NCBI GenBank assembly: GCA_951406725.2 | Contig: OX597814.1 | Coordinates: 128,092,001-128,156,000, forward strand | Direction of reading: 5' to 3' | DNA length: 64,000 nt | DNA from: Octopus vulgaris | Lineage: Eukaryota | Shown here: piece after piece, positions 1 to 64,000 of the stretch | Layout: the number at the start of each line of letters is the position of its first letter | How positions within the stretch are numbered: position 1 is the first letter of the stretch | Made by a program: the position numbers and the translations under genes | The notes under the pieces: generated by a model | What the model saw: the letters and a program-made list of their open reading frames with translations, nothing else | Database searches by the model: none | Told to the model about the DNA's origin: nothing

Positions 1-739
1 GTCAGGCGGTACTGGCAATGACCTCGCTCGAATTTTTTTACACATGCCACCATCACAGGTGCCAGTAAGGCAACGTTGGTAACAATCACGCTCGAATGGT
101 GCCTTTTACATGCCAATGGCACGGAAGCCAGTTAGCCGCTCCGGCAATGATCACGCTTGGATGGTGCTCTTAGCACCCTACTAGCACGGGGCCAAGTTGA
201 TATAATGAAGGGCCAATCAAATGTATGGCTAATTTAATTGCTTATCCTCCTCCCCAAATTGTGACCTTGTGCTTATAGTAGATACAAAGATTTTTTTCAG
301 TCATTAGACTGTGACCATGCTGCGGCACCACCTTGAAGAATTTTTGTCAAATGAATCAACCCCAGCACATATATAAAGCATGGCACTTATTCCATCAGTA
401 TCTTTTGCTGAACTGCTAGGTTGCAGGGATGTAAACACACCAACACTGATTATCAATTGGTGGTGGAAAAGTACAAAAACACAGACACAGGTCACACACA
501 CACATAAATACAAAGGTACATACATGACAGGTTTCTTTCAGTTTTTGTCTACTAAATCCACTCAAAAGGTTTTGGTTGGCTTGAAGTAGGACTGAACTCA
601 GAGCCCTGTGATTGAGAAACAAATTTCTTAGCAAATAGTCATGCTTGCACCTTCATTCGTATAAACGAAGAATTTAAATATATTTCAATATAAATTATAT
701 TTCTTTATTTAACCTTTTTTTATTGTAAATTGTTATTAA

Positions 740-1062
740 ATTTTGTTGTGTCTGGGGAGAGTCATTTTCTTTTTGTGCCTTATAATTTAACACACATACT
801 GGTAAAATTTCCACTTATTCCTTGTTTTCCTAAACTTTTCGTTGCGTCTTGCAACCTTTTCAATAGTCAAAAGTATTGAAAAGGTTGCAAGATGTAACGA
901 AAATTTTAGGAAAATAAAAACAAGAAATAAGTGGAAATTTTATTGTGAGTGTGTTACATTATAAGGCACAAAAAGAAAATGACTCTCCCCAGACACAACA
1001 GAATATACTTCAACACATGAACTCATATAAAGAATCTTGCAAACCAAATCCCAAAACGAAAT
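740..1062. mobile_element. Fold-back element, ~125-bp arms, with 13-bp TSD-like duplication
   Basis: 740-866 is the reverse complement of 873-1004; tgttattaaattt at 731-743 and 1062-1074; second copy at 12125-12430. Confidence 0.85.
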
Positions 1063-1265
1063 GTTATTAAATTTGTTATTCATAATTAAATTTGTTACTG
1101 AATATCAGTAATCTGATATAATGCAAATATGACGTCCTGGAACTAAATAATGGTGGACTGCTATAAATATATATTGTAAATGAATAAATCGTAATCTGCG
1201 ATGAATATGGCATGTACTAGGACTGACTAACAGTAACCTATTGTAAATATGTGTTTTATTTGTAG

Positions 1266-1490
1266 GACAAGATGCCAATGTACAGTATGGGGCAGCGAAT
1301 GCCTTTGAAGCTTATATAGGGGAGATAACTCAGATGAACATCTATGACCAGGTTCTGAACGATTCCGAAGTGAAAGATATTGCCAATCAAGTGACTTGTA
1401 ACCAAAAATTTGGTAATGTGTTGACTTGGAGCGAATTTGCACTAAATGTAAAAGGAAATGTTACGATTAGACAGAATTCTTGGTGTCTTG
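1266..1490 (+). CDS. Gene A exon (first in window): C-terminal part of a pentraxin/LamG-like domain
   Basis: tgtag|GA...CTTG|gtaag, phase 1-1. Translates GQDANVQYGAANAFEAYIGEITQMNIYDQVLNDSEVKDIANQVTCNQKFGNVLTWSEFALNVKGNVTIRQNSWCL, matching the pentraxin pattern GQ..(F/Y)xGEIxQxNIxDxVL..C..GNVLxW. Not in the ORF track. Confidence 0.85.
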
Positions 1491-2463
1491 GTAAGAAAGA
1501 ATTTATTTAATTTCTTGTTTAGTATTGCCAAGTTTTAATTAGTATTGCTAATCTACATTATTTTAAGTGAAAACACAATGATACATTGCTCGACTTATGG
1601 ATGTATGTTGAAAACCAGGCACGGACGACCTGTTTTCGAGATGTGGGCCGCATAAAACATGGCTAATTATCTAGTGGTCTGCACTACCAAAACAATTCAG
1701 GGTAAATTTTCGTGAAGTGTACTGTTCAGAAAGTCTAACAGGCCGTAGTAGTTTTGATGAATTTTGAGAAACACAAATTTTTTTCAGGCAGCAAATAACC
1801 AAAGCATGCAGTTAATTTTATACTTCAATGGTTCTGCATGTGAAAGAATGTCCCTGAAATCAGGGAGCATCAAAAAGTTAACCGAGAAAAATCATGTGGT
1901 GAGGAAAAGACATTATTACTCATTGACGTTCTTTTCTTTCAGTAACAATGAGAGGCAACTCTTGACATGTTTTGGTCTTATTAGCCCTCTTCAACGAAGC
2001 AGGCGTCGTAGAACTTTCTAAAGTATGGATGAGGGAATCACTTAGTAAATGTACAATTTTGTATACTTATTGGCTTAGAAAAATAGAAACATTAAGAAAA
2101 TTATTTTAACTGAATAACGCCCCTCCACACGCACACACACACACAGACACTATTTGTAGTATTATATTTGCTGACTTAGTGTTATACAATTTGTAGGTTT
2201 ACAATAAATATATAATACCAGCCGTCAGCTATTAAACTAGTAATAAAAATTTACTAGTTCAATAGCTGACGGCTGGTATTATATATTTATTATTGTGAAA
2301 ATATGCAACTGTTACTTGTGCAACTAGTACTTAATTTATCGACCCCGAAAGGATGAAAGGCAAAGTTGACCTTGGCAGAATTTGAACTCAGAACATAGAA
2401 ACAGGCAAAATACCTCTAAGCATTTCGTCCAGTATGCTAATGACTCTGCCAGCTCACTGCTTT

Positions 2464-2473
2464 AATAATAATG

Positions 2474-2528
<55 letters not shown>

Positions 2529-2679
2529 AAATAATAATAATAATAATAATAATAATGAAAATAATAATAATAATAATAATAATAATGAAAATAATAATAA
2601 TGATAATAATAATAATAATAGTAATGAAAATAATAATAATGATAATAATGATAATATTAATAATAATAATAATAATGAA

Positions 2680-2711
<32 letters not shown>

Positions 2712-2781
2712 TAATAACAATAATAATAATAATGAAAATAATAATAATAATAATAATGAAAATAATAATAATAATAATGAA

Positions 2782-2830
<49 letters not shown>
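2464..2830 (+). repeat. Long imperfect (AAT)n microsatellite
   Basis: Direct reading; source of the poly-N/I/L/Y ORFs. Similar tracts at 3369-3450, 47040-47140, 57753-57855, 59420-59495. Confidence 0.97.
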
Positions 2831-3367
2831 GGCAGTGGCTCTCATTGCTTCTGATCTTAACTGATTAGAAGTGTTATCATGTACATTGTTCTGTCTTGGT
2901 ATAAAAGATGGGCTACAGCAAATATTCTGTTCAATACCACAGATTTGCTTGTCAGTTGTTTGACCTTAACCAGTTCAGCATGTTCCTTAGTGGCTGACGA
3001 TATGTGCATCTCTGATCATGAGCAGAAGTAGTGGGGGAGCATCATAGCCATGTGTTGAGAGGGATTCTTTGAGGTTTGAATAATTCACCTCTGGAAACAT
3101 TGGTGTTTCATTCAACATCCTTAAACAACCCTTATTCAGGGACCTTTTGAGCAGGATGGGTTACTCGACCTGAAGAAAATTCTAAGTGGGCCCCACCTGC
3201 AAGGTCATGTGCTGTTTATCTTGATATGAGATCACCATGTCGCGCACATATGGTTGTGATGCATGTGCCTAGTGTACCCTTATCAGACGGGTAGTCATGA
3301 TGGGTATACTGGGCTTCGTATATTTTACCCCAGTGTCACTTTGATGGCATGCACTGCTCTCTCACTC

Positions 3368-3417
<50 letters not shown>

Positions 3418-3764
3418 AAGTAATAATAATAATAATGATAATAATAATAATCCTTTTTAATTCTGGCACAAGGCCTGAAATTTTGCAATAGGGGATTAGT
3501 CAATTACATTGACCTCAGTGCTCAACTGGTAACTATTTCATTGACACCCACAAAAAAAAGGATGAAGTCTATCTCAGCAGAATTTGAACTCAGAACATAA
3601 AGATGGACAATGTGCTAAGCAGCATTTTGTCCCACTAGCTTGTCACCTTCAATATTAACAGAAAGCTTATTGTATATAGTGTATAGGTGGCTGGTGTATT
3701 TAAGGACTATCTGAATAATGAAGGGTTATGTGTTGGTAGAATATTTGAATATTGGGGAAAGTAA

Positions 3765-4435
3765 ATGCAGTGAGCTGGCAGAAACGTTAGCATGCTGGGT
3801 GAAATGCTTGGTGGTATTTCGTCTGCCATTACGTTCTGAGTTCAAATTCCACCGAGGTCGACTTTGCCTTTCATCCTTTCAGGGTCGATAAATTAGGTAC
3901 CAGTCAAGTACTGGCGTCGATCTAATCGACTTAATCCCTTTGTCTGTCCTTGTTTGTCCCCGCTATGTTTAGCCCCTTATGGGCAATAAAGAAATAAGAA
4001 ATGTTAGTACACCAGACGAAATGCTTAGCAGTATTTCGTCTGCCATTACGCTCTGAGTTCAAATTCCACCGAGGTCAACTTTGCCTTTCATCCTTTCGGG
4101 GTCAGTAAATTAAGTACCAGTCAAGAACTGGCGTTGATCTAATCGACTTAATCCCTTTGTCTGTCCTTGTTTGTCCCCTCTATGTTTAGCCCCTTGTGGG
4201 CAATAAAGAAATAAGAAATGTTAGTACACCGGACGAAATGCTTAGTGGTATTTCGTCTGCCGTTACGTTCTGAGTTCAAATTCCGCCGAGGTCAACTTTG
4301 CCTTTCATCCTTTCGGGGTCAGTAAATTAAGTACCAGTCAAGAACTGGCGTTGATCTAATCGACTTAATCCCTTTGCTTGTCCTTGTTTGTCCCCTCTAT
4401 GTTTAGCCCCTTGTGGGCAATAAAGAAATAAGAAA
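3765..4435 (+). repeat. Three head-to-tail copies of SINE family A (~217-bp unit)
   Basis: Units restart at ~3998 and ~4215, joined through the shared agaaa sequence. Confidence 0.9.
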
Positions 4436-4545
4436 TATCTGAAATATTTGTTTCATTTGTGACATTTGAATCTGACATCTCAGCAATCTGACAACTCCCT
4501 AAAAGAAAATCTTATGTCTAATTACTGATTTTTCTGTTTTTGCAG

Positions 4546-4773
4546 ATATTAATGAATGCTTGTTCCCTGAAGTGTTTCCATGTACTCCACCCATGCTTTG
4601 TAATGACACTCTTAAAAGTTATGAGTGTATTAGCTGTATCTATGGTTACGAAGGTCCTAAATGTGATAAAAGCATTGATGAGTGTCTCCTTGGTGTTTGC
4701 CTCAATGGTGCCAGCTGCATTGATGGGCCCAATCCATATGATTATGTCTGTACCTGTGCTCCTAACTTTGTGG
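4546..4773 (+). CDS. Gene A exon: two EGF-like repeats (Ca-binding type DINEC/IDEC)
   Basis: ttgcag|AT...GTGG|gtatgt, phase 1-1; DINECLFPEVFPC...CDKSIDECLLGVCLNGASC...YVCTCAPNFVG. Confidence 0.92.
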
Positions 4774-5004
4774 GTATGTCTATAGATTCTCTTTTTGTAT
4801 TATCTTTTTCTTTTTTATTTGTTTCAGTCATTGAGCTATGACCATGCTGGAGCACTAGTTTGAAGGGTTTTGTTAAACAAATTGTCCACAGTGCTTATTT
4901 TTAAACCCGGTACTTATTCTGTCAGTATCCATTTGCCAAACTACTAAGTTATGGGGATATAAACAAACTAACATTGCTTGTCAAGCATAGACATGCACAC
5001 ACAC

Positions 5005-5064
<60 letters not shown>

Positions 5065-6640
5065 CTTTCACATAGTGTCTGTCTAACAATTTCCCTCACA
5101 AGCCATTGGTTGACCTAGGGCTTTGTAGAAGTCACTTGCTCAGAGTGCCATGCTGTGGGACTGAACTGATAACCACGTGGTTGCAAATTGAGCTTCTAAA
5201 ACCACACACCCATGCCTACTATTTCAAACACAGCAAAAATTTGATGGATACCAAAATATGTGCCCTCTTAAGGCATGGGTACACTGAACAATTACCTGGA
5301 GGCTCCAAGGGTTTAGGAATCCAATACCAATCCTATAAATGCTGCTATTATGTGTGAAGAGGGCCCTAACACTGGTAGTAGGAATGAACTTAAAATGTTA
5401 ATATGACTGTGGTCATAATCTGGAAGTCAAATTTTTCAGCCATTTTAAAACTGGGTCCATTCATCAAAACAATCAATTATACATTGTTAATTAGAGAGCA
5501 GGTTAATTACAACATTTGTTTGCTACACAACAAAATAACATAATCTTCAGTCCTATAAAACTTCAATTACATAATTATTGTACCTCCACATCATCACTAT
5601 TTTCATTTCTCCGCCCAGCTTCACCTTGGTTATTACCATCCACTCCCATATAACACAAACAGCCATGTGCATCCTCTATGGCAAGAAACCTGTTCAGGCC
5701 CTTCTTTTCTTTCCTACTTTAATCCCTCATTGTCTTGCATAAGTCTACCTCCTCTCGACTGAAATTCCACTCAATCAAAAAGGGAGCTTAGTCTTGTGAG
5801 CTACATGATGATCTCACGAGATGCTACGAGAAAAGTACCCACTACACTTTGTAATGGGATGGCATTAGGAAGGGCATCCAACCACACAATCCATTCCAAA
5901 GTAGATACTGGAGTATGAAGCAGTCCCCGGACACATTGAATTCTGTCAAATCATTTAACCCATACTAGCACAGACATTAAAAGAAGTTGATAGTAATGAG
6001 GGTGATGTTGATGATGATGACTGTACTACCTACAGCAGTTTGGGAGGCCCATGGCCTAGTAGTTAGAGCAGCAGACTCGTGGTCGAGGGATCGCAGGTTC
6101 GAATCTCAGACCGGGCGATGTGTGTGTTTATGAGTGAAACACCTAAGCTCTGGCAGAAGGTAATGGTGAACTTCTGCTGACTCTTTTGCCATAACTTTCT
6201 CTCACTCTTTCCACCTGCATCTTGCAGCTCACCTGCGATGGACCGGTGTCCCGTCCAGGTGGGGAACCTATACACCAAGGAAACTGAGAAACTGGGCCTT
6301 ATGAGCCAGGCATGGCTCAAGAAGGAACAAACAAACAACTACTACAGTAGCAGATATGCTGTGCTTCAAAGCTTCTCACACTGTTAGTTACTGTAATACT
6401 TTTTATATACTTTTAGCATACTTCAAAAATAATAATTTTTAATGCAAATTTAAATGCAAACATTTTGATTCCTGATGTGAACAGTGCTTTAGATTTCTTC
6501 CTTGGATATTACATTTGATTTGCTTTTTGAAGTTTAGAGTATTGCAATTCTTTCAATGGTTTTCAGACACTAATACTAATGTTACTGATTCATAGTGGAA
6601 TGTTTATCAGCTGAGCTCAATTGTTTTCATGTTATTTCAG

Positions 6641-6925
6641 GGAGAACTTGTGCAGATGAATTGAAAGATTGCACTGATGTTGGCAAATGTCATCCATCCG
6701 AAAGGTGTATTACTGATGGTAACAAATTCTACTGCCAGAAGAGTGGTCATACTACTATTGACTCTCCAACCATTGACTGTTCTAAGGAGAATCCTTGCAA
6801 AAATGGTGGAACCTGTGTGGCTGATACAAACCCTAACAGATGTAAATGTACCTCCAAGTTTAAGGGAAAGTATTGTGATGTTGCATTTCAGCCAACATGT
6901 AAACTCTCACCTTGTCTGAATGGTG
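6641..6925 (+). CDS. Gene A exon: EGF-like repeats
   Basis: tttcag|GG...GGTG|gtaag, phase 1-1; ...CSKENPCKNGGTC...CKCTSKFKGKYC...CKLSPCLNG. Confidence 0.92.
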
Positions 6926-6937
6926 GTAAGTATATTT

Positions 6938-7325
6938 TACTAGCAGTATCGCTCAGCATTGCTCGGGTTTGTTTTGGCCCTTTAGAATTGGAATTTTTGA
7001 AAAGTAAAAATTTCGCATTATGTAGCTTGTTATTCTCTTTAAGTGAACATTTTTCTGGTTGAAATACATCGAAAAATGGCGACACAGCAGTAAAAAAATC
7101 GTAAAAAAAAGGGATTTTCATAGAAAAAAAGCACCTTTTTGATGTAAATGATTTTTGGTGTTCACAAGGTCCGATTTGAATTTTTTCTTCTACGGAAGGA
7201 AGAGCAAGCCTTCTTCTATCATACTCTCAATTTTGGTTAACGCAGGGTCTCGGAGGAGATAGTGTTAGTTGAAGGCTACCAAAGCTGCCATACACAGACA
7301 ACTTCAGCTTTATATATAGAGAGAT
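6938..7325 (+). mobile_element. Non-autonomous Helentron/DINE-like element
   Basis: 5' actag...gctcagcattgctcggg hairpin-like start and 3' acagaca...ctttatatatagagagat end in a T-rich site; family assignment is by resemblance only. Confidence 0.5.
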
Positions 7326-8299
7326 TTATTACTTCCTTGTAGGTTTGTTTTTTCATTTCAGTTAACAGTATTTGTCTATTTATACTGACTGGAAATACAG
7401 ACGTCTAAACTATCATTACTCTGATGCAAAAACTTATACCATAATCATGCATTATTTTTTTAAATGATTTTATTTGATTGTTTCTAAGTTTTGTGTAATT
7501 AATTGTAACCTCAGTCATTACTACAGTGTGTGACAACCCTGCCTTACAATGTGCACCAAATCCAACTGGCTCTGGCTGACAGTAACCTGCATTAGACCAA
7601 TATCCAGTGTTATAGTTCCACATTGTGGTTATATAATTAAGAAGTTCACTTGCCATCTACACGGTCTTAAATTCAGTCCCACTGTGCAGCACTTTGAGCA
7701 AATGTCTTCAACTACAGCCTCAAGCCAATTAAAGCCTTATGAGTGGATTTGATAGATGAAAATTAAAAGTTTTTCATGTGTGTATATATATATAGAGATC
7801 TAATATAGGATAAAATTTTCGAAAAAATTTTATCAGTGGCCAGCATATTAAAAAAATACCTTTAAAGGTTAAATTTCTAAACAACTTATAATAAGGGCAA
7901 AAGAAAAAATTCCAATGCCAAATATGCCAAAAATAGACTTAATCGTCAATAACCATATAATTTATCACTATAAGCACACATCACGAAAGCAAGCCGATAG
8001 AAATTTCTAAAAAATTTTGTTATTATCGGATCGGTCCCAATTTCTGAGTTAATTCATTTAGAATTTTCTTGTCATCAGTGATAAATATAAGAAAATAAAT
8101 GAGATACTTACTTGTACCCATGGCATTGGAATTTTTTTCTTTTGCCCTTGTTTATAAGTTGTGTATATATATATATATATATATTGAATGCCTTCAAATT
8201 CATATTACTACAAAGATAATGTCATGTCACTCATTATTCTATGGTGAGTAGAAGCTAAGACTAAGACATCTCCAAGTTTAGTCAGCTTTGTCGGGTACC

Positions 8300-8895
8300 A
8301 TAACTTAGTGGTATGACCTTCAACCGTTGGGCCTCACAGAGGCAATGACGAAAGACCGAAACTGCTGGAGATATGCTGTGACTGCAAAGACCCGACAAAT
8401 GAAGTGAGTTCATGGCTCGCTGGATGGCCTGCTGTGCTTACCTTGGATCGTAGGGCAACCTGCTGTGCTTGAGGAGACCTATTGAGTCAGGTACATCAAC
8501 ATCAACATCAAAATAAAAATCAAATGGAAATTGTAGTTGTGATACCCATGCTGGTGGCACATAAAAAGCACCATCCGAACGTAGCCGATGCCAGTGCTGC
8601 CTTGACTGGCGTCTGTGCCAGTGGCATGTAAAAAGCACAAAGTGATCATGGCCATTGCCAGCCTCCTCTGACCCCTGTTCCAGTGGCACGTGAAAAGCAC
8701 CCACTACACCTACAGAGTGGTTGGTGTTAGGAAGGGCATCAAGCTGTAGAAACACTGCCAGATCAGATTGGAGTCTGGTGCAGCCTCCTGGCTTCCCAGA
8801 CTCTGGTCAAACCGCCCAACCCATGCTAGCATGGAAAACGGACGTTAAACGATGATGATGATGAGGATGATGATGATGAGGATGATGATGATGAT
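8300..8895 (+). mobile_element. RTE-like LINE 3' end and 3'UTR with (GAT)n tail (family C type copy)
   Basis: LGLTEAMTKDRNCWRYAV (DRxxWR) then ~50-bp subrepeats and ...ggaagggcatc...catgctagcatggaaaacggacgttaaacgatgatgat. Other copies at ~1-190, 13560-13895, 15790-16270, 18110-18810, 25900-26250(-), 38430-38815, 39180-39420(-), 42960-43410(-), 44580-45150(-), 62300-62740(-). Confidence 0.65.
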
Positions 8896-8951
8896 CTACA
8901 TCATGTTAAATGTAGGATAATACAATAAGATATATTTGCTTTTGTTTCTAG

Positions 8952-9182
8952 GTACATGTGTTCCACTAACCAACCACAATCTCAATCAGGGTTACAAATG
9001 CATCTGTCCACAGCGCATCAATGGTTCTGTTGTAGATTTGGATGACAACTGTGCTTTACAAAATCCATGTGATTCCTATCCATGTCAAAATAAGGGTATA
9101 TGTCTAAGTTCTAAAGAGGATGGATTCAAATGCGAATGTGCTGATTACTTTAAGGGAAAATATTGTCAGAAGCTCACACCAG
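8952..9182 (+). CDS. Gene A exon: EGF-like repeats
   Basis: ttctag|GT...CCAG|gtaag, phase 1-1; completes the EGF begun in the previous exon (GTC..YKCICP..C) and adds NPCDSYPCQNKGIC..FKCEC..GKYC. Confidence 0.92.
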
Positions 9183-12124
9183 GTAAGATGTGTTAAAAAT
9201 AAATGTGTTATATTGAAGTATGTGTATATGCATATATGTATGTATGCGTGTGTGTGTGCATGTGTGTGTGTATCTGTATGTCTGTTTATTTGTTTGTCAG
9301 CCTGTCATTTTTGTATTTGGTTTGTAAGATTCTTGATGTGAACCTGTGTATTGAGTCAAAGATTTTTCTTATCTTGGTGGGAGGTGGGAGGGTCATTATG
9401 CCAATAATAAACACACATACTGGCTCTATTTCACTTCTTTTATTATTATTAGTCCATTGGTTAACTATTTAATCAATTGTTTGATGAATATGGAGTAGAG
9501 ATGGTAGGTCATTGGCAAAGTTACAAATGGCAACAAATGGACTTTGACAAACCTAGCTGAATGATTCACTAAACAATTTATTGAACAGTTGATTAGTTAA
9601 TTAATTAAATAGCAAACCAATTAATAATAAAAGAAGTGAAATAGAACCAGTGTATGTATTTATCATTGGCATAATGATCCTCCAGAAATACAACAGAATA
9701 TATATATATTCTGCTGTATTTCAGACGATTATAGGTCCTTGTTAGTGTATTTGTTTTCATTCATGTGTGTTAATTACAGCATTAGAGCAGTTTAGCTCTT
9801 ATTTCTAGCAAAGTAGGTGTTTCCTAACATCCTGGTTGCATTTAGTGACATTTGGTGAAACATAGAAATCTGTTGTTCATGTTATTTTTTATATGTATAT
9901 ATGGTGCAGCCCCTCAGCTTATCAGCTCCGGTCAAACCAGCCAACTAATACCAGTATGGCCAACAGACGTTAAATGATGATGATGATGATGATGATGATG
10001 ATATATACATCTGTGTGTTCAGCATTGTTGATTTTGATGTTCTTCCTTCCATTATAGTCTTTCAATGTTCTTCCATTCTAACCCTTAGACACAGTCCAGT
10101 TTACCTTACTCTTTTACTTGTTTCAGTCATTTGACTGTGGTCATGCTGGAGCACCGCCTTTAGTCGAGCAAATCGACCCCAGGACTTATTCTTTGTAAGC
10201 CTAGTACTTATTCTATCGGTCTCTTTTGCCGAACTAAGTTACGGTACGGGGGCATAAAAACACCAGCATCGGTTGTCAAGCAATGTTGGGGGGACAAAAA
10301 ACATATACACACACGTACATATATGCATATATACATATATACGATGGGCTTCTTTCAGTTTCCTTCTACCAAATTCACTCACAAGGCTTTGGTCGGCCCG
10401 AGGCTATAGTAGAAGACACTTGTCCAAGCTGCCACGCAGTGGGACTGAACCCAGAACCATGTGGTTGGTAAGCAAGCTACTTACCATGCAGCCACTCCTA
10501 CACCTATAAAAGAAAGGCAAAATCAAGCTCGGTGGAATTTGAACTCAGAATGAAAAGGCAGACGAAATACCGATAAGCATTTTGCCCAGCATGCTAACGC
10601 TTTTGCCAACTTGCTGCGTCTGAAAATACAGGAAATGGTATACATGCTGTTCTTTAGTCCATACCATTCTTGAGTAGGTTTTACTCCAGTAGGGAAAATG
10701 GGAAGTGCATTTGTGCTCCAGAGCATTATTCTGATTTTGTACATTCTGTAAATGTTTTCTGTCAAATATTTAATGTTAGGGTCACAATAGATCTTGATTT
10801 TATTTCTAATTTAAGTTTGAAACTGGATCCGGGTCGTTTATGATGGCATCTTTTATTTTTTACTTGTTTCATCTATTGGAGTGTGGCCATGCTGGAGCAC
10901 CACCTTATAAGGCTTTGTTAAACAAATCAACACCAGGACACCAAGCCACAGGGATGCAAACAGACTAACATTGGTTATCAAGCAGTCATAGGACAAATAC
11001 AAAATATACATTTGTGTGTGTGTGTGTGTATACATATATCCATATGTATATATATGCATATGTATATTCATATATGTATGTGTATATACATGTATGCATA
11101 TATATGTGTGTCCAGGTGTGCATGCTGTATGTGTATGCATATATGTATATATGTGTGTATATATATGTATATATAGAAAAATAAATAAACGGAGTTAAAC
11201 GCAGGTGTTATTCAAATCTTTTTACATCTGACATATGTTTCGAAGGAAACATTGGTATTATTCCAGGAGGAATAAAATGGTGTAAAACAATGCAATCTTC
11301 TCATCAGGGAAAGAAAGAAACCGAATGCATCAATAAGACATTTTAACAGGATGTGATGACTGCGTACATGATAAAGGGAACGGTAGCAAATTTTTTTAAA
11401 AACCGTTAGTAGATACAACGTCAAGGTGGTTTATAGAAAGAGAAGGAGGAGAAAGAAAGAAATTAGCAGCAAACTAATAGTGGAGAGATATAGAGTGATA
11501 GGTGAATTAGAATAAAGCTTAAAGGGATGGAAGTAGATATATTTAGTGGAAGTGAAAGCAAGAAAACAGTCAAAGGTTGAATTTTATAGAATGGTATCGC
11601 TTATATCTCTCCACTATTAGTTTTCTGCTAGTTGTTTTACACCATTTTATTCCTTCTGGAATAATAACAATGTTTTGTTTGAAACATATGTCGGAAGTAA
11701 AAAGATTTGAATAACACCTGCATTTAACTCCATCTATTTATTTCTCTATGTGATACAAAAACATTTCACCTAAACCTGGAGTTTCTACAATTATAAGTAG
11801 GCTGTTACATCCTTGGTACTTGTGTGAATTTTCGCTACCCTGGTAACTATTTATTTATTTTTTCCATGTTATTTGTAAACACTGAAAAAACACACTTGCA
11901 TTTTTATATGTATAGATATATATATGTGTACACATGCACAAACACACACACACATACACATGTATAAGGGATTGCCACATAATTTGTACCAAAGTCATTC
12001 ATAAGGTGAAGATAGCATGCGTTAGCACTGAACTTGAAATCATGTGGTTGCAAACCAATTTCCTTAACCACACAGCCATGCCTGCTCCTATGCATATTTA
12101 TTTCTCAAGAACATAGATTTATAT

Positions 12125-12430
12125 TTCGTTTTTGGATTTGGTTTGCAAGATTCTTTATATGAGTTCTTGTGTTGAAGCATATTCTGTTGTGTCTGGGGAT
12201 AGTCATTTTCTTTTTGTGCCTTATAATGTAACACACTCACCAGTAAAATTTCCACTTATTTCTTATTTTTATTTTCCTAAAATTTTTGTTGCGTCAAGAC
12301 TATTGAAAAGGTTGCAAGACGCAACGAAAATTTTAGTAAAATAAAAATAAGAAATAAGTGGAAATCTTACCGGTGGGCGTGTTACATTATAAGGCACAAA
12401 AAGAAAATGACTCTCCCCAGACACAACAGA
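12125..12430. mobile_element. Second copy of the 740-1062 fold-back element, opposite polarity
   Basis: Same arms; TSD atagatttatatt at 12113-12125 and 12431-12443. Confidence 0.85.
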
Positions 12431-12578
12431 ATAGATTTATATTCTTACTTGAATTCATTAGTACGGATTAATTTGCAATTTGCCTACAAATTACTGTAGA
12501 GTTAGCTACTTGGAAGCATTAGTTTCCATTCTCAGAAACATAAAATATAATATTTTTCTTAATGTTTCTATTTTGCAG

Positions 12579-12710
12579 AATCTCTAAAATGTGATGATAA
12601 TATGATATGTCACAACTCTGGTACCTGTGTTAGACGCAATATGACTGCATATGACTGTAAATGTACTTTTAGGTACACAGGAAAATTATGTGAAACTCGT
12701 AAAAAACAAG
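12579..12710 (+). CDS. Gene A exon: single EGF-like repeat
   Basis: ttgcag|AA...CAAG|gtaag, phase 1-1; ESLKCDDNMICHNSGTCVRRNMTAYDCKCTFRYTGKLCETRKKQ. Confidence 0.9.
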
Positions 12711-12876
12711 GTAAGCACTGTCAAATACTTTGAACAAAAATTATATAGGCGTAGCTGTGTGGTTCTGGGTTCAGTTCCACTGCATGATACCTTGGGTAAG
12801 TGTCCTCTGCTATAGCCTTAGGCTGACCAAAGCTTTGTGAGTGGATTTGGTAGATGGAAACTGAAAGAAGCCTGTC

Positions 12877-12909
<33 letters not shown>

Positions 12910-12954
12910 TATATATAAGTCTAAGATCAATATTTAAAAATCGATCTTATCAAG

Positions 12955-13009
<55 letters not shown>

Positions 13010-13449
13010 ATGTATATATATATATATATATGTATATATATAAAACTGTATATGTTTGTGTTTGTTCCCCCACCACCATTGCTTGACAACCGATGTTGGT
13101 GTGTTTGCGTCCCCGTAACTTAGCAGTTCAGCAAAAGAGACTGATAGAATAAGTAGTAGGCTTACAAAGAATAAGTCCTACGGTCGATTTGTTTGAATAA
13201 AGGTGGTGATCCAGCATGGCTGCAGTCTAATGATTGAAACAAATGAAAGAATAAATGAGATCAATAAAACTATATACCTGTAATATCACCAGATTGATTC
13301 AATCAATTCAATAGGCTTTTCTATAAATTTGACTCTACGTTCAGTATTGAGACACCCTATTTATAAATATTCCAGTGTTATTCTTAAAACAGCCATAAAA
13401 TAATAACATGTATTTAATACATATGCATGTACATGTGTGTGTGATGTAA

Positions 13450-13511
<62 letters not shown>

Positions 13512-13892
13512 ATATATGTATGTATATATATATATATGTATGTATATGTATGTATGTATAGCTGGACGTTTCTAAGGGACAACCTGCTGAGAGCCACTGA
13601 CCAGATCTGTGGCTGGTGCAAAGTCCCCTCTCGACCTAGAATAACGTGGTGGTGGCCTCGCCTGGCCCTCGTGCCGGTGGCACATAAAAACACCATCCGT
13701 TCGTGGCCGTTTGCCAGCTCTGGCTGGCACCAGTGCGGGTGGCACGTAAAAAGCACCCACTACACTCACGGAGTGGTTGGCGTTAGGAAGGGCATCCAGC
13801 CGTAGAAACACTGCCAGATTTGACTGGGCCTGATGAATATCCAACCCATGCTAGCATGGAAAACGGACGCTAAATGATGATGATGATGATGA

Positions 13893-13933
<41 letters not shown>

Positions 13934-15181
13934 ATCCAAACATGAAAACACAAAGAGAAAATACAACAATGCGAGGACGTAGAACAAATATAGTATTTTT
14001 GGACGGTCAGGAAGGAAGGGAAGAAGGAGGGTTTAACGTTTCAAGTGGAGCTCTTCGTCAGAAACATAGGAAAAGGAAAGATCCAGAGAAGGGAAGACAG
14101 AGGAAAAAAAATCGCCAACGGTACACACGCAGTCACGGTTGAGTTGCTGTGTACATGTATATATATATCTATATATACATATACATACATACATACATAC
14201 ATATATATATAGGGAGAATTCACAAAAAAACAAAAGACGAAGACAGGTGGTGTAGACAACAATCAAATGTATTAGTTTAACACTCAGGAAGTGAAAAAGT
14301 CTTTGATGTTTTGAGTCTACACTCTTCCACAGAAAGGAACACAGGAAGAAACAAAGAGACAAAATAAAGAATGTGTAGTGGCTACCGATCTATCATGGCG
14401 AATGCCGGACAGAAGGGTCACACAGGAGAGCTAGGGAGAAGGGGAGATAATAAAGTAGTAGTGATCCCATATATATATATGGGCAGCTTTAACCTTTTCT
14501 ATCCAAAAGGGTTTACATCCCACCTGTTTGCATGCTATTATTTATAGTTTCATGTGTGCTTCAAGATTTACTATCCCCAAAAAGAGAGTTGCTGGTGTTT
14601 GTGACTATGTGGTTGAGTTGCTGTGTTGGTTGAACTGTCTGTGCACATGCCCAAGTGTGTGCATCTATTCATATAAGAAACTCAGATGGAGAATTTTTGG
14701 AACGTCTCACAAATCTTAACTGTGCCACTGATCAATGAGATTTGAAGAATGAATGGATAAATGCATGTATGTATGTATGTATCTTGTATGTATGTTTGTA
14801 TGTATGTATGTTTGTATGTATGTTTGTATGTATGTATGTATGTATGTATGTATGTATGTATGTATGTATGTCCTGCAGAGTGTCCGACAATCACTCTCCT
14901 CACAAAGCAAGCTTGATGGGGTTGCCATGTCAAAGGGCAGAAGAGCTCAAGAGTAGTCAACAGCCATCCAACAATATGTGTACATGTGTATGTATGCATG
15001 CATGTATGCACATGGACGTGGAAATACCTGGGTTGGTGTCTAGGTTTGCGGTTGGCTCACTGGGAGTGGGAGGCCCTCTGTTGTTGTCACACTATCCCTC
15101 TAGGAGAGAAAACCTGCAACACTGACAATATTTGTTGATGCAGACTAGTTCTTCTTTTTGAGTTTATGTTGTCCATGTTCA

Positions 15182-15575
15182 GGCGCAGGAGTGGCTGTGT
15201 GGTAAGTAGCTTGCTTACGAATGACATAGTTCCAGGTTCAATTCCACTATGTGACACCTTGGGCAAATGTCTTCTGCTATAGCCTCGGGCCAACCAAAGC
15301 CTTGTGAGTGGATTTGGTAGACAGAAACTGAAACAAGCCCATTGTATATATGTATATGTATATATATGTGTGTGTCTGTGTTTGTCTCTCCAACATCACT
15401 TGACAACCGATGGTGGTGTGTTTACATCCCTGTAACTTAGCGGTTCGGCAAAAGAGACCGATACAATATGTACTAGGCTTACAAAGAATAAGTCCTGGGG
15501 TCGATTTGCTCAACTAAAGACGGTGCTCTAGCATGGCCACAGTCAAATGACTGAAATAAGTAAAAGAGCAAAGAG
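15182..15575 (+). mobile_element. tRNA-derived SINE family B with internal (TA)n/(TG)n
   Basis: ggcgcaggagtggctgtgtggtaag...ggttcaattcc...ccttgggcaa...aagtaaaagag. Copies at ~300-650(-), 4820-5220(-), 10110-10505(-), 12748-13255, 35487-36195, 36200-36530, 48478-48760, 55240-55445(-), 63640-64000. Confidence 0.85.
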
Positions 15576-16622
15576 CAAGGGTGTGATTGGATTGTGGAAA
15601 TCACTTAAAAACAAATAAGACCTATCACAAAAGTGGCTGGTTGTAGCCTTTGTATGTGTGGGACTTTTGATCAGGCAACAACAATACTTGAACACAAGTT
15701 TGTCACCATCATGTATGTATAGAACTGAAGGACTAGCTTCCTATATTTGCATTGATTTGTTATTGTACAATTGTACTGTGCAATGTTTAGCATGCATTGT
15801 GCCAGTGGCACATAAAAGGCACCATTCAAGTGTGGTCGTTACCAGCGTCACCTTACTGGCACTCGAGCCCCGTGCTAGTAGGGTGCTAAGAGCACCATCC
15901 GAGTGTGATCGTTGCCAGAGCAGCTAACTGGCTTCCGTGCCGGTGAAACGTTAAAAGGCACCATTCGAGCGTGATCATTCCCAGCATCGCCTTACTGGCT
16001 CCTGTGCCAGTGGAATGTGTAAAAAGTTTCGAGCAAGGTCATTGCTAGTACCACCTGACTGGACCCCGTGGTGGTGGCACATAAAAGCACCCACTACACT
16101 CTCGGAGTGGTTGGCGTTAGGAAGGGCATCCAGCTGTAGAAACTCTGCCAGATCAAGATTGGAGCCTGGTGCAGCCATCTGGTTTCACCAGTCCTCAGTC
16201 AAATCATCCAACCCATGCTAGCACGGAAAATGGACGTTAAAACGATGATAATGGTGGTGGTGATGATGATAGGTGCAGGCATGTAAAATAATTTATTATA
16301 CACTAAAATTACTATTTTATGATGAAGGCTGTGAAATGGCCATAACCTTACAGATATTAAGTGGTTAAATAAATATATTCTCCTTTCATACCACCTGATT
16401 TTTTTGGTTTATGTATGCATAAATGTATATATATTATTATTTTATGTTTCAGCCTTAAGGCTAAAACCATTTATTGTAAATTTGAAGTTAATTGGGATTT
16501 TACAATTTTGACCCTTCACTAAATATTGAGTATCCCATCAGCAATTGTTACACTGTTATTCTTAAACACACTTTAAAATAGTATCCTCAATTTAACATTT
16601 ATATAAATGCTTTATATTGCAG

Positions 16623-16711
16623 TAAAGAAATCCTATGATGTTACTGTTGAGGTCCAATATCCTTTCTCAAACTCCAGGTCCGAAGAATTTTCAGCTGAAT
16701 TTGAAAAGGAG
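16623..16711 (+). CDS. Gene A exon: start of SEA-like domain
   Basis: ttgcag|TA...GAG|gtaaac, phase 1-0; VKKSYDVTVEVQYPFSNSRSEEFSAEFEKE. Confidence 0.8.
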
Positions 16712-17123
16712 GTAAACTTTGTGCTTTAATTTTTGTATCTGTCTTGTCTCTCTGCCTTATTTAATTTTTATACTAATTTTCTGTGCCACTCAATATTGTA
16801 TATTTATTTAATGATTTATTCGTCTTTACTTTAGCAAGTGCATGCTGTCACCGTTTCATTGAGATTTAATAATAAGAGTTATCTCCCATACTTGCTAGCT
16901 TAAAATAATAATGGTAATGAACTTATTGCATACAGTATCCATGTGCACTACAACTCATCAGAAAAAATAGCCAGAAGTGCATGACCAGTACATTGAATAA
17001 TACATGAACAGTACATAGAATAATGCACAGGCTGTTAACAGTGAATGAGTCTAGCGTCAACCAATAAGGTCTTTGTCAGCCACTCTCCAGCTATCTGTTA
17101 TGGTTATAGTACATCCACAATAA

Positions 17124-17354
17124 GGCGGCGAGCTGGCAGAAACGTTAGCACGTCGGGCGAAATGCTTAGTGGTATTTCGTCTGACGTTACATTCTGAGTT
17201 CAAATTCCGCCGAGGTCGACTTTACCTTTCATCCTTTCGGGGTCGATAAATAAAGTACCAGTTTCTCACTGGGGTCGATGTAATCGACTTAATCCGTTTG
17301 TCTGTCCTTGTTTGTCCCCTCTATGTTTAGCCCCTTGTGGATAGTAAAGAAATA
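17124..17354 (+). mobile_element. tRNA-derived SINE family A (Nin/Deu-like core), full copy with 15-bp TSD
   Basis: A/B-box head (gagctggcagaaacgttag...gagttcaaattcc), core cctttcatcctttcggggtcgataaa..agtaccag; TSD tatagtacatccaca at 17105-17119 and 17355-17369. More than 15 copies, e.g. 19485-19715(-), 40898-41430, 60825-61055(-). Confidence 0.85.
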
Positions 17355-17955
17355 TATAGTACATCCACACTTAGAGTTTGCATCACTTGTATGGAACCCC
17401 TATCTTGCTCAGAATATCAATCTTCTGGATACTTGCCATCAGGCATCTACCATATTCTGAACGTCTTGCTTTCCTGGGCATGGACAAATTAATGCTCTGA
17501 CATCTGGCTACTGACTTGGTAAACACCCACAAGATAATCTACCATCTTTCCCACAACAATCATGGACACCCTTTTAAATTCCATATGTCTACAAACAACT
17601 CTCTATCTCTCCCCCCCCTCCATCCCTTTTTGCAATCACACAAGCTGTTTAACTGAATCACTAATAAGGGACAAAACCTGATATTACTCTGTCTTTATTT
17701 TCTTGGGACTGTTGCACTCCATACAAACTTGTAACAATGAGATGGGTGATGAAGTGAAAACGACTGACTGCTCTTCTCACTCATCCAAAATAATTTATTT
17801 CTTATTGTGACTCTAATGTGTTTCCGTACATCCAATTTTCTTCACTGTACAAAAAGGTGGCAATATTTCTCAAATGTTAAAGATGTTTTGAATGCAAAAT
17901 ATGGAAATCAAAGTCAATTGATTGTTATATGTCATTTTACTCACTATTTTTTCAG

Positions 17956-18020
17956 CTAAAATCATTATACGAGAAAGTTATGAAAAATGTCCAGATAAAA
18001 GTGAATATTAAAAAGCTGAA
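17956..18020 (+). CDS. Gene A exon: SEA-like domain, middle
   Basis: tttcag|CTA...GAA|gtatgt, phase 0-2; LKSLYEKVMKNVQIKVNIKKL; phases fit both neighbours. Confidence 0.8.
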
Positions 18021-18534
18021 GTATGTCATATTTTTTTATATTCTAAAAAATATAATTTGGGAGAAATATAAATATTTCTTTATAGGTAACTCATTAATTA
18101 AATTAATAGTGACTGGCATCCGTGCTAGCGGGGTGCAAAGAGCACCATACGAGTGTGATCGTTGACAGAGGGGCTAACCGACTTCCGTGCCAGTGGCACA
18201 TAAAAGCACCATTTGAGTGTGATCGTTACCAGCGTCGCCTTACTGGCACTTGTGCCCTGCTAGTAGGGTGCCAAGAGCACCATCCGAGCATGATCATTGC
18301 CAGAGCGGCTTTCTGGCTTCTGTGTCGGTGGCATGTAAAAGGCACCATTCGAGTGTGATCGTTACCAGCATCGCCTTACTGGCACCTGTGCCAGTGGCAT
18401 GTATAAAAAGATTTGAGTAAGGTCGTTGCCAGTACCACCAGACTGGCCCCCATGCTGGTGGCACGTGAAAAGCATCCACTACACTCTCGGAGTGGTTGGC
18501 GTTAGGAAGGGCATCCAGCTGTAGAAACACTGCC

Positions 18535-18698
18535 GGCGTAACTTCGGTATAAGTACCGGAAGTACCGGATACATTTCAAGAAAGTGTTTTTTTTTATATA
18601 TATATGGGGGGTTAGGGTTAGAGGTGGGAGAAAAGGGTTTCTGTTATCTTCAGAAAAGTAAACAAAACCACTTCCGGTACTTATACCGAAGGATCGCC
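18535..18698. mobile_element. 164-bp MITE with 8-bp TSD (Merlin- or hAT-like)
   Basis: TSD ACACTGCC at 18527-18534 and 18699-18706; 29-bp TIR ggcgtaacttcggtataagtaccggaagt / acttccggtacttataccgaaggatcgcc. Confidence 0.88.
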
Positions 18699-18925
18699 AC
18701 ACTGCCAGATCAAGATTGGAGCCTGGTGCAGCCATCTGGTTCACCAGCCCTCAGTCAAATTCGTCCAACCCATGCTAGCATGGAAAGCGGACATTAAACG
18801 ATGATGATTATTATATTTGATTATAGAATCACATGCAAGAAACATATTTTCCCTAACAATAATTTACTCTTTACATATCAAAAGTTTATATTCTCACACC
18901 CCATACATTATGATTTTCTTTTCAG

Positions 18926-19107
18926 GCCTGGCTTTTCTTTTAATGATACTGTGGTTCAATTCAGAATGATTCTCATTGAATATATAAACTCTGATGACCG
19001 TGAATCAGTTACAAGTGAATATCCAGTAAAACGAGTCATTGAAGATGCTTTGTTTCAAAACACACTCGGTGAATTTAAGGCATCTCACCGGCAGTTCCAA
19101 TTTAAAG
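18926..19107 (+). CDS. Gene A exon: SEA-like domain, end
   Basis: tttcag|G...AAAG|gtaata, phase 2-1; KPGFSFNDTVVQFRMILIEY...VIEDALFQNTLGEFKASHRQFQFK. Confidence 0.82.
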
Positions 19108-20002
19108 GTAATATTTGAAGATTTTTACTTTTTACAACATGGACTTTGAGCATATTTTTTGTCCAATAAATGTTTCATCAGATTATAGTGTTAGAATTGA
19201 CTGTCTTCTCATTGTTCTGCATGACTCTTGTATTACTGACTTTATAGCTATTCATTTGCTTTGTGTTTCTTGCAACTTGTGTACTGAATAATAACTGTGA
19301 GTAAATCTAGTTAATATATGAATTAATAGGAAGTTAATGTCATTTAGCTTACGTTTAGACACAGGTTCAAGTCTCATCTTTGAAAAGCATAAAAGCTGAT
19401 AATTATAGGAATGATGCCAAATGGTTTGGTAAATGCTGTATATGACAGTTTGGTAAATGTTGTAGACTGTAGTTTGGTAAATCTATTTCTTTACTGCCCA
19501 CAAGGAGCTACACAAGGAGGGGACAAACAAGGATAGACAAATGGATTAAGTCAATTATATTGACCCCAGTGCATAACTGGTACTTATTTAATTGACCCTG
19601 AAAGGATGAAAGGCAAAGTTGACCTCGGTGGAATTTGAACTCGGAAGGTAGTGGCAGACGAAATACCGTTAAGCATTTCACCTGGCGTGCTAACGTTTCT
19701 GCCAGCTCGCCGCCTACGCAAAATAACTGACCTTCAGAGTTAGAGAATTCTCATAAATCGAGTATTTTAGCCCTTCACTTTATGATACTCAAATGGTTAG
19801 GCTATATTCAAATCAGGATTCCTTTGTGCTGTGGTAATGTTTTATCAAAGGAGTCTGCTTGTAGAGCTATAGAGACTCTCTTTTGTTTGTTGCTCCACGT
19901 ACATTCCATGTGCATCATCTCAACTGCACATGAGTAAAAAGTGATCATTCTTTGTACTAAAACTCAGTGTAATATCAGTGTCAGTGTTCAGCTCTGTCTA
20001 TC

Positions 20003-21550
20003 TGTCTTCAGCAGCAATAAATAATATTTATTTTTCTGGATTCGCAATAATATATATATACATATATTTCCTTCAGGGTAAACCGGTAGGCAAGGGCCAT
20101 GAAACTAGTCACATTAGTTAACTTGTGTGAGCCAAATTCTGTCTCGTCCCAGTGTAGAAGGGCTTCTCTATGTATTGATTTGCTTGGGAGAATCTTGTGT
20201 CATGTTCATTCAATTCAGCTGCAGCTTCGAAAAGGACCGATCCTGCGGCAAATCTTTCTGTTGGTAGTTCTCTGTGCATGCGCATGAGGGAATTTCCGGC
20301 GGCCTACCGGAAGTAATCCAACTCTTACAACACACATTGTTTTTTTCTCATTGATACCTAACTGATTCAGAAGATCATACTTTGATATAAAGAGCAACCC
20401 TTGGACGCATACCACTAGTGTGTCTTACAACATGCCTTAAAACATTCAGCATGTTTTAAGACATAAGTCACTCCAATATATTTCTCTTGGTAGCCTGGTT
20501 ACATTGGTAGCCTGGACGCCTTGGAGTGGAAGCAGCAGGGATGGTAGTTAGACACGAAAATACGAAGGCATTTTCACAGACTCACAACGTCGGTCGCTGT
20601 CAGAATTCCAGCTCCACGGAGCTGGTCTAAGTTGCATCCTGTCTGGTCAGAAGCCAGGGCCAAAGAGGATGAAAGGGTGGTCAAACGTAGCTGCTGATGA
20701 TGATTGTGCATGCGCATAAGGGGCTTCCACCAGATCTCCGGAAAGCTCTAATTCTATGCGCATGCATGGGTGAATGTTCCACAATGGCGTCTAGAACCAG
20801 GCTTCACTACACATGAGTTTCAAGGAAAAGAATCAAAAATTATTTAAAATTGCATTGGAAATATGTGACTGCAGGCTGGGGAGATGTGTTGAATCACAAG
20901 TCTGAACAGGAATAAAACTGATGTTCTAGAACAGTGGTCAGCAATTGTTAGATGATTGAAGTGCTCTTTGTATTCTTTTCAAAAATTTTATCCAGTTAAA
21001 GGAATTTAGAGTCATTGAGTAGTTGCTAGCTTTTAGACAATATTTTGTGTTATGATTTGTTAGAACTTTTGCTTACATATACATTGCTAGTGATGGAAAA
21101 GGTGGGGGATATATGGGGATATTGTTATATGTAGAATGTGTAACAAGGATGAAGGTCTCTGGAACACTTGAGAGGTGCCGGTTTTATCTTGTTACATTAA
21201 ATTGTTTGTCGAATAGAAAACCAAGACTTCGAATATCTTCAGCAGCAATAAATAATATTTATTTTTCTGGATTCGCAATAATATATATACATATATTTCC
21301 TTCAAACCGGTAGGCGAGGGCCATGAAACTAGTCACATTAGTTAACTTATGTGAGCCAAATGCTGTCTCGTTCCAGTGTAGAAGGGCTTCTCTACGTATT
21401 GATTTGCTTGGGAGAACTTTGTGTCATGTCCATTCAATTCGGCTGCAGCTTCGAAAGGGACCGATCCTGTGGGAAATCTTTCTGTTGGTAGTTCTCTGCG
21501 CATGCGCATGAGGAAATTTCCGGCGGCCTACCGGAAGTAATCCAACTCTG
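20003..21550. repeat. ~320-bp direct repeats (~20003-20325 and ~21234-21548) bracketing a ~900-bp interior
   Basis: Near-identical ORFs 20099-20287 and 21323-21511 arise from the duplication; LTR- or pLTR-like layout. Confidence 0.75.
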
Positions 21551-23971
21551 CGCATGCGTGCTGAAGACTTCCAAAATGGCGTCACTACAAATGTGATATA
21601 ACATATATACAGGCCATTGGCAAATGATAAAAAAAAAAGACCAAACAAATCAAAAGTGCATCATTACTAAAAGAAGTTGTTGATCCCTGTGCTAGAACAG
21701 CATATCAATCTTTATAACACCATGTCATTAAATAGTGTCTATAATATTGATTTCTAATTTAGGCACAAGGCCAGTAATTTTGAGGAAGAGGGTAAGTTAA
21801 TTGCATCAACTCTAGTGTTCAACTGGTACTTATTTTTGTATCCTCCTCAAAAGGATGAAAGGCAAAGTCGACCTCAGTGGAATTTGAACTCAGAACATGA
21901 AGAGGGAGAAAATGACACTATGCATTTTGCCTGTAATGCTAACAATTCTGTCAGCTCATCACTAACAGTGTCTGTAATATTACAAATGAGACTGATTGGA
22001 GAGTTGGGAGAATCGCTAGCATGCTAGGCAAAATGCTTAGCGGTATTTCATCGTATTGGCGGCGAGCTGGCAGAAACGTTTGCACGCCGGGTGAAATGCG
22101 TAGCCGTATTTCGTCTGCCGTTACATTCTGAGTTCAAATTCCGCCGAGGTCGACTTTGCCTTTCATCCTTTCGGGGTCGATTAAATAAGTACCAGTTACG
22201 CACTGGGGTCGATATAATCGACTTAATCCATTTGTCTGTCTTCGTTTGTCCTTTCTGTGTTTAGCCCTTTGTGGTTAGTAAAGAAATAGGTATTTCATCT
22301 ATCTTTATTCCCTGAGTTCAAATTCTGCCGAGGTTAACTTTGCCTTTCATCCTTTTGTGGTCAATAAAATAAGGACCAGTTGAGAACTGGGGTCAATATA
22401 ACTGACTTTCTTGCCCCTGAATTTGCTGGGCTTTTGCCAAAATTTGAAACAAATATTACAAATGAGACAAAGAGACAGAAAATCATACCAGAGCTTTTTA
22501 ATGCTGTTTATAATATTCCATATCATAGATAATATTGGGTCATCATTTATGGATAATTTTGAACCTTTAATAATATGTTTGTCCAAATGTTTTTAGTTAC
22601 GTTTGTTTTTATATTATAATTGCATGTAGTAGAAATTCAAGTTTTCTTTTTTTAATGCCTGTATGTGGTTGCATGTGTAAGTGTGTATAATAGTTGATCA
22701 TCAATAAGTTATATTTTAGTAAGAGCTTGTTCTAGTTTTAACGTTCATTGCTTTGATAACAAATTCAAACTAGTTTATAATTCAGAAATACTGAATTTTG
22801 GTGGGTAAAAATATTAAAAAAAAAAAAGAAAGAACTATGACACAAAATAAATTAGTTAAGATTCTGTATTGGTTCAAATCTATGACAGATGTACCTCCTT
22901 GATGCTGCTTGATCCACATCAAGTGAAATAGATTTAGAGAGGAAATATGCTAAGAGGAAATATGCCTCTCATCAGGCAGTTTAAAAAAAAAAATCTTTTC
23001 ATAAACCCAACTCATGACACCACCAATTGTTAAGGTTTTCCATAATCCATCACAGCATAAAGGAAGGAAAAAGTAAACAAAATATGTTTTAGTCAAATGA
23101 AAGAGTAAAACATGGAGATGGTTCAAAGTAGGAAGGGTGGGGTGCTCTTAAGAATAGAAGATTCCGTAATTAAAATGGCTTTAGAAACCTACCTGATTTA
23201 TGTGTGTATATGTGGTGGTAGTTTTAGAAGTGACTGCAATACTCAGTAGCTGACAGGATCAGGGAAAATAATAGCTTATATGATGTGTTTGTAGCGTGTT
23301 AGTAAGTCTTTGTCACTAAAGATAGATCCCGAGTGAAATAGGAAAAAGGAGATGACTGATGAATTCAGTGTGTCTATGAATGAGGAAGGCTCAATAGATT
23401 AAATTAGATTAATTAGATCAATTAAATTAGAGGTAAATGTGAAGCTTTTAATACATGATGATGCTGAATACTATATCATGGTAGAAGAGTTGACTAAGAA
23501 TCTTGAACTCATAGAAGAATCAGAGGACAAAGACAACAGGAAGAATTACTGTAAGTCTGTCCAAATCTTAACAACATAGTAGAACAGTCAAGCCATTCAT
23601 GCTAATGTTGTTGATGGTGGTGCTCTGATTAAGCACAACCTATGATTGAATGTTTTCCATCTGTGACCATCCCATCTTTTACTCAGAATTAGTGTAGATT
23701 AGATTACATTATCCTGTTTTTGTTTTCTCGAAATGGTTGGATGTAATGAGGGAGATTTGGCTGCTATGGTGTATGGTGGTGATGGTAATCATGTTACTGA
23801 TAATAGGATAGAATGAGATGACTGGGTGTGGCTATTTGGACACGGGTGATTTGGCATGGCTGACAAGATATTCAATCTGTTTTGGCAACTGTACATTTTG
23901 GCACTGGAGGCAAACACACATGTGCAAAGAAATATACTCATCACTCTCTGTCTGTCTGTCAGTCTGTCTCT

Positions 23972-24006
<35 letters not shown>

Positions 24007-24514
24007 GAGAGTGAGAGACAATATAATTTATTAATAATTGAACCTGATCGACATCAATATTCTCGCTAATCATCGTATACATATATGAAGTGCAGCAGAA
24101 AGTTAAATGAAGTTTAATAGTTTTGATAACTAGAATAAAAAATAAATTTTTACAGTGCCCAAAAGGTCCTAGAGAACAAAGCATTTGATGACAAATAAGT
24201 CAATGTCAAATCAGCCGTGCCAAAACAGCTGTGGCAAAATATCTGATACCCGTAATAGGAATGGTAACTTAAAAAAGAACCATTTTAATGAATCTTGTTT
24301 ATACAAAGAAATGTTTGTTCAATTAGGTAGAATATTTCAGAATTATTTAGAGTACATATGTCTCATCTGATAAATATTGGAAATTTCTTATTTTAAGTAT
24401 TTCTTATTTTAACCACTGATACCCCCCTCTCAAGAACTGAATTCTCAACTCACATGCAGTTCTAGATATTATTCTTATAGATTTCTTTCTGATCCTTATT
24501 TTTTATTCCCCTAG

Positions 24515-24638
24515 AGGTCACAGATAGAATGGTACGTAGTAGTACTGTGTTCTATGTTCTACTGGCTATATTTATTGTGGCCATTGTTGCTGTTGGAGTC
24601 TGGATTTACTTCAGAAAGTTTCGGCGCAGGGAATCACC
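24515..24638 (+). CDS. Gene A exon: transmembrane helix plus basic stop-transfer
   Basis: ccctag|AG...CACC|gtgagt, phase 1-2; EVTDRMVRSSTVFYVLLAIFIVAIVAVGVWIYFRKFRRRESP (a different frame from the ORF-track call). Confidence 0.88.
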
Positions 24639-25335
24639 GTGAGTTGGCAGCAATTTATTTTGGCTTTTTTTTTTCTGCTATATTACTAATAGATTCGAGT
24701 TTAGCTTTACCATCATCATCATCATCATCATCATCATCATTAGTAAACTAGACATTAGTATGGCTTCATCTCAGAGGTCAAGCTATACTAACGATAATTT
24801 AACCCAATCAGTTAGCTAACAGACTCCTGGATGAGAGATATCAGTGTGGCCTTATTAGTGACATAGTGGTCAGTTGATTAAGAGAGAAGCCTGTTGATAT
24901 AGTTGATCCTGGGGGAGGTTTAGGGACATTGTTGTTGCCTGAGTAAGAGTGTGTCAGTTATATGGTAGTCACATGACTAAGAAAGGGGTCAGTTACACAG
25001 TGGTGTCTTGAGTAAAAGTAGGGTGGAAAGTGACGAGATATTCATCTGAAATAGAAATATCCAAGTTGAATAGAAAGAGTCACACTTATCCTAAATTAGT
25101 GTTTTTCAGAAGAGAATCAGAGGATTGAACCCTCTATGTCACCTGCTCTGATAGATCAGGGAATCCTACACAACTTTTACTGCAAACAACAACTCTATCA
25201 TCATCATCATCATCATTGTTATTATCAACATTAGCATTCTCTTCCTGTTCCTGCTCTACCATCATTGTCATTCTCTTTACCATCATTCTCATCACCATCA
25301 ACATGCTCATTCTAAACATCCTCTTCCCCACCTCT

Positions 25336-25490
25336 ACCACCACCACCACCACCACCACCACCAAAACCACCACCACCACCACCACAACCACCACCAAAAC
25401 CACCACCTACACCAAAACCACCACCACCAAAACCACCAGCACCACTAAAACCACCACCACTGCCGCTGCTGCCGCCACCACCACCACCAC
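25336..25490 (+). repeat. (ACC)n microsatellite
   Basis: Direct reading; source of the poly-T/poly-V ORFs. Confidence 0.95.
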
Positions 25491-25745
25491 CATGCTCATC
25501 TTCATCTTAAACCATCAGTTGCTTTATACATTAACTCTAAATTCAGTACACAAGAGAAAATACAGAATAAGATTCTATATATTCTAGAATAACTGATATT
25601 TTGATAAGGAAATCATATGATAATGTGCTGCATTAAAATACTGTATATTTGCATTGAGGCTATTTGAATGCACGTGTGTGTGTGCATGTGTGTGCATGTC
25701 TGTATTTGACCAGCTTTTTTAATGATACTCTATAATTCCTTGCAG

Positions 25746-25852
25746 AACTCTAAACTCTGAACATAATGACTGGAATACAATACAACAAACAACTAATCCT
25801 GCTTACAGTCCAACACTTATCCGAAGACCTCCTCCACCCATTCCAATTGAAG
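25746..25852 (+). CDS. Gene A exon: juxtamembrane cytoplasmic segment with NPxY
   Basis: ttgcag|A...GAAG|gtagga, phase 2-1; TLNSEHNDWNTIQQTTNPAYSPTLIRRPPPPIPIE. Confidence 0.82.
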
Positions 25853-26258
25853 GTAGGAACTTTTCTAATTTCTTGTTCACTCCATGATAAAGATCATAAT
25901 TTAACGTCTGTTTTCTTTGCTGGCATGGGTTAGATGGTTTGACAGGAGCTAGCAAGCTGAAGGCCTGCACCAGGCTCCAGTCATGTTTTGATATGGTGTC
26001 TATGCCAACCACATTACAGAGTATACTGGGTACTTTCTACATGACGCTGGCATGGGTGCCTTCATACACGGTGTCAGCATGGGTACTTTTTTATGTGGGT
26101 TCTATACAGTTGCTTTTCCATGTGGCTCCAGCGTGGGTGTCCTGAACACAACACTGGCATGATGCCAGCACAGGTGCATTTTACATGGCACCAGCATGGG
26201 TGCTTTTTACATGGTGTCAAAACAGGTGCTTTTTATATGGCACCAATACTTGTGGGAT

Positions 26259-26510
26259 GTGGATGCACATGGCTTAGTGGTTAGGGTGTTGGATTCATGA
26301 TCGTAAGATTGTGGTTTTGATTCCTGGACTGGGTATGCATTGTGTTCTTGTGTAAAACACTTCATTTCACATTGCTCCAGTCCACTCACCTGGCAAAAAT
26401 GAGTAATCCTGCAATGGACTGGCGTCCTGTCCAGGTGTGGAATATATTCACCATGAAACCAGGAAACTGGCCCTTATGAGTCAGCAAGACTCAAGAAGGT
26501 AACTTTACCT
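26259..26510 (+). mobile_element. tRNA-derived SINE family D (MESC/Meta-like core)
   Basis: tggcttagtggttag...gttttgattcc head, core ttgtgttcttg..aaaacacttcatttcac.ttgctccagtccactca. Related copies at ~6045-6335, 26715-26950, 36655-36890(-), 41590-42055(-), 61940-62140(-). Confidence 0.75.
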
Positions 26511-27619
26511 GTACTTTAATCCCTATGAGATCACTAAGTGGCTTGCAAGACAAGGACATCTCAGCTGAAGAAGGGAGAGAAACTGAGAGAAGTGGCCATG
26601 TGTCAGGTGAAAAGTTGGAATATGACAGAGGTTCAGGGATAGTTGTCTTTCAACTGAAGAGATTAAGAGATTAAGTAGCTATGATTAATGTAAGGCACAG
26701 AACTGTATCTATTTTAGTGGTTAGGGTTTTTGGACACACAATCTTAAGGTACTGATTTTGATTCCTAGACTAGGTGGCATACTGTTCTTGAGCAAAACAC
26801 TTCATTTTATGTTGCTCCAGGTCACTCAGCGGAAAATGAGTACCAGTAATAGCTGGAAGTTAACCCTGCAATGGACTGGTATCTCCATTCAGGAGAGAGT
26901 ACTGTACTCTTGGTTGTTCATATGCCATACAAACAGGGATAAACTGTAACCGAAAGAGTCTGTAGGATCGTAGCAAACTTAAGACCTAAGTTTCTATGGC
27001 TTTTGGTTTTGTCTGATGTACAATAGATGCCAGGAATGTGTCTCTTCATGATTATATATCTAATCTGAAATCTCGATTCACAGTTTTATTCTTTGTCATG
27101 CTATTGTTGTTTGATTCCAGGTCAACTTAGTCCAGCAGAAGTATGATTAAAGGTATCTTAGCCTTGGCCATTGCGTTTTCATTAGGATATAATGTATTTA
27201 GAACTGTATTAGCTAACGTGTCTCATTTTAAAGAAAATAATGTATGATCAGGGGAATATTTCACTGTTATTTCTGTCTGAGTGATTATATAGAGGTTCAG
27301 AGATATTAATTGTTAATACAGATAGTCTGAAGATGATACTGTTTATTAGTACAGACAGGTACTATTTGTTGACTGATGAATGTACTGTTTGATACCTCAG
27401 ACAGATCAAGGTACTGTTTGTTAATACACATAAACTGTTGTACTATTTTATTTTATACATGTAAACTGAGATAAGCTATTTGTTAAGATAGACATGCATA
27501 ATTACTAAACGGTGCACTAGTGATGGATCTGTCTTAGCATGCGGCTGGCAGTGAGTACATGATATTGACAAAGTCCAATGCAGTAAAAATATACATATAA
27601 TGAAATTATTGTATACAGT

Positions 27620-28180
27620 GCTCAGGTGCACCACAATTTGTCAAAAGTGCGTATAAAGCATATGCAGTAGTGTACAAATGTCTGGGAAGTGAACAGTGTA
27701 TGAGTCAGATACATGCTTACGTGTGTATGGAGGGGAGAAAACCAGGTGTAGTGTTGGCAAATCTCAGGAAGCATGGAAGTTTTGAAGGATGGAGTGCTCC
27801 GACAACTAACAACTGATGCCGGCAGTTTGTTCCATATGTCAGCAACTCTTAGCGTGAAAAAATGTTTCCGAGAGTCATGGGAGCTGTGCTGTTTTCTGAC
27901 TTTGTAAATATGTCCATGGGTGTTAGACAGGTGGAGTTTGAAAAGGTGCTCAGAGTTATTGTTTGTAAGATGGTTAATAATTTTATGGGTGTCTGCCAAG
28001 TCAGCTGCCAGATGTCAGAGTTTCAATGTATCCATGCCCAGGGAAGTAAGGCGTTCAGAATATGGCAAATGTCTGATGGAGGGTATTCTCTTGGTTGCAC
28101 GTCGCTGAACAGCTTCCAGACGATTAATATCCTGGGCAAGATAGGGGTTCCAGACCGGTGATGCAAATTCCAGGTGAGGT
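27620..28180 (-). mobile_element. CR1/L2-group LINE 3' fragment
   Basis: SPVWNP...INRLEAVQRRATKRIP...THGHIYKV...RKHFFTLRVADIWNKLP..VV...SFK; a related decayed copy lies at ~16920-17600. Confidence 0.8.
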
Positions 28181-28344
28181 TTTAACTGCTGTTGTTAAAT
28201 GACTTTGGTCTGCTGCTCTTTCAGTTTTGTGTTCTTAAAGAAAAGGATTTAAAAAATGTTTTTTCTGTTTGATTCAAAAATTGTTTTCCAAAGTTTTTCT
28301 CAAACATCTTATGCCATCCTTTGTCTTTCTCTACTTTTTCTCAG

Positions 28345-28946
28345 ACAATCATTATGCAGAACTTTCAGATGTGGTACCAAATTACATGAAACATTCTCCA
28401 AAAGCAGCAAACTGTGAGAAATTTGAACACCCCTTAGAAATCAAAACATTTGAGGATGATCCACCTAGTTCCATTGGCAAAATCAGTCCCCTTACCAAAA
28501 ATTGGTCATGGATTAATGAAGAACCTGAAAAGGAGAGTAAAGATACACCTCAATTTAAGCTCCAAGATGGTGTCTCTAACAGAGCTTATGATGCTGGTGA
28601 TTATATGGTGCCTGTCAGCGAACGGTCTGGAGAATCAACGGCAGATGAAAAAGAAGATGATGATACAGAAGTTCATTATGAGTATGAGAGCCAGCCACAA
28701 TATCTTGAACTTGACGACTCTGGTAACAAGTCAAAAGTTCCAGCTGAATTAAAGCCGACACTTCCTAAATTAGATGATGACTTGCCTCCACCATCACCAC
28801 CTGCTCTACCACCTCCACCCCCACATGAACTCAGACCCCTTCAACCCTCCCCTGTAGCACGACCAAGAGGGAGGCCAGCAGCTCAAAGTGCAATGTTATC
28901 ACAAAGAAAACTTCCACCTTTGCCAACACGACGTAAACGCCATTGA
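28345..28946 (+). CDS. Gene A terminal coding exon: Tyr- and Pro-rich cytoplasmic tail
   Basis: tctcag|AC phase 1; DNHYAELSD...DYMVP...YLEL...PPPSPPALPPPPP...RKLPPLPTRRKRH, stop TGA at 28944-28946. Confidence 0.9.
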
Positions 28947-29203
28947 TCTATTTGGCTGCTTATTGACATCAAAAATAATTATGCACACACACACACACAT
29001 ATATATAAATAAATATATATGTATATATATATGTGTGTGTGCATGTATATATGTATATATATGTATATATATATGTATATATATGTATGTATATATGTAT
29101 ATGTAAATATATATGTATGTATATGTATATATGTATATATATGTATGTATATATATCTATATATATATATATATATATATAGATGTATGTATATATACAG
29201 ATG

Positions 29204-29262
<59 letters not shown>

Positions 29263-29734
29263 ATAAGATGAAAGAATAGAGAGGTTAATTAATAAGTTAT
29301 TATTTATTAATTCAAAGATTGACAAACATCCCTTACACCTGTTTCAATTCCAGACCTTCAGAAAATTAACTGAATTAAAAATTATTTGAAAATCGAATCT
29401 CTTCAGAGGTCGACTTTCAAATAATTTTTAATTTAATTAATTAATTTTCTGAAGGTCTTGAATTGAAACAGCTGTAAGAGATGTTTGTCAATTTTTATTA
29501 ATAAATTAATAAAAAATAATAAACAATTAATAGATAATGATTTATTAATTACCTCCCTATTTCATCAGCTTATTATTATAATAAATAAATATATATAAAC
29601 TACGGTTTATATAGTTACCTTGCTGTTGAGTATTAAATGTAATGTTGAATATTCTTTGTATAGGTAACTAACCAGCACTTGCTTAGGATTTTGCTATTCC
29701 TGAATGAGGATTGTAACCTTTAATTGTGCTTATG

Positions 29735-29777
<43 letters not shown>

Positions 29778-30835
29778 GTCTGTGTGCATGTGTGTGTGTG
29801 TGTTTACAATAACAAAGGATAAAATTTTAAAAAAAATTTGTCAGTGGCCCGCATATAAAGGTGAAATTATATATATAATTATAATTAAGGGCATAGAAAG
29901 AAATTTATCTAGATTATATGGTGAAAATAGATGCTAAATCATATCTCCACTTAAAAAGTCACAAATTTACATATGTGCTGAAATCGAAGCAACAAGCTAA
30001 CAGAAGTTAATAACCATATAGATAGCCTTGGATTAGCTAATTTTTGGATTTGCCCAATGATATTCCTTCTTCAGCAGGACACACATACAGGAAATAAATG
30101 AGATATTTAGCATCTATTTTCAGCCTATTGGGTAGAAAAATTGTTTTTCTATGCCCTTACTTATAATTATATATATATGTGTGTATATTATATACATGTA
30201 TGTATGTGTATATATGTATATAATTGAAGAAATTGGAGTTAACAAGAAGGGGTACTGTTGGATATTTATTTTTTAATCACTACAATTGTTTCAATGCAGT
30301 GTAGTTCTCCAGGTGTGCAGGTACTTGATTATGCAATTATTTCCCTGCATTATGAGATCTAGTTGTGTTTCCTCAGGCAATATGTAAATCCCGCTGCATC
30401 TACACATTCAAAGCAGTCCGCCAATGGCCCTTCAGCAACAAAACATCCTGATAAGCTAAGTGATAAGCTAAGGATGTTCTTGAAGCTGAGGATTTTAAAC
30501 TTATGGAGACAATATTTACATATTGCCTGAGGAAACACAACTAGATCTCATAATGCAGAGAAAGAGTTGCATAATGAAGTACCTGCATACCTGGAGAACT
30601 ACATTGCTCAAAACAATTGTAGTAATTAAAAATAAATGTCCAACCTTACTCCTTGTTGACTCTAATTTCTTCAGTTACCTATTCACACACAACAGATGTC
30701 CAAAAGCAAACCTGGAAGTATATATAATGCACAGGATAAATAAATTAAAGGTTACACAGGATAGCACAAGATAAATCTGAAGGTGGACAAGCTCTATACT
30801 GTACTCTACTCAGTTCTTTACAGAACATACTGTTT

Positions 30836-30898
<63 letters not shown>

Positions 30899-32012
30899 AC
30901 ATATATATATAAATGCTGCATATATTATGAAAGAGAACTTCATCCTAACCACAACAATAATGTACCACAAATGATCAACTGTAAAATTACTGACTTCTTT
31001 GTTTACATATTCCAGAGGTTTTCTCTAGAAATGTATTTACATTTAAAAAAAAAAAAAAGAAAAGAAAAAAAAGCAATATTTGGCAATAATATTGTCCATA
31101 ATATAAACTTAACTATAATATTTGAACATAATATAAATAACTCATTTTAAATGTTTTAAAATATATATAAAGTGTAACATAAGTTTGTGAAATGAAACCT
31201 GTATGTGTAAGAGGAGTGGAAGACAGAGACTGTGTCATAAATATATATGGTTATCTATGTACATTTACAAATACATACACACACACATATACATATACAT
31301 TCATACATTAAACAACATACAAGATAAATTCTTGATTGCTTGAAATTATCTCCAGTTCCAAAGAGGGCAAACCAATTACTTAGTGGCAATTGGAACCAAC
31401 TCCAATTGAGAAGGGGAAATAATCTCGAGAATGAAAAATTCTCCACAACTGATATACTATTTATGAAAAGACAATCTGATTGTCTTAAGTGAAGATGGTA
31501 GCTGTGGACACATATTTCTGACTCAAAAGATATCCCCAGTACACCTTTATCTCTCTCTGTTATTCAAATGTGTGCCATTTTTTACTTATTTATGCAAATT
31601 ACTTAGGCCATAAATGTGTCCTACTTTTTTGTATGTGTGTGGAGTAAAAATAAGGTAGGACAATTGCTGTGCTGATGATGCCTATTGAGGCAGAAACACT
31701 CACATGGCTATCCTTTGTCTCAGTTATCTTATCCTTAATAGCATGTCTGTTGTGGAGAACTTTCGATTCTTGAGATTATCTGCTCTTCTTGTTTGGAGAT
31801 TTGGAGTTGCTATCAGCTGCCAATAAGTGATCTGTCTATTTTCTCTGAAAGCTGAGATAATTTCAATAAATCAACAATTTATCTTGAATACTTTTTTTTT
31901 ATATATGTATAACCTTCATCTTTGTTGATTAATGAGAGAGAAAAATATAAATACATCCACGCTCACATGCGCATGATATAAATATTATATGCATACATTA
32001 TACACACACACA

Positions 32013-32077
<65 letters not shown>

Positions 32078-32777
32078 GGCATCCTTTATGTCTCAGGAGA
32101 CAATGGAGTTGTGCATAAAATAATCTAATCCGGCTTTTACATTTGATGTTCTAATACATCTCCTGCTGTGGGTATGTAGTCGTATCCTGGACAAACACAC
32201 CCTCTGGCAGGTGCCACAAATGTAGCGAAGATTTTGCCTGGCTGGTTGTAATGTCATAGTTTCTTGTTGACATCTTTTCTTGTCTTTCCATTTATATATA
32301 TATATATTCTCACACATCTACCTTACTACAAATATTTGATCTGCACACCCCCATCTACTCCTAAAACCACACTGCTCCTCCCTTAGTACACTGTCATATA
32401 TATATATATGGTTGGCCTGGGGCTATAGTAAAAGGCACTTGTCCAAGGTACCACTCTGCAGGACTGAACCCAAAACCACATGAAACAGGATGATTATTTC
32501 CCTCCCAGTGGTATTACAATATTCTGGACATTATCCCTAAATCCCCACAGTATACATGCTTATATATATGTACATATTGATGTGTAGTTGAGAATTCTTC
32601 CCAACCACGTGATTTCAGTTTCAGTCCCAATGTCTAGTATCTTGAGCAAGTCTTTTCTACTACAGCCCTAGGCTAACCAAATCCACTTGTGAGTAGATTT
32701 GGTTGGTGGAAACTGAAAGAAACCTATTTTATGTGTGTGTGTGTGTGCGTGTGTGCATGTTTGTATGTATGTATGTA

Positions 32778-32810
<33 letters not shown>

Positions 32811-35652
32811 ATGTATGTATGTATGTATGGTGTGTGTATTTAAAAATTGATATACTGCAAGTGGTAATTTTATTGTCATTTCTCTTGTCAACAAATTGCC
32901 CAGTAGCTTCATGCCTATGAAGATATCCCTTGCAAGTCAAGGTTTATGATAGGAAGGGTGTGTGGCTGTAAAATAGTACCTTGATAATATAGTCATCTAA
33001 CTCATGCTAGGAGGGGAAAATGAACGTAAGCATGGAGAACGGACGTTAAACGACGATGATGATGATGATGATGATATATATATATATATATATATATATT
33101 CCATCGATGAGATCCAGAGATTCTTAGTATAGAAGACACTTAGTAGCACTCAAAAATTCAAACTTAGACTCCAATGTCTTTACAGGGGACCAATTCCATA
33201 TCTGCTCTATTGAGCAGATATAGAGGCAGTTACATGGATAAACAAATTAGGTATATTAAATATAATATAAAATATCTATATATGTATAAATGCAAAATGA
33301 GAGAAAGCAAAAAGTGGAGAGTTCAAGACGATGAATATTTAAGTATAAATATATAGATATTTGTATTAATAGATCCAACTCACACAGAGTGCAAATGACA
33401 GAGAAAATTAAAGGAGTGGAAGAAAGGTGTTATAAGTCCAACAACTGTTTCTGGGGGCTCAGAGATCCATGATAATGTTGATAGATGTACTTTGTCATAA
33501 TATGCAGCCATAATGGAGGCAAAAAAACATTGGTTAAGATGAGCCTTCCTATCAGGGTAGATAAGATCTTACATTTCAGACCTTAATGCAGAGAAGTTCA
33601 AAGATGGAACTACGTCTGCTAACATTACTATGGATCACCAAACACCCAAAAACAGCTGTTGGACTTTCTTCCACCCCTTTAATTTTCTGTCATTTGCACT
33701 CTGTGTAAGTTGGATCTGTAAATATAGATATCTCTATATTTATACATAAATATTCATCATCTGAAAGTCTCCACCTTTTGCTTTCTCTTGTTTTGGATGT
33801 GTACATATAAACATGTTTTGCATTTTGTACCCAAACTATTGTATTATATTTCATATATCTAATTTGTTTATCTGCATATTTGCCTATATATATATATATG
33901 TAATATGCATATATATACATGCACTCATGCAAACATATACTCATGCGCAAGTACATATAGATGTTTTGTACTTTTCAACAAAATGCTGTTTTAACTTTGT
34001 AAAGGATGTTATTCTATGATTTTTGGATCCCATATTGTATAATGATATTCCTGTGTGAACATTTTATTCGTTAAACAAAAAATACGTGTGGATATTTTTG
34101 ATACACTTTGTCTATGTATATATGTACCATATATGCTCGAAAATGTTGCTTTGGCAAATGTATAATTAGAAATGTTATATTTTGGTATATTTCTTAGTTA
34201 AGTAAGAAACAAGTGCTTTCAAATCTGATCTGTCATATTGTCACAGAGTTACTGAATATAGTTTTAGATAAGTCTATTTGTTTGTACTATTACTAAAATT
34301 GATAGAAACATGTAAATACCTGTAATGAAACATATATCTGCAATAGTGGGTGTTGAGCTCCTAATTACAATCAAGGTATTGGTCTATTTAGGTTAGAATA
34401 TTTTAATCTCTACAGTTAGTCATGCCAAATATGGAGTGTAAATATTAACTTAGCTGAAGTTGAGATAAACCACTTGAAGAAATTAAAGGCTCACTGTGTT
34501 AAAGTTATAAACAACTTTGAAATGTTTAATGTGTTGAGATATTGATAATATAATCCTTATAAAGAGGTCCTTAATATATGTCTCCGCATCTGTTGTATCA
34601 AATAGGGTATCTGGTAGGTCTTCGGTTCAGTTATATAAAATTAGACAGTAGCTATTGTAGAAATATAAATATCATTGAATTTGTGCATGATGTTTAGTTT
34701 GGGATGTTTCTCCTATTTCATATTACATAGGGCCATGGTTAACTGTTGATATCAGTCCTACAAAAATAAACATATATTTGAAATATAATTGTTGTTGATA
34801 ATCTTTAATGTTGAACTGAAGAAATATTTGATGCAATTCTACTGCTTATCAAATTCTGCAATTTTCCTTTGTTTATTTTTTCCCTTCTTTTTTCTTCTTT
34901 TTTTTTTGTATTTTTGTATTTGACTTGCTGGATCTGGAGGCCTTTTCATGTTCTTCAGAACTGGTGAGATTGATGCTGTTAAGGATCTGCTAAAACTGAG
35001 TCAAGCCAAAACTAGTAGGAGAATCAAAGGCAAGAGCAGGAAAGATATTCCAAAGGACCAACATTCTAAGAAAAAGGAACTGAGATTTAATAGTTGTTGT
35101 AGGTTCAAAGGGTTGAACACAGGTGATGATAGGAGAGGCAAGTGAGTTGGAAATGCCTTGCTGAATGTGACATGAATTCTGCCACCTCTAAGGAACGGAG
35201 GTCTAAGTAGCAATAAAATAGTGGACTGTGGATTGGAGCATGTCTGTGAATGACTTTATTCTGTGTCTATGAAATATAAAATGAATACCATATTTTCCAG
35301 CAAAGACATTTTAAAGGTAATGACAGAATCAGTCAAAATTGAATTTCTGTCTCATTCATCTTCAATTTGTATTTTCTCTCAGTTCCTCATCCTTCAGATT
35401 TTAATCATCTCATCCTTACACTTCAAATACCTTGTTACCTTTTGTTATGTGTCTGCTACCTATTAAAAATAAATTTTTAACTTTTTAGGCACAGGAGTGG
35501 CTGTGTGGTAAGTAGCTTGCTTACCAAGAACACGGTTCCAGGTTCAGTCCCACTGCGTGGCACCTTGGGCAAGTGTCTTCTACTATAGCCTTGGGCCGAC
35601 CAAAGCCTTGTGAATGGATTTGGTAGACAGAAACTGAAAGAAGCCTGTTGTA

Positions 35653-35703
<51 letters not shown>

Positions 35704-37280
35704 TTTATTTAAAGCAGCAGAAAATTCGACAAAACCTGTTACTCTGAGTTTCACGTTCCTGTTCGTCGCACAGTTTTTGCTAGAATAGAACCGATCTATT
35801 CTAGCAAAAACTCTCCGACGAACGGGAACGTGAAACTCAGAGTAACAGGTTTTGTTGAATTTTGTGCTGCTTTAAATAAAGCATATTATTGTACCACTGG
35901 TATTTGAGTACTCTTTTTTCCACCTTGTTTCACATTAATGTGTTTACTCCGGTATATACATATATATGTATATGTATGTATATGTTTGTGTGTTTGTGTT
36001 TGTCCCCTCAACATTGCTTAACAACCGATGGTGGTGTGTTTACGTCCCCATAGCTTTGCGGTTTGACAAAAGAGACCAATAGAATTAAGTACTAGGCTTA
36101 CAAAGAATAAGTCCTGGGGTTGATTTGCTCAACTAAAGGTGGTGCTCTAGCATGGCTACAGTCAAATGAATGAAACAAGTAAAAGAATAAAAGAGTAATA
36201 GATGCAGGCATGGATATAGGGTTAAGAAGCTCACTTTCTAACTATGTGGTTTCAGGTTCAATCCCTCTGTGTGGCACGTTATATATGTGTATGCATGTGT
36301 GTGTGTGTGTTTACCCCACTAACCTCTTCTGCTTGGCAACTGGTGTTGGTTTGTTTATGTCCATATTGTTTATTGCATCAGCAAAAGAGACCTACAGAAC
36401 AAGTACCAGCCTTAAAAAAAACAACAAAAAAATCCCTAAGTACTGGGGTTGATTTGGTTAACTGTAACACTTCAAGGTGATGCCTCCATATAGCCACAGT
36501 CAAATGACTTAAACAAGTAAAAAATAAGAGGCTAGAAAAACATGTTTTGAGAGAAAATAAACCTTAAGAAACCAGGGAAACAAGGAAATGTATTTAGTTA
36601 CAGAAAATGCCACCCAGATGTCATAGACAATGTATAAATAAATGTGCCTTTTTAAAGCCTAGCCAGGCTCATGGGTCTGGTTTCCCGGATTCTATGGCGC
36701 ATGTGTTCCCCAGCTGGATGGGATGCCAGTCCATCGCAGCGTTACTCATTTTTGCCAGCTGAGTGGACTGGAGCAACGTGAAATGAAGTGTTTTGCTCAA
36801 GAACACAACGCGTCACCCAGTCCAGGAATCGAAACCACAACCTTACAATCATGATGCTGACACCCTAACCATTAAGCCGCGCACCTCCATCACAGACAGT
36901 GTAATAATTATAATTTGTAAGATTACTTTGAAATCTTTCACTTAACTTATTTAGATCATCATTCTGTTGGCAGCATCTTTAAATGACATTAATTTATGAA
37001 CAAAGCGACCGACTCTTTAGAGATTGGTTTCAAATTTTGGCACAAAGCCAGCAATTTTTGGGAAGGAGTAAGTCATTTACACCAACCCCAGGGCCCCTGA
37101 AAGGATGAAAGGCAAAGTCAACCTTTTCAGAATTTGAACTAAGAATATAAAGATGGATGAAATGTTGACAAGCATTTTGTCTGGTGTGCTAACCATTCTG
37201 CCAGCTCTCTGCCTTTATCTCTTTTGAGATTAATAGAAATGAACAATGTAGAAGCAATACTGAATGGATTATTTCAACAG

Positions 37281-37286
37281 TTTATT
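37281..37286 (-). terminator. Candidate polyadenylation signal AATAAA of gene B
   Basis: tttatt on the + strand, about 100 nt downstream of the stop, just before a SINE. Confidence 0.55.
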
Positions 37287-37382
37287 GTTTGTACATACCG
37301 TCAGGCTATAAAAAACAAATTAGACAAAATACAAAATGGCTGAAAGAGCAACTTTTAAAGTCAGCCTTTACATTGACTGTTA

Positions 37383-37488
37383 TTAAAATACAAAAGCTAT
37401 CCAATTAGTTGTTATCATTAAGATAAGAAGTAGAAGAGACATTTTCACATTTGGTCCAGTTGCCACCCGGCAATGTAAAAGATGTAAC
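37383..37488 (-). CDS. Gene B terminal exon: closing Cys and hydrophobic GPI-signal-like tail
   Basis: tttcag|G phase 2; LHLLHCRVATGPNVKMSLLLLILMITTNWIAFVF, stop TAA at 37385-37383. Total CDS 2466 nt = 821 aa + stop. Confidence 0.8.
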
Positions 37489-37544
37489 CTGAAATAAAAA
37501 GAGTATTTTTGAAATAGTTATGTCACTTCTGAAGTTTTATGGAA

Positions 37545-38350
37545 TATTGTGTTGTGTCAAAAGTTTTAAACAATATGCTGGTATCGTATTTGCTTTATTC
37601 ATCAAGTTTCATCAAAAGCAGTCTAGTGTAGCGGCACAAGCAGTCAGCACCATATTGGATGAGATCTCACAGCAGCCATTGCCATCTCTGAGACTGGAGC
37701 GAGACCTCACCTGCATCCATTTGCCATGTGCGAGATCACAACGAGGCTTGCGATGGCAAACTGTATATAAGGGCAAAACAGAAACAGATTGATTTTCTCT
37801 CTCTCTGCTTCTACGCAGTGGCGCTTGCTAAGCACACTTCACTGGCTGTGCTTGTCTGCATGTTGTACCTCCAGAGGCAATGTGCCTGCACTAATGGAGA
37901 TACAACACCACACACACAGCTCGAAATGGTTGCTGAGAGTAACGCACTTCACCTGTTCTGTGAAACTTGTAAATAAACCAGTTGTAAATCACATTTGTCG
38001 GAACCTGAACTACACAAAGAACAAGATATAATGGGAGAAGGCAATATTCTCCTGATATCGTAAACCTTGCCTTCCATTATACTAGCATTCAAAGTAGAGG
38101 CCACCATGTTGCACCATCTGAAGTCGCCTTTCTATCAGTTCTTTAATTCTATGTTCATACCAGTTCTTGTTCTTTGAGGTGAAGAACTCCTTCACTGAAG
38201 CTTCCACTCTCTCTTTGTTGATGAAGTGTTGTGATTGCAGGAAGTGAACCATGAATCAGAACTTTGAATGCTAGGCTGCTTGTGTTGTGGCTTGATGAAT
38301 GAAAGAAATAAGTTACCAAGATATTGCAAAACTTTTGACTCAACACAGTA
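37545..38350. mobile_element. Internally deleted and rearranged mariner element
   Basis: Degenerate TIRs (tgtgttgtgtcaaaagtttt.../...aaaacttttgactcaacacagta); the - strand at 38082-38253 encodes a mariner C-terminus VHFLQSQHF...VEASVKEFFTSKNKNWY...IKELIERRLQMVQHGGLYFEC*. Confidence 0.7.
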
Positions 38351-39862
38351 TTAAAAGAGCAGTTTACATGCATTTAATTTGCATCTCCAAACGAGTCATC
38401 ATCATATCAATTAGCATCCATATTCGTGCATCCATGGCACATTAAAAATACCAGTCGAGCGTGATCGTTACCTGCATCACCTTACTAGTACCTGTGCTGG
38501 TGGCACATGAAAAACATTTGAGCAAGGTCGTTGCCAGTGCCTCTGGACTGGCTCATGTGCAGGTGGCACATAAAAAGCAGCACTTGAGTGTGGCTGTTGC
38601 CAGTACCGCCTGACTGGCCCTCGTGCCAGTGGCATGTAAAAGCACCCACTACACTCTCAGAGTGGTTGGGATTAAGGAAGGGCATCCAGCTGTAGAAACT
38701 CTGCCAGATCAGATTGGAGCCTGGTGCAACCATCTGGTTCGCCAGTCCTCAGTCAAATCGTTCAACCTATGCTAGCATGGAAAGCAGACGTTAAGCGACG
38801 ACGATGATGATGATGATTCCATGCTGGCATGGGCTGGATGGTTTGACAGGGTTTGATAGGTCAGGGGACTGCATCAAGCTCCAATGTTTGATTTGGTATT
38901 GTTTCTATGGTTTCTAAGCCCTTCCTAGCTCCAACCACTTTAGAGAGGGTACAGAGTGTTAATTGGGTTTTTGCTACTGCCACTAATGAGGTCACCTAGC
39001 AGCTTGCAAAACATGACCTCATGATTGGGCAGAAGGATGTGGTATAAAGGGAAAAGGCTTATGTCAGATGTTGACGAGCAAGAATATGGTAGATGAAGAG
39101 AAACAAATGTCTTGCTGTATAAAAACTTAAATCAATATAATTTTTGTTAGTAACCCAAAAGTTAACCAATCTCATCATCATCATCATCATCATCATCATT
39201 ATCATCGTTTAACGTCCGTTTTCCATGCTAGCATGGGTTGGACGGTTCAACCCGGGGTTTGGGAAGCCAGGAGGCTGCACCAGGCTCTAGTTTGATCTGG
39301 CAGTGTTTCTACAGCTGGATGCCCTTCCTAATGTCAACCACTCCATGAGTGTAGTGGGTGCTTTTTACATGCCACCGGCACAGGTGCCAGGGGAGCATGG
39401 CAACAGCCACAATCGGTTGGTGCTGTGACATCATAATATTGTTTATTTACTGTAACCGATATCAGGTTCAGTTCTCATCCCCACTTGTGTTTATTTTAAT
39501 TATCCAGGCTATAGACTGTTCTTGGGAACCCCTGTGTACCAAATCAGTCAAAGAATTCAGGCAAAGAGAAAGTTCCAAGATCCGAACATGCAAGTAGAGT
39601 TTAAAACTATGAGAACTGTGAAAGTAAACCTAGAAGATACACAAACCCTGGTTAATAAAGAAGAATGCAAAATTCTAGTGCCCTCGGGAAATTGGCCTTG
39701 CTTAGTATGCAGAAAAGGTGTCTGTCGGACCCTTAAAGTATGCATCCAGTGTAAAGTATGTATACATCTTTGATGGCAAGTCTGCTCAATCTGACCAAAG
39801 GGTAAACAACCACCACCACTGCCGCCGCCGCCGTCACCACCACCACCGCCACCACCACCATC

Positions 39863-39896
<34 letters not shown>

Positions 39897-40450
39897 AAAC
39901 AGCAACAGCAGCAGCAACAATAATCCTTTCTACTGTAAACACAAGGCCTGAAATTTTGGGGGAGGGCCTAGTTGACTACATCAACCCCCCAGTACTCAAC
40001 TGGTACTTAATTTATCAATCCCGAAAGGATGAAAGGCAAAGTTGATCTCAGTGGAATTTGAACTTGGAAGATAGCAACAGACGAAATACCTATTTCATTA
40101 CAACCCACAAGGGGCTAAACACAGAGAGGACAAACGGATTAAGTCGATTATATCGACCCCAGTGCATAACTGGTACATATTTAATCGACCCCGGAAGGAT
40201 GAAAGGCAAAGTCGACCTCGGCGGAATTTGAACTCAGAACATAGCGGTAAACAGAATACCGCTAAGCATTTCGCCTGGTGTGCTAACAATTCAGTCAGTT
40301 TGCAGCCATAACAACAATAACAATAATAACTACAACAATAGCAGGACTTATCAATGTCTGTGCAACCAACAGTTTGCATACATTGATTCACAACTAACCC
40401 GTTAGAATCATCAACATAAATGCCAAGTATTTATTTAATTTACAACTTAC

Positions 40451-40605
40451 CTGTTGGGTTCACCTTGCATTTTCTTTGACCATTCCAGCTCCAGACTGAC
40501 CCCTTCAAACCAAGTTTGTGCATCTTCAAAAGGATATTCATAACCTTGTTTACACTTACAGGCATAATTACCCAGACCAAAACCAAAACCTGTCAGTGGG
40601 GAACA
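40451..40605 (-). CDS. Gene B exon 7: EGF-like end of module 2
   Basis: ttacag|TGT...ACAG|gtaagt, phase 0-2; CSPLTGFGFGLGNYACKCKQGYEYPFEDAQTWFEGVSLELEWSKKMQGEPNR. Confidence 0.92.
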
Positions 40606-42260
40606 CTGTAAAGAAAAGAATTGTAAAAAGTTTTCTTCTAACGAGAGCCAAAAGTTGGTGCTTGCCATCAGACATAACATACAAACAGTGTGTGCATGTG
40701 CGTGTGTATGTGTGTGTGTGTCTGTGTGTGTGTGTGTCTGTGTGTGTATGTGTGTGTGTGGAAGGGTGAGTACAGAATATTTTGCTGTCATTCTTTTGTC
40801 CTCGATCATCCCTGATTGCACAAACCTATGATCAAGGCCATGAGAATCCAGTCAGATATATAATGGCAGATGGTGGTGATATATAATATAATATCCAAGG
40901 CGGCGAGCTGGCAGAACCGTTAGCACGCCGGGCGAAATGCGTAGCCATATTTCGTCTGCCGTTACGTTCTGAGTTCAAATTTTGCCAAGGTCGACTTTGC
41001 CTTTCATCCTTTCGGGGTCGATAAATTAAGTACCAGTTACGCACTGGGATCGATAAATTAAGTACCAGTTACGCACTGGGGTCGATGTAATCGACTTAAT
41101 CCGTTTGTCTGTCCTTGTTTGTCCCCTCTATGTTTAGCCCCTTGTGGGTAATAAAGAAACAGATATATAATATCCAGTCAGATATATAATAACAGATGGT
41201 GGTGAGCTGGCAGAAATGTTAGCACGCCGGGCGAAATGCTTAGCGGTATTTTGTCTGCCGTTACGTTCTGAGTTCACATTCTGCCAAGATCAACTTTGCC
41301 TTTCATCCTTTCGGGGTCGATTAAATAAGTACCAGTTACGCACTGGGGTCGATGTAATCGACTTAATCTGTTTGTCTGTCCTTGTTTGTCCCCTCTATGT
41401 TTAGCCCCCTGTCAGCAATAAAGAAATATATATAATAGCAGACTCTCATAGTTCAAGAAAGACAGTTCTGCAGTTTCTTGCTGAACAACCTGTACAAATG
41501 ATTCGTTTATAGTGATCAAATGTAAGTGTTGTTCATTAGTTCACTCCCTCCAAGAAATTGATGTTACCTGGGCAGGTGTATGGTGTTCCACTCAATATTT
41601 GTTGGCGTGATCACAGAGCAGGGCAAGATGATGTGTTTTGTTAAAGAACACAATGTACCACCTGGTCCAAGAATTGAAACTATGACCTTCTGATTGTGAG
41701 TGCAACATCCTAGGCCATATTCTCTCACCTGGCACTTCGTCACTTACAATGACAAGGGTTCCAGTTGATCCGATCAATGGAACAGCCTGTTCATGAAATT
41801 AGCATGCAAGTGGCTGAGCACTCCACAGACACATGTATCCTTAACATAGTTCTCAGGGAGATTCAGCATGACACAGAATGTGACAAGGCTGGCCCTTTCA
41901 AATTCAGGTACAACTCATTTTTGCCAGCTGAGTGAACTGGAGTAACGTGGAAAAAAGTGTCTTGATCAAGGACACAGTGCGTTGCCAGGAATCAAACTTG
42001 TGACCTTATGATTGTGAGCCAAATAACATAACCACTAATCTAGGCACCTTCACTTTGCTGTCACCACACATACATGCACACACACTCACGTGGACATAGT
42101 TTAGGGCCTTGAATTACTAGAAATGAACAGGAGTTATAAAACTAAAGTGAATTAAGTGTTGTAATAGATTTTTAAAAAAAACATTTTTTTCTTATTTTTA
42201 CCATAAAACATTCAAATCTACAAAACTGTAAAATATACAAATTATATTTAGAAGCTTTAC

Positions 42261-42375
42261 CTTTGTAGATGGTGGACATAAAGCAGTGTTTTTAAAAGCA
42301 TTAGCAATGTAGAATGGTTGTTGGCACTGATTAATATCTAAGAACTTCAGGTCTATGTCAATCAAAACAATACCT
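42261..42375 (-). CDS. Gene B exon 6
   Basis: ttctag|A...AAG|gtaaag, phase 2-0; GIVLIDIDLKFLDINQCQQPFYIANAFKNTALCPPSTK (GxxxxDIDLxxLDINQC is typical of the GPR158 family). Confidence 0.92.
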
Positions 42376-42684
42376 CTAGAAATAAAGGAAAAATTAAATA
42401 AGATCTGACCAGCACATAAAGCTGTAAATAACATAAAATTATACCAAGCGGATTAACTCTCTGAGTTTAATAGAGTACTTTATGATAGAGTATCTGTGGC
42501 ACTTTCTACTATATAACATAGGGACCCCAAAATGTGGATAGTATCACATTAGACTGTTTTAATCTTTCTCTTTCTACAGTTTTTCTCTTTCTTATTTGTA
42601 GTCTACAAAAAACACTTGACAATGCTCCATATCTAAAAAGAGAAACTTCACTAAACCCTTCATTAAATGAACAATCACTCTCTT

Positions 42685-42716
<32 letters not shown>

Positions 42717-43441
42717 AGAATTTTTTGTGTAATAAGATAAAAAACCAAGGCTGTATAGATATTAGAGCATTTATAGATAGTAAGGTCTTACGCAAAAAAT
42801 TCTTATATACACACGTTGACATAGAACCAATGTTGAACCATTTATTTGCAATATTACCGAATCTGGAACTTAAATATGGTCTGTTTATAGCACTTATTCA
42901 GCATTACTTGACACCTTTGGGTCTCAATGACACCATTATCTCTTATATATATATATATCATCATCATCATCATCATCATTTAGCGTCCGCTTTCCATGCT
43001 AGCATGGGTTGGACGGTTCAACTGGGGTCTGTGAAGCCAGAAGGCTGCATCAGGCCCAGTCTGATCTGGCAGTGTTTCTACGGCTGGATGCCCTTCCTAA
43101 TGCCAACCACTCCGTGAGTATAGTGGGTGCTTTTTACGTGCCACCCGCACAGGTGCCAGACGGAGCTGGCAAATGGCCACGGACGGATGGTGCTTTTTAA
43201 GTGCCACCAGCACAGGGCCAGGCGAGGCTGACAACGGCCACGAATGGATGGTGCTTTTTACGTGCCACCGGCACGAGGCCAGTCTGGGCGGCGCTGGCAA
43301 CGACCATATTCGGATGGTTCTCAGCTGCAATTTCCATTGATCGATTTCGATTCTGATCCTCACTTGCCTCAACAGGTCTTCACAAGTAGAGTTTTGTGTC
43401 CCAATCTAGATGCTAAATTCATTGTACTCATTGCTGCCTCT

Positions 43442-43662
43442 TACAAGGAGGTGCTGAAAAGTTCCTGGTTTGGGGTGCAAGAAAATAAGGAGGATCAGTT
43501 AATTATAATTTTATTCTACATATTCCACTCTCAGATTCACATACTTTTATTGCAATGGTCCTCCAGTTTTTCTAATCCCTGTAAAAGAATTCGGAAGGTT
43601 GGGCCTACAACCAGACCTTTTGGAATACTCTTAAAGCCAGGAACTTTTCAGCACCCCATTAT
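43442..43662. mobile_element. Tc1/mariner-type MITE
   Basis: TIR ggtgctgaaaagttcctgg / ccaggaacttttcagcacc with TA-like ends. Confidence 0.7.
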
Positions 43663-45246
43663 ACATTGCCAACTGTACCTCTTTTTATGGGTTGATGGCT
43701 TATATAGTACCTTCCTTGTCAGGGATCATCAGATCAGATCAGAGTGAAGGCCCCTGTCAAAAGCATTTCCAGGTTAACAAATGCTAAGTAAAGGGATTCA
43801 TTCCTTGCTAAGCACATCTGTACTTTTCCTGTACTTACTTCACTATGAATATGGCATCAGTGGTACCTCTTCCTACCACAAAGCCAAACTACATCTCATT
43901 CAGGTCAAACCTATTCCCAATCAATTTTGTTACAATGGTTCCATCTTTTACTCTCTGCTAAGTTCCCCTTCTTTTCTCCAACATTTCCTTATTGTTATTT
44001 TTACATCTTGAAACTCTTTCTGTTGCCGATTACTTAGCTCTGTAGTATGAAAGGAACCTGCTGACAGTCACACAGACTGAGGCAAGTAGAGTTATAGCTC
44101 TTGTTAGGAACCCAGTAAAACAGTCGTACTAGAATGTTATACACTTTTCACAGTAAGAATTGTTAAAACGTATCAAATAACTCTAAACATTTTTGTTATT
44201 CAGAATATCAGGATTATAGAGGCAAGTAGGGAAATGGCAAAGTTCTTTGAGCTAGGACAAAATACTTTGTGGTATTTGTTCCTGTTCACTATATTCAGAG
44301 TTCAAATCCTGCCAAGCTTATCTTTGCCTGTCAACCTTCTGGTGTCGATCACATAAAAGTGCCTTGCCATGGATGTGGATTAGTAAAATAGAATATTGAC
44401 AAAATGCCTTGTGGTAATAGTTCTGGTGGATCTCTATGTTCTGAGTTCTTGGTTGGTAGACTTAATCTTTTGCTCAGCTTAAAACCACCACCTCACACGC
44501 AGTGTACTATTAGAAGAGTTTACTTTGTGGCAAGCATTTGGACAAGATTTCTGGTTTGAGGAAAACTTCCACCAGAGGTCATCATCATATCATCATCATC
44601 ATTTAACGTCCACTTTCCATGCTGGCATGGGTTAGACGATTTGACTGGAACTGGTGAGCCTGAGAGCTGCACCAGGTTCCAGTCTGATTTGGTATGGTTT
44701 CTACTGCTGGATGCCCTTCTTAATGCCAGCCACTCTAAGAGTATAATGATTGCTTTTTACATGCTGCCAGCATTGGTACTATTTACATGATGCTGGCAAC
44801 AGCCACAACTACAATTTCATAGGTGCCAGCAGGGTGCTATTTACATGACACCAGCAATAGCCATAACTATGCTTTCACGAGTACCATTTACATGGCACTG
44901 GTAACAGCCATAACTATGACTAGAATTTCACTTGGTTTGACAAGTCTTCTCAGCACTGCCTTACCAAAGGCTTCAGTTAATTGTCATTGCCTCCATGAGG
45001 CCCAACATTCGAAAGATCATTCTACCAGCAACGGCCATGATTACGATTTCATGGGTACCATTTATGTGACACAGGCAATAGACACAACTATGATTTCACT
45101 TGGCTTGATGAGTTTCCTCAAGCACAAAATAAAGGGTCACAAATGTTGCCCTTCCCTATTCATGAAATTGTACAAGAACAAAGAAAAAGGACCTGGAAAT
45201 AAGAATTTATAAATCTGAAAAAATAATAAATAAACTGTTAACTTAC

Positions 45247-46081
45247 GTAAACTTTACAGAGGAGAGATATATATTCCGACTAAAAAATGGAACACTATAA
45301 GTGATGACCCATTTGTCAATTCTTCCATCACAACGATAAGTTGGTCCACTCCATCGACCAGACTTAAAAGTAGGTGCTTTGTAAACCAAATCACTGTATT
45401 TGAAGTGGCTTTGATATGTTCCATTGATATTAGATCGCACAAAGGCTTTAATATGGAATTCTTTCAATTCACTTATATTTGATCTAAAACGTTCTTTTGC
45501 TGTTTTGAACCCTGGTGTATTCAAATAACTCTCTTTCAATCCTGCAGCATCTATTGCCCAAAAACCTTGATCGTTTCTATAAGCCCAAGGTCCAAAGAGG
45601 GCCTTTTCTGTTCCATCAGCTCCAATAAATTGGTAGCTGTCAAAAAGTACAGCAGAAGAAAGTATTTTGTGGTCTGACATCACGTTAGCTAAAACCTCAG
45701 CAAATATGTGATCTTCTTGAAGTTGTTGTCCTCCATCCAGTATTCCAAAATGTACATTATACTCATTGTTTTGTAAAAAACTGCTCAGAAAATGCGCCAG
45801 ATGTAGAGCTGTTCTGGCCTGAGATTCAAACTGTTTTTCAGCTCCATATATTACTGACCCAGACAATGACAAGCTTGATGGAGGTTGTTTATGACAGTTT
45901 ATGTTATTTATAACACCCATTTTTTTCATAAGAGTTTTTATCTTAGCAGCATTACTTTTATCATAAGCATTTCGACGATGGCGTGAAGTGCTACGTCTGA
46001 TATTTCTTTTCGTATTTAATGTACTCTGCTGTTGCCTGTACATTGTTGTATTGTAATGTTTTCCCAGATGTACTTTGCGAT
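45247..46081 (-). CDS. Gene B exon 5: polybasic linker and Cache-like module 2
   Basis: tttcag|AT...TTAC|gtaagt, phase 1-2; QARTALHLAHFLSSFLQ...FAEVLANVMSDHKILSSAVLFD...LFGPWAYR...GRWSGPTYRCDGRIDKWVITYSVPFF. Confidence 0.92.
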
Positions 46082-46864
46082 CTGAAATACAAAATGTCAA
46101 TGATAAAGTTAGCATTCTATATACTATTTGCATTTGGTGGGAATGTGAAAGCGTTGAAGATGTATGGTTATTAAGGAATTTCAATTCTAGCTCACATACA
46201 TCCATTACCAATGTCAACTAGATTACACACTGAGATGTGGTGCAACCACTTCCAAATAGAAGATGGCTGAAACCCCAAGACATCTTTTACTGAGAGTCAG
46301 CCACTTGCATCCAGGCTTGTTTGGATATCATTCTTATTCTGCAAGACTGTCTTTAAATGTGACATGCAGGCCACTGATACCAACTTATCAAGTTGGAAAG
46401 CCTTGACAGCAGATCACATCAGGGAACGACACATTGGGTTGTGAAATCTTATTATCAAGAATTACAGGTGATCATGGTGGCAGAACATTTGTTTATAGGC
46501 CTGTTTACAGCAAGACCTATGACCTATGACTTTGGTCTTGGTCTGCAAAGGATTAACCTGGGACCACCACTACCAACAACAACAACAACAATAATTCTTT
46601 TAGAGACTCAACTCAGAGAACCTGTCATGCTGGTGAAGCTCCCTATTATCATTGAATGGTACAGTAGCACTTCAGCAGACCAAAATATCACAGGCACTAA
46701 CCATTCCCATGTAATTCTGTTATTAATTTATACTATATTTTATACTATATTATTTTATACTAGCTTAAAAGCCGCACTTTGTGTGGACTTTTGAGCTAGC
46801 TCCCGTGGAGATCTAATTGGGCCTGTGGCCCTAAACTAAAGAGAGCTAAATAGCATGACTATAA

Positions 46865-47052
46865 TACAGTTCTATATTTAAGAGATGAGGAATTATGTAC
46901 ATTATTTACAATTGATGGATATTTGTCCTCATCTTGTTTGTTGTTACCAGAACATTTCTGTTGATATACCCTCCAACCTTCATCAGGTGTCTTGGGGAAA
47001 TTTCGAACCTGGGTTCTCATTCCTAAGGTATTTTACGATGTTATTATAATTA

Positions 47053-47107
<55 letters not shown>

Positions 47108-47255
47108 CATTATTATCATTATCATTATTGTTATTATTCAGGTCACTGCTTGGAATCGAACTCGGAATCTCGGGGTTAAGAGCATGTGCTACTAACCCCA
47201 AGATTCCAAGTTCGATTCCAGGCAGTGACCTGTAATAATAATAATAATAATAATG

Positions 47256-47298
<43 letters not shown>

Positions 47299-47395
47299 AC
47301 CTGATGAAGGTTGGAGGGTATATCAGCCGAAATGTTGTATTAACAAAAACATGATGAGGACAAATATCCATCAATTGTAAATAATGTAAATAATG
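46865..47395. mobile_element. Fold-back element with tRNA-like centre, (TAA)n spacers and a hammerhead motif in each arm
   Basis: TSD agcatgactataa at 46852-46864 and 47396-47408; central hairpin 47139-47232; ACAC-CTGATGA-AGGTTG...CAGCC-GAAA at ~47297-47340 and its inverse at ~46950-46990. Confidence 0.8.
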
Positions 47396-47986
47396 AGCAT
47401 GACTATAAGATGTCTATAATGACAATATGAGAATTAATTCTGTAAAGCAATCATTCTATTGCTCCAGTCCCAAGTTGAATTCCAACTGTTGGTCAATTTG
47501 TCTCAAAGTTCTTATCTTGACATAAAATTAATGAAGCAGATGTCATTTATCTCCCCCTTGATCTCTGCTGTCATCTGACAAAGGCCAACCAAGATGGTGG
47601 GAATTAGCCAAGATTTATCTGCTAGAAATAGCACCCCAAATGTTTTAAATCATATTCCAATGCTTGATGTTCAAGAACCAAATGGAGGGCATATTTTCAA
47701 TCTTGGGATAACTCTGACCCCAAAAAGGTATATATCCATGTAGAGCAAATGTAGACTGACATACAGGGGTCCCAGATGGACAGACAGAAGTTCACTTTCA
47801 TTTTTATAGATGATGTTGTCTGTGAACCATAATGTCAGTGGTTATAAGGTTCCAAGAGGCCTGCATTTCTCATGGCAAGAGTGACAAAGAAGTATCTCGG
47901 CAAGTTGGGAAGAATACTGCAAAGTATTTTTGCTAAATGCACTGGTTTATCAGTAACTGTATAACTTTCCCCCGTTCCTCTCTCTT

Positions 47987-48043
<57 letters not shown>

Positions 48044-48262
48044 CCACATACCCCCTCCCCCCACACGCACATTCACAGATACTCACATGTGCACTCACAC
48101 ATACATATTCTTTTCTACTCTAGGCACAAGGCCTGAAATTTTGGGGGAGGGGAGGTAGTTGATTAGATTGACCCCAGTATGCAACTAGTCCTTAATTTAT
48201 CAACCCTGAAAGGATGAAAGGCAAAGTCGACCTCGGTGGACTCACACATACATATTACTTAC

Positions 48263-48428
48263 GTTGAATGGGAGTGCATGTGAAACCATACTCGTATTCC
48301 TCTTGAGTAGCTTGTTCTATTAGTGATCCTTGGAATGGTGGTTTAATTTGGGATGGGTATTTATAGCCTTGTTTGCAGACACATTTGTAACCTCCTCGTT
48401 TAAAGCCATAACCAGATACATGCTTGCA
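48263..48428 (-). CDS. Gene B exon 4: EGF-like/Cys-rich end of module 1
   Basis: tttcag|TGC...CAAC|gtaagt, phase 0-1; CKHVSGYGFKRGGYKCVCKQGYKYPSQIKPPFQGSLIEQATQEEYEYGFTCTPIQ. Confidence 0.9.
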
Positions 48429-48759
48429 CTGAAAAATTAAAATAACATCTTTTAGATATTAGGATATACACATATGTAGGCGTAAGAGTGGCTGTGTGGT
48501 AAGTAGCTTGTTTACGAACCACATGGTTCCAGGTTCAGTCCCACTGCATGGCACCTTGGGCAAGTGTCTTCTACTATAGCCTTGGGCCGACCAAAGCCTT
48601 GTGAGTGGATTTGGTAGACGGAAACTGAAAGAAGCCTGTCATATATATGTGTATATATGTATATTTGTATGTGTGTGTATATGTTTGTGTGTCTGTGTTT
48701 GTCCCCCCAACATCGCTTGACAACTGATGCTGGTGTGTTTACGTCCCCCGTAACTTAGT

Positions 48760-49432
48760 GCCATTTTAGCAGTCGCTTGTCCAGCCTGGAACTGTAAAAG
48801 CCTGGCAAGTAAAATCTTGGAAAGCCTATTTTACAGCATCGTCGGAATTAAATCTTTTTTCTATCAAAAAGTTATTTAAATTCTGGAAGAAGTGGTAGTC
48901 AGTGGAAGCAAGATCAGGTAGTATAGTGGATGACAGAGAATTTCCAACTCAAACTTCTGTAGTTTCGCCAATGTCATTTTTGCGATGTGTGGTCTGGCAT
49001 TGTCTTGCAATAAAATAGGAGTGGATCTGTTAACTAATTTAGGCTGTTTTTTGTAAGTTTTTGCATCATTTGGTCCAGTTGGCTGCAGTATACTTTGGCT
49101 GTGATTGATGAGCCATGATTAACGAAACACACACCATCAGACCACCAAACACACACCATCAGTTTCTTTTGATGAATTTTGCTATTTGTACTGTGTTTTG
49201 GTGGCTCGTCTTTGTCCAACCATTATGCTGAACATTTACGGTTGTTGTATTGGAAACATTTCTCATCACATGTTACAATTTGATTCAAAGATGATTAATT
49301 TTTGTGATGAGAAAGTAGCATAATGCAGGCTTCCAAACGTTGCTGTTTCTGATTTTCATTGAGTTCATGTGGAACCCACTTATCCAAATTTTTCACTTTA
49401 CCGATTTGAACTAGGTAAGTGAATATTGTAAG
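48760..49432 (-). mobile_element. Mariner transposase remnant
   Basis: WVPHEL, KLMVCVWW, QDNARPH and PDLASTDY-like motifs with frameshifts; abuts and truncates a SINE at ~48760. Confidence 0.85.
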
Positions 49433-49672
49433 TGAGGGCATCCAGCTGTAGAGAATCTGCTACAACAAATTCTATCTCACCCATGCAAATATGGAAAAGT
49501 GAACATTAAATTTTGATGATGATGACAACACTGATGATGATGATGACATTTTTGGAGATGGGAATATTGGTACACTCTAGTAGTGGTGTGAACCAAAGGT
49601 ACAGTAATGTAACGTGGGTATGGCAGTCTAAGATAAACGTGATATATAACAGTTCTCCCAGTATAATTATAC

Positions 49673-49799
49673 CTTTGTTGTTGGTTTACATCTGTCAATT
49701 CCAGCAAGATAATTTGGTAAAGGATTTCCAATGCTTATAGGACAGGCATTAAAATCAATTTTTCGAAAGTATGTATCCATGGTAACCAATGCCACTATT
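49673..49799 (-). CDS. Gene B exon 3
   Basis: ttctag|A...AAG|gtataa, phase 2-0; IVALVTMDTYFRKIDFNACPISIGNPLPNYLAGIDRCKPTTK; not in the ORF track. Confidence 0.88.
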
Positions 49800-50156
49800 C
49801 TAGAAAAAATAAAATAAAAACAATAAAAATATACTCACATACACAATCAAAAACAAAACGAAGTAAAATGGCATATATTTGTAATTGTAAAATTTCAGCT
49901 GCTTCACAGAATGACAAAAAATATAGGAAATACTAAGAAAGAAAAAAGGTTCAATTTGTTGAAAAACATTTGAACACATAGACGCAGGAATGGCTGTGTG
50001 GTAGGTAGCTTGCTTACCAACCACATGGTTCTGGGTTCAGTCCCATTGGGTGGCACCTTGGGCAAGTGTCTTCTACTATAACCTTGGGCTGACCAAAGCC
50101 TTGTGAGTGGATCTGGTAGACAGAAACTGAAAGAAGCCCATTGAACATATATATAT

Positions 50157-52235
50157 GGTCGTTATATTGACGACATTATCGGTGCCACCTCACTCTCCCG
50201 CGAACATCTAGATTCCTTCCTCTCTTTCGTCCAATCTTTCCATCCAGCCCTCCACTTCACTTCCACTATCTCCAACACCTCTGTCTCCTTCCTCGACATT
50301 TCGGTTAGCATTCTTCACTCCACTCTTACCACCTCCATTCACTACAAACACACAGACTCACACTCATACCTCAACTTCTCTTCCTCCCACCCAGAACACA
50401 CCAAGCTTTCCATCCCCTATTCCCAATTCCTCCGTCTACGTAGGCTCTGTAGTGACGACCATGACTTTGAGACTCAGTCTCAACGTATGGCTCACCACTT
50501 CACCCTACGTGGATACCCCCTCACCACTATCCACACCGCCCTTTGCCAGAGCACGGTCCGTGGACCGTGTATCTGCTCTCTCTCCCCGAACCCGCCCTGT
50601 AGTCTCCCGCCTCCCTTTTCCCCTCACTTACCACCCCACGACCCTACGTCTCCAACGCACCATTCTTCGAGCTTTCCGTCATCTCCAGTCCGACCCGTCC
50701 ACTTCACACCTCTTCCCTAACCGACCCCTCCCCTCTTTCAAACGAGCCCACAACCTTCGAGACCTTTTGGTCCATAGCTCCTTCCCTGACCCTACCTCCC
50801 AACCCGGCTCGTTCCCCTGCTCCCGCCCACGTTGCCGCACTTGCCCTTACCTGTCCAACACCACCCGCCTCACTAGCACCCACCATCGACCCTATCCCAT
50901 CATCCACTCCTTCACCTGCACCTCCAGCAATATTATCTATTGCATCTCTTACTCTCTCTGCAATTCCTTGTACATCGGACAAACGGGACGCCGCTTGGCT
51001 GACCGGTTTGCGGAACACCTTCGTGACATCCACCTTGCGAACGACACACCGGTCTCACGCCATTTCCGCTCCACCGGTCACTCCTTGCAACACCTATCTG
51101 TGTTCGGTTTGTCCTTACACAGAGGCCATCCGGATTCCCGTTTGCGCCGTGAACAGGAATTAATCTTCTCTCTTCGCTCTTATACGCCATTTGGTCTCAA
51201 CTCTCCCCCCTCCTCATCTAACCCCCTTTCCCCCCTCCTCACCTATCCTTTCTCCCCCGACCCCTACTTCTTCAGTCCTTCATCCTTTCACCCCTACTTC
51301 TTCAGTCCTTCATCCTTTCACCCCTACTCCCCTTCCCTTCTTCCCTCTTTCTCCCTCCCTCTTCCCCTTCCCTCTGCTCCCTCACTCCCTCTCTCCCCTT
51401 CTCTCTCCCCCTCTCCCTCTTTCCTCCTTCATCCCCCTCATCCCCTTCCTTCTCCCCCATCCTCTCCTCTCCCCCTTCTCCTCCCCCTCTTCTTCCCCTC
51501 CCCTTCTCTCCCCCTCTTCTCCCCTCCCCCTCTTCTCCTCACTACACCACATGACTTTACACATCACATCACATCACATATGATGTGCCATACTAATACA
51601 CACACCAACTAATACATACTAATACGTACTAATACATACTAGTACATACTAATACTTACACCAACCCTATACATACACACGTCCAGACCCCGCATACGCA
51701 CTTATACTCTCTCTCACACACACACACACACCTATACATACCAATACGTACTAATACATACTAATACATACTAATACATACACCAACCCCATACATACGC
51801 ACGTCCAGACCAATCTTACGCACTAATACTCTCTCATACACACACACACACACACACACACACCCTTATACATACTAATACATACACCAACCCTATACAT
51901 ACACACATCCAGACCCCTCCCACGCACTTTTAGCTGGTCCCTCAACCCATTTATCAACCCTATTATCTCCCCTTATTTCGCTCTCGCGTCTCATGTTTGA
52001 TCTTTGACCTCTGGCCGAAATCAGATCGCCATGTTGATTCGTTAGCTACTGCACGCATTTTTTTCTCTCCTTCTTTCTGTGTTTTTCTCTCTCCGTGTAG
52101 CTTTCTGTTGAAGAGCGTAGGCTCGAAACGTTAAAGACTTGTTTTATTTATATTTCCTGAGCGCCATACTAATACAATTGTTCGTTTGTTTTCCACCTGC
52201 CTTCGTCTTTTGTTTATTTTCATAAAGCTTCCCGT
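50157..52235 (+). mobile_element. 5'-truncated Penelope-like retroelement (RT C-terminal part, GIY-YIG endonuclease, 3' pLTR-like end)
   Basis: RYIDD...FLD...YKHTDSHSYL...HPEHTKLSIPYSQFLRLRRLCS; frameshift near 50545; then CxRxRCxTC and IIYCI...LYIGQTGRRLADRFAEH. Inserted in the (TA)n of a SINE whose head is at ~49980-50150 and tail at ~52240-52480. Confidence 0.92.
52101..52136 (+). ncRNA. Minimal type-I hammerhead-ribozyme-like motif in the Penelope 3' end
   Basis: CTTT-CTGTTGA-A-GAGC-GTAG-GCTC-GAAA-CG-TTA-AAG: stem I, CUGNNGA variant core, stem II hairpin, GAAA, palindromic ACGT stem III. Confidence 0.7.
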
Positions 52236-52289
<54 letters not shown>

Positions 52290-53501
52290 TCTCCCAAACA
52301 TCGCTTGACAACCGATGCTGGTGTGTTTACATACCTGTAACTTAGTGGTTTGGCAAAAGAGACCGATAGAATAAGTACTACGCTTACAAAGAATAAGTCC
52401 TGGGGGTCGATTTACTTGACTAAAGGAAGTGCTCCATCATGGCCACAGCCAAATGACTGAAACAAGTAAAAAAAATAAAAGGATATATCCAATAATTCTA
52501 AAACAGAAAAAAAAATACTTCTAGCTGTTCAGAGATGTAATTTTATGATTAAAATGAAATTCTAGATTTAAATTTTTTGAACATATTCTTTATGATTCAT
52601 AAAGTAAGAGCAGTTTTTGATGCCTCACTGAAATAATTAAATTTAGAAGTAGCAATGTGTGTGTGTGTGTGTGCACTTTTAACTGCTAGTGGTCAAACCA
52701 AAGTTATTGCTCAATCAAGCATTGAAGGAGTCTGACCTAGAAACAATAACTTCTTTCTGTCAATCTCTTTAAATATAATCACACTCATACACACGCATGC
52801 ACACACATACACAAACAAATATACATTTATACATACATACATTTTCAGGAGTGTTCTATTGTTTCCCTTTTCTCTGTCTTTGTTCCAAAAGCAGACTTTT
52901 TAATTGAATTAATTGGTGTCTCTATGGTGGCAAAATCTATAGTTATTATTTACCATAAAAGAGAATCCATTATATTTTGTAAGAAGTCAAGATACCTTTT
53001 TATATTGAAACAGAGCATCTTCATGTCTGATTGCTGGGATGTGGTGAGGGTCACTCCTGTATTGAGTGCTACATACTCTTTGTGTTAGGGGTCTAGAGGG
53101 GTCCAGGGCAATTGCCCCTATTCACCACTCTATACATCCAACCTTATATATATATATATATATATATATTATGGAGATGTACTTGCATAGCAAGTGACCT
53201 GATCAGAGATTGAGTGCTGAAACAAAAACAATTGCAATGCAGAAGGTGTTTATAACCATTTAAAAACAATAAAAAACTGTTAGATTCACTTCAACATTCA
53301 AATTTAATTTGTCAAAATATTTTTGTTGCTTTGAGATCGCAACCTGTTCACTGACAAAATTCTGTGCTGAATCTCTGAATTTTGTCAGTGAACAGGTTTC
53401 GGTCTCAAAGCGATGAAAATATTTTGACTAAATTTAAATGTTGAAGTGAATTTAACAATTTTTGTATGTTTTTAAATGGCTTATAAACACCTTCCATGCT
53501 G

Positions 53502-53550
<49 letters not shown>

Positions 53551-55242
53551 ACCTTATATACCTGTATATATATATATATCTATATATGCATATATGCACA
53601 TGCACATATGTGTAAAGGACATTACCAGTGGTGCAAATAGCATGAAATAAGTAAACAAATAGGTATGCAAACAAGAAAAAAACAGAACAAGTAAACACAG
53701 AGAAAGGACCCTTCATCAGGTGTCGGCTGTCTATCTACTCCTTATTTCGAGCATTCAATGACAATATGAGTCTTCAAAGACAGTTGCTCCCATAAATTCT
53801 AAAATAAAATTTAGGATTTATGGAGGGTCAAAGTTGGGAACAAAAACATGACAGTGGAGACATACCAGGAAACCAAACAAAGACAAACATGGAGGGTTGT
53901 TAGACCAGAATGAGAGGAAAATATTGTACGCTGGGAAAAACATTTTTTGAAAAGAGAAGAGATAGAAGTATATATATATTCTACACAAGAAAACTTTTTT
54001 TGTGTGCACTGCCAATTGAGAAGCACTAAATTTTATCGTTAGAGGTATGAAACTGAACAGTATCATCGGTTGATAACTGATGAAGAAATTATGGACCTTC
54101 TGTTTGTCTCTCATTTGTTTTTACATTCAGTATACGTTGCATCATTTGTTTATGCATTTTTTCATTCATCATGCAACACACACCAAATTTGTATTAACAA
54201 GTAAGTTTTTTATATACCCATGTGATTCTCTCTCTCTCTCTCTTTTACCCTCATTCTTTCCCCTTTTCTTTCCTTCATCCTGTCACTCCTATTCTAGCCT
54301 TTCAACTTACTCCTTTTCTTTCTCTCCCTCTTGTATTCCTAGCATTCCTCCTTCCCCTTTTTTCTCTGTCACTCCCTCTTCCTGCTGTCTTTCTACTCTG
54401 CCTGCTGCTGTCATGTGACCAGTGACCAGTTCCCCTTTTTCTTCCTTTCTTAGACTGGTTCCTTAGCTGACCATTTGCAAAGTCAGTCTCCTTCATTCTT
54501 TCCCATTTTCTTTCTCTCACCCTCTCACTTCTATTCTATTTTAGAGTTTTGTCTGCTATTTCCAGTGTGGCAGTATCTCTTGGATACCCTAAATTATAAT
54601 CTTAATAATAATTATTATCTTTGAAGGTTTTTATTCCCATGCAGATCACTTGATAAGATCGATATTTAAATTAACGATCTTATCCTTATTTATATAAATT
54701 TTTAATTTATTTCGTCATTGTATTTACTGCGGTGATGTTTCAACCATATCGCACGAGGAGTTATAAGGTGGGCAATTTAAACTGGTTGTGTTGCATATGT
54801 GCATATATATGTATGTATACGTTCGTATATGTAAGTATTCGTATGTTATATGTATATATATGTGTATTTATGTTTCTTTCTGCATATATTCTACTGAAGA
54901 GGCAAAGCATTTCTTATGCAAAGCCAGAAATCCGGGATCTGGAATTATCCAGTAATTTTTTGCTAATTTATTTTGTCCTTTTGTCTTCTCTCCTGGTGCT
55001 GCATGAACATTTAATGTGGTTTTAGAGTCAGGTTTTGGCTGCTATTTCTAGCGTGGCGCTATCTCTTAGATACCTTGAATCATAATTTTAATAATAATTA
55101 TTACCTTTGAAGGTTTTTATTCCCATGCTGACCATTTGATAAGATCGATATTTAAATTAATGATCTTATCCTTATTTATATATATATATATATATACATA
55201 TTTATATAATGTGTGTATGTATATATATATATATATATGTAT

Positions 55243-55276
<34 letters not shown>

Positions 55277-55536
55277 GCATGATAGACCTCCACATAGTTT
55301 ACATCTACTAAATTCATTCACAAGGTGTTGATTAGTACAGGGCTATAGTATAAGACACTTGCCCAAGGTGTCACACAGTAGGACTGAACCCAAAACTGTG
55401 TAGTTGAAAAGCAAGCTTCTTAACCATACAACCACGCTGCACCTATAAAAAATATAAATTGAATATAAGAAGCAGAATATAAATACTGTATTAAACAACC
55501 GAAACTTTTATGAAAATATTTAACCTTCTGTTTTAC

Positions 55537-55882
55537 CTTGGTCTCCTCATATGTGTATAACGTGAATATCTTGGCATGAAATCAATCACAGGTGAGACAG
55601 CAGAGACTATCCATTCATTTGACTTTCCACAGTCAAAATATGGTTGAGTAAACCTCACAGGAAGTATTTCATCCATGAAATGCTGACCAGGAACACTTGG
55701 TCCAAAGAAACCTGAAATATTAAAATCTTCACTGTCGAACTGTCCTGGTCTGCTTGAATATTTTATACCCACAGTATATTTATATTTTATCAAAGAATCT
55801 TTTTCATTACGCACATCTGGCATATTCCATAAAGAGTACCAAATATTTGTTTTACTCCTTCTGCTTGTATAATTGAAGAGAC
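55537..55882 (-). CDS. Gene B exon 2: Cache-like module 1
   Basis: ttctag|GT...CCAAG|gtaaaa, phase 1-2; includes VRFTQPYFDCGKSNEWIVSAVSP (PYxDC..W motif of the GPR158 family). Confidence 0.9.
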
Positions 55883-56049
55883 CTAGAAAAAAAAATAAAA
55901 GACAATAAATTACATTGTAAAAAGTCAATGAGAGAAATATTAAACTTATAAAACTATTATTATCATTGTCATTTGCCAAGGTTGACTTTGCCTATCATTT
56001 TTGCAGGGTTGATAAAGTAGTTACCAGTTGAGGACTAGGGTTGATATAA

Positions 56050-57760
56050 AAGAAATAGTAATCTGGAAAGGACCTGGCCTGAATGAAGTACAAGGTTGCA
56101 TAACTGGATGACTGCCTGCAGCTAGGTCATTTTCTTGCCTGGATGACAAGTGGGTGAATGCTGCTATGCTTCAAGGATCCCTTGAAAGGGAACTTGGCAT
56201 TAAATTTTTGACCTGTTACTTGTTTACCACTTATATGGAAGCTTATGACTGGTGTTTTGGCAGAAGAGTTATACAGCCATCTGGAAAGTAATGATCTACT
56301 TCCAGAAGAATGGAAAAGATGCAGGAAACAATGTAGGGCAACAAAAGATCCCTTATTAGCTGATAAAATGATAATTAGAAATTGTAGACACAGATTGACA
56401 GGACTGAGTGTAGCATGGCCGGATTACAAAAAAGCATATGACATGGTACCACATAGTTGGTAAAACAAAGAGCATATTTGGAATAACAAAAAACATGGAG
56501 AAAATGCTTAATGAAAGTATGAAATATTGGAATATTGAACTAATCAGGAAAAAACAAAGACTCAGAGAAGTGAATATCAGACATGAAATATTCCAAGGTA
56601 ATAGCTTATCTCCATTACTATTCATATTGGCTATGATACTGTGCACTATGATACTACAAAAAGTTAAAATTGCTTACGATTTGGGAAAAGGAAATGGTCA
56701 GATAAATCATCTCCTTTTCATGGAGATGATATAAAGGTTTGTGCGTAAAATGAGAAAAGTTTGAAAGTCTTGTACATACTATCTGGGTTTTTTCAAATGA
56801 TGTAGGTATGGAATTTGGGGTAGAAAAGTGTGATATTTTGAAAATGAAACAAGGAAGATTTAAAAGAAGCCAGGGAAGTGAAATGCCAAATGAGCAAACA
56901 GTGAGAGCGGTCAAGGACAGTGGTTTAAGTATTTGGGAATACTGGAAGCAGATGAGATAAAAAATGAAGAAATGAAACAAATTGCCAGTAGGGAGAACAT
57001 AAAGGGATTCAGAAAATGATTGCAGTCAAAACTGGATCCTGAAAATCTTATTGAAGCAATTCAATAAATTCAAGAGCAGTATCCTTAATCAGATATGGTG
57101 TTGGAATTATAGTCTGGACCAAAAATGATATAAAGAAACTTGACAGGAAAACTAGAAAGTTGTTGACAATGAATAGAGCCTACAATCTGAAAGTTCATAT
57201 CAACCAGTTGTACAGAGTGGAAGAGGCTTGCTAGCAGTAGAAGAATGAGTACAGATGGAGAGAAAAAGCCCAGTAGAGGGCACAGAAAACCTACTAAGGA
57301 CAGTGAATAAAGAATGGGTGATCAAATGTATAATGGGAGTAAAAGACAAGAATGAAATACAAGGAGTGCAAGTCAGACAGATTAAAGGGGAACCTTTGCA
57401 TGGTCAATTTTGGATGGCCACTGAAGATGTATGTGGAACAAAATTCTGGGCTTGGTTTAAAAAGGGGCAATTAAAAAAAAGAAATAGAGAGCCTAATTGT
57501 AACAGCCCAGGATCAAGCAATAAAAACAAACCACTTGAGAAAAAATACATATGGAAAGAATGTGTCAGAAAAATGGAGAGCCTGTGAAACTTAGAATGAG
57601 ACAGTGGCACACATTGTGGAAGAATGCACCAAGTTGGCGCAGGAAGAGTATAAGAAATGGACACATGACCAGTTTGTAAAAGTTTTACACTGGAAACTTT
57701 GCCAGAAATGGGGATTTGAAGTTGGAAAGATGGTACAATCACCGAGTTGAAATAATAATG

Positions 57761-57813
<53 letters not shown>

Positions 57814-57817
57814 AATA

Positions 57818-57848
<31 letters not shown>

Positions 57849-58670
57849 TAATAATAACAGACATGACAGAGTTGGAACTTACATACATTGGAAGCTATGC
57901 CAACATTATGGAATAACAACAGAAAAAAGATGGTATAGGCACACACCAGAAAAGGTCACAGAAAACGAGAAAGCAACCATACTCTGGGATATGCCGATAC
58001 ACACAGATAGAGAAATTAAGGCCAACAGACCAGATATAGTTGTCAGAGACCATGAAGAAAAAAAATGCTTTCTAATTGATGTATCAGTACCGGCAGATGA
58101 CAACGTGTCTCTAAAAGAAATGGAGAAACTCTCAAAATACAAAGACCTGGAAATAGAGGTAACTAGAATGTGGAATCTGAAAACAGAAACAATTCCTATC
58201 ATAGTAGGTGCATTAGGCATGATAAAAAAATATTCAGACAAATACATAACAAAAACACCAGGACTTACAAACACATATAACATACAGAAAATTGCACTAC
58301 TAGGCACTGCACACATCCTACGCAGAACACTTTCCATACAATAACCATCAGAGCATCACAACAAATCACAGCACATACCCAAGGCACACAGAGCTGCGCT
58401 CGGTAGTGAAGTGAAAGCACGCTATAAAAATAAAAATAAAACTACTGAATAATAATAATAATTGGACAAATGCCTGAAGGAGATTGAAATAGAATGCCTG
58501 GTGGAGCTCGTGCAGAAAGTTTGTCTCATAGAGACAGCAAGGATTATCAGGAGGGTTCTAAGCACTGGAGACACTGCTGAAAACTTGTGGATACCTAAGG
58601 TTACAGGCAGTAACCCACTACCCACATAATTCCTATCAGGAATAAGACCGAACTTGAGCCAAATCAAAAT
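56050..58670 (+). mobile_element. Decayed R4/Dong-like non-LTR retrotransposon (RT), interrupted by a younger relative
   Basis: PVTCLPLIWKLMTG, DYKKAYDMVPHSW, IFQGNSLSPLLF, INHLLFM with stops and frameshifts; C-terminus resumes at ~58463 (LVQKVCLIETARIIRRVLS); followed by (TAA)n. Confidence 0.8.
57856..58450 (+). mobile_element. 3' end of R4/Dong-like element with restriction-like endonuclease
   Basis: WDMPIHTDREIKANRPDIVVRD...CFLIDVSVP.D.N...KEMEKLSKYKDL (PD-(D/E)xK RLE); flanked by (TAA)n. Confidence 0.85.
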
Positions 58671-58944
58671 AATAATAATAATAATAATAATGATAATAAT
58701 AATAATAATAACAATAATGGTTTCAAATTTTGCCATGAGGCAGCCATCTTGGGAGAAGGGATAAATTGATTACATCGCCCCAGTGTTTCACTGGTATTTA
58801 ATTTATCGAGCCCGAAAGGATGAAAGACAAAATTAACCTTGGTGGAATTTGAACTCAGAACGTAAAGACGGCTGAAATGCCACTATGCATTTTACCCAGC
58901 ATGCTAATGAATCTGCCAGCATACCACCTTAGTAATAATAACAA

Positions 58945-58975
<31 letters not shown>

Positions 58976-58977
58976 AA

Positions 58978-59418
58978 CCAATCGATATAAACGTATCTGT
59001 CAAGACCTACCAAAAACTGAGTAAATATAAAGATCTTGAAATAGAAATCAGCAAAATGTGGAACCTGAAGACTAAAACAATACCTGTTGTCATAGGTGCC
59101 CTGGGAATGATAGCAAAAGGGGCTGATTGCTACCTAACTCAGGTACCAGGTAACCCCAAAATGGCAGAAATTCAAAAGATAGTGCTCATAGGAACTGCTC
59201 ATATCCTACGCAAAATACTTTCTATGTAATCTCAAGTTTGCACCATCATAATTTTCTTATGGTTTTTTAAACATTCACTAGTGCAACACTAAGTACAAAA
59301 CCAAATATATGGTACCCTAGGCATAACACCAACATGAACTTCCAACTTGTTGTCTCTTGATGTCTCTGGGTGAAACTTGGAGCCAACTTGTAGAAATGTA
59401 AAGCAAAAATCAAACATA

Positions 59419-59420
<2 letters not shown>
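58978..59420 (+). mobile_element. Second short R4/Dong-like 3' fragment
   Basis: PIDINVSVKTYQKLSKYKDLEIEISKMWNLKTKTIPVVIGALG...IQKIVLIGTAHILRKILS; (TAA)n on both sides. Confidence 0.8.
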
Positions 59421-59485
<65 letters not shown>

Positions 59486-59545
59486 TATAATAATAAAAAT
59501 AACAGCATTAGTCATTGTAGGAGAAAAAAAATGCTTTATGTTTAC

Positions 59546-60161
59546 CTGTTCCCATGTCAACAACTTTTGTGGATCTCATTGTTGGTTCACGCAAAAAATT
59601 TTCTGAATCTCTTGTATCATCGTATCTCCAGGCTGATGGTGCAAACAAAGGTAGAGTTTTATTAAAAGCTAAGAACCTCAACCAGTTTGGATAATGACAG
59701 TTGTTATCAAAAAATATGGAACTTCCATTGACAAGGTTAGGGTGAGAGTTAACATTAGCTGTGACACTCATATAAAGATACAACCATCCAGGCAGATTAA
59801 GAAAATCCTTCGATTGATTAAACCTTTGCAGCATGAAACTGTGAAAGTAGGCTCTATTTAATGCTAAATTGTGGAGATGAACTAATCCAGTTCTGTTGCG
59901 ATAGAAGACTTTGCTCAAGAGTTGGTTGTATCGTGGTATCTGTGAAACAGTGTCTGGAGATAGGAGAAGATCAGATTTCCGTTTCGAATGGCAGTTCTTT
60001 TCAGTGATACTTTTCATATAGCTATCAAGGTGATCAAACTTGTCTTTTTTCTGCCAGTCCCATAGTGAGCTCTGACTAAGTCTTATCATTCCTACGATGA
60101 GAAGCAAACTGTACAGGGTCAGAGGAGATGCTGAGCCAAAGAACTTATATCTTATCGACAT
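59546..60161 (-). CDS. Gene B coding exon 1: signal peptide and start of GPR158/179-type extracellular module 1
   Basis: ATG at 60161 with an in-frame TGA two codons upstream; acceptor ttttgcag before 60202; hydrophobic N-terminus (LTLYSLLLIVGMIRLSQS); donor ACAG|gtaaac, phase 1. Confidence 0.88.
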
Positions 60162-63100
60162 ATTTCAAGCAAAATACTCAGCACTTCTGTAGCTGTGAAC
60201 ATCTGCAAAAGACAAGCGTTAGTATGTAGCCAAAAAAATTTTCTTTCTTGCTAGAGCTGGACATGGGAAGACTAACTGTTATTTAAGAACAAAATAATGT
60301 TAATTCTAACCCAAGCTGAGTTAAGTAAATATCAAAATTAATCACAGAACCTACACTAAACCTTCATCATTTATACAAAATATATGAAACCATTTATCAC
60401 TAATTAATGGCTTCATATTATTTGAACTGAAAAGACTGATTGTTTTAAAAGAAAAAAACCCACACTATAGTCATTATTTGTGAGTAAGTGTGATTTTGTT
60501 GCATGTACCATACTTTTGGTAATTACTTCAGGTGCCTATGTAGTAATAAGCAAACACAGGCACCATTTCAGATACCTCATCCCTGACCCAACAAAACATG
60601 AAGGAAGTGACAGCTGAGAGAGAAAGAGGGCTACACCAGCATGGGGTTAGTACTCATTCTCAACTGACTGCTCTGGAGCAACATGAAATGAAGTACTTTG
60701 CTCAAGAATATAACACACTGTCCATTTCAGGAACTGAACTCATTACATTATGATTCTGAGCCTAGTGGTTAAGGTGTTGGACTCATGCCTTCACAACAAA
60801 TTATAAATCTTTTATATTATATATATTTCTTTATTGCCCACAAGGGGCTAAACATAGAGGGGACAAACAAGGACAGACAAATGGATTAAGTCGATTACAT
60901 TGACCCCAGTGTGTAACTGGTACTTAATTTATTGACCCCGAAAGGATGAAAGGCAAAGTCAACCTCGGCGGCATTTGAACTCAGAACGTAATGGCAGACG
61001 AAATACGGCTACACATTTTGCCCGGCGTGCTAACGTTTCTGCCAGCTCGCCGCCAATCTTTTATATTATACAGAAGCTCAGCTTGTGATTTCATACCCAC
61101 CTGCACATGCTTCTGGCACTAAACATTTCCATTTCTATTATTGTAATTTATCTGAAGATTAATTATTTGGGATCGGCCAACATTCTATCCCAAGGTATAG
61201 TTATCTCTCATTCATATTGAAACCATATTATCCTCCAATACTTATGAAAGGATTAACTAAATTCCTTAGATGGAAGTAAGAGTAGAAGGATTAATAATAT
61301 TGATTTCAAATTTTGGCACAACACCAGCAATTTTGGGGGAGGGGATAAGTCGATTACATCAACACCAGTATTCAACTGGTATTATCAACTTGACTGCCAG
61401 ATCAGACTGGGCCTGATGCAGCCTTCTGGCTTCACAGACCCGAGTTGAACCATCCAACCCATGCTAGCATGAAAAGCGGACGCTAAACGATGATGATGAT
61501 GATGATGATGATGATGACGATGATGAAAGGATGAAAGGTAAAGTGGCATTTGAACTCAGAATGTATAGACAGACGAAATGCAGCTAAGTGTGTGAATAAT
61601 TCTGCCAGATTGCTAAAAAAAAAAAAGTAAAGTTACTTTTGTGTCTTTAATATTCTTTGATATTCTCTTTGTAACTTTAATATTCTCCCAAAGAGCCTGA
61701 GGGCCCTACACAAAGTGAATGTAGGTGCTTTCAAATCAAAACTGGATCTCTTCCTGTCGAGAGTCCTAGATGAACCTACCTCGCGGCAGGAGGTACAAAT
61801 GAGGGTAGCAACATCAAACTTCCTTGTTCACGAAATGCCACATAACAGAGGAGGCTCTCAATAACAACAGTGTAGCAAAATGGCTGTGCCACAGGATGGC
61901 CATAGCTTTGGACTGAAACTGATAAAACAATTTGTGAGTCATGTGAACTCATAAGGGTTGGTTTCTTGGTTTCCATGGTGTACAAATTCTCCACCTGGAT
62001 GGGATACCAGTCCTTTAGAGCATTACACACTTTTGCCAGCTGAGTGGACTGGAGCAACATGAAATGAAGTGTTTTACTTAAGAGCACAACACATCACCTG
62101 GTCCGGGAATTGAAACCACAATCTTATTGTCTTGAGTCCTGCCCTAGAAGGATTAATAATATTAACTCCATACATCTGAGCTTTCTTTTCCTAACAGATA
62201 GGCACAGGAGTGGCTGTGTGGTAAATAGTTTACTTACCAATATATATATATATATATATCATCGTCATCATCATCATATATATATATATATGTACATCAT
62301 CATCATCATCATTGCTTAATTAACATCAGCTTTCCATGGACGGTTTGATTGAGGACTGGCAAGCCAGAAGGCTGCGCCAAGCTCCAATCTGATCTGGCAA
62401 GGTCTCTACAGCTGGATGCTCTTCCTAATGCCAACCACTCCAAAAGTGTAGTGGGTGCTTTTTATGTGCCACTAGCATGGGAGCTAGTCAGATGGCATTC
62501 GCAGTGACCATGCTTGAATGGTGCTTTTTACATACCACTGGCATGGAACCAGTCAGGCGGCACTGGCATCAACCATGTACATATAGTTCATTTTACATGC
62601 CACTGGCATGGGAGCCAGTCTGGTAGAACTGGCATCGACCACACTCAAATGGTGCTTTTTACATGCCAACAGCATGGGTGCCAGTCAGACAGAACAGGCA
62701 TCGGCCAATACTGACATTGGCCAATACTGGCATCGCCCATGCATATATATATATGGAAAAAAAGTCAAGGTAGAAAATGGTAAATTAATATAAAAAACAT
62801 TTCAGTAACAGTTTCAGTCATTGAGACTTTTTCACCTGTAAGTATGGAAGACAATTAAATTTTGGAAAAATTAAATGAAAGTTTTTTAAAAGAATATTTG
62901 CATTTTCCTTGTTTCTGCCTGTCTCTGTCTCTCTTGTTTACTCTTGTGGGTTCGAAGTCATTGTATTTGAATACTATGCAAATATTCTTTTAAAAAACTT
63001 TTCTTTTAACTTTTCCAAAATTTAATTGTTTTCCATACTAACAGTTGAAAATTATTTTAGCATTTTTCACCTTGACTTTTTTCCATATTTATCAACTCAA

Positions 63101-63189
63101 GTGTTCCTTTTCAACCTTCTACATATATATATGAGAGAGAGATAGGTTGATATATATATATATATATATCTATATATATATATATATAT

Positions 63190-63366
<177 letters not shown>

Positions 63367-64000
63367 GAGGAAGATAAGTTGATGTTAAGAAGGACAACTA
63401 GCTGTAGAAACCATGCCAAAGTAGAGAGCAGAGTTTAATACAATCTTCTGACTTGCCAGTTCCTGTGAAATTGTCCAACCCATGCCAACATGGAAAACAT
63501 GTTAAATGATAGTGAAGATTGTGAGGATGATGATGATGATGATAAGACAGACAGACAAACAGATAAATCACAAAGTAATTCATTTGTGAAGTACCACTTT
63601 GTAGTTTTCCTGAACAATGTTGGCAATGCAAATATTCCTCAGAAGCTTGCTTCCCAACCACATGGTTCTGGATTCAGTCCCACTGCATAACACCTTGTGC
63701 CAATGTCTTCTACAATAGCCTTGGGCCAACCAAAGCCATGTGAGTGGCTTTGTTGGAAGGAAACTGAAAGAAGCATATCATATATATACGTACCAATGTG
63801 TGTGTGTGTGTGCATTTGTGTTTTTGTGTGTGTGTTTGTCCCCCACTGCTGTTTGACAACAGGTGTTGGTGTATTTACATCCCTGTAACTTAGTGGTTCA
63901 GCAAAAAGAACCGATAGAATAAGTACCAGGCTTTAAAAAATAACTACTGGACTTGATTCATTCAACTAAAAATTTTTCAAGGTTGTGCTCCAGCATGGCT

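Follow-up and report, generated by a model that had tools for sequence, protein, structure and literature searches.

Gene structure and product of the locus

The DNA analysed in the current work (the window) is a stretch of 64,000 nt corresponding to positions 128,092,001 to 128,156,000 of Octopus vulgaris contig OX597814.1, and all positions are given with respect to this window. Its (-) strand carries a coding sequence of eight exons with a single stop codon and GT-AG boundaries at 7/7 introns, specifying a two-module protein of 821 aa (Table 1), in agreement with a first-pass annotation made from the sequence. The N-terminus is considered complete because an in-frame stop codon is located immediately upstream of the ATG, and the sequence specified by exon 1 agrees with the annotated N-termini of three octopods, while a splice acceptor situated ~40 nt upstream of the ATG suggests the presence of an additional non-coding exon. 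The product differs at 4/821 residues from its RefSeq counterpart XP_029641233.1 (O. sinensis LOC115216171, uncharacterised), which was used as query for folding and database work, and its last 627 residues are identical to the O. vulgaris prediction CAI9715912.1. The first-pass annotation had placed an AATAAA sequence ~100 nt after the stop codon, where it indeed begins (97 nt past the stop), and had counted 27 residues after the last cysteine, a number corrected here to 28. The introns following exon 3 and exon 6 occupy the same phase-0 position, between K and C.

Table 1. Exons and predicted features of the octopus gene, in window positions.
Feature	Position	Strand	Description
Exon 1	59546..60161	(-)	aa 1-205; signal peptide, then module-1 Cache (first half)
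Predicted signal peptide	60066..60161	(-)	~aa 1-32; hydropathy peak aa 7-29; model helix 13-34
Exon 2	55537..55882	(-)	aa 206-320; remaining module-1 Cache, with conserved WY and PYFDC motifs
Exon 3	49673..49799	(-)	aa 321-363; final Cache strand and beginning of EGF-like domain 1
Exon 4	48263..48428	(-)	aa 364-418; remainder of EGF-like domain 1
Exon 5	45247..46081	(-)	aa 419-696; linker, then module-2 Cache domain
Furin-type site RHRR (predicted)	45972..45983	(-)	aa 452-455; linker, low-confidence region of model
Exon 6	42261..42375	(-)	aa 697-735; final Cache strand and beginning of EGF-like domain 2
Exon 7	40451..40605	(-)	aa 736-786; remainder of EGF-like domain 2
Exon 8	37383..37488	(-)	aa 787-821, stop codon; C793 (final EGF cysteine) and tail
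Predicted GPI signal	37383..37463	(-)	small residues A796-T797-G798, polar spacer, hydrophobic 805-821
AATAAA, candidate polyadenylation signal	37281..37286	(-)	begins 97 nt past stop

Transcripts and absence of a 7TM part

RNA contigs derived from 4/24 listed runs, representing four studies, were compared with window positions 35500-49900, a segment encompassing exons 3-8. The joints 3-4, 4-5, 5-6, 6-7 and 7-8 were each seen in 4/4 runs, and the contigs span the stop codon and end at 37305, 37300, 37267 and 37132, although such contigs cannot mark the end of an RNA. Splicing of exon 7 into 7TM exons, named in the first-pass annotation as the outcome that would contradict its proposal, is not among the joints listed for these contigs, which join exon 7 to the stop exon 8. 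The absence of 7TM exons claimed at that stage is borne out by a search of the 64-kb window with a profile of 15 related receptors, in which none of 2149 six-frame pieces represented a 7TM exon (best E 0.27); in a control, 5/5 spiked pieces of 50 aa were recovered at E <= 5e-12, the receptor concerned having been held out from the profile while being closely related to it. Neither PF00003 (7TM) nor a cytoplasmic RGS-binding part was found in the protein (Pfam), in the window or in 224 family proteins, and 0/224 of the latter displayed a 7TM-profile match or three hydrophobic segments.

These results bear on the notion that the gene is an annotation artefact or the decaying remnant of a class C GPCR, its 7TM exons having been overlooked. 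Such a notion may draw on the fact that the joints given above are those among the joints listed, with 230 joints and 1797 loose ends beyond them, so that a rare or minor alternative splice is possible, and on the restriction of the contig comparison to exons 3-8, without exons 1-2. Against it are the 7-8 joint in every run, the lack of a 7TM in the window and in all 224 orthologues, the existence of two intact octopus paralogues with the same tail, and module clades older than the ecdysozoan-spiralian split (see below). It is thus already largely refuted, and we consider it hardly credible.

Two Cache+EGF modules in one chain

A Pfam scan matched PF22572 twice in the protein (E 6e-42), and the profiles of module 1 and module 2 matched each other with an E value of 3e-38 across 301 columns; because of these two matches taken together, the duplication is not attributable to chance. 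The AlphaFold model (pLDDT 90, pTM 0.89) displays a Cache fold in each module, and the top Foldseek match is GPR179. Pfam, HHalign, AlphaFold and Foldseek therefore concur that both halves represent Cache+EGF modules of the GPR158/179 type, as had been proposed from sequence motifs. The motifs themselves were partly revised: D[IF][ND]xC and G[YF]GFxxGxYxCxCxxGYxYP each occur in two copies, whereas the PYxxC motif, previously assigned to both modules, is confined to module 1 (PYFDC, residue 286), the corresponding module-2 sequence being PTYRC.

Like the class C GPCRs GPR158 (mGlyR) and GPR179, each module possesses a Cache domain bearing helices at its N-terminal side, the disulfide pair of that domain (C57/C290 in module 1, C481/C669 in module 2), a six-cysteine EGF-like domain, as expected for the three disulfides of the receptor domain (each cysteine being present in 94-97 of 97 sequences in either module), and the EGF calcium-site positions, where human GPR158 D314/D316 correspond to D336/N338 and D710/N712. 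In contrast to these receptors, the octopus protein contains two modules per chain, lacks a 7TM, a cytoplasmic part and an Arg at the R173 position, and carries a GPI-type tail, while spiralian members of its family in addition exhibit a polybasic linker. Also absent is the four-cysteine loop that follows the EGF-like domain and that contacts ECL2 in GPR158 (PMC8611064), being found in 0/96 sequences in either module as compared to 20/21 receptors. The architecture of two Cache+EGF modules without a 7TM is secure. The protein would work in the manner of a GPR158-type ectodomain but, having neither a 7TM nor the docking loop, does not belong to the receptor family. The first-pass annotation had been silent on the putative cleavage site of the linker, on the asymmetry between modules and on the lost cysteine loop that docks onto the 7TM in GPR158.

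The ectodomains of GPR158 and GPR179 dimerise by means of two Cache helices (PMC8611064, PMC11437087), and the octopus helices matching these dimer helices are conserved above the rest. With a flexible linker between the two modules, a pTM of 0.89 indicates that their relative placement is confident in the model; the predicted rigid packing, together with the helix conservation, would fit an internal dimer.

A further comparison concerns alpha2delta and CACHD1, which are likewise multi-Cache proteins of the animal cell surface, their cytoplasmic part being small or missing, and to which a weak fold match was obtained. The octopus protein could by analogy be a lipid-anchored, processed multi-Cache auxiliary subunit that traffics or tunes an ion channel or a GPR158-family 7TM receptor, without requiring a ligand of its own. 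It differs from alpha2delta and CACHD1 in its EGF stalks, in its ancestry and in the lack of a VWA insertion: no VWA domain was detected in the Pfam scan at E 0.1, and the model is fully covered by the two Cache+EGF modules. An auxiliary role of this kind is deemed improbable.

Pocket positions of the two modules

Human GPR158 numbering was carried over by sequence alignment, through an invertebrate receptor, for R173, Y269 and E271, which we take to be residues of the mGlyR glycine pocket, and for the pocket residue S172 (PMC11437087). The S172/R173 equivalents are N145/G146 in module 1 and L559/S560 in module 2, those of Y269/E271 are Y287/D289 and T666/R668, respectively, and an Arg at the R173 position was found in 0/97 sequences. 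Module 1 retains an acidic/aromatic pocket whose positions are near-invariant; in module 2 the corresponding positions are variable (Y in 51/97, D in 48/97). In the octopus copy, module-2 pocket positions carry the changes W609G, Y666T and D668R, the Trp concerned being present in 60/62 spiralian-like sequences and the RNA contigs containing no other letter at the G609 position. Judged from these aligned positions, the acidic/aromatic pocket is lost from module 2 of this copy.

Each module also shares the Cache/PDC fold with bacterial dCache_1 sensors (3LIC, 3LI8; PctD, McpX, PacA; PctA, Tlp3), with 3LIC also being matched at the level of sequence (E 5e-4 to 7e-4) and with conserved aromatic and acidic residues at the likely pocket positions of module 1. 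The alignments encompass ~120-160 of some 260 target residues, corresponding to one subdomain, and the octopus protein differs from these sensors by having EGF stalks, by lacking a signalling output and, as far as residues could be aligned, by containing neither ligand motif in complete form. PctD, McpX and PacA are amine-binding sensors, and PctA and Tlp3 amino-acid-binding ones. In the bacterial amino-acid motif a carboxyl-binding Arg (PctA R126) is located two residues before a conserved Trp (PMC8915833); its equivalent, mapped by the W-Y/W-F motif, is an Arg in 0/97 first modules (N218 in octopus) and in 2/97 second modules (T607). The likely equivalents of the amino-group contacts PctA Y144 and D173, the latter being based on local spacing and not on superposition, are Y287 (94/97) and D/E329 (90/97) in module 1, and are variable in module 2. 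For amines, the dCache_1AM motif considered was that of PctD (R103, D133, W155, F188, M215, S217, D235). PctD, McpX and PacA rank high structurally, the nearest bacterial structures of known ligand bind quaternary amines (PMC10589655), and one amino-acid sensor scores about the same as PacA, this being a structural ranking only.

Since neither the R173-position Arg nor the bacterial carboxyl-binding Arg is present, glycine is unlikely; the ligand is probably not glycine, and an amine is a lead only. The connection to glycine that the first-pass annotation had drawn from the GPR158 Cache domain is consequently weak, with all 97 sequences lacking the Arg.

Linker and C-terminal tail

R-x-[KR]-R is a furin consensus, on which the predicted cleavage of the linker is based. 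It occurs in the linker of 63/96 proteins, as compared to a mean of 18 and a maximum of 26 in shuffled sequences, and is distributed over 60/61 spiralian-like and 2/34 arthropod-like members, unnamed proteins having been assigned to these groups by similarity rank, and the nematomorph having been left out of the split, as was one spiralian-like row in which the two flanking cysteines were not both present. Arthropod members of the CG31195 type have a short linker, of 62 aa at the median, from which the site is mostly missing.

Beyond the last cysteine, an Arg is present in 93/96 proteins, followed by small residues (n=96; A59/S20/G9 at +3 and A67/G9/S7 at +5), a spacer and a hydrophobic end. 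Using our own heuristic, which combines hydropathy and pattern and was applied without a negative control, a GPI-type tail pattern was assigned to 83/96 aligned proteins and to 96/108 further insect-search matches. Judged by hydropathy and pattern, the octopus protein displays the features expected of such proteins, i.e. an N-terminal signal, small omega residues, a spacer, a hydrophobic end and no internal TM; the GPI-like tail of the first-pass annotation is thus upheld as a conserved pattern, with GPI anchoring itself being predicted. For the bee orthologue XP_624805 a signal peptide, a lipid anchor (DeepLoc) and a positive NetGPI call have been reported, along with a Phobius assignment of the tail as a transmembrane helix, o783-801i (PMC12753784).

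The latter assignment, and the hydrophobic stretch followed by few basic residues at the end of many orthologues, would suit the same ectodomain held by an uncleaved single TM anchor with almost no cytoplasmic part. This alternative is regarded as quite improbable, given that small residues are conserved directly after the last cysteine, that tail lengths cluster at 25-32 residues, that the octopus tail finishes in hydrophobic residues, and that NetGPI and DeepLoc both call a lipid anchor.

A protostome family

Homologues were retrieved from molluscs, annelids, flatworms, a rotifer, insects, crustaceans, chelicerates, a myriapod, a tardigrade and a nematomorph. They are 775-1030 aa in length, with two PF22572 stretches and the same tail. 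Uncharacterised invertebrate relatives had been anticipated in databases by the first-pass annotation, and these automatically annotated two-module proteins are such relatives. CG31195 is the fly orthologue in this conserved protostome family, and the Bactrocera protein labelled CG31195 in a supplement (PMC4652233) visibly matches D. simulans GD20036. Database names are automatic, for example 'GPR158/179 extracellular domain-containing protein', and sometimes wrongly GPR158 or GPR179; CG31195 and these auto-named entries belong to the same family as the octopus protein. Invertebrate relatives of GPR158/179 go by the annotations CG31760-like or mGlyR-like.

A tree of 64 modules has three sides, corresponding to 22 first modules (100/100), 22 second modules (100/97) and 20 receptor ectodomains (97/65), each class being one side of a branch. 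In a quick tree, an ecdysozoan and a spiralian group are resolved among first modules, and arthropods are separated from spiralians among second modules, a grouping which implies that the doubled protein is older than the ecdysozoan-spiralian split. Molluscs have several paralogues; the octopus genome holds two paralogues with the same tail, and the copy studied here is located on a faster-evolving mollusc branch.

Discussion

Our preferred reading, to which a probability of roughly 45% is assigned, is that the protein is a GPI-anchored double Cache+EGF co-receptor or ligand trap, which would bind a small molecule carrying an amine and would depend on a separate transmembrane partner for signalling. 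The first-pass annotation had proposed a small-ligand sensor, decoy or co-receptor, all of which are here candidate functions. The predicted rigid packing of the modules would hard-wire, within a single chain, the ectodomain dimer that GPR158 and GPR179 build from two chains, with module 1 acting as the working pocket or sensor, and with module 2, degenerate in the studied octopus paralogue, serving mainly as anchoring and dimer partner. The predicted GPI anchor would keep the protein on the cell surface via module 2 and, since there is no cytoplasmic part, it would have to act through a partner or through ligand capture. A protease of the furin type may cut the linker in molluscs, annelids and flatworms, yielding two associated chains, with module 1 then remaining held by module 2. 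An extended and rather unlikely version depicts an ancient, protostome-wide class of GPCR ectodomains released from their 7TM, in the form of a pre-assembled Cache heterodimer, furin-cut in spiralians, GPI-anchored and sheddable, whose module 1 binds an amine-type transmitter or nutrient and passes it to, or hides it from, orphan receptors of the GPR158 family.

Alternatively, and somewhat unlikely in our estimation, the protein could be a surface adhesion or matrix scaffold, with Cache loops binding an extracellular protein or proteoglycan and with incidental pockets. GPR158 reportedly binds glypican-4. GPR179 binds pikachurin through its Cache loops and ignores glycine (PMC11437087). Module 1 contains long conserved insertions missing from receptors (N167 97/97, R179 93/97, D181 96/97, R310 97/97), the module-2 pocket positions vary widely, and orthologues are encountered beyond neurons: midgut brush-border vesicles yielded 8 unique peptides of XP_624805, which was detected in 3/3 larval and 1/3 adult replicates (PMC12753784), and the Bactrocera orthologue is represented by 2 peptides in a list of male accessory-gland secretion (PMC4652233), a list that also includes ER proteins, for which reason it is no proof of shedding. 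A scaffold has no known partner, and the near-invariant pocket residues of module 1 are hard to explain without a ligand, this invariance spanning ~600 My.

In a literature search by concept and identifier, outside subscription papers and bioRxiv supplements, no functional study of the family was found, and the family is conserved and apparently unstudied. The mentions retrieved are incidental, namely as a mapping marker (PMC3020225), as a miR-184 target (PMC5727397), in the two proteomes cited above and in a paper in which CG31195 lies within an intron of Syp and has an insertion located in its 5' UTR (PMC3934907). In the available portion of a survey on how class C receptors evolved, Cache+EGF is treated only as a GPCR module (PMC12716839).

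Several insect and fluke database entries named GPR158 or GPR179 are not receptors. Invertebrate GPR158-family receptors are orphans, and ligand recognition by the Cache domains of GPR158/179 is only partly understood. A conserved two-module version that is membrane-free lends itself to expression, screening and structure determination, and its fly orthologue has an insertion allele, which makes it testable what animal GPR158-type Cache domains bind and whether such an ectodomain acts in trans without a 7TM. If the reading as a furin-cut, sheddable heterodimer were true, the family would supply invertebrate class C signalling with a layer of co-receptors that has so far been missing.

Paralogues and related database entries

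The main gene has two paralogues in the octopus genome, L002 (G000:C1:136.97 Mb) and L003 (G000:C19:63.62 Mb), each locus being paired with its protein by identity rank and contig size; L003, the C19 copy, represents the conservative paralogue, and L002, the C1 copy, clusters with the main gene. Seven database proteins (P0073, P0075, P0102, P0161, P0171, P0176 and P0265) were found to be members of the double-module family deposited under wrong names, these being FRAS1-related protein, adrenodoxin, GPR158, GPR179 and "putative GPCR", and a 7TM region is absent from all seven.

A 625-aa relative from abalone (Haliotis entries P0342, P0479 and P0480), found in two species, terminates past the Cache domain of module 2, lacks the second EGF domain and the tail, and is possibly a secreted form. 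P0465, a fragment of a GPR158-type receptor, carries leucine-rich repeats N-terminal to its Cache domain.

Genomic surroundings of the main gene

Gene A is positioned tail to tail with the main gene and probably encodes a single-pass EGF-repeat membrane protein, its last exon specifying a tail that is acidic and rich in proline and that contains tyrosine motifs. The intron-3 frames resemble a reverse-transcriptase end and a GIY-YIG nuclease of a Penelope-type element, and returned no Pfam match at E 0.01. The 197-aa frame of intron 1 contains a restriction-like endonuclease motif, and was without a match in a Pfam scan.

Features in and around the main gene (window positions)
Feature	Position	Strand	Remark
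Gene A exons	4503-28946	+	several EGF repeats by Pfam
Open frames, intron 3	50145-51220	+	Penelope-type look
Broken non-LTR retroelement pieces, intron 1	56100-59230	+
197-aa frame among these pieces	57751-58344	+
C155 codon (821-aa protein)	59695-59700 region	-

Short isoform and the additional cysteine of module 1

The RefSeq and O. vulgaris annotations include an isoform X2 of 619-627 aa (59546-60161 region), which starts near Met195 and is devoid of a signal peptide; it may be either a real isoform or an annotation artefact.

C155, the ninth cysteine of module 1, is apparently unpaired. By alignment count, its position is occupied by Cys in 44 of the 62 spiralian-like sequences, and in arthropods Cys falls outside the four commonest residues at this position. 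C155 could act as a link to a partner.
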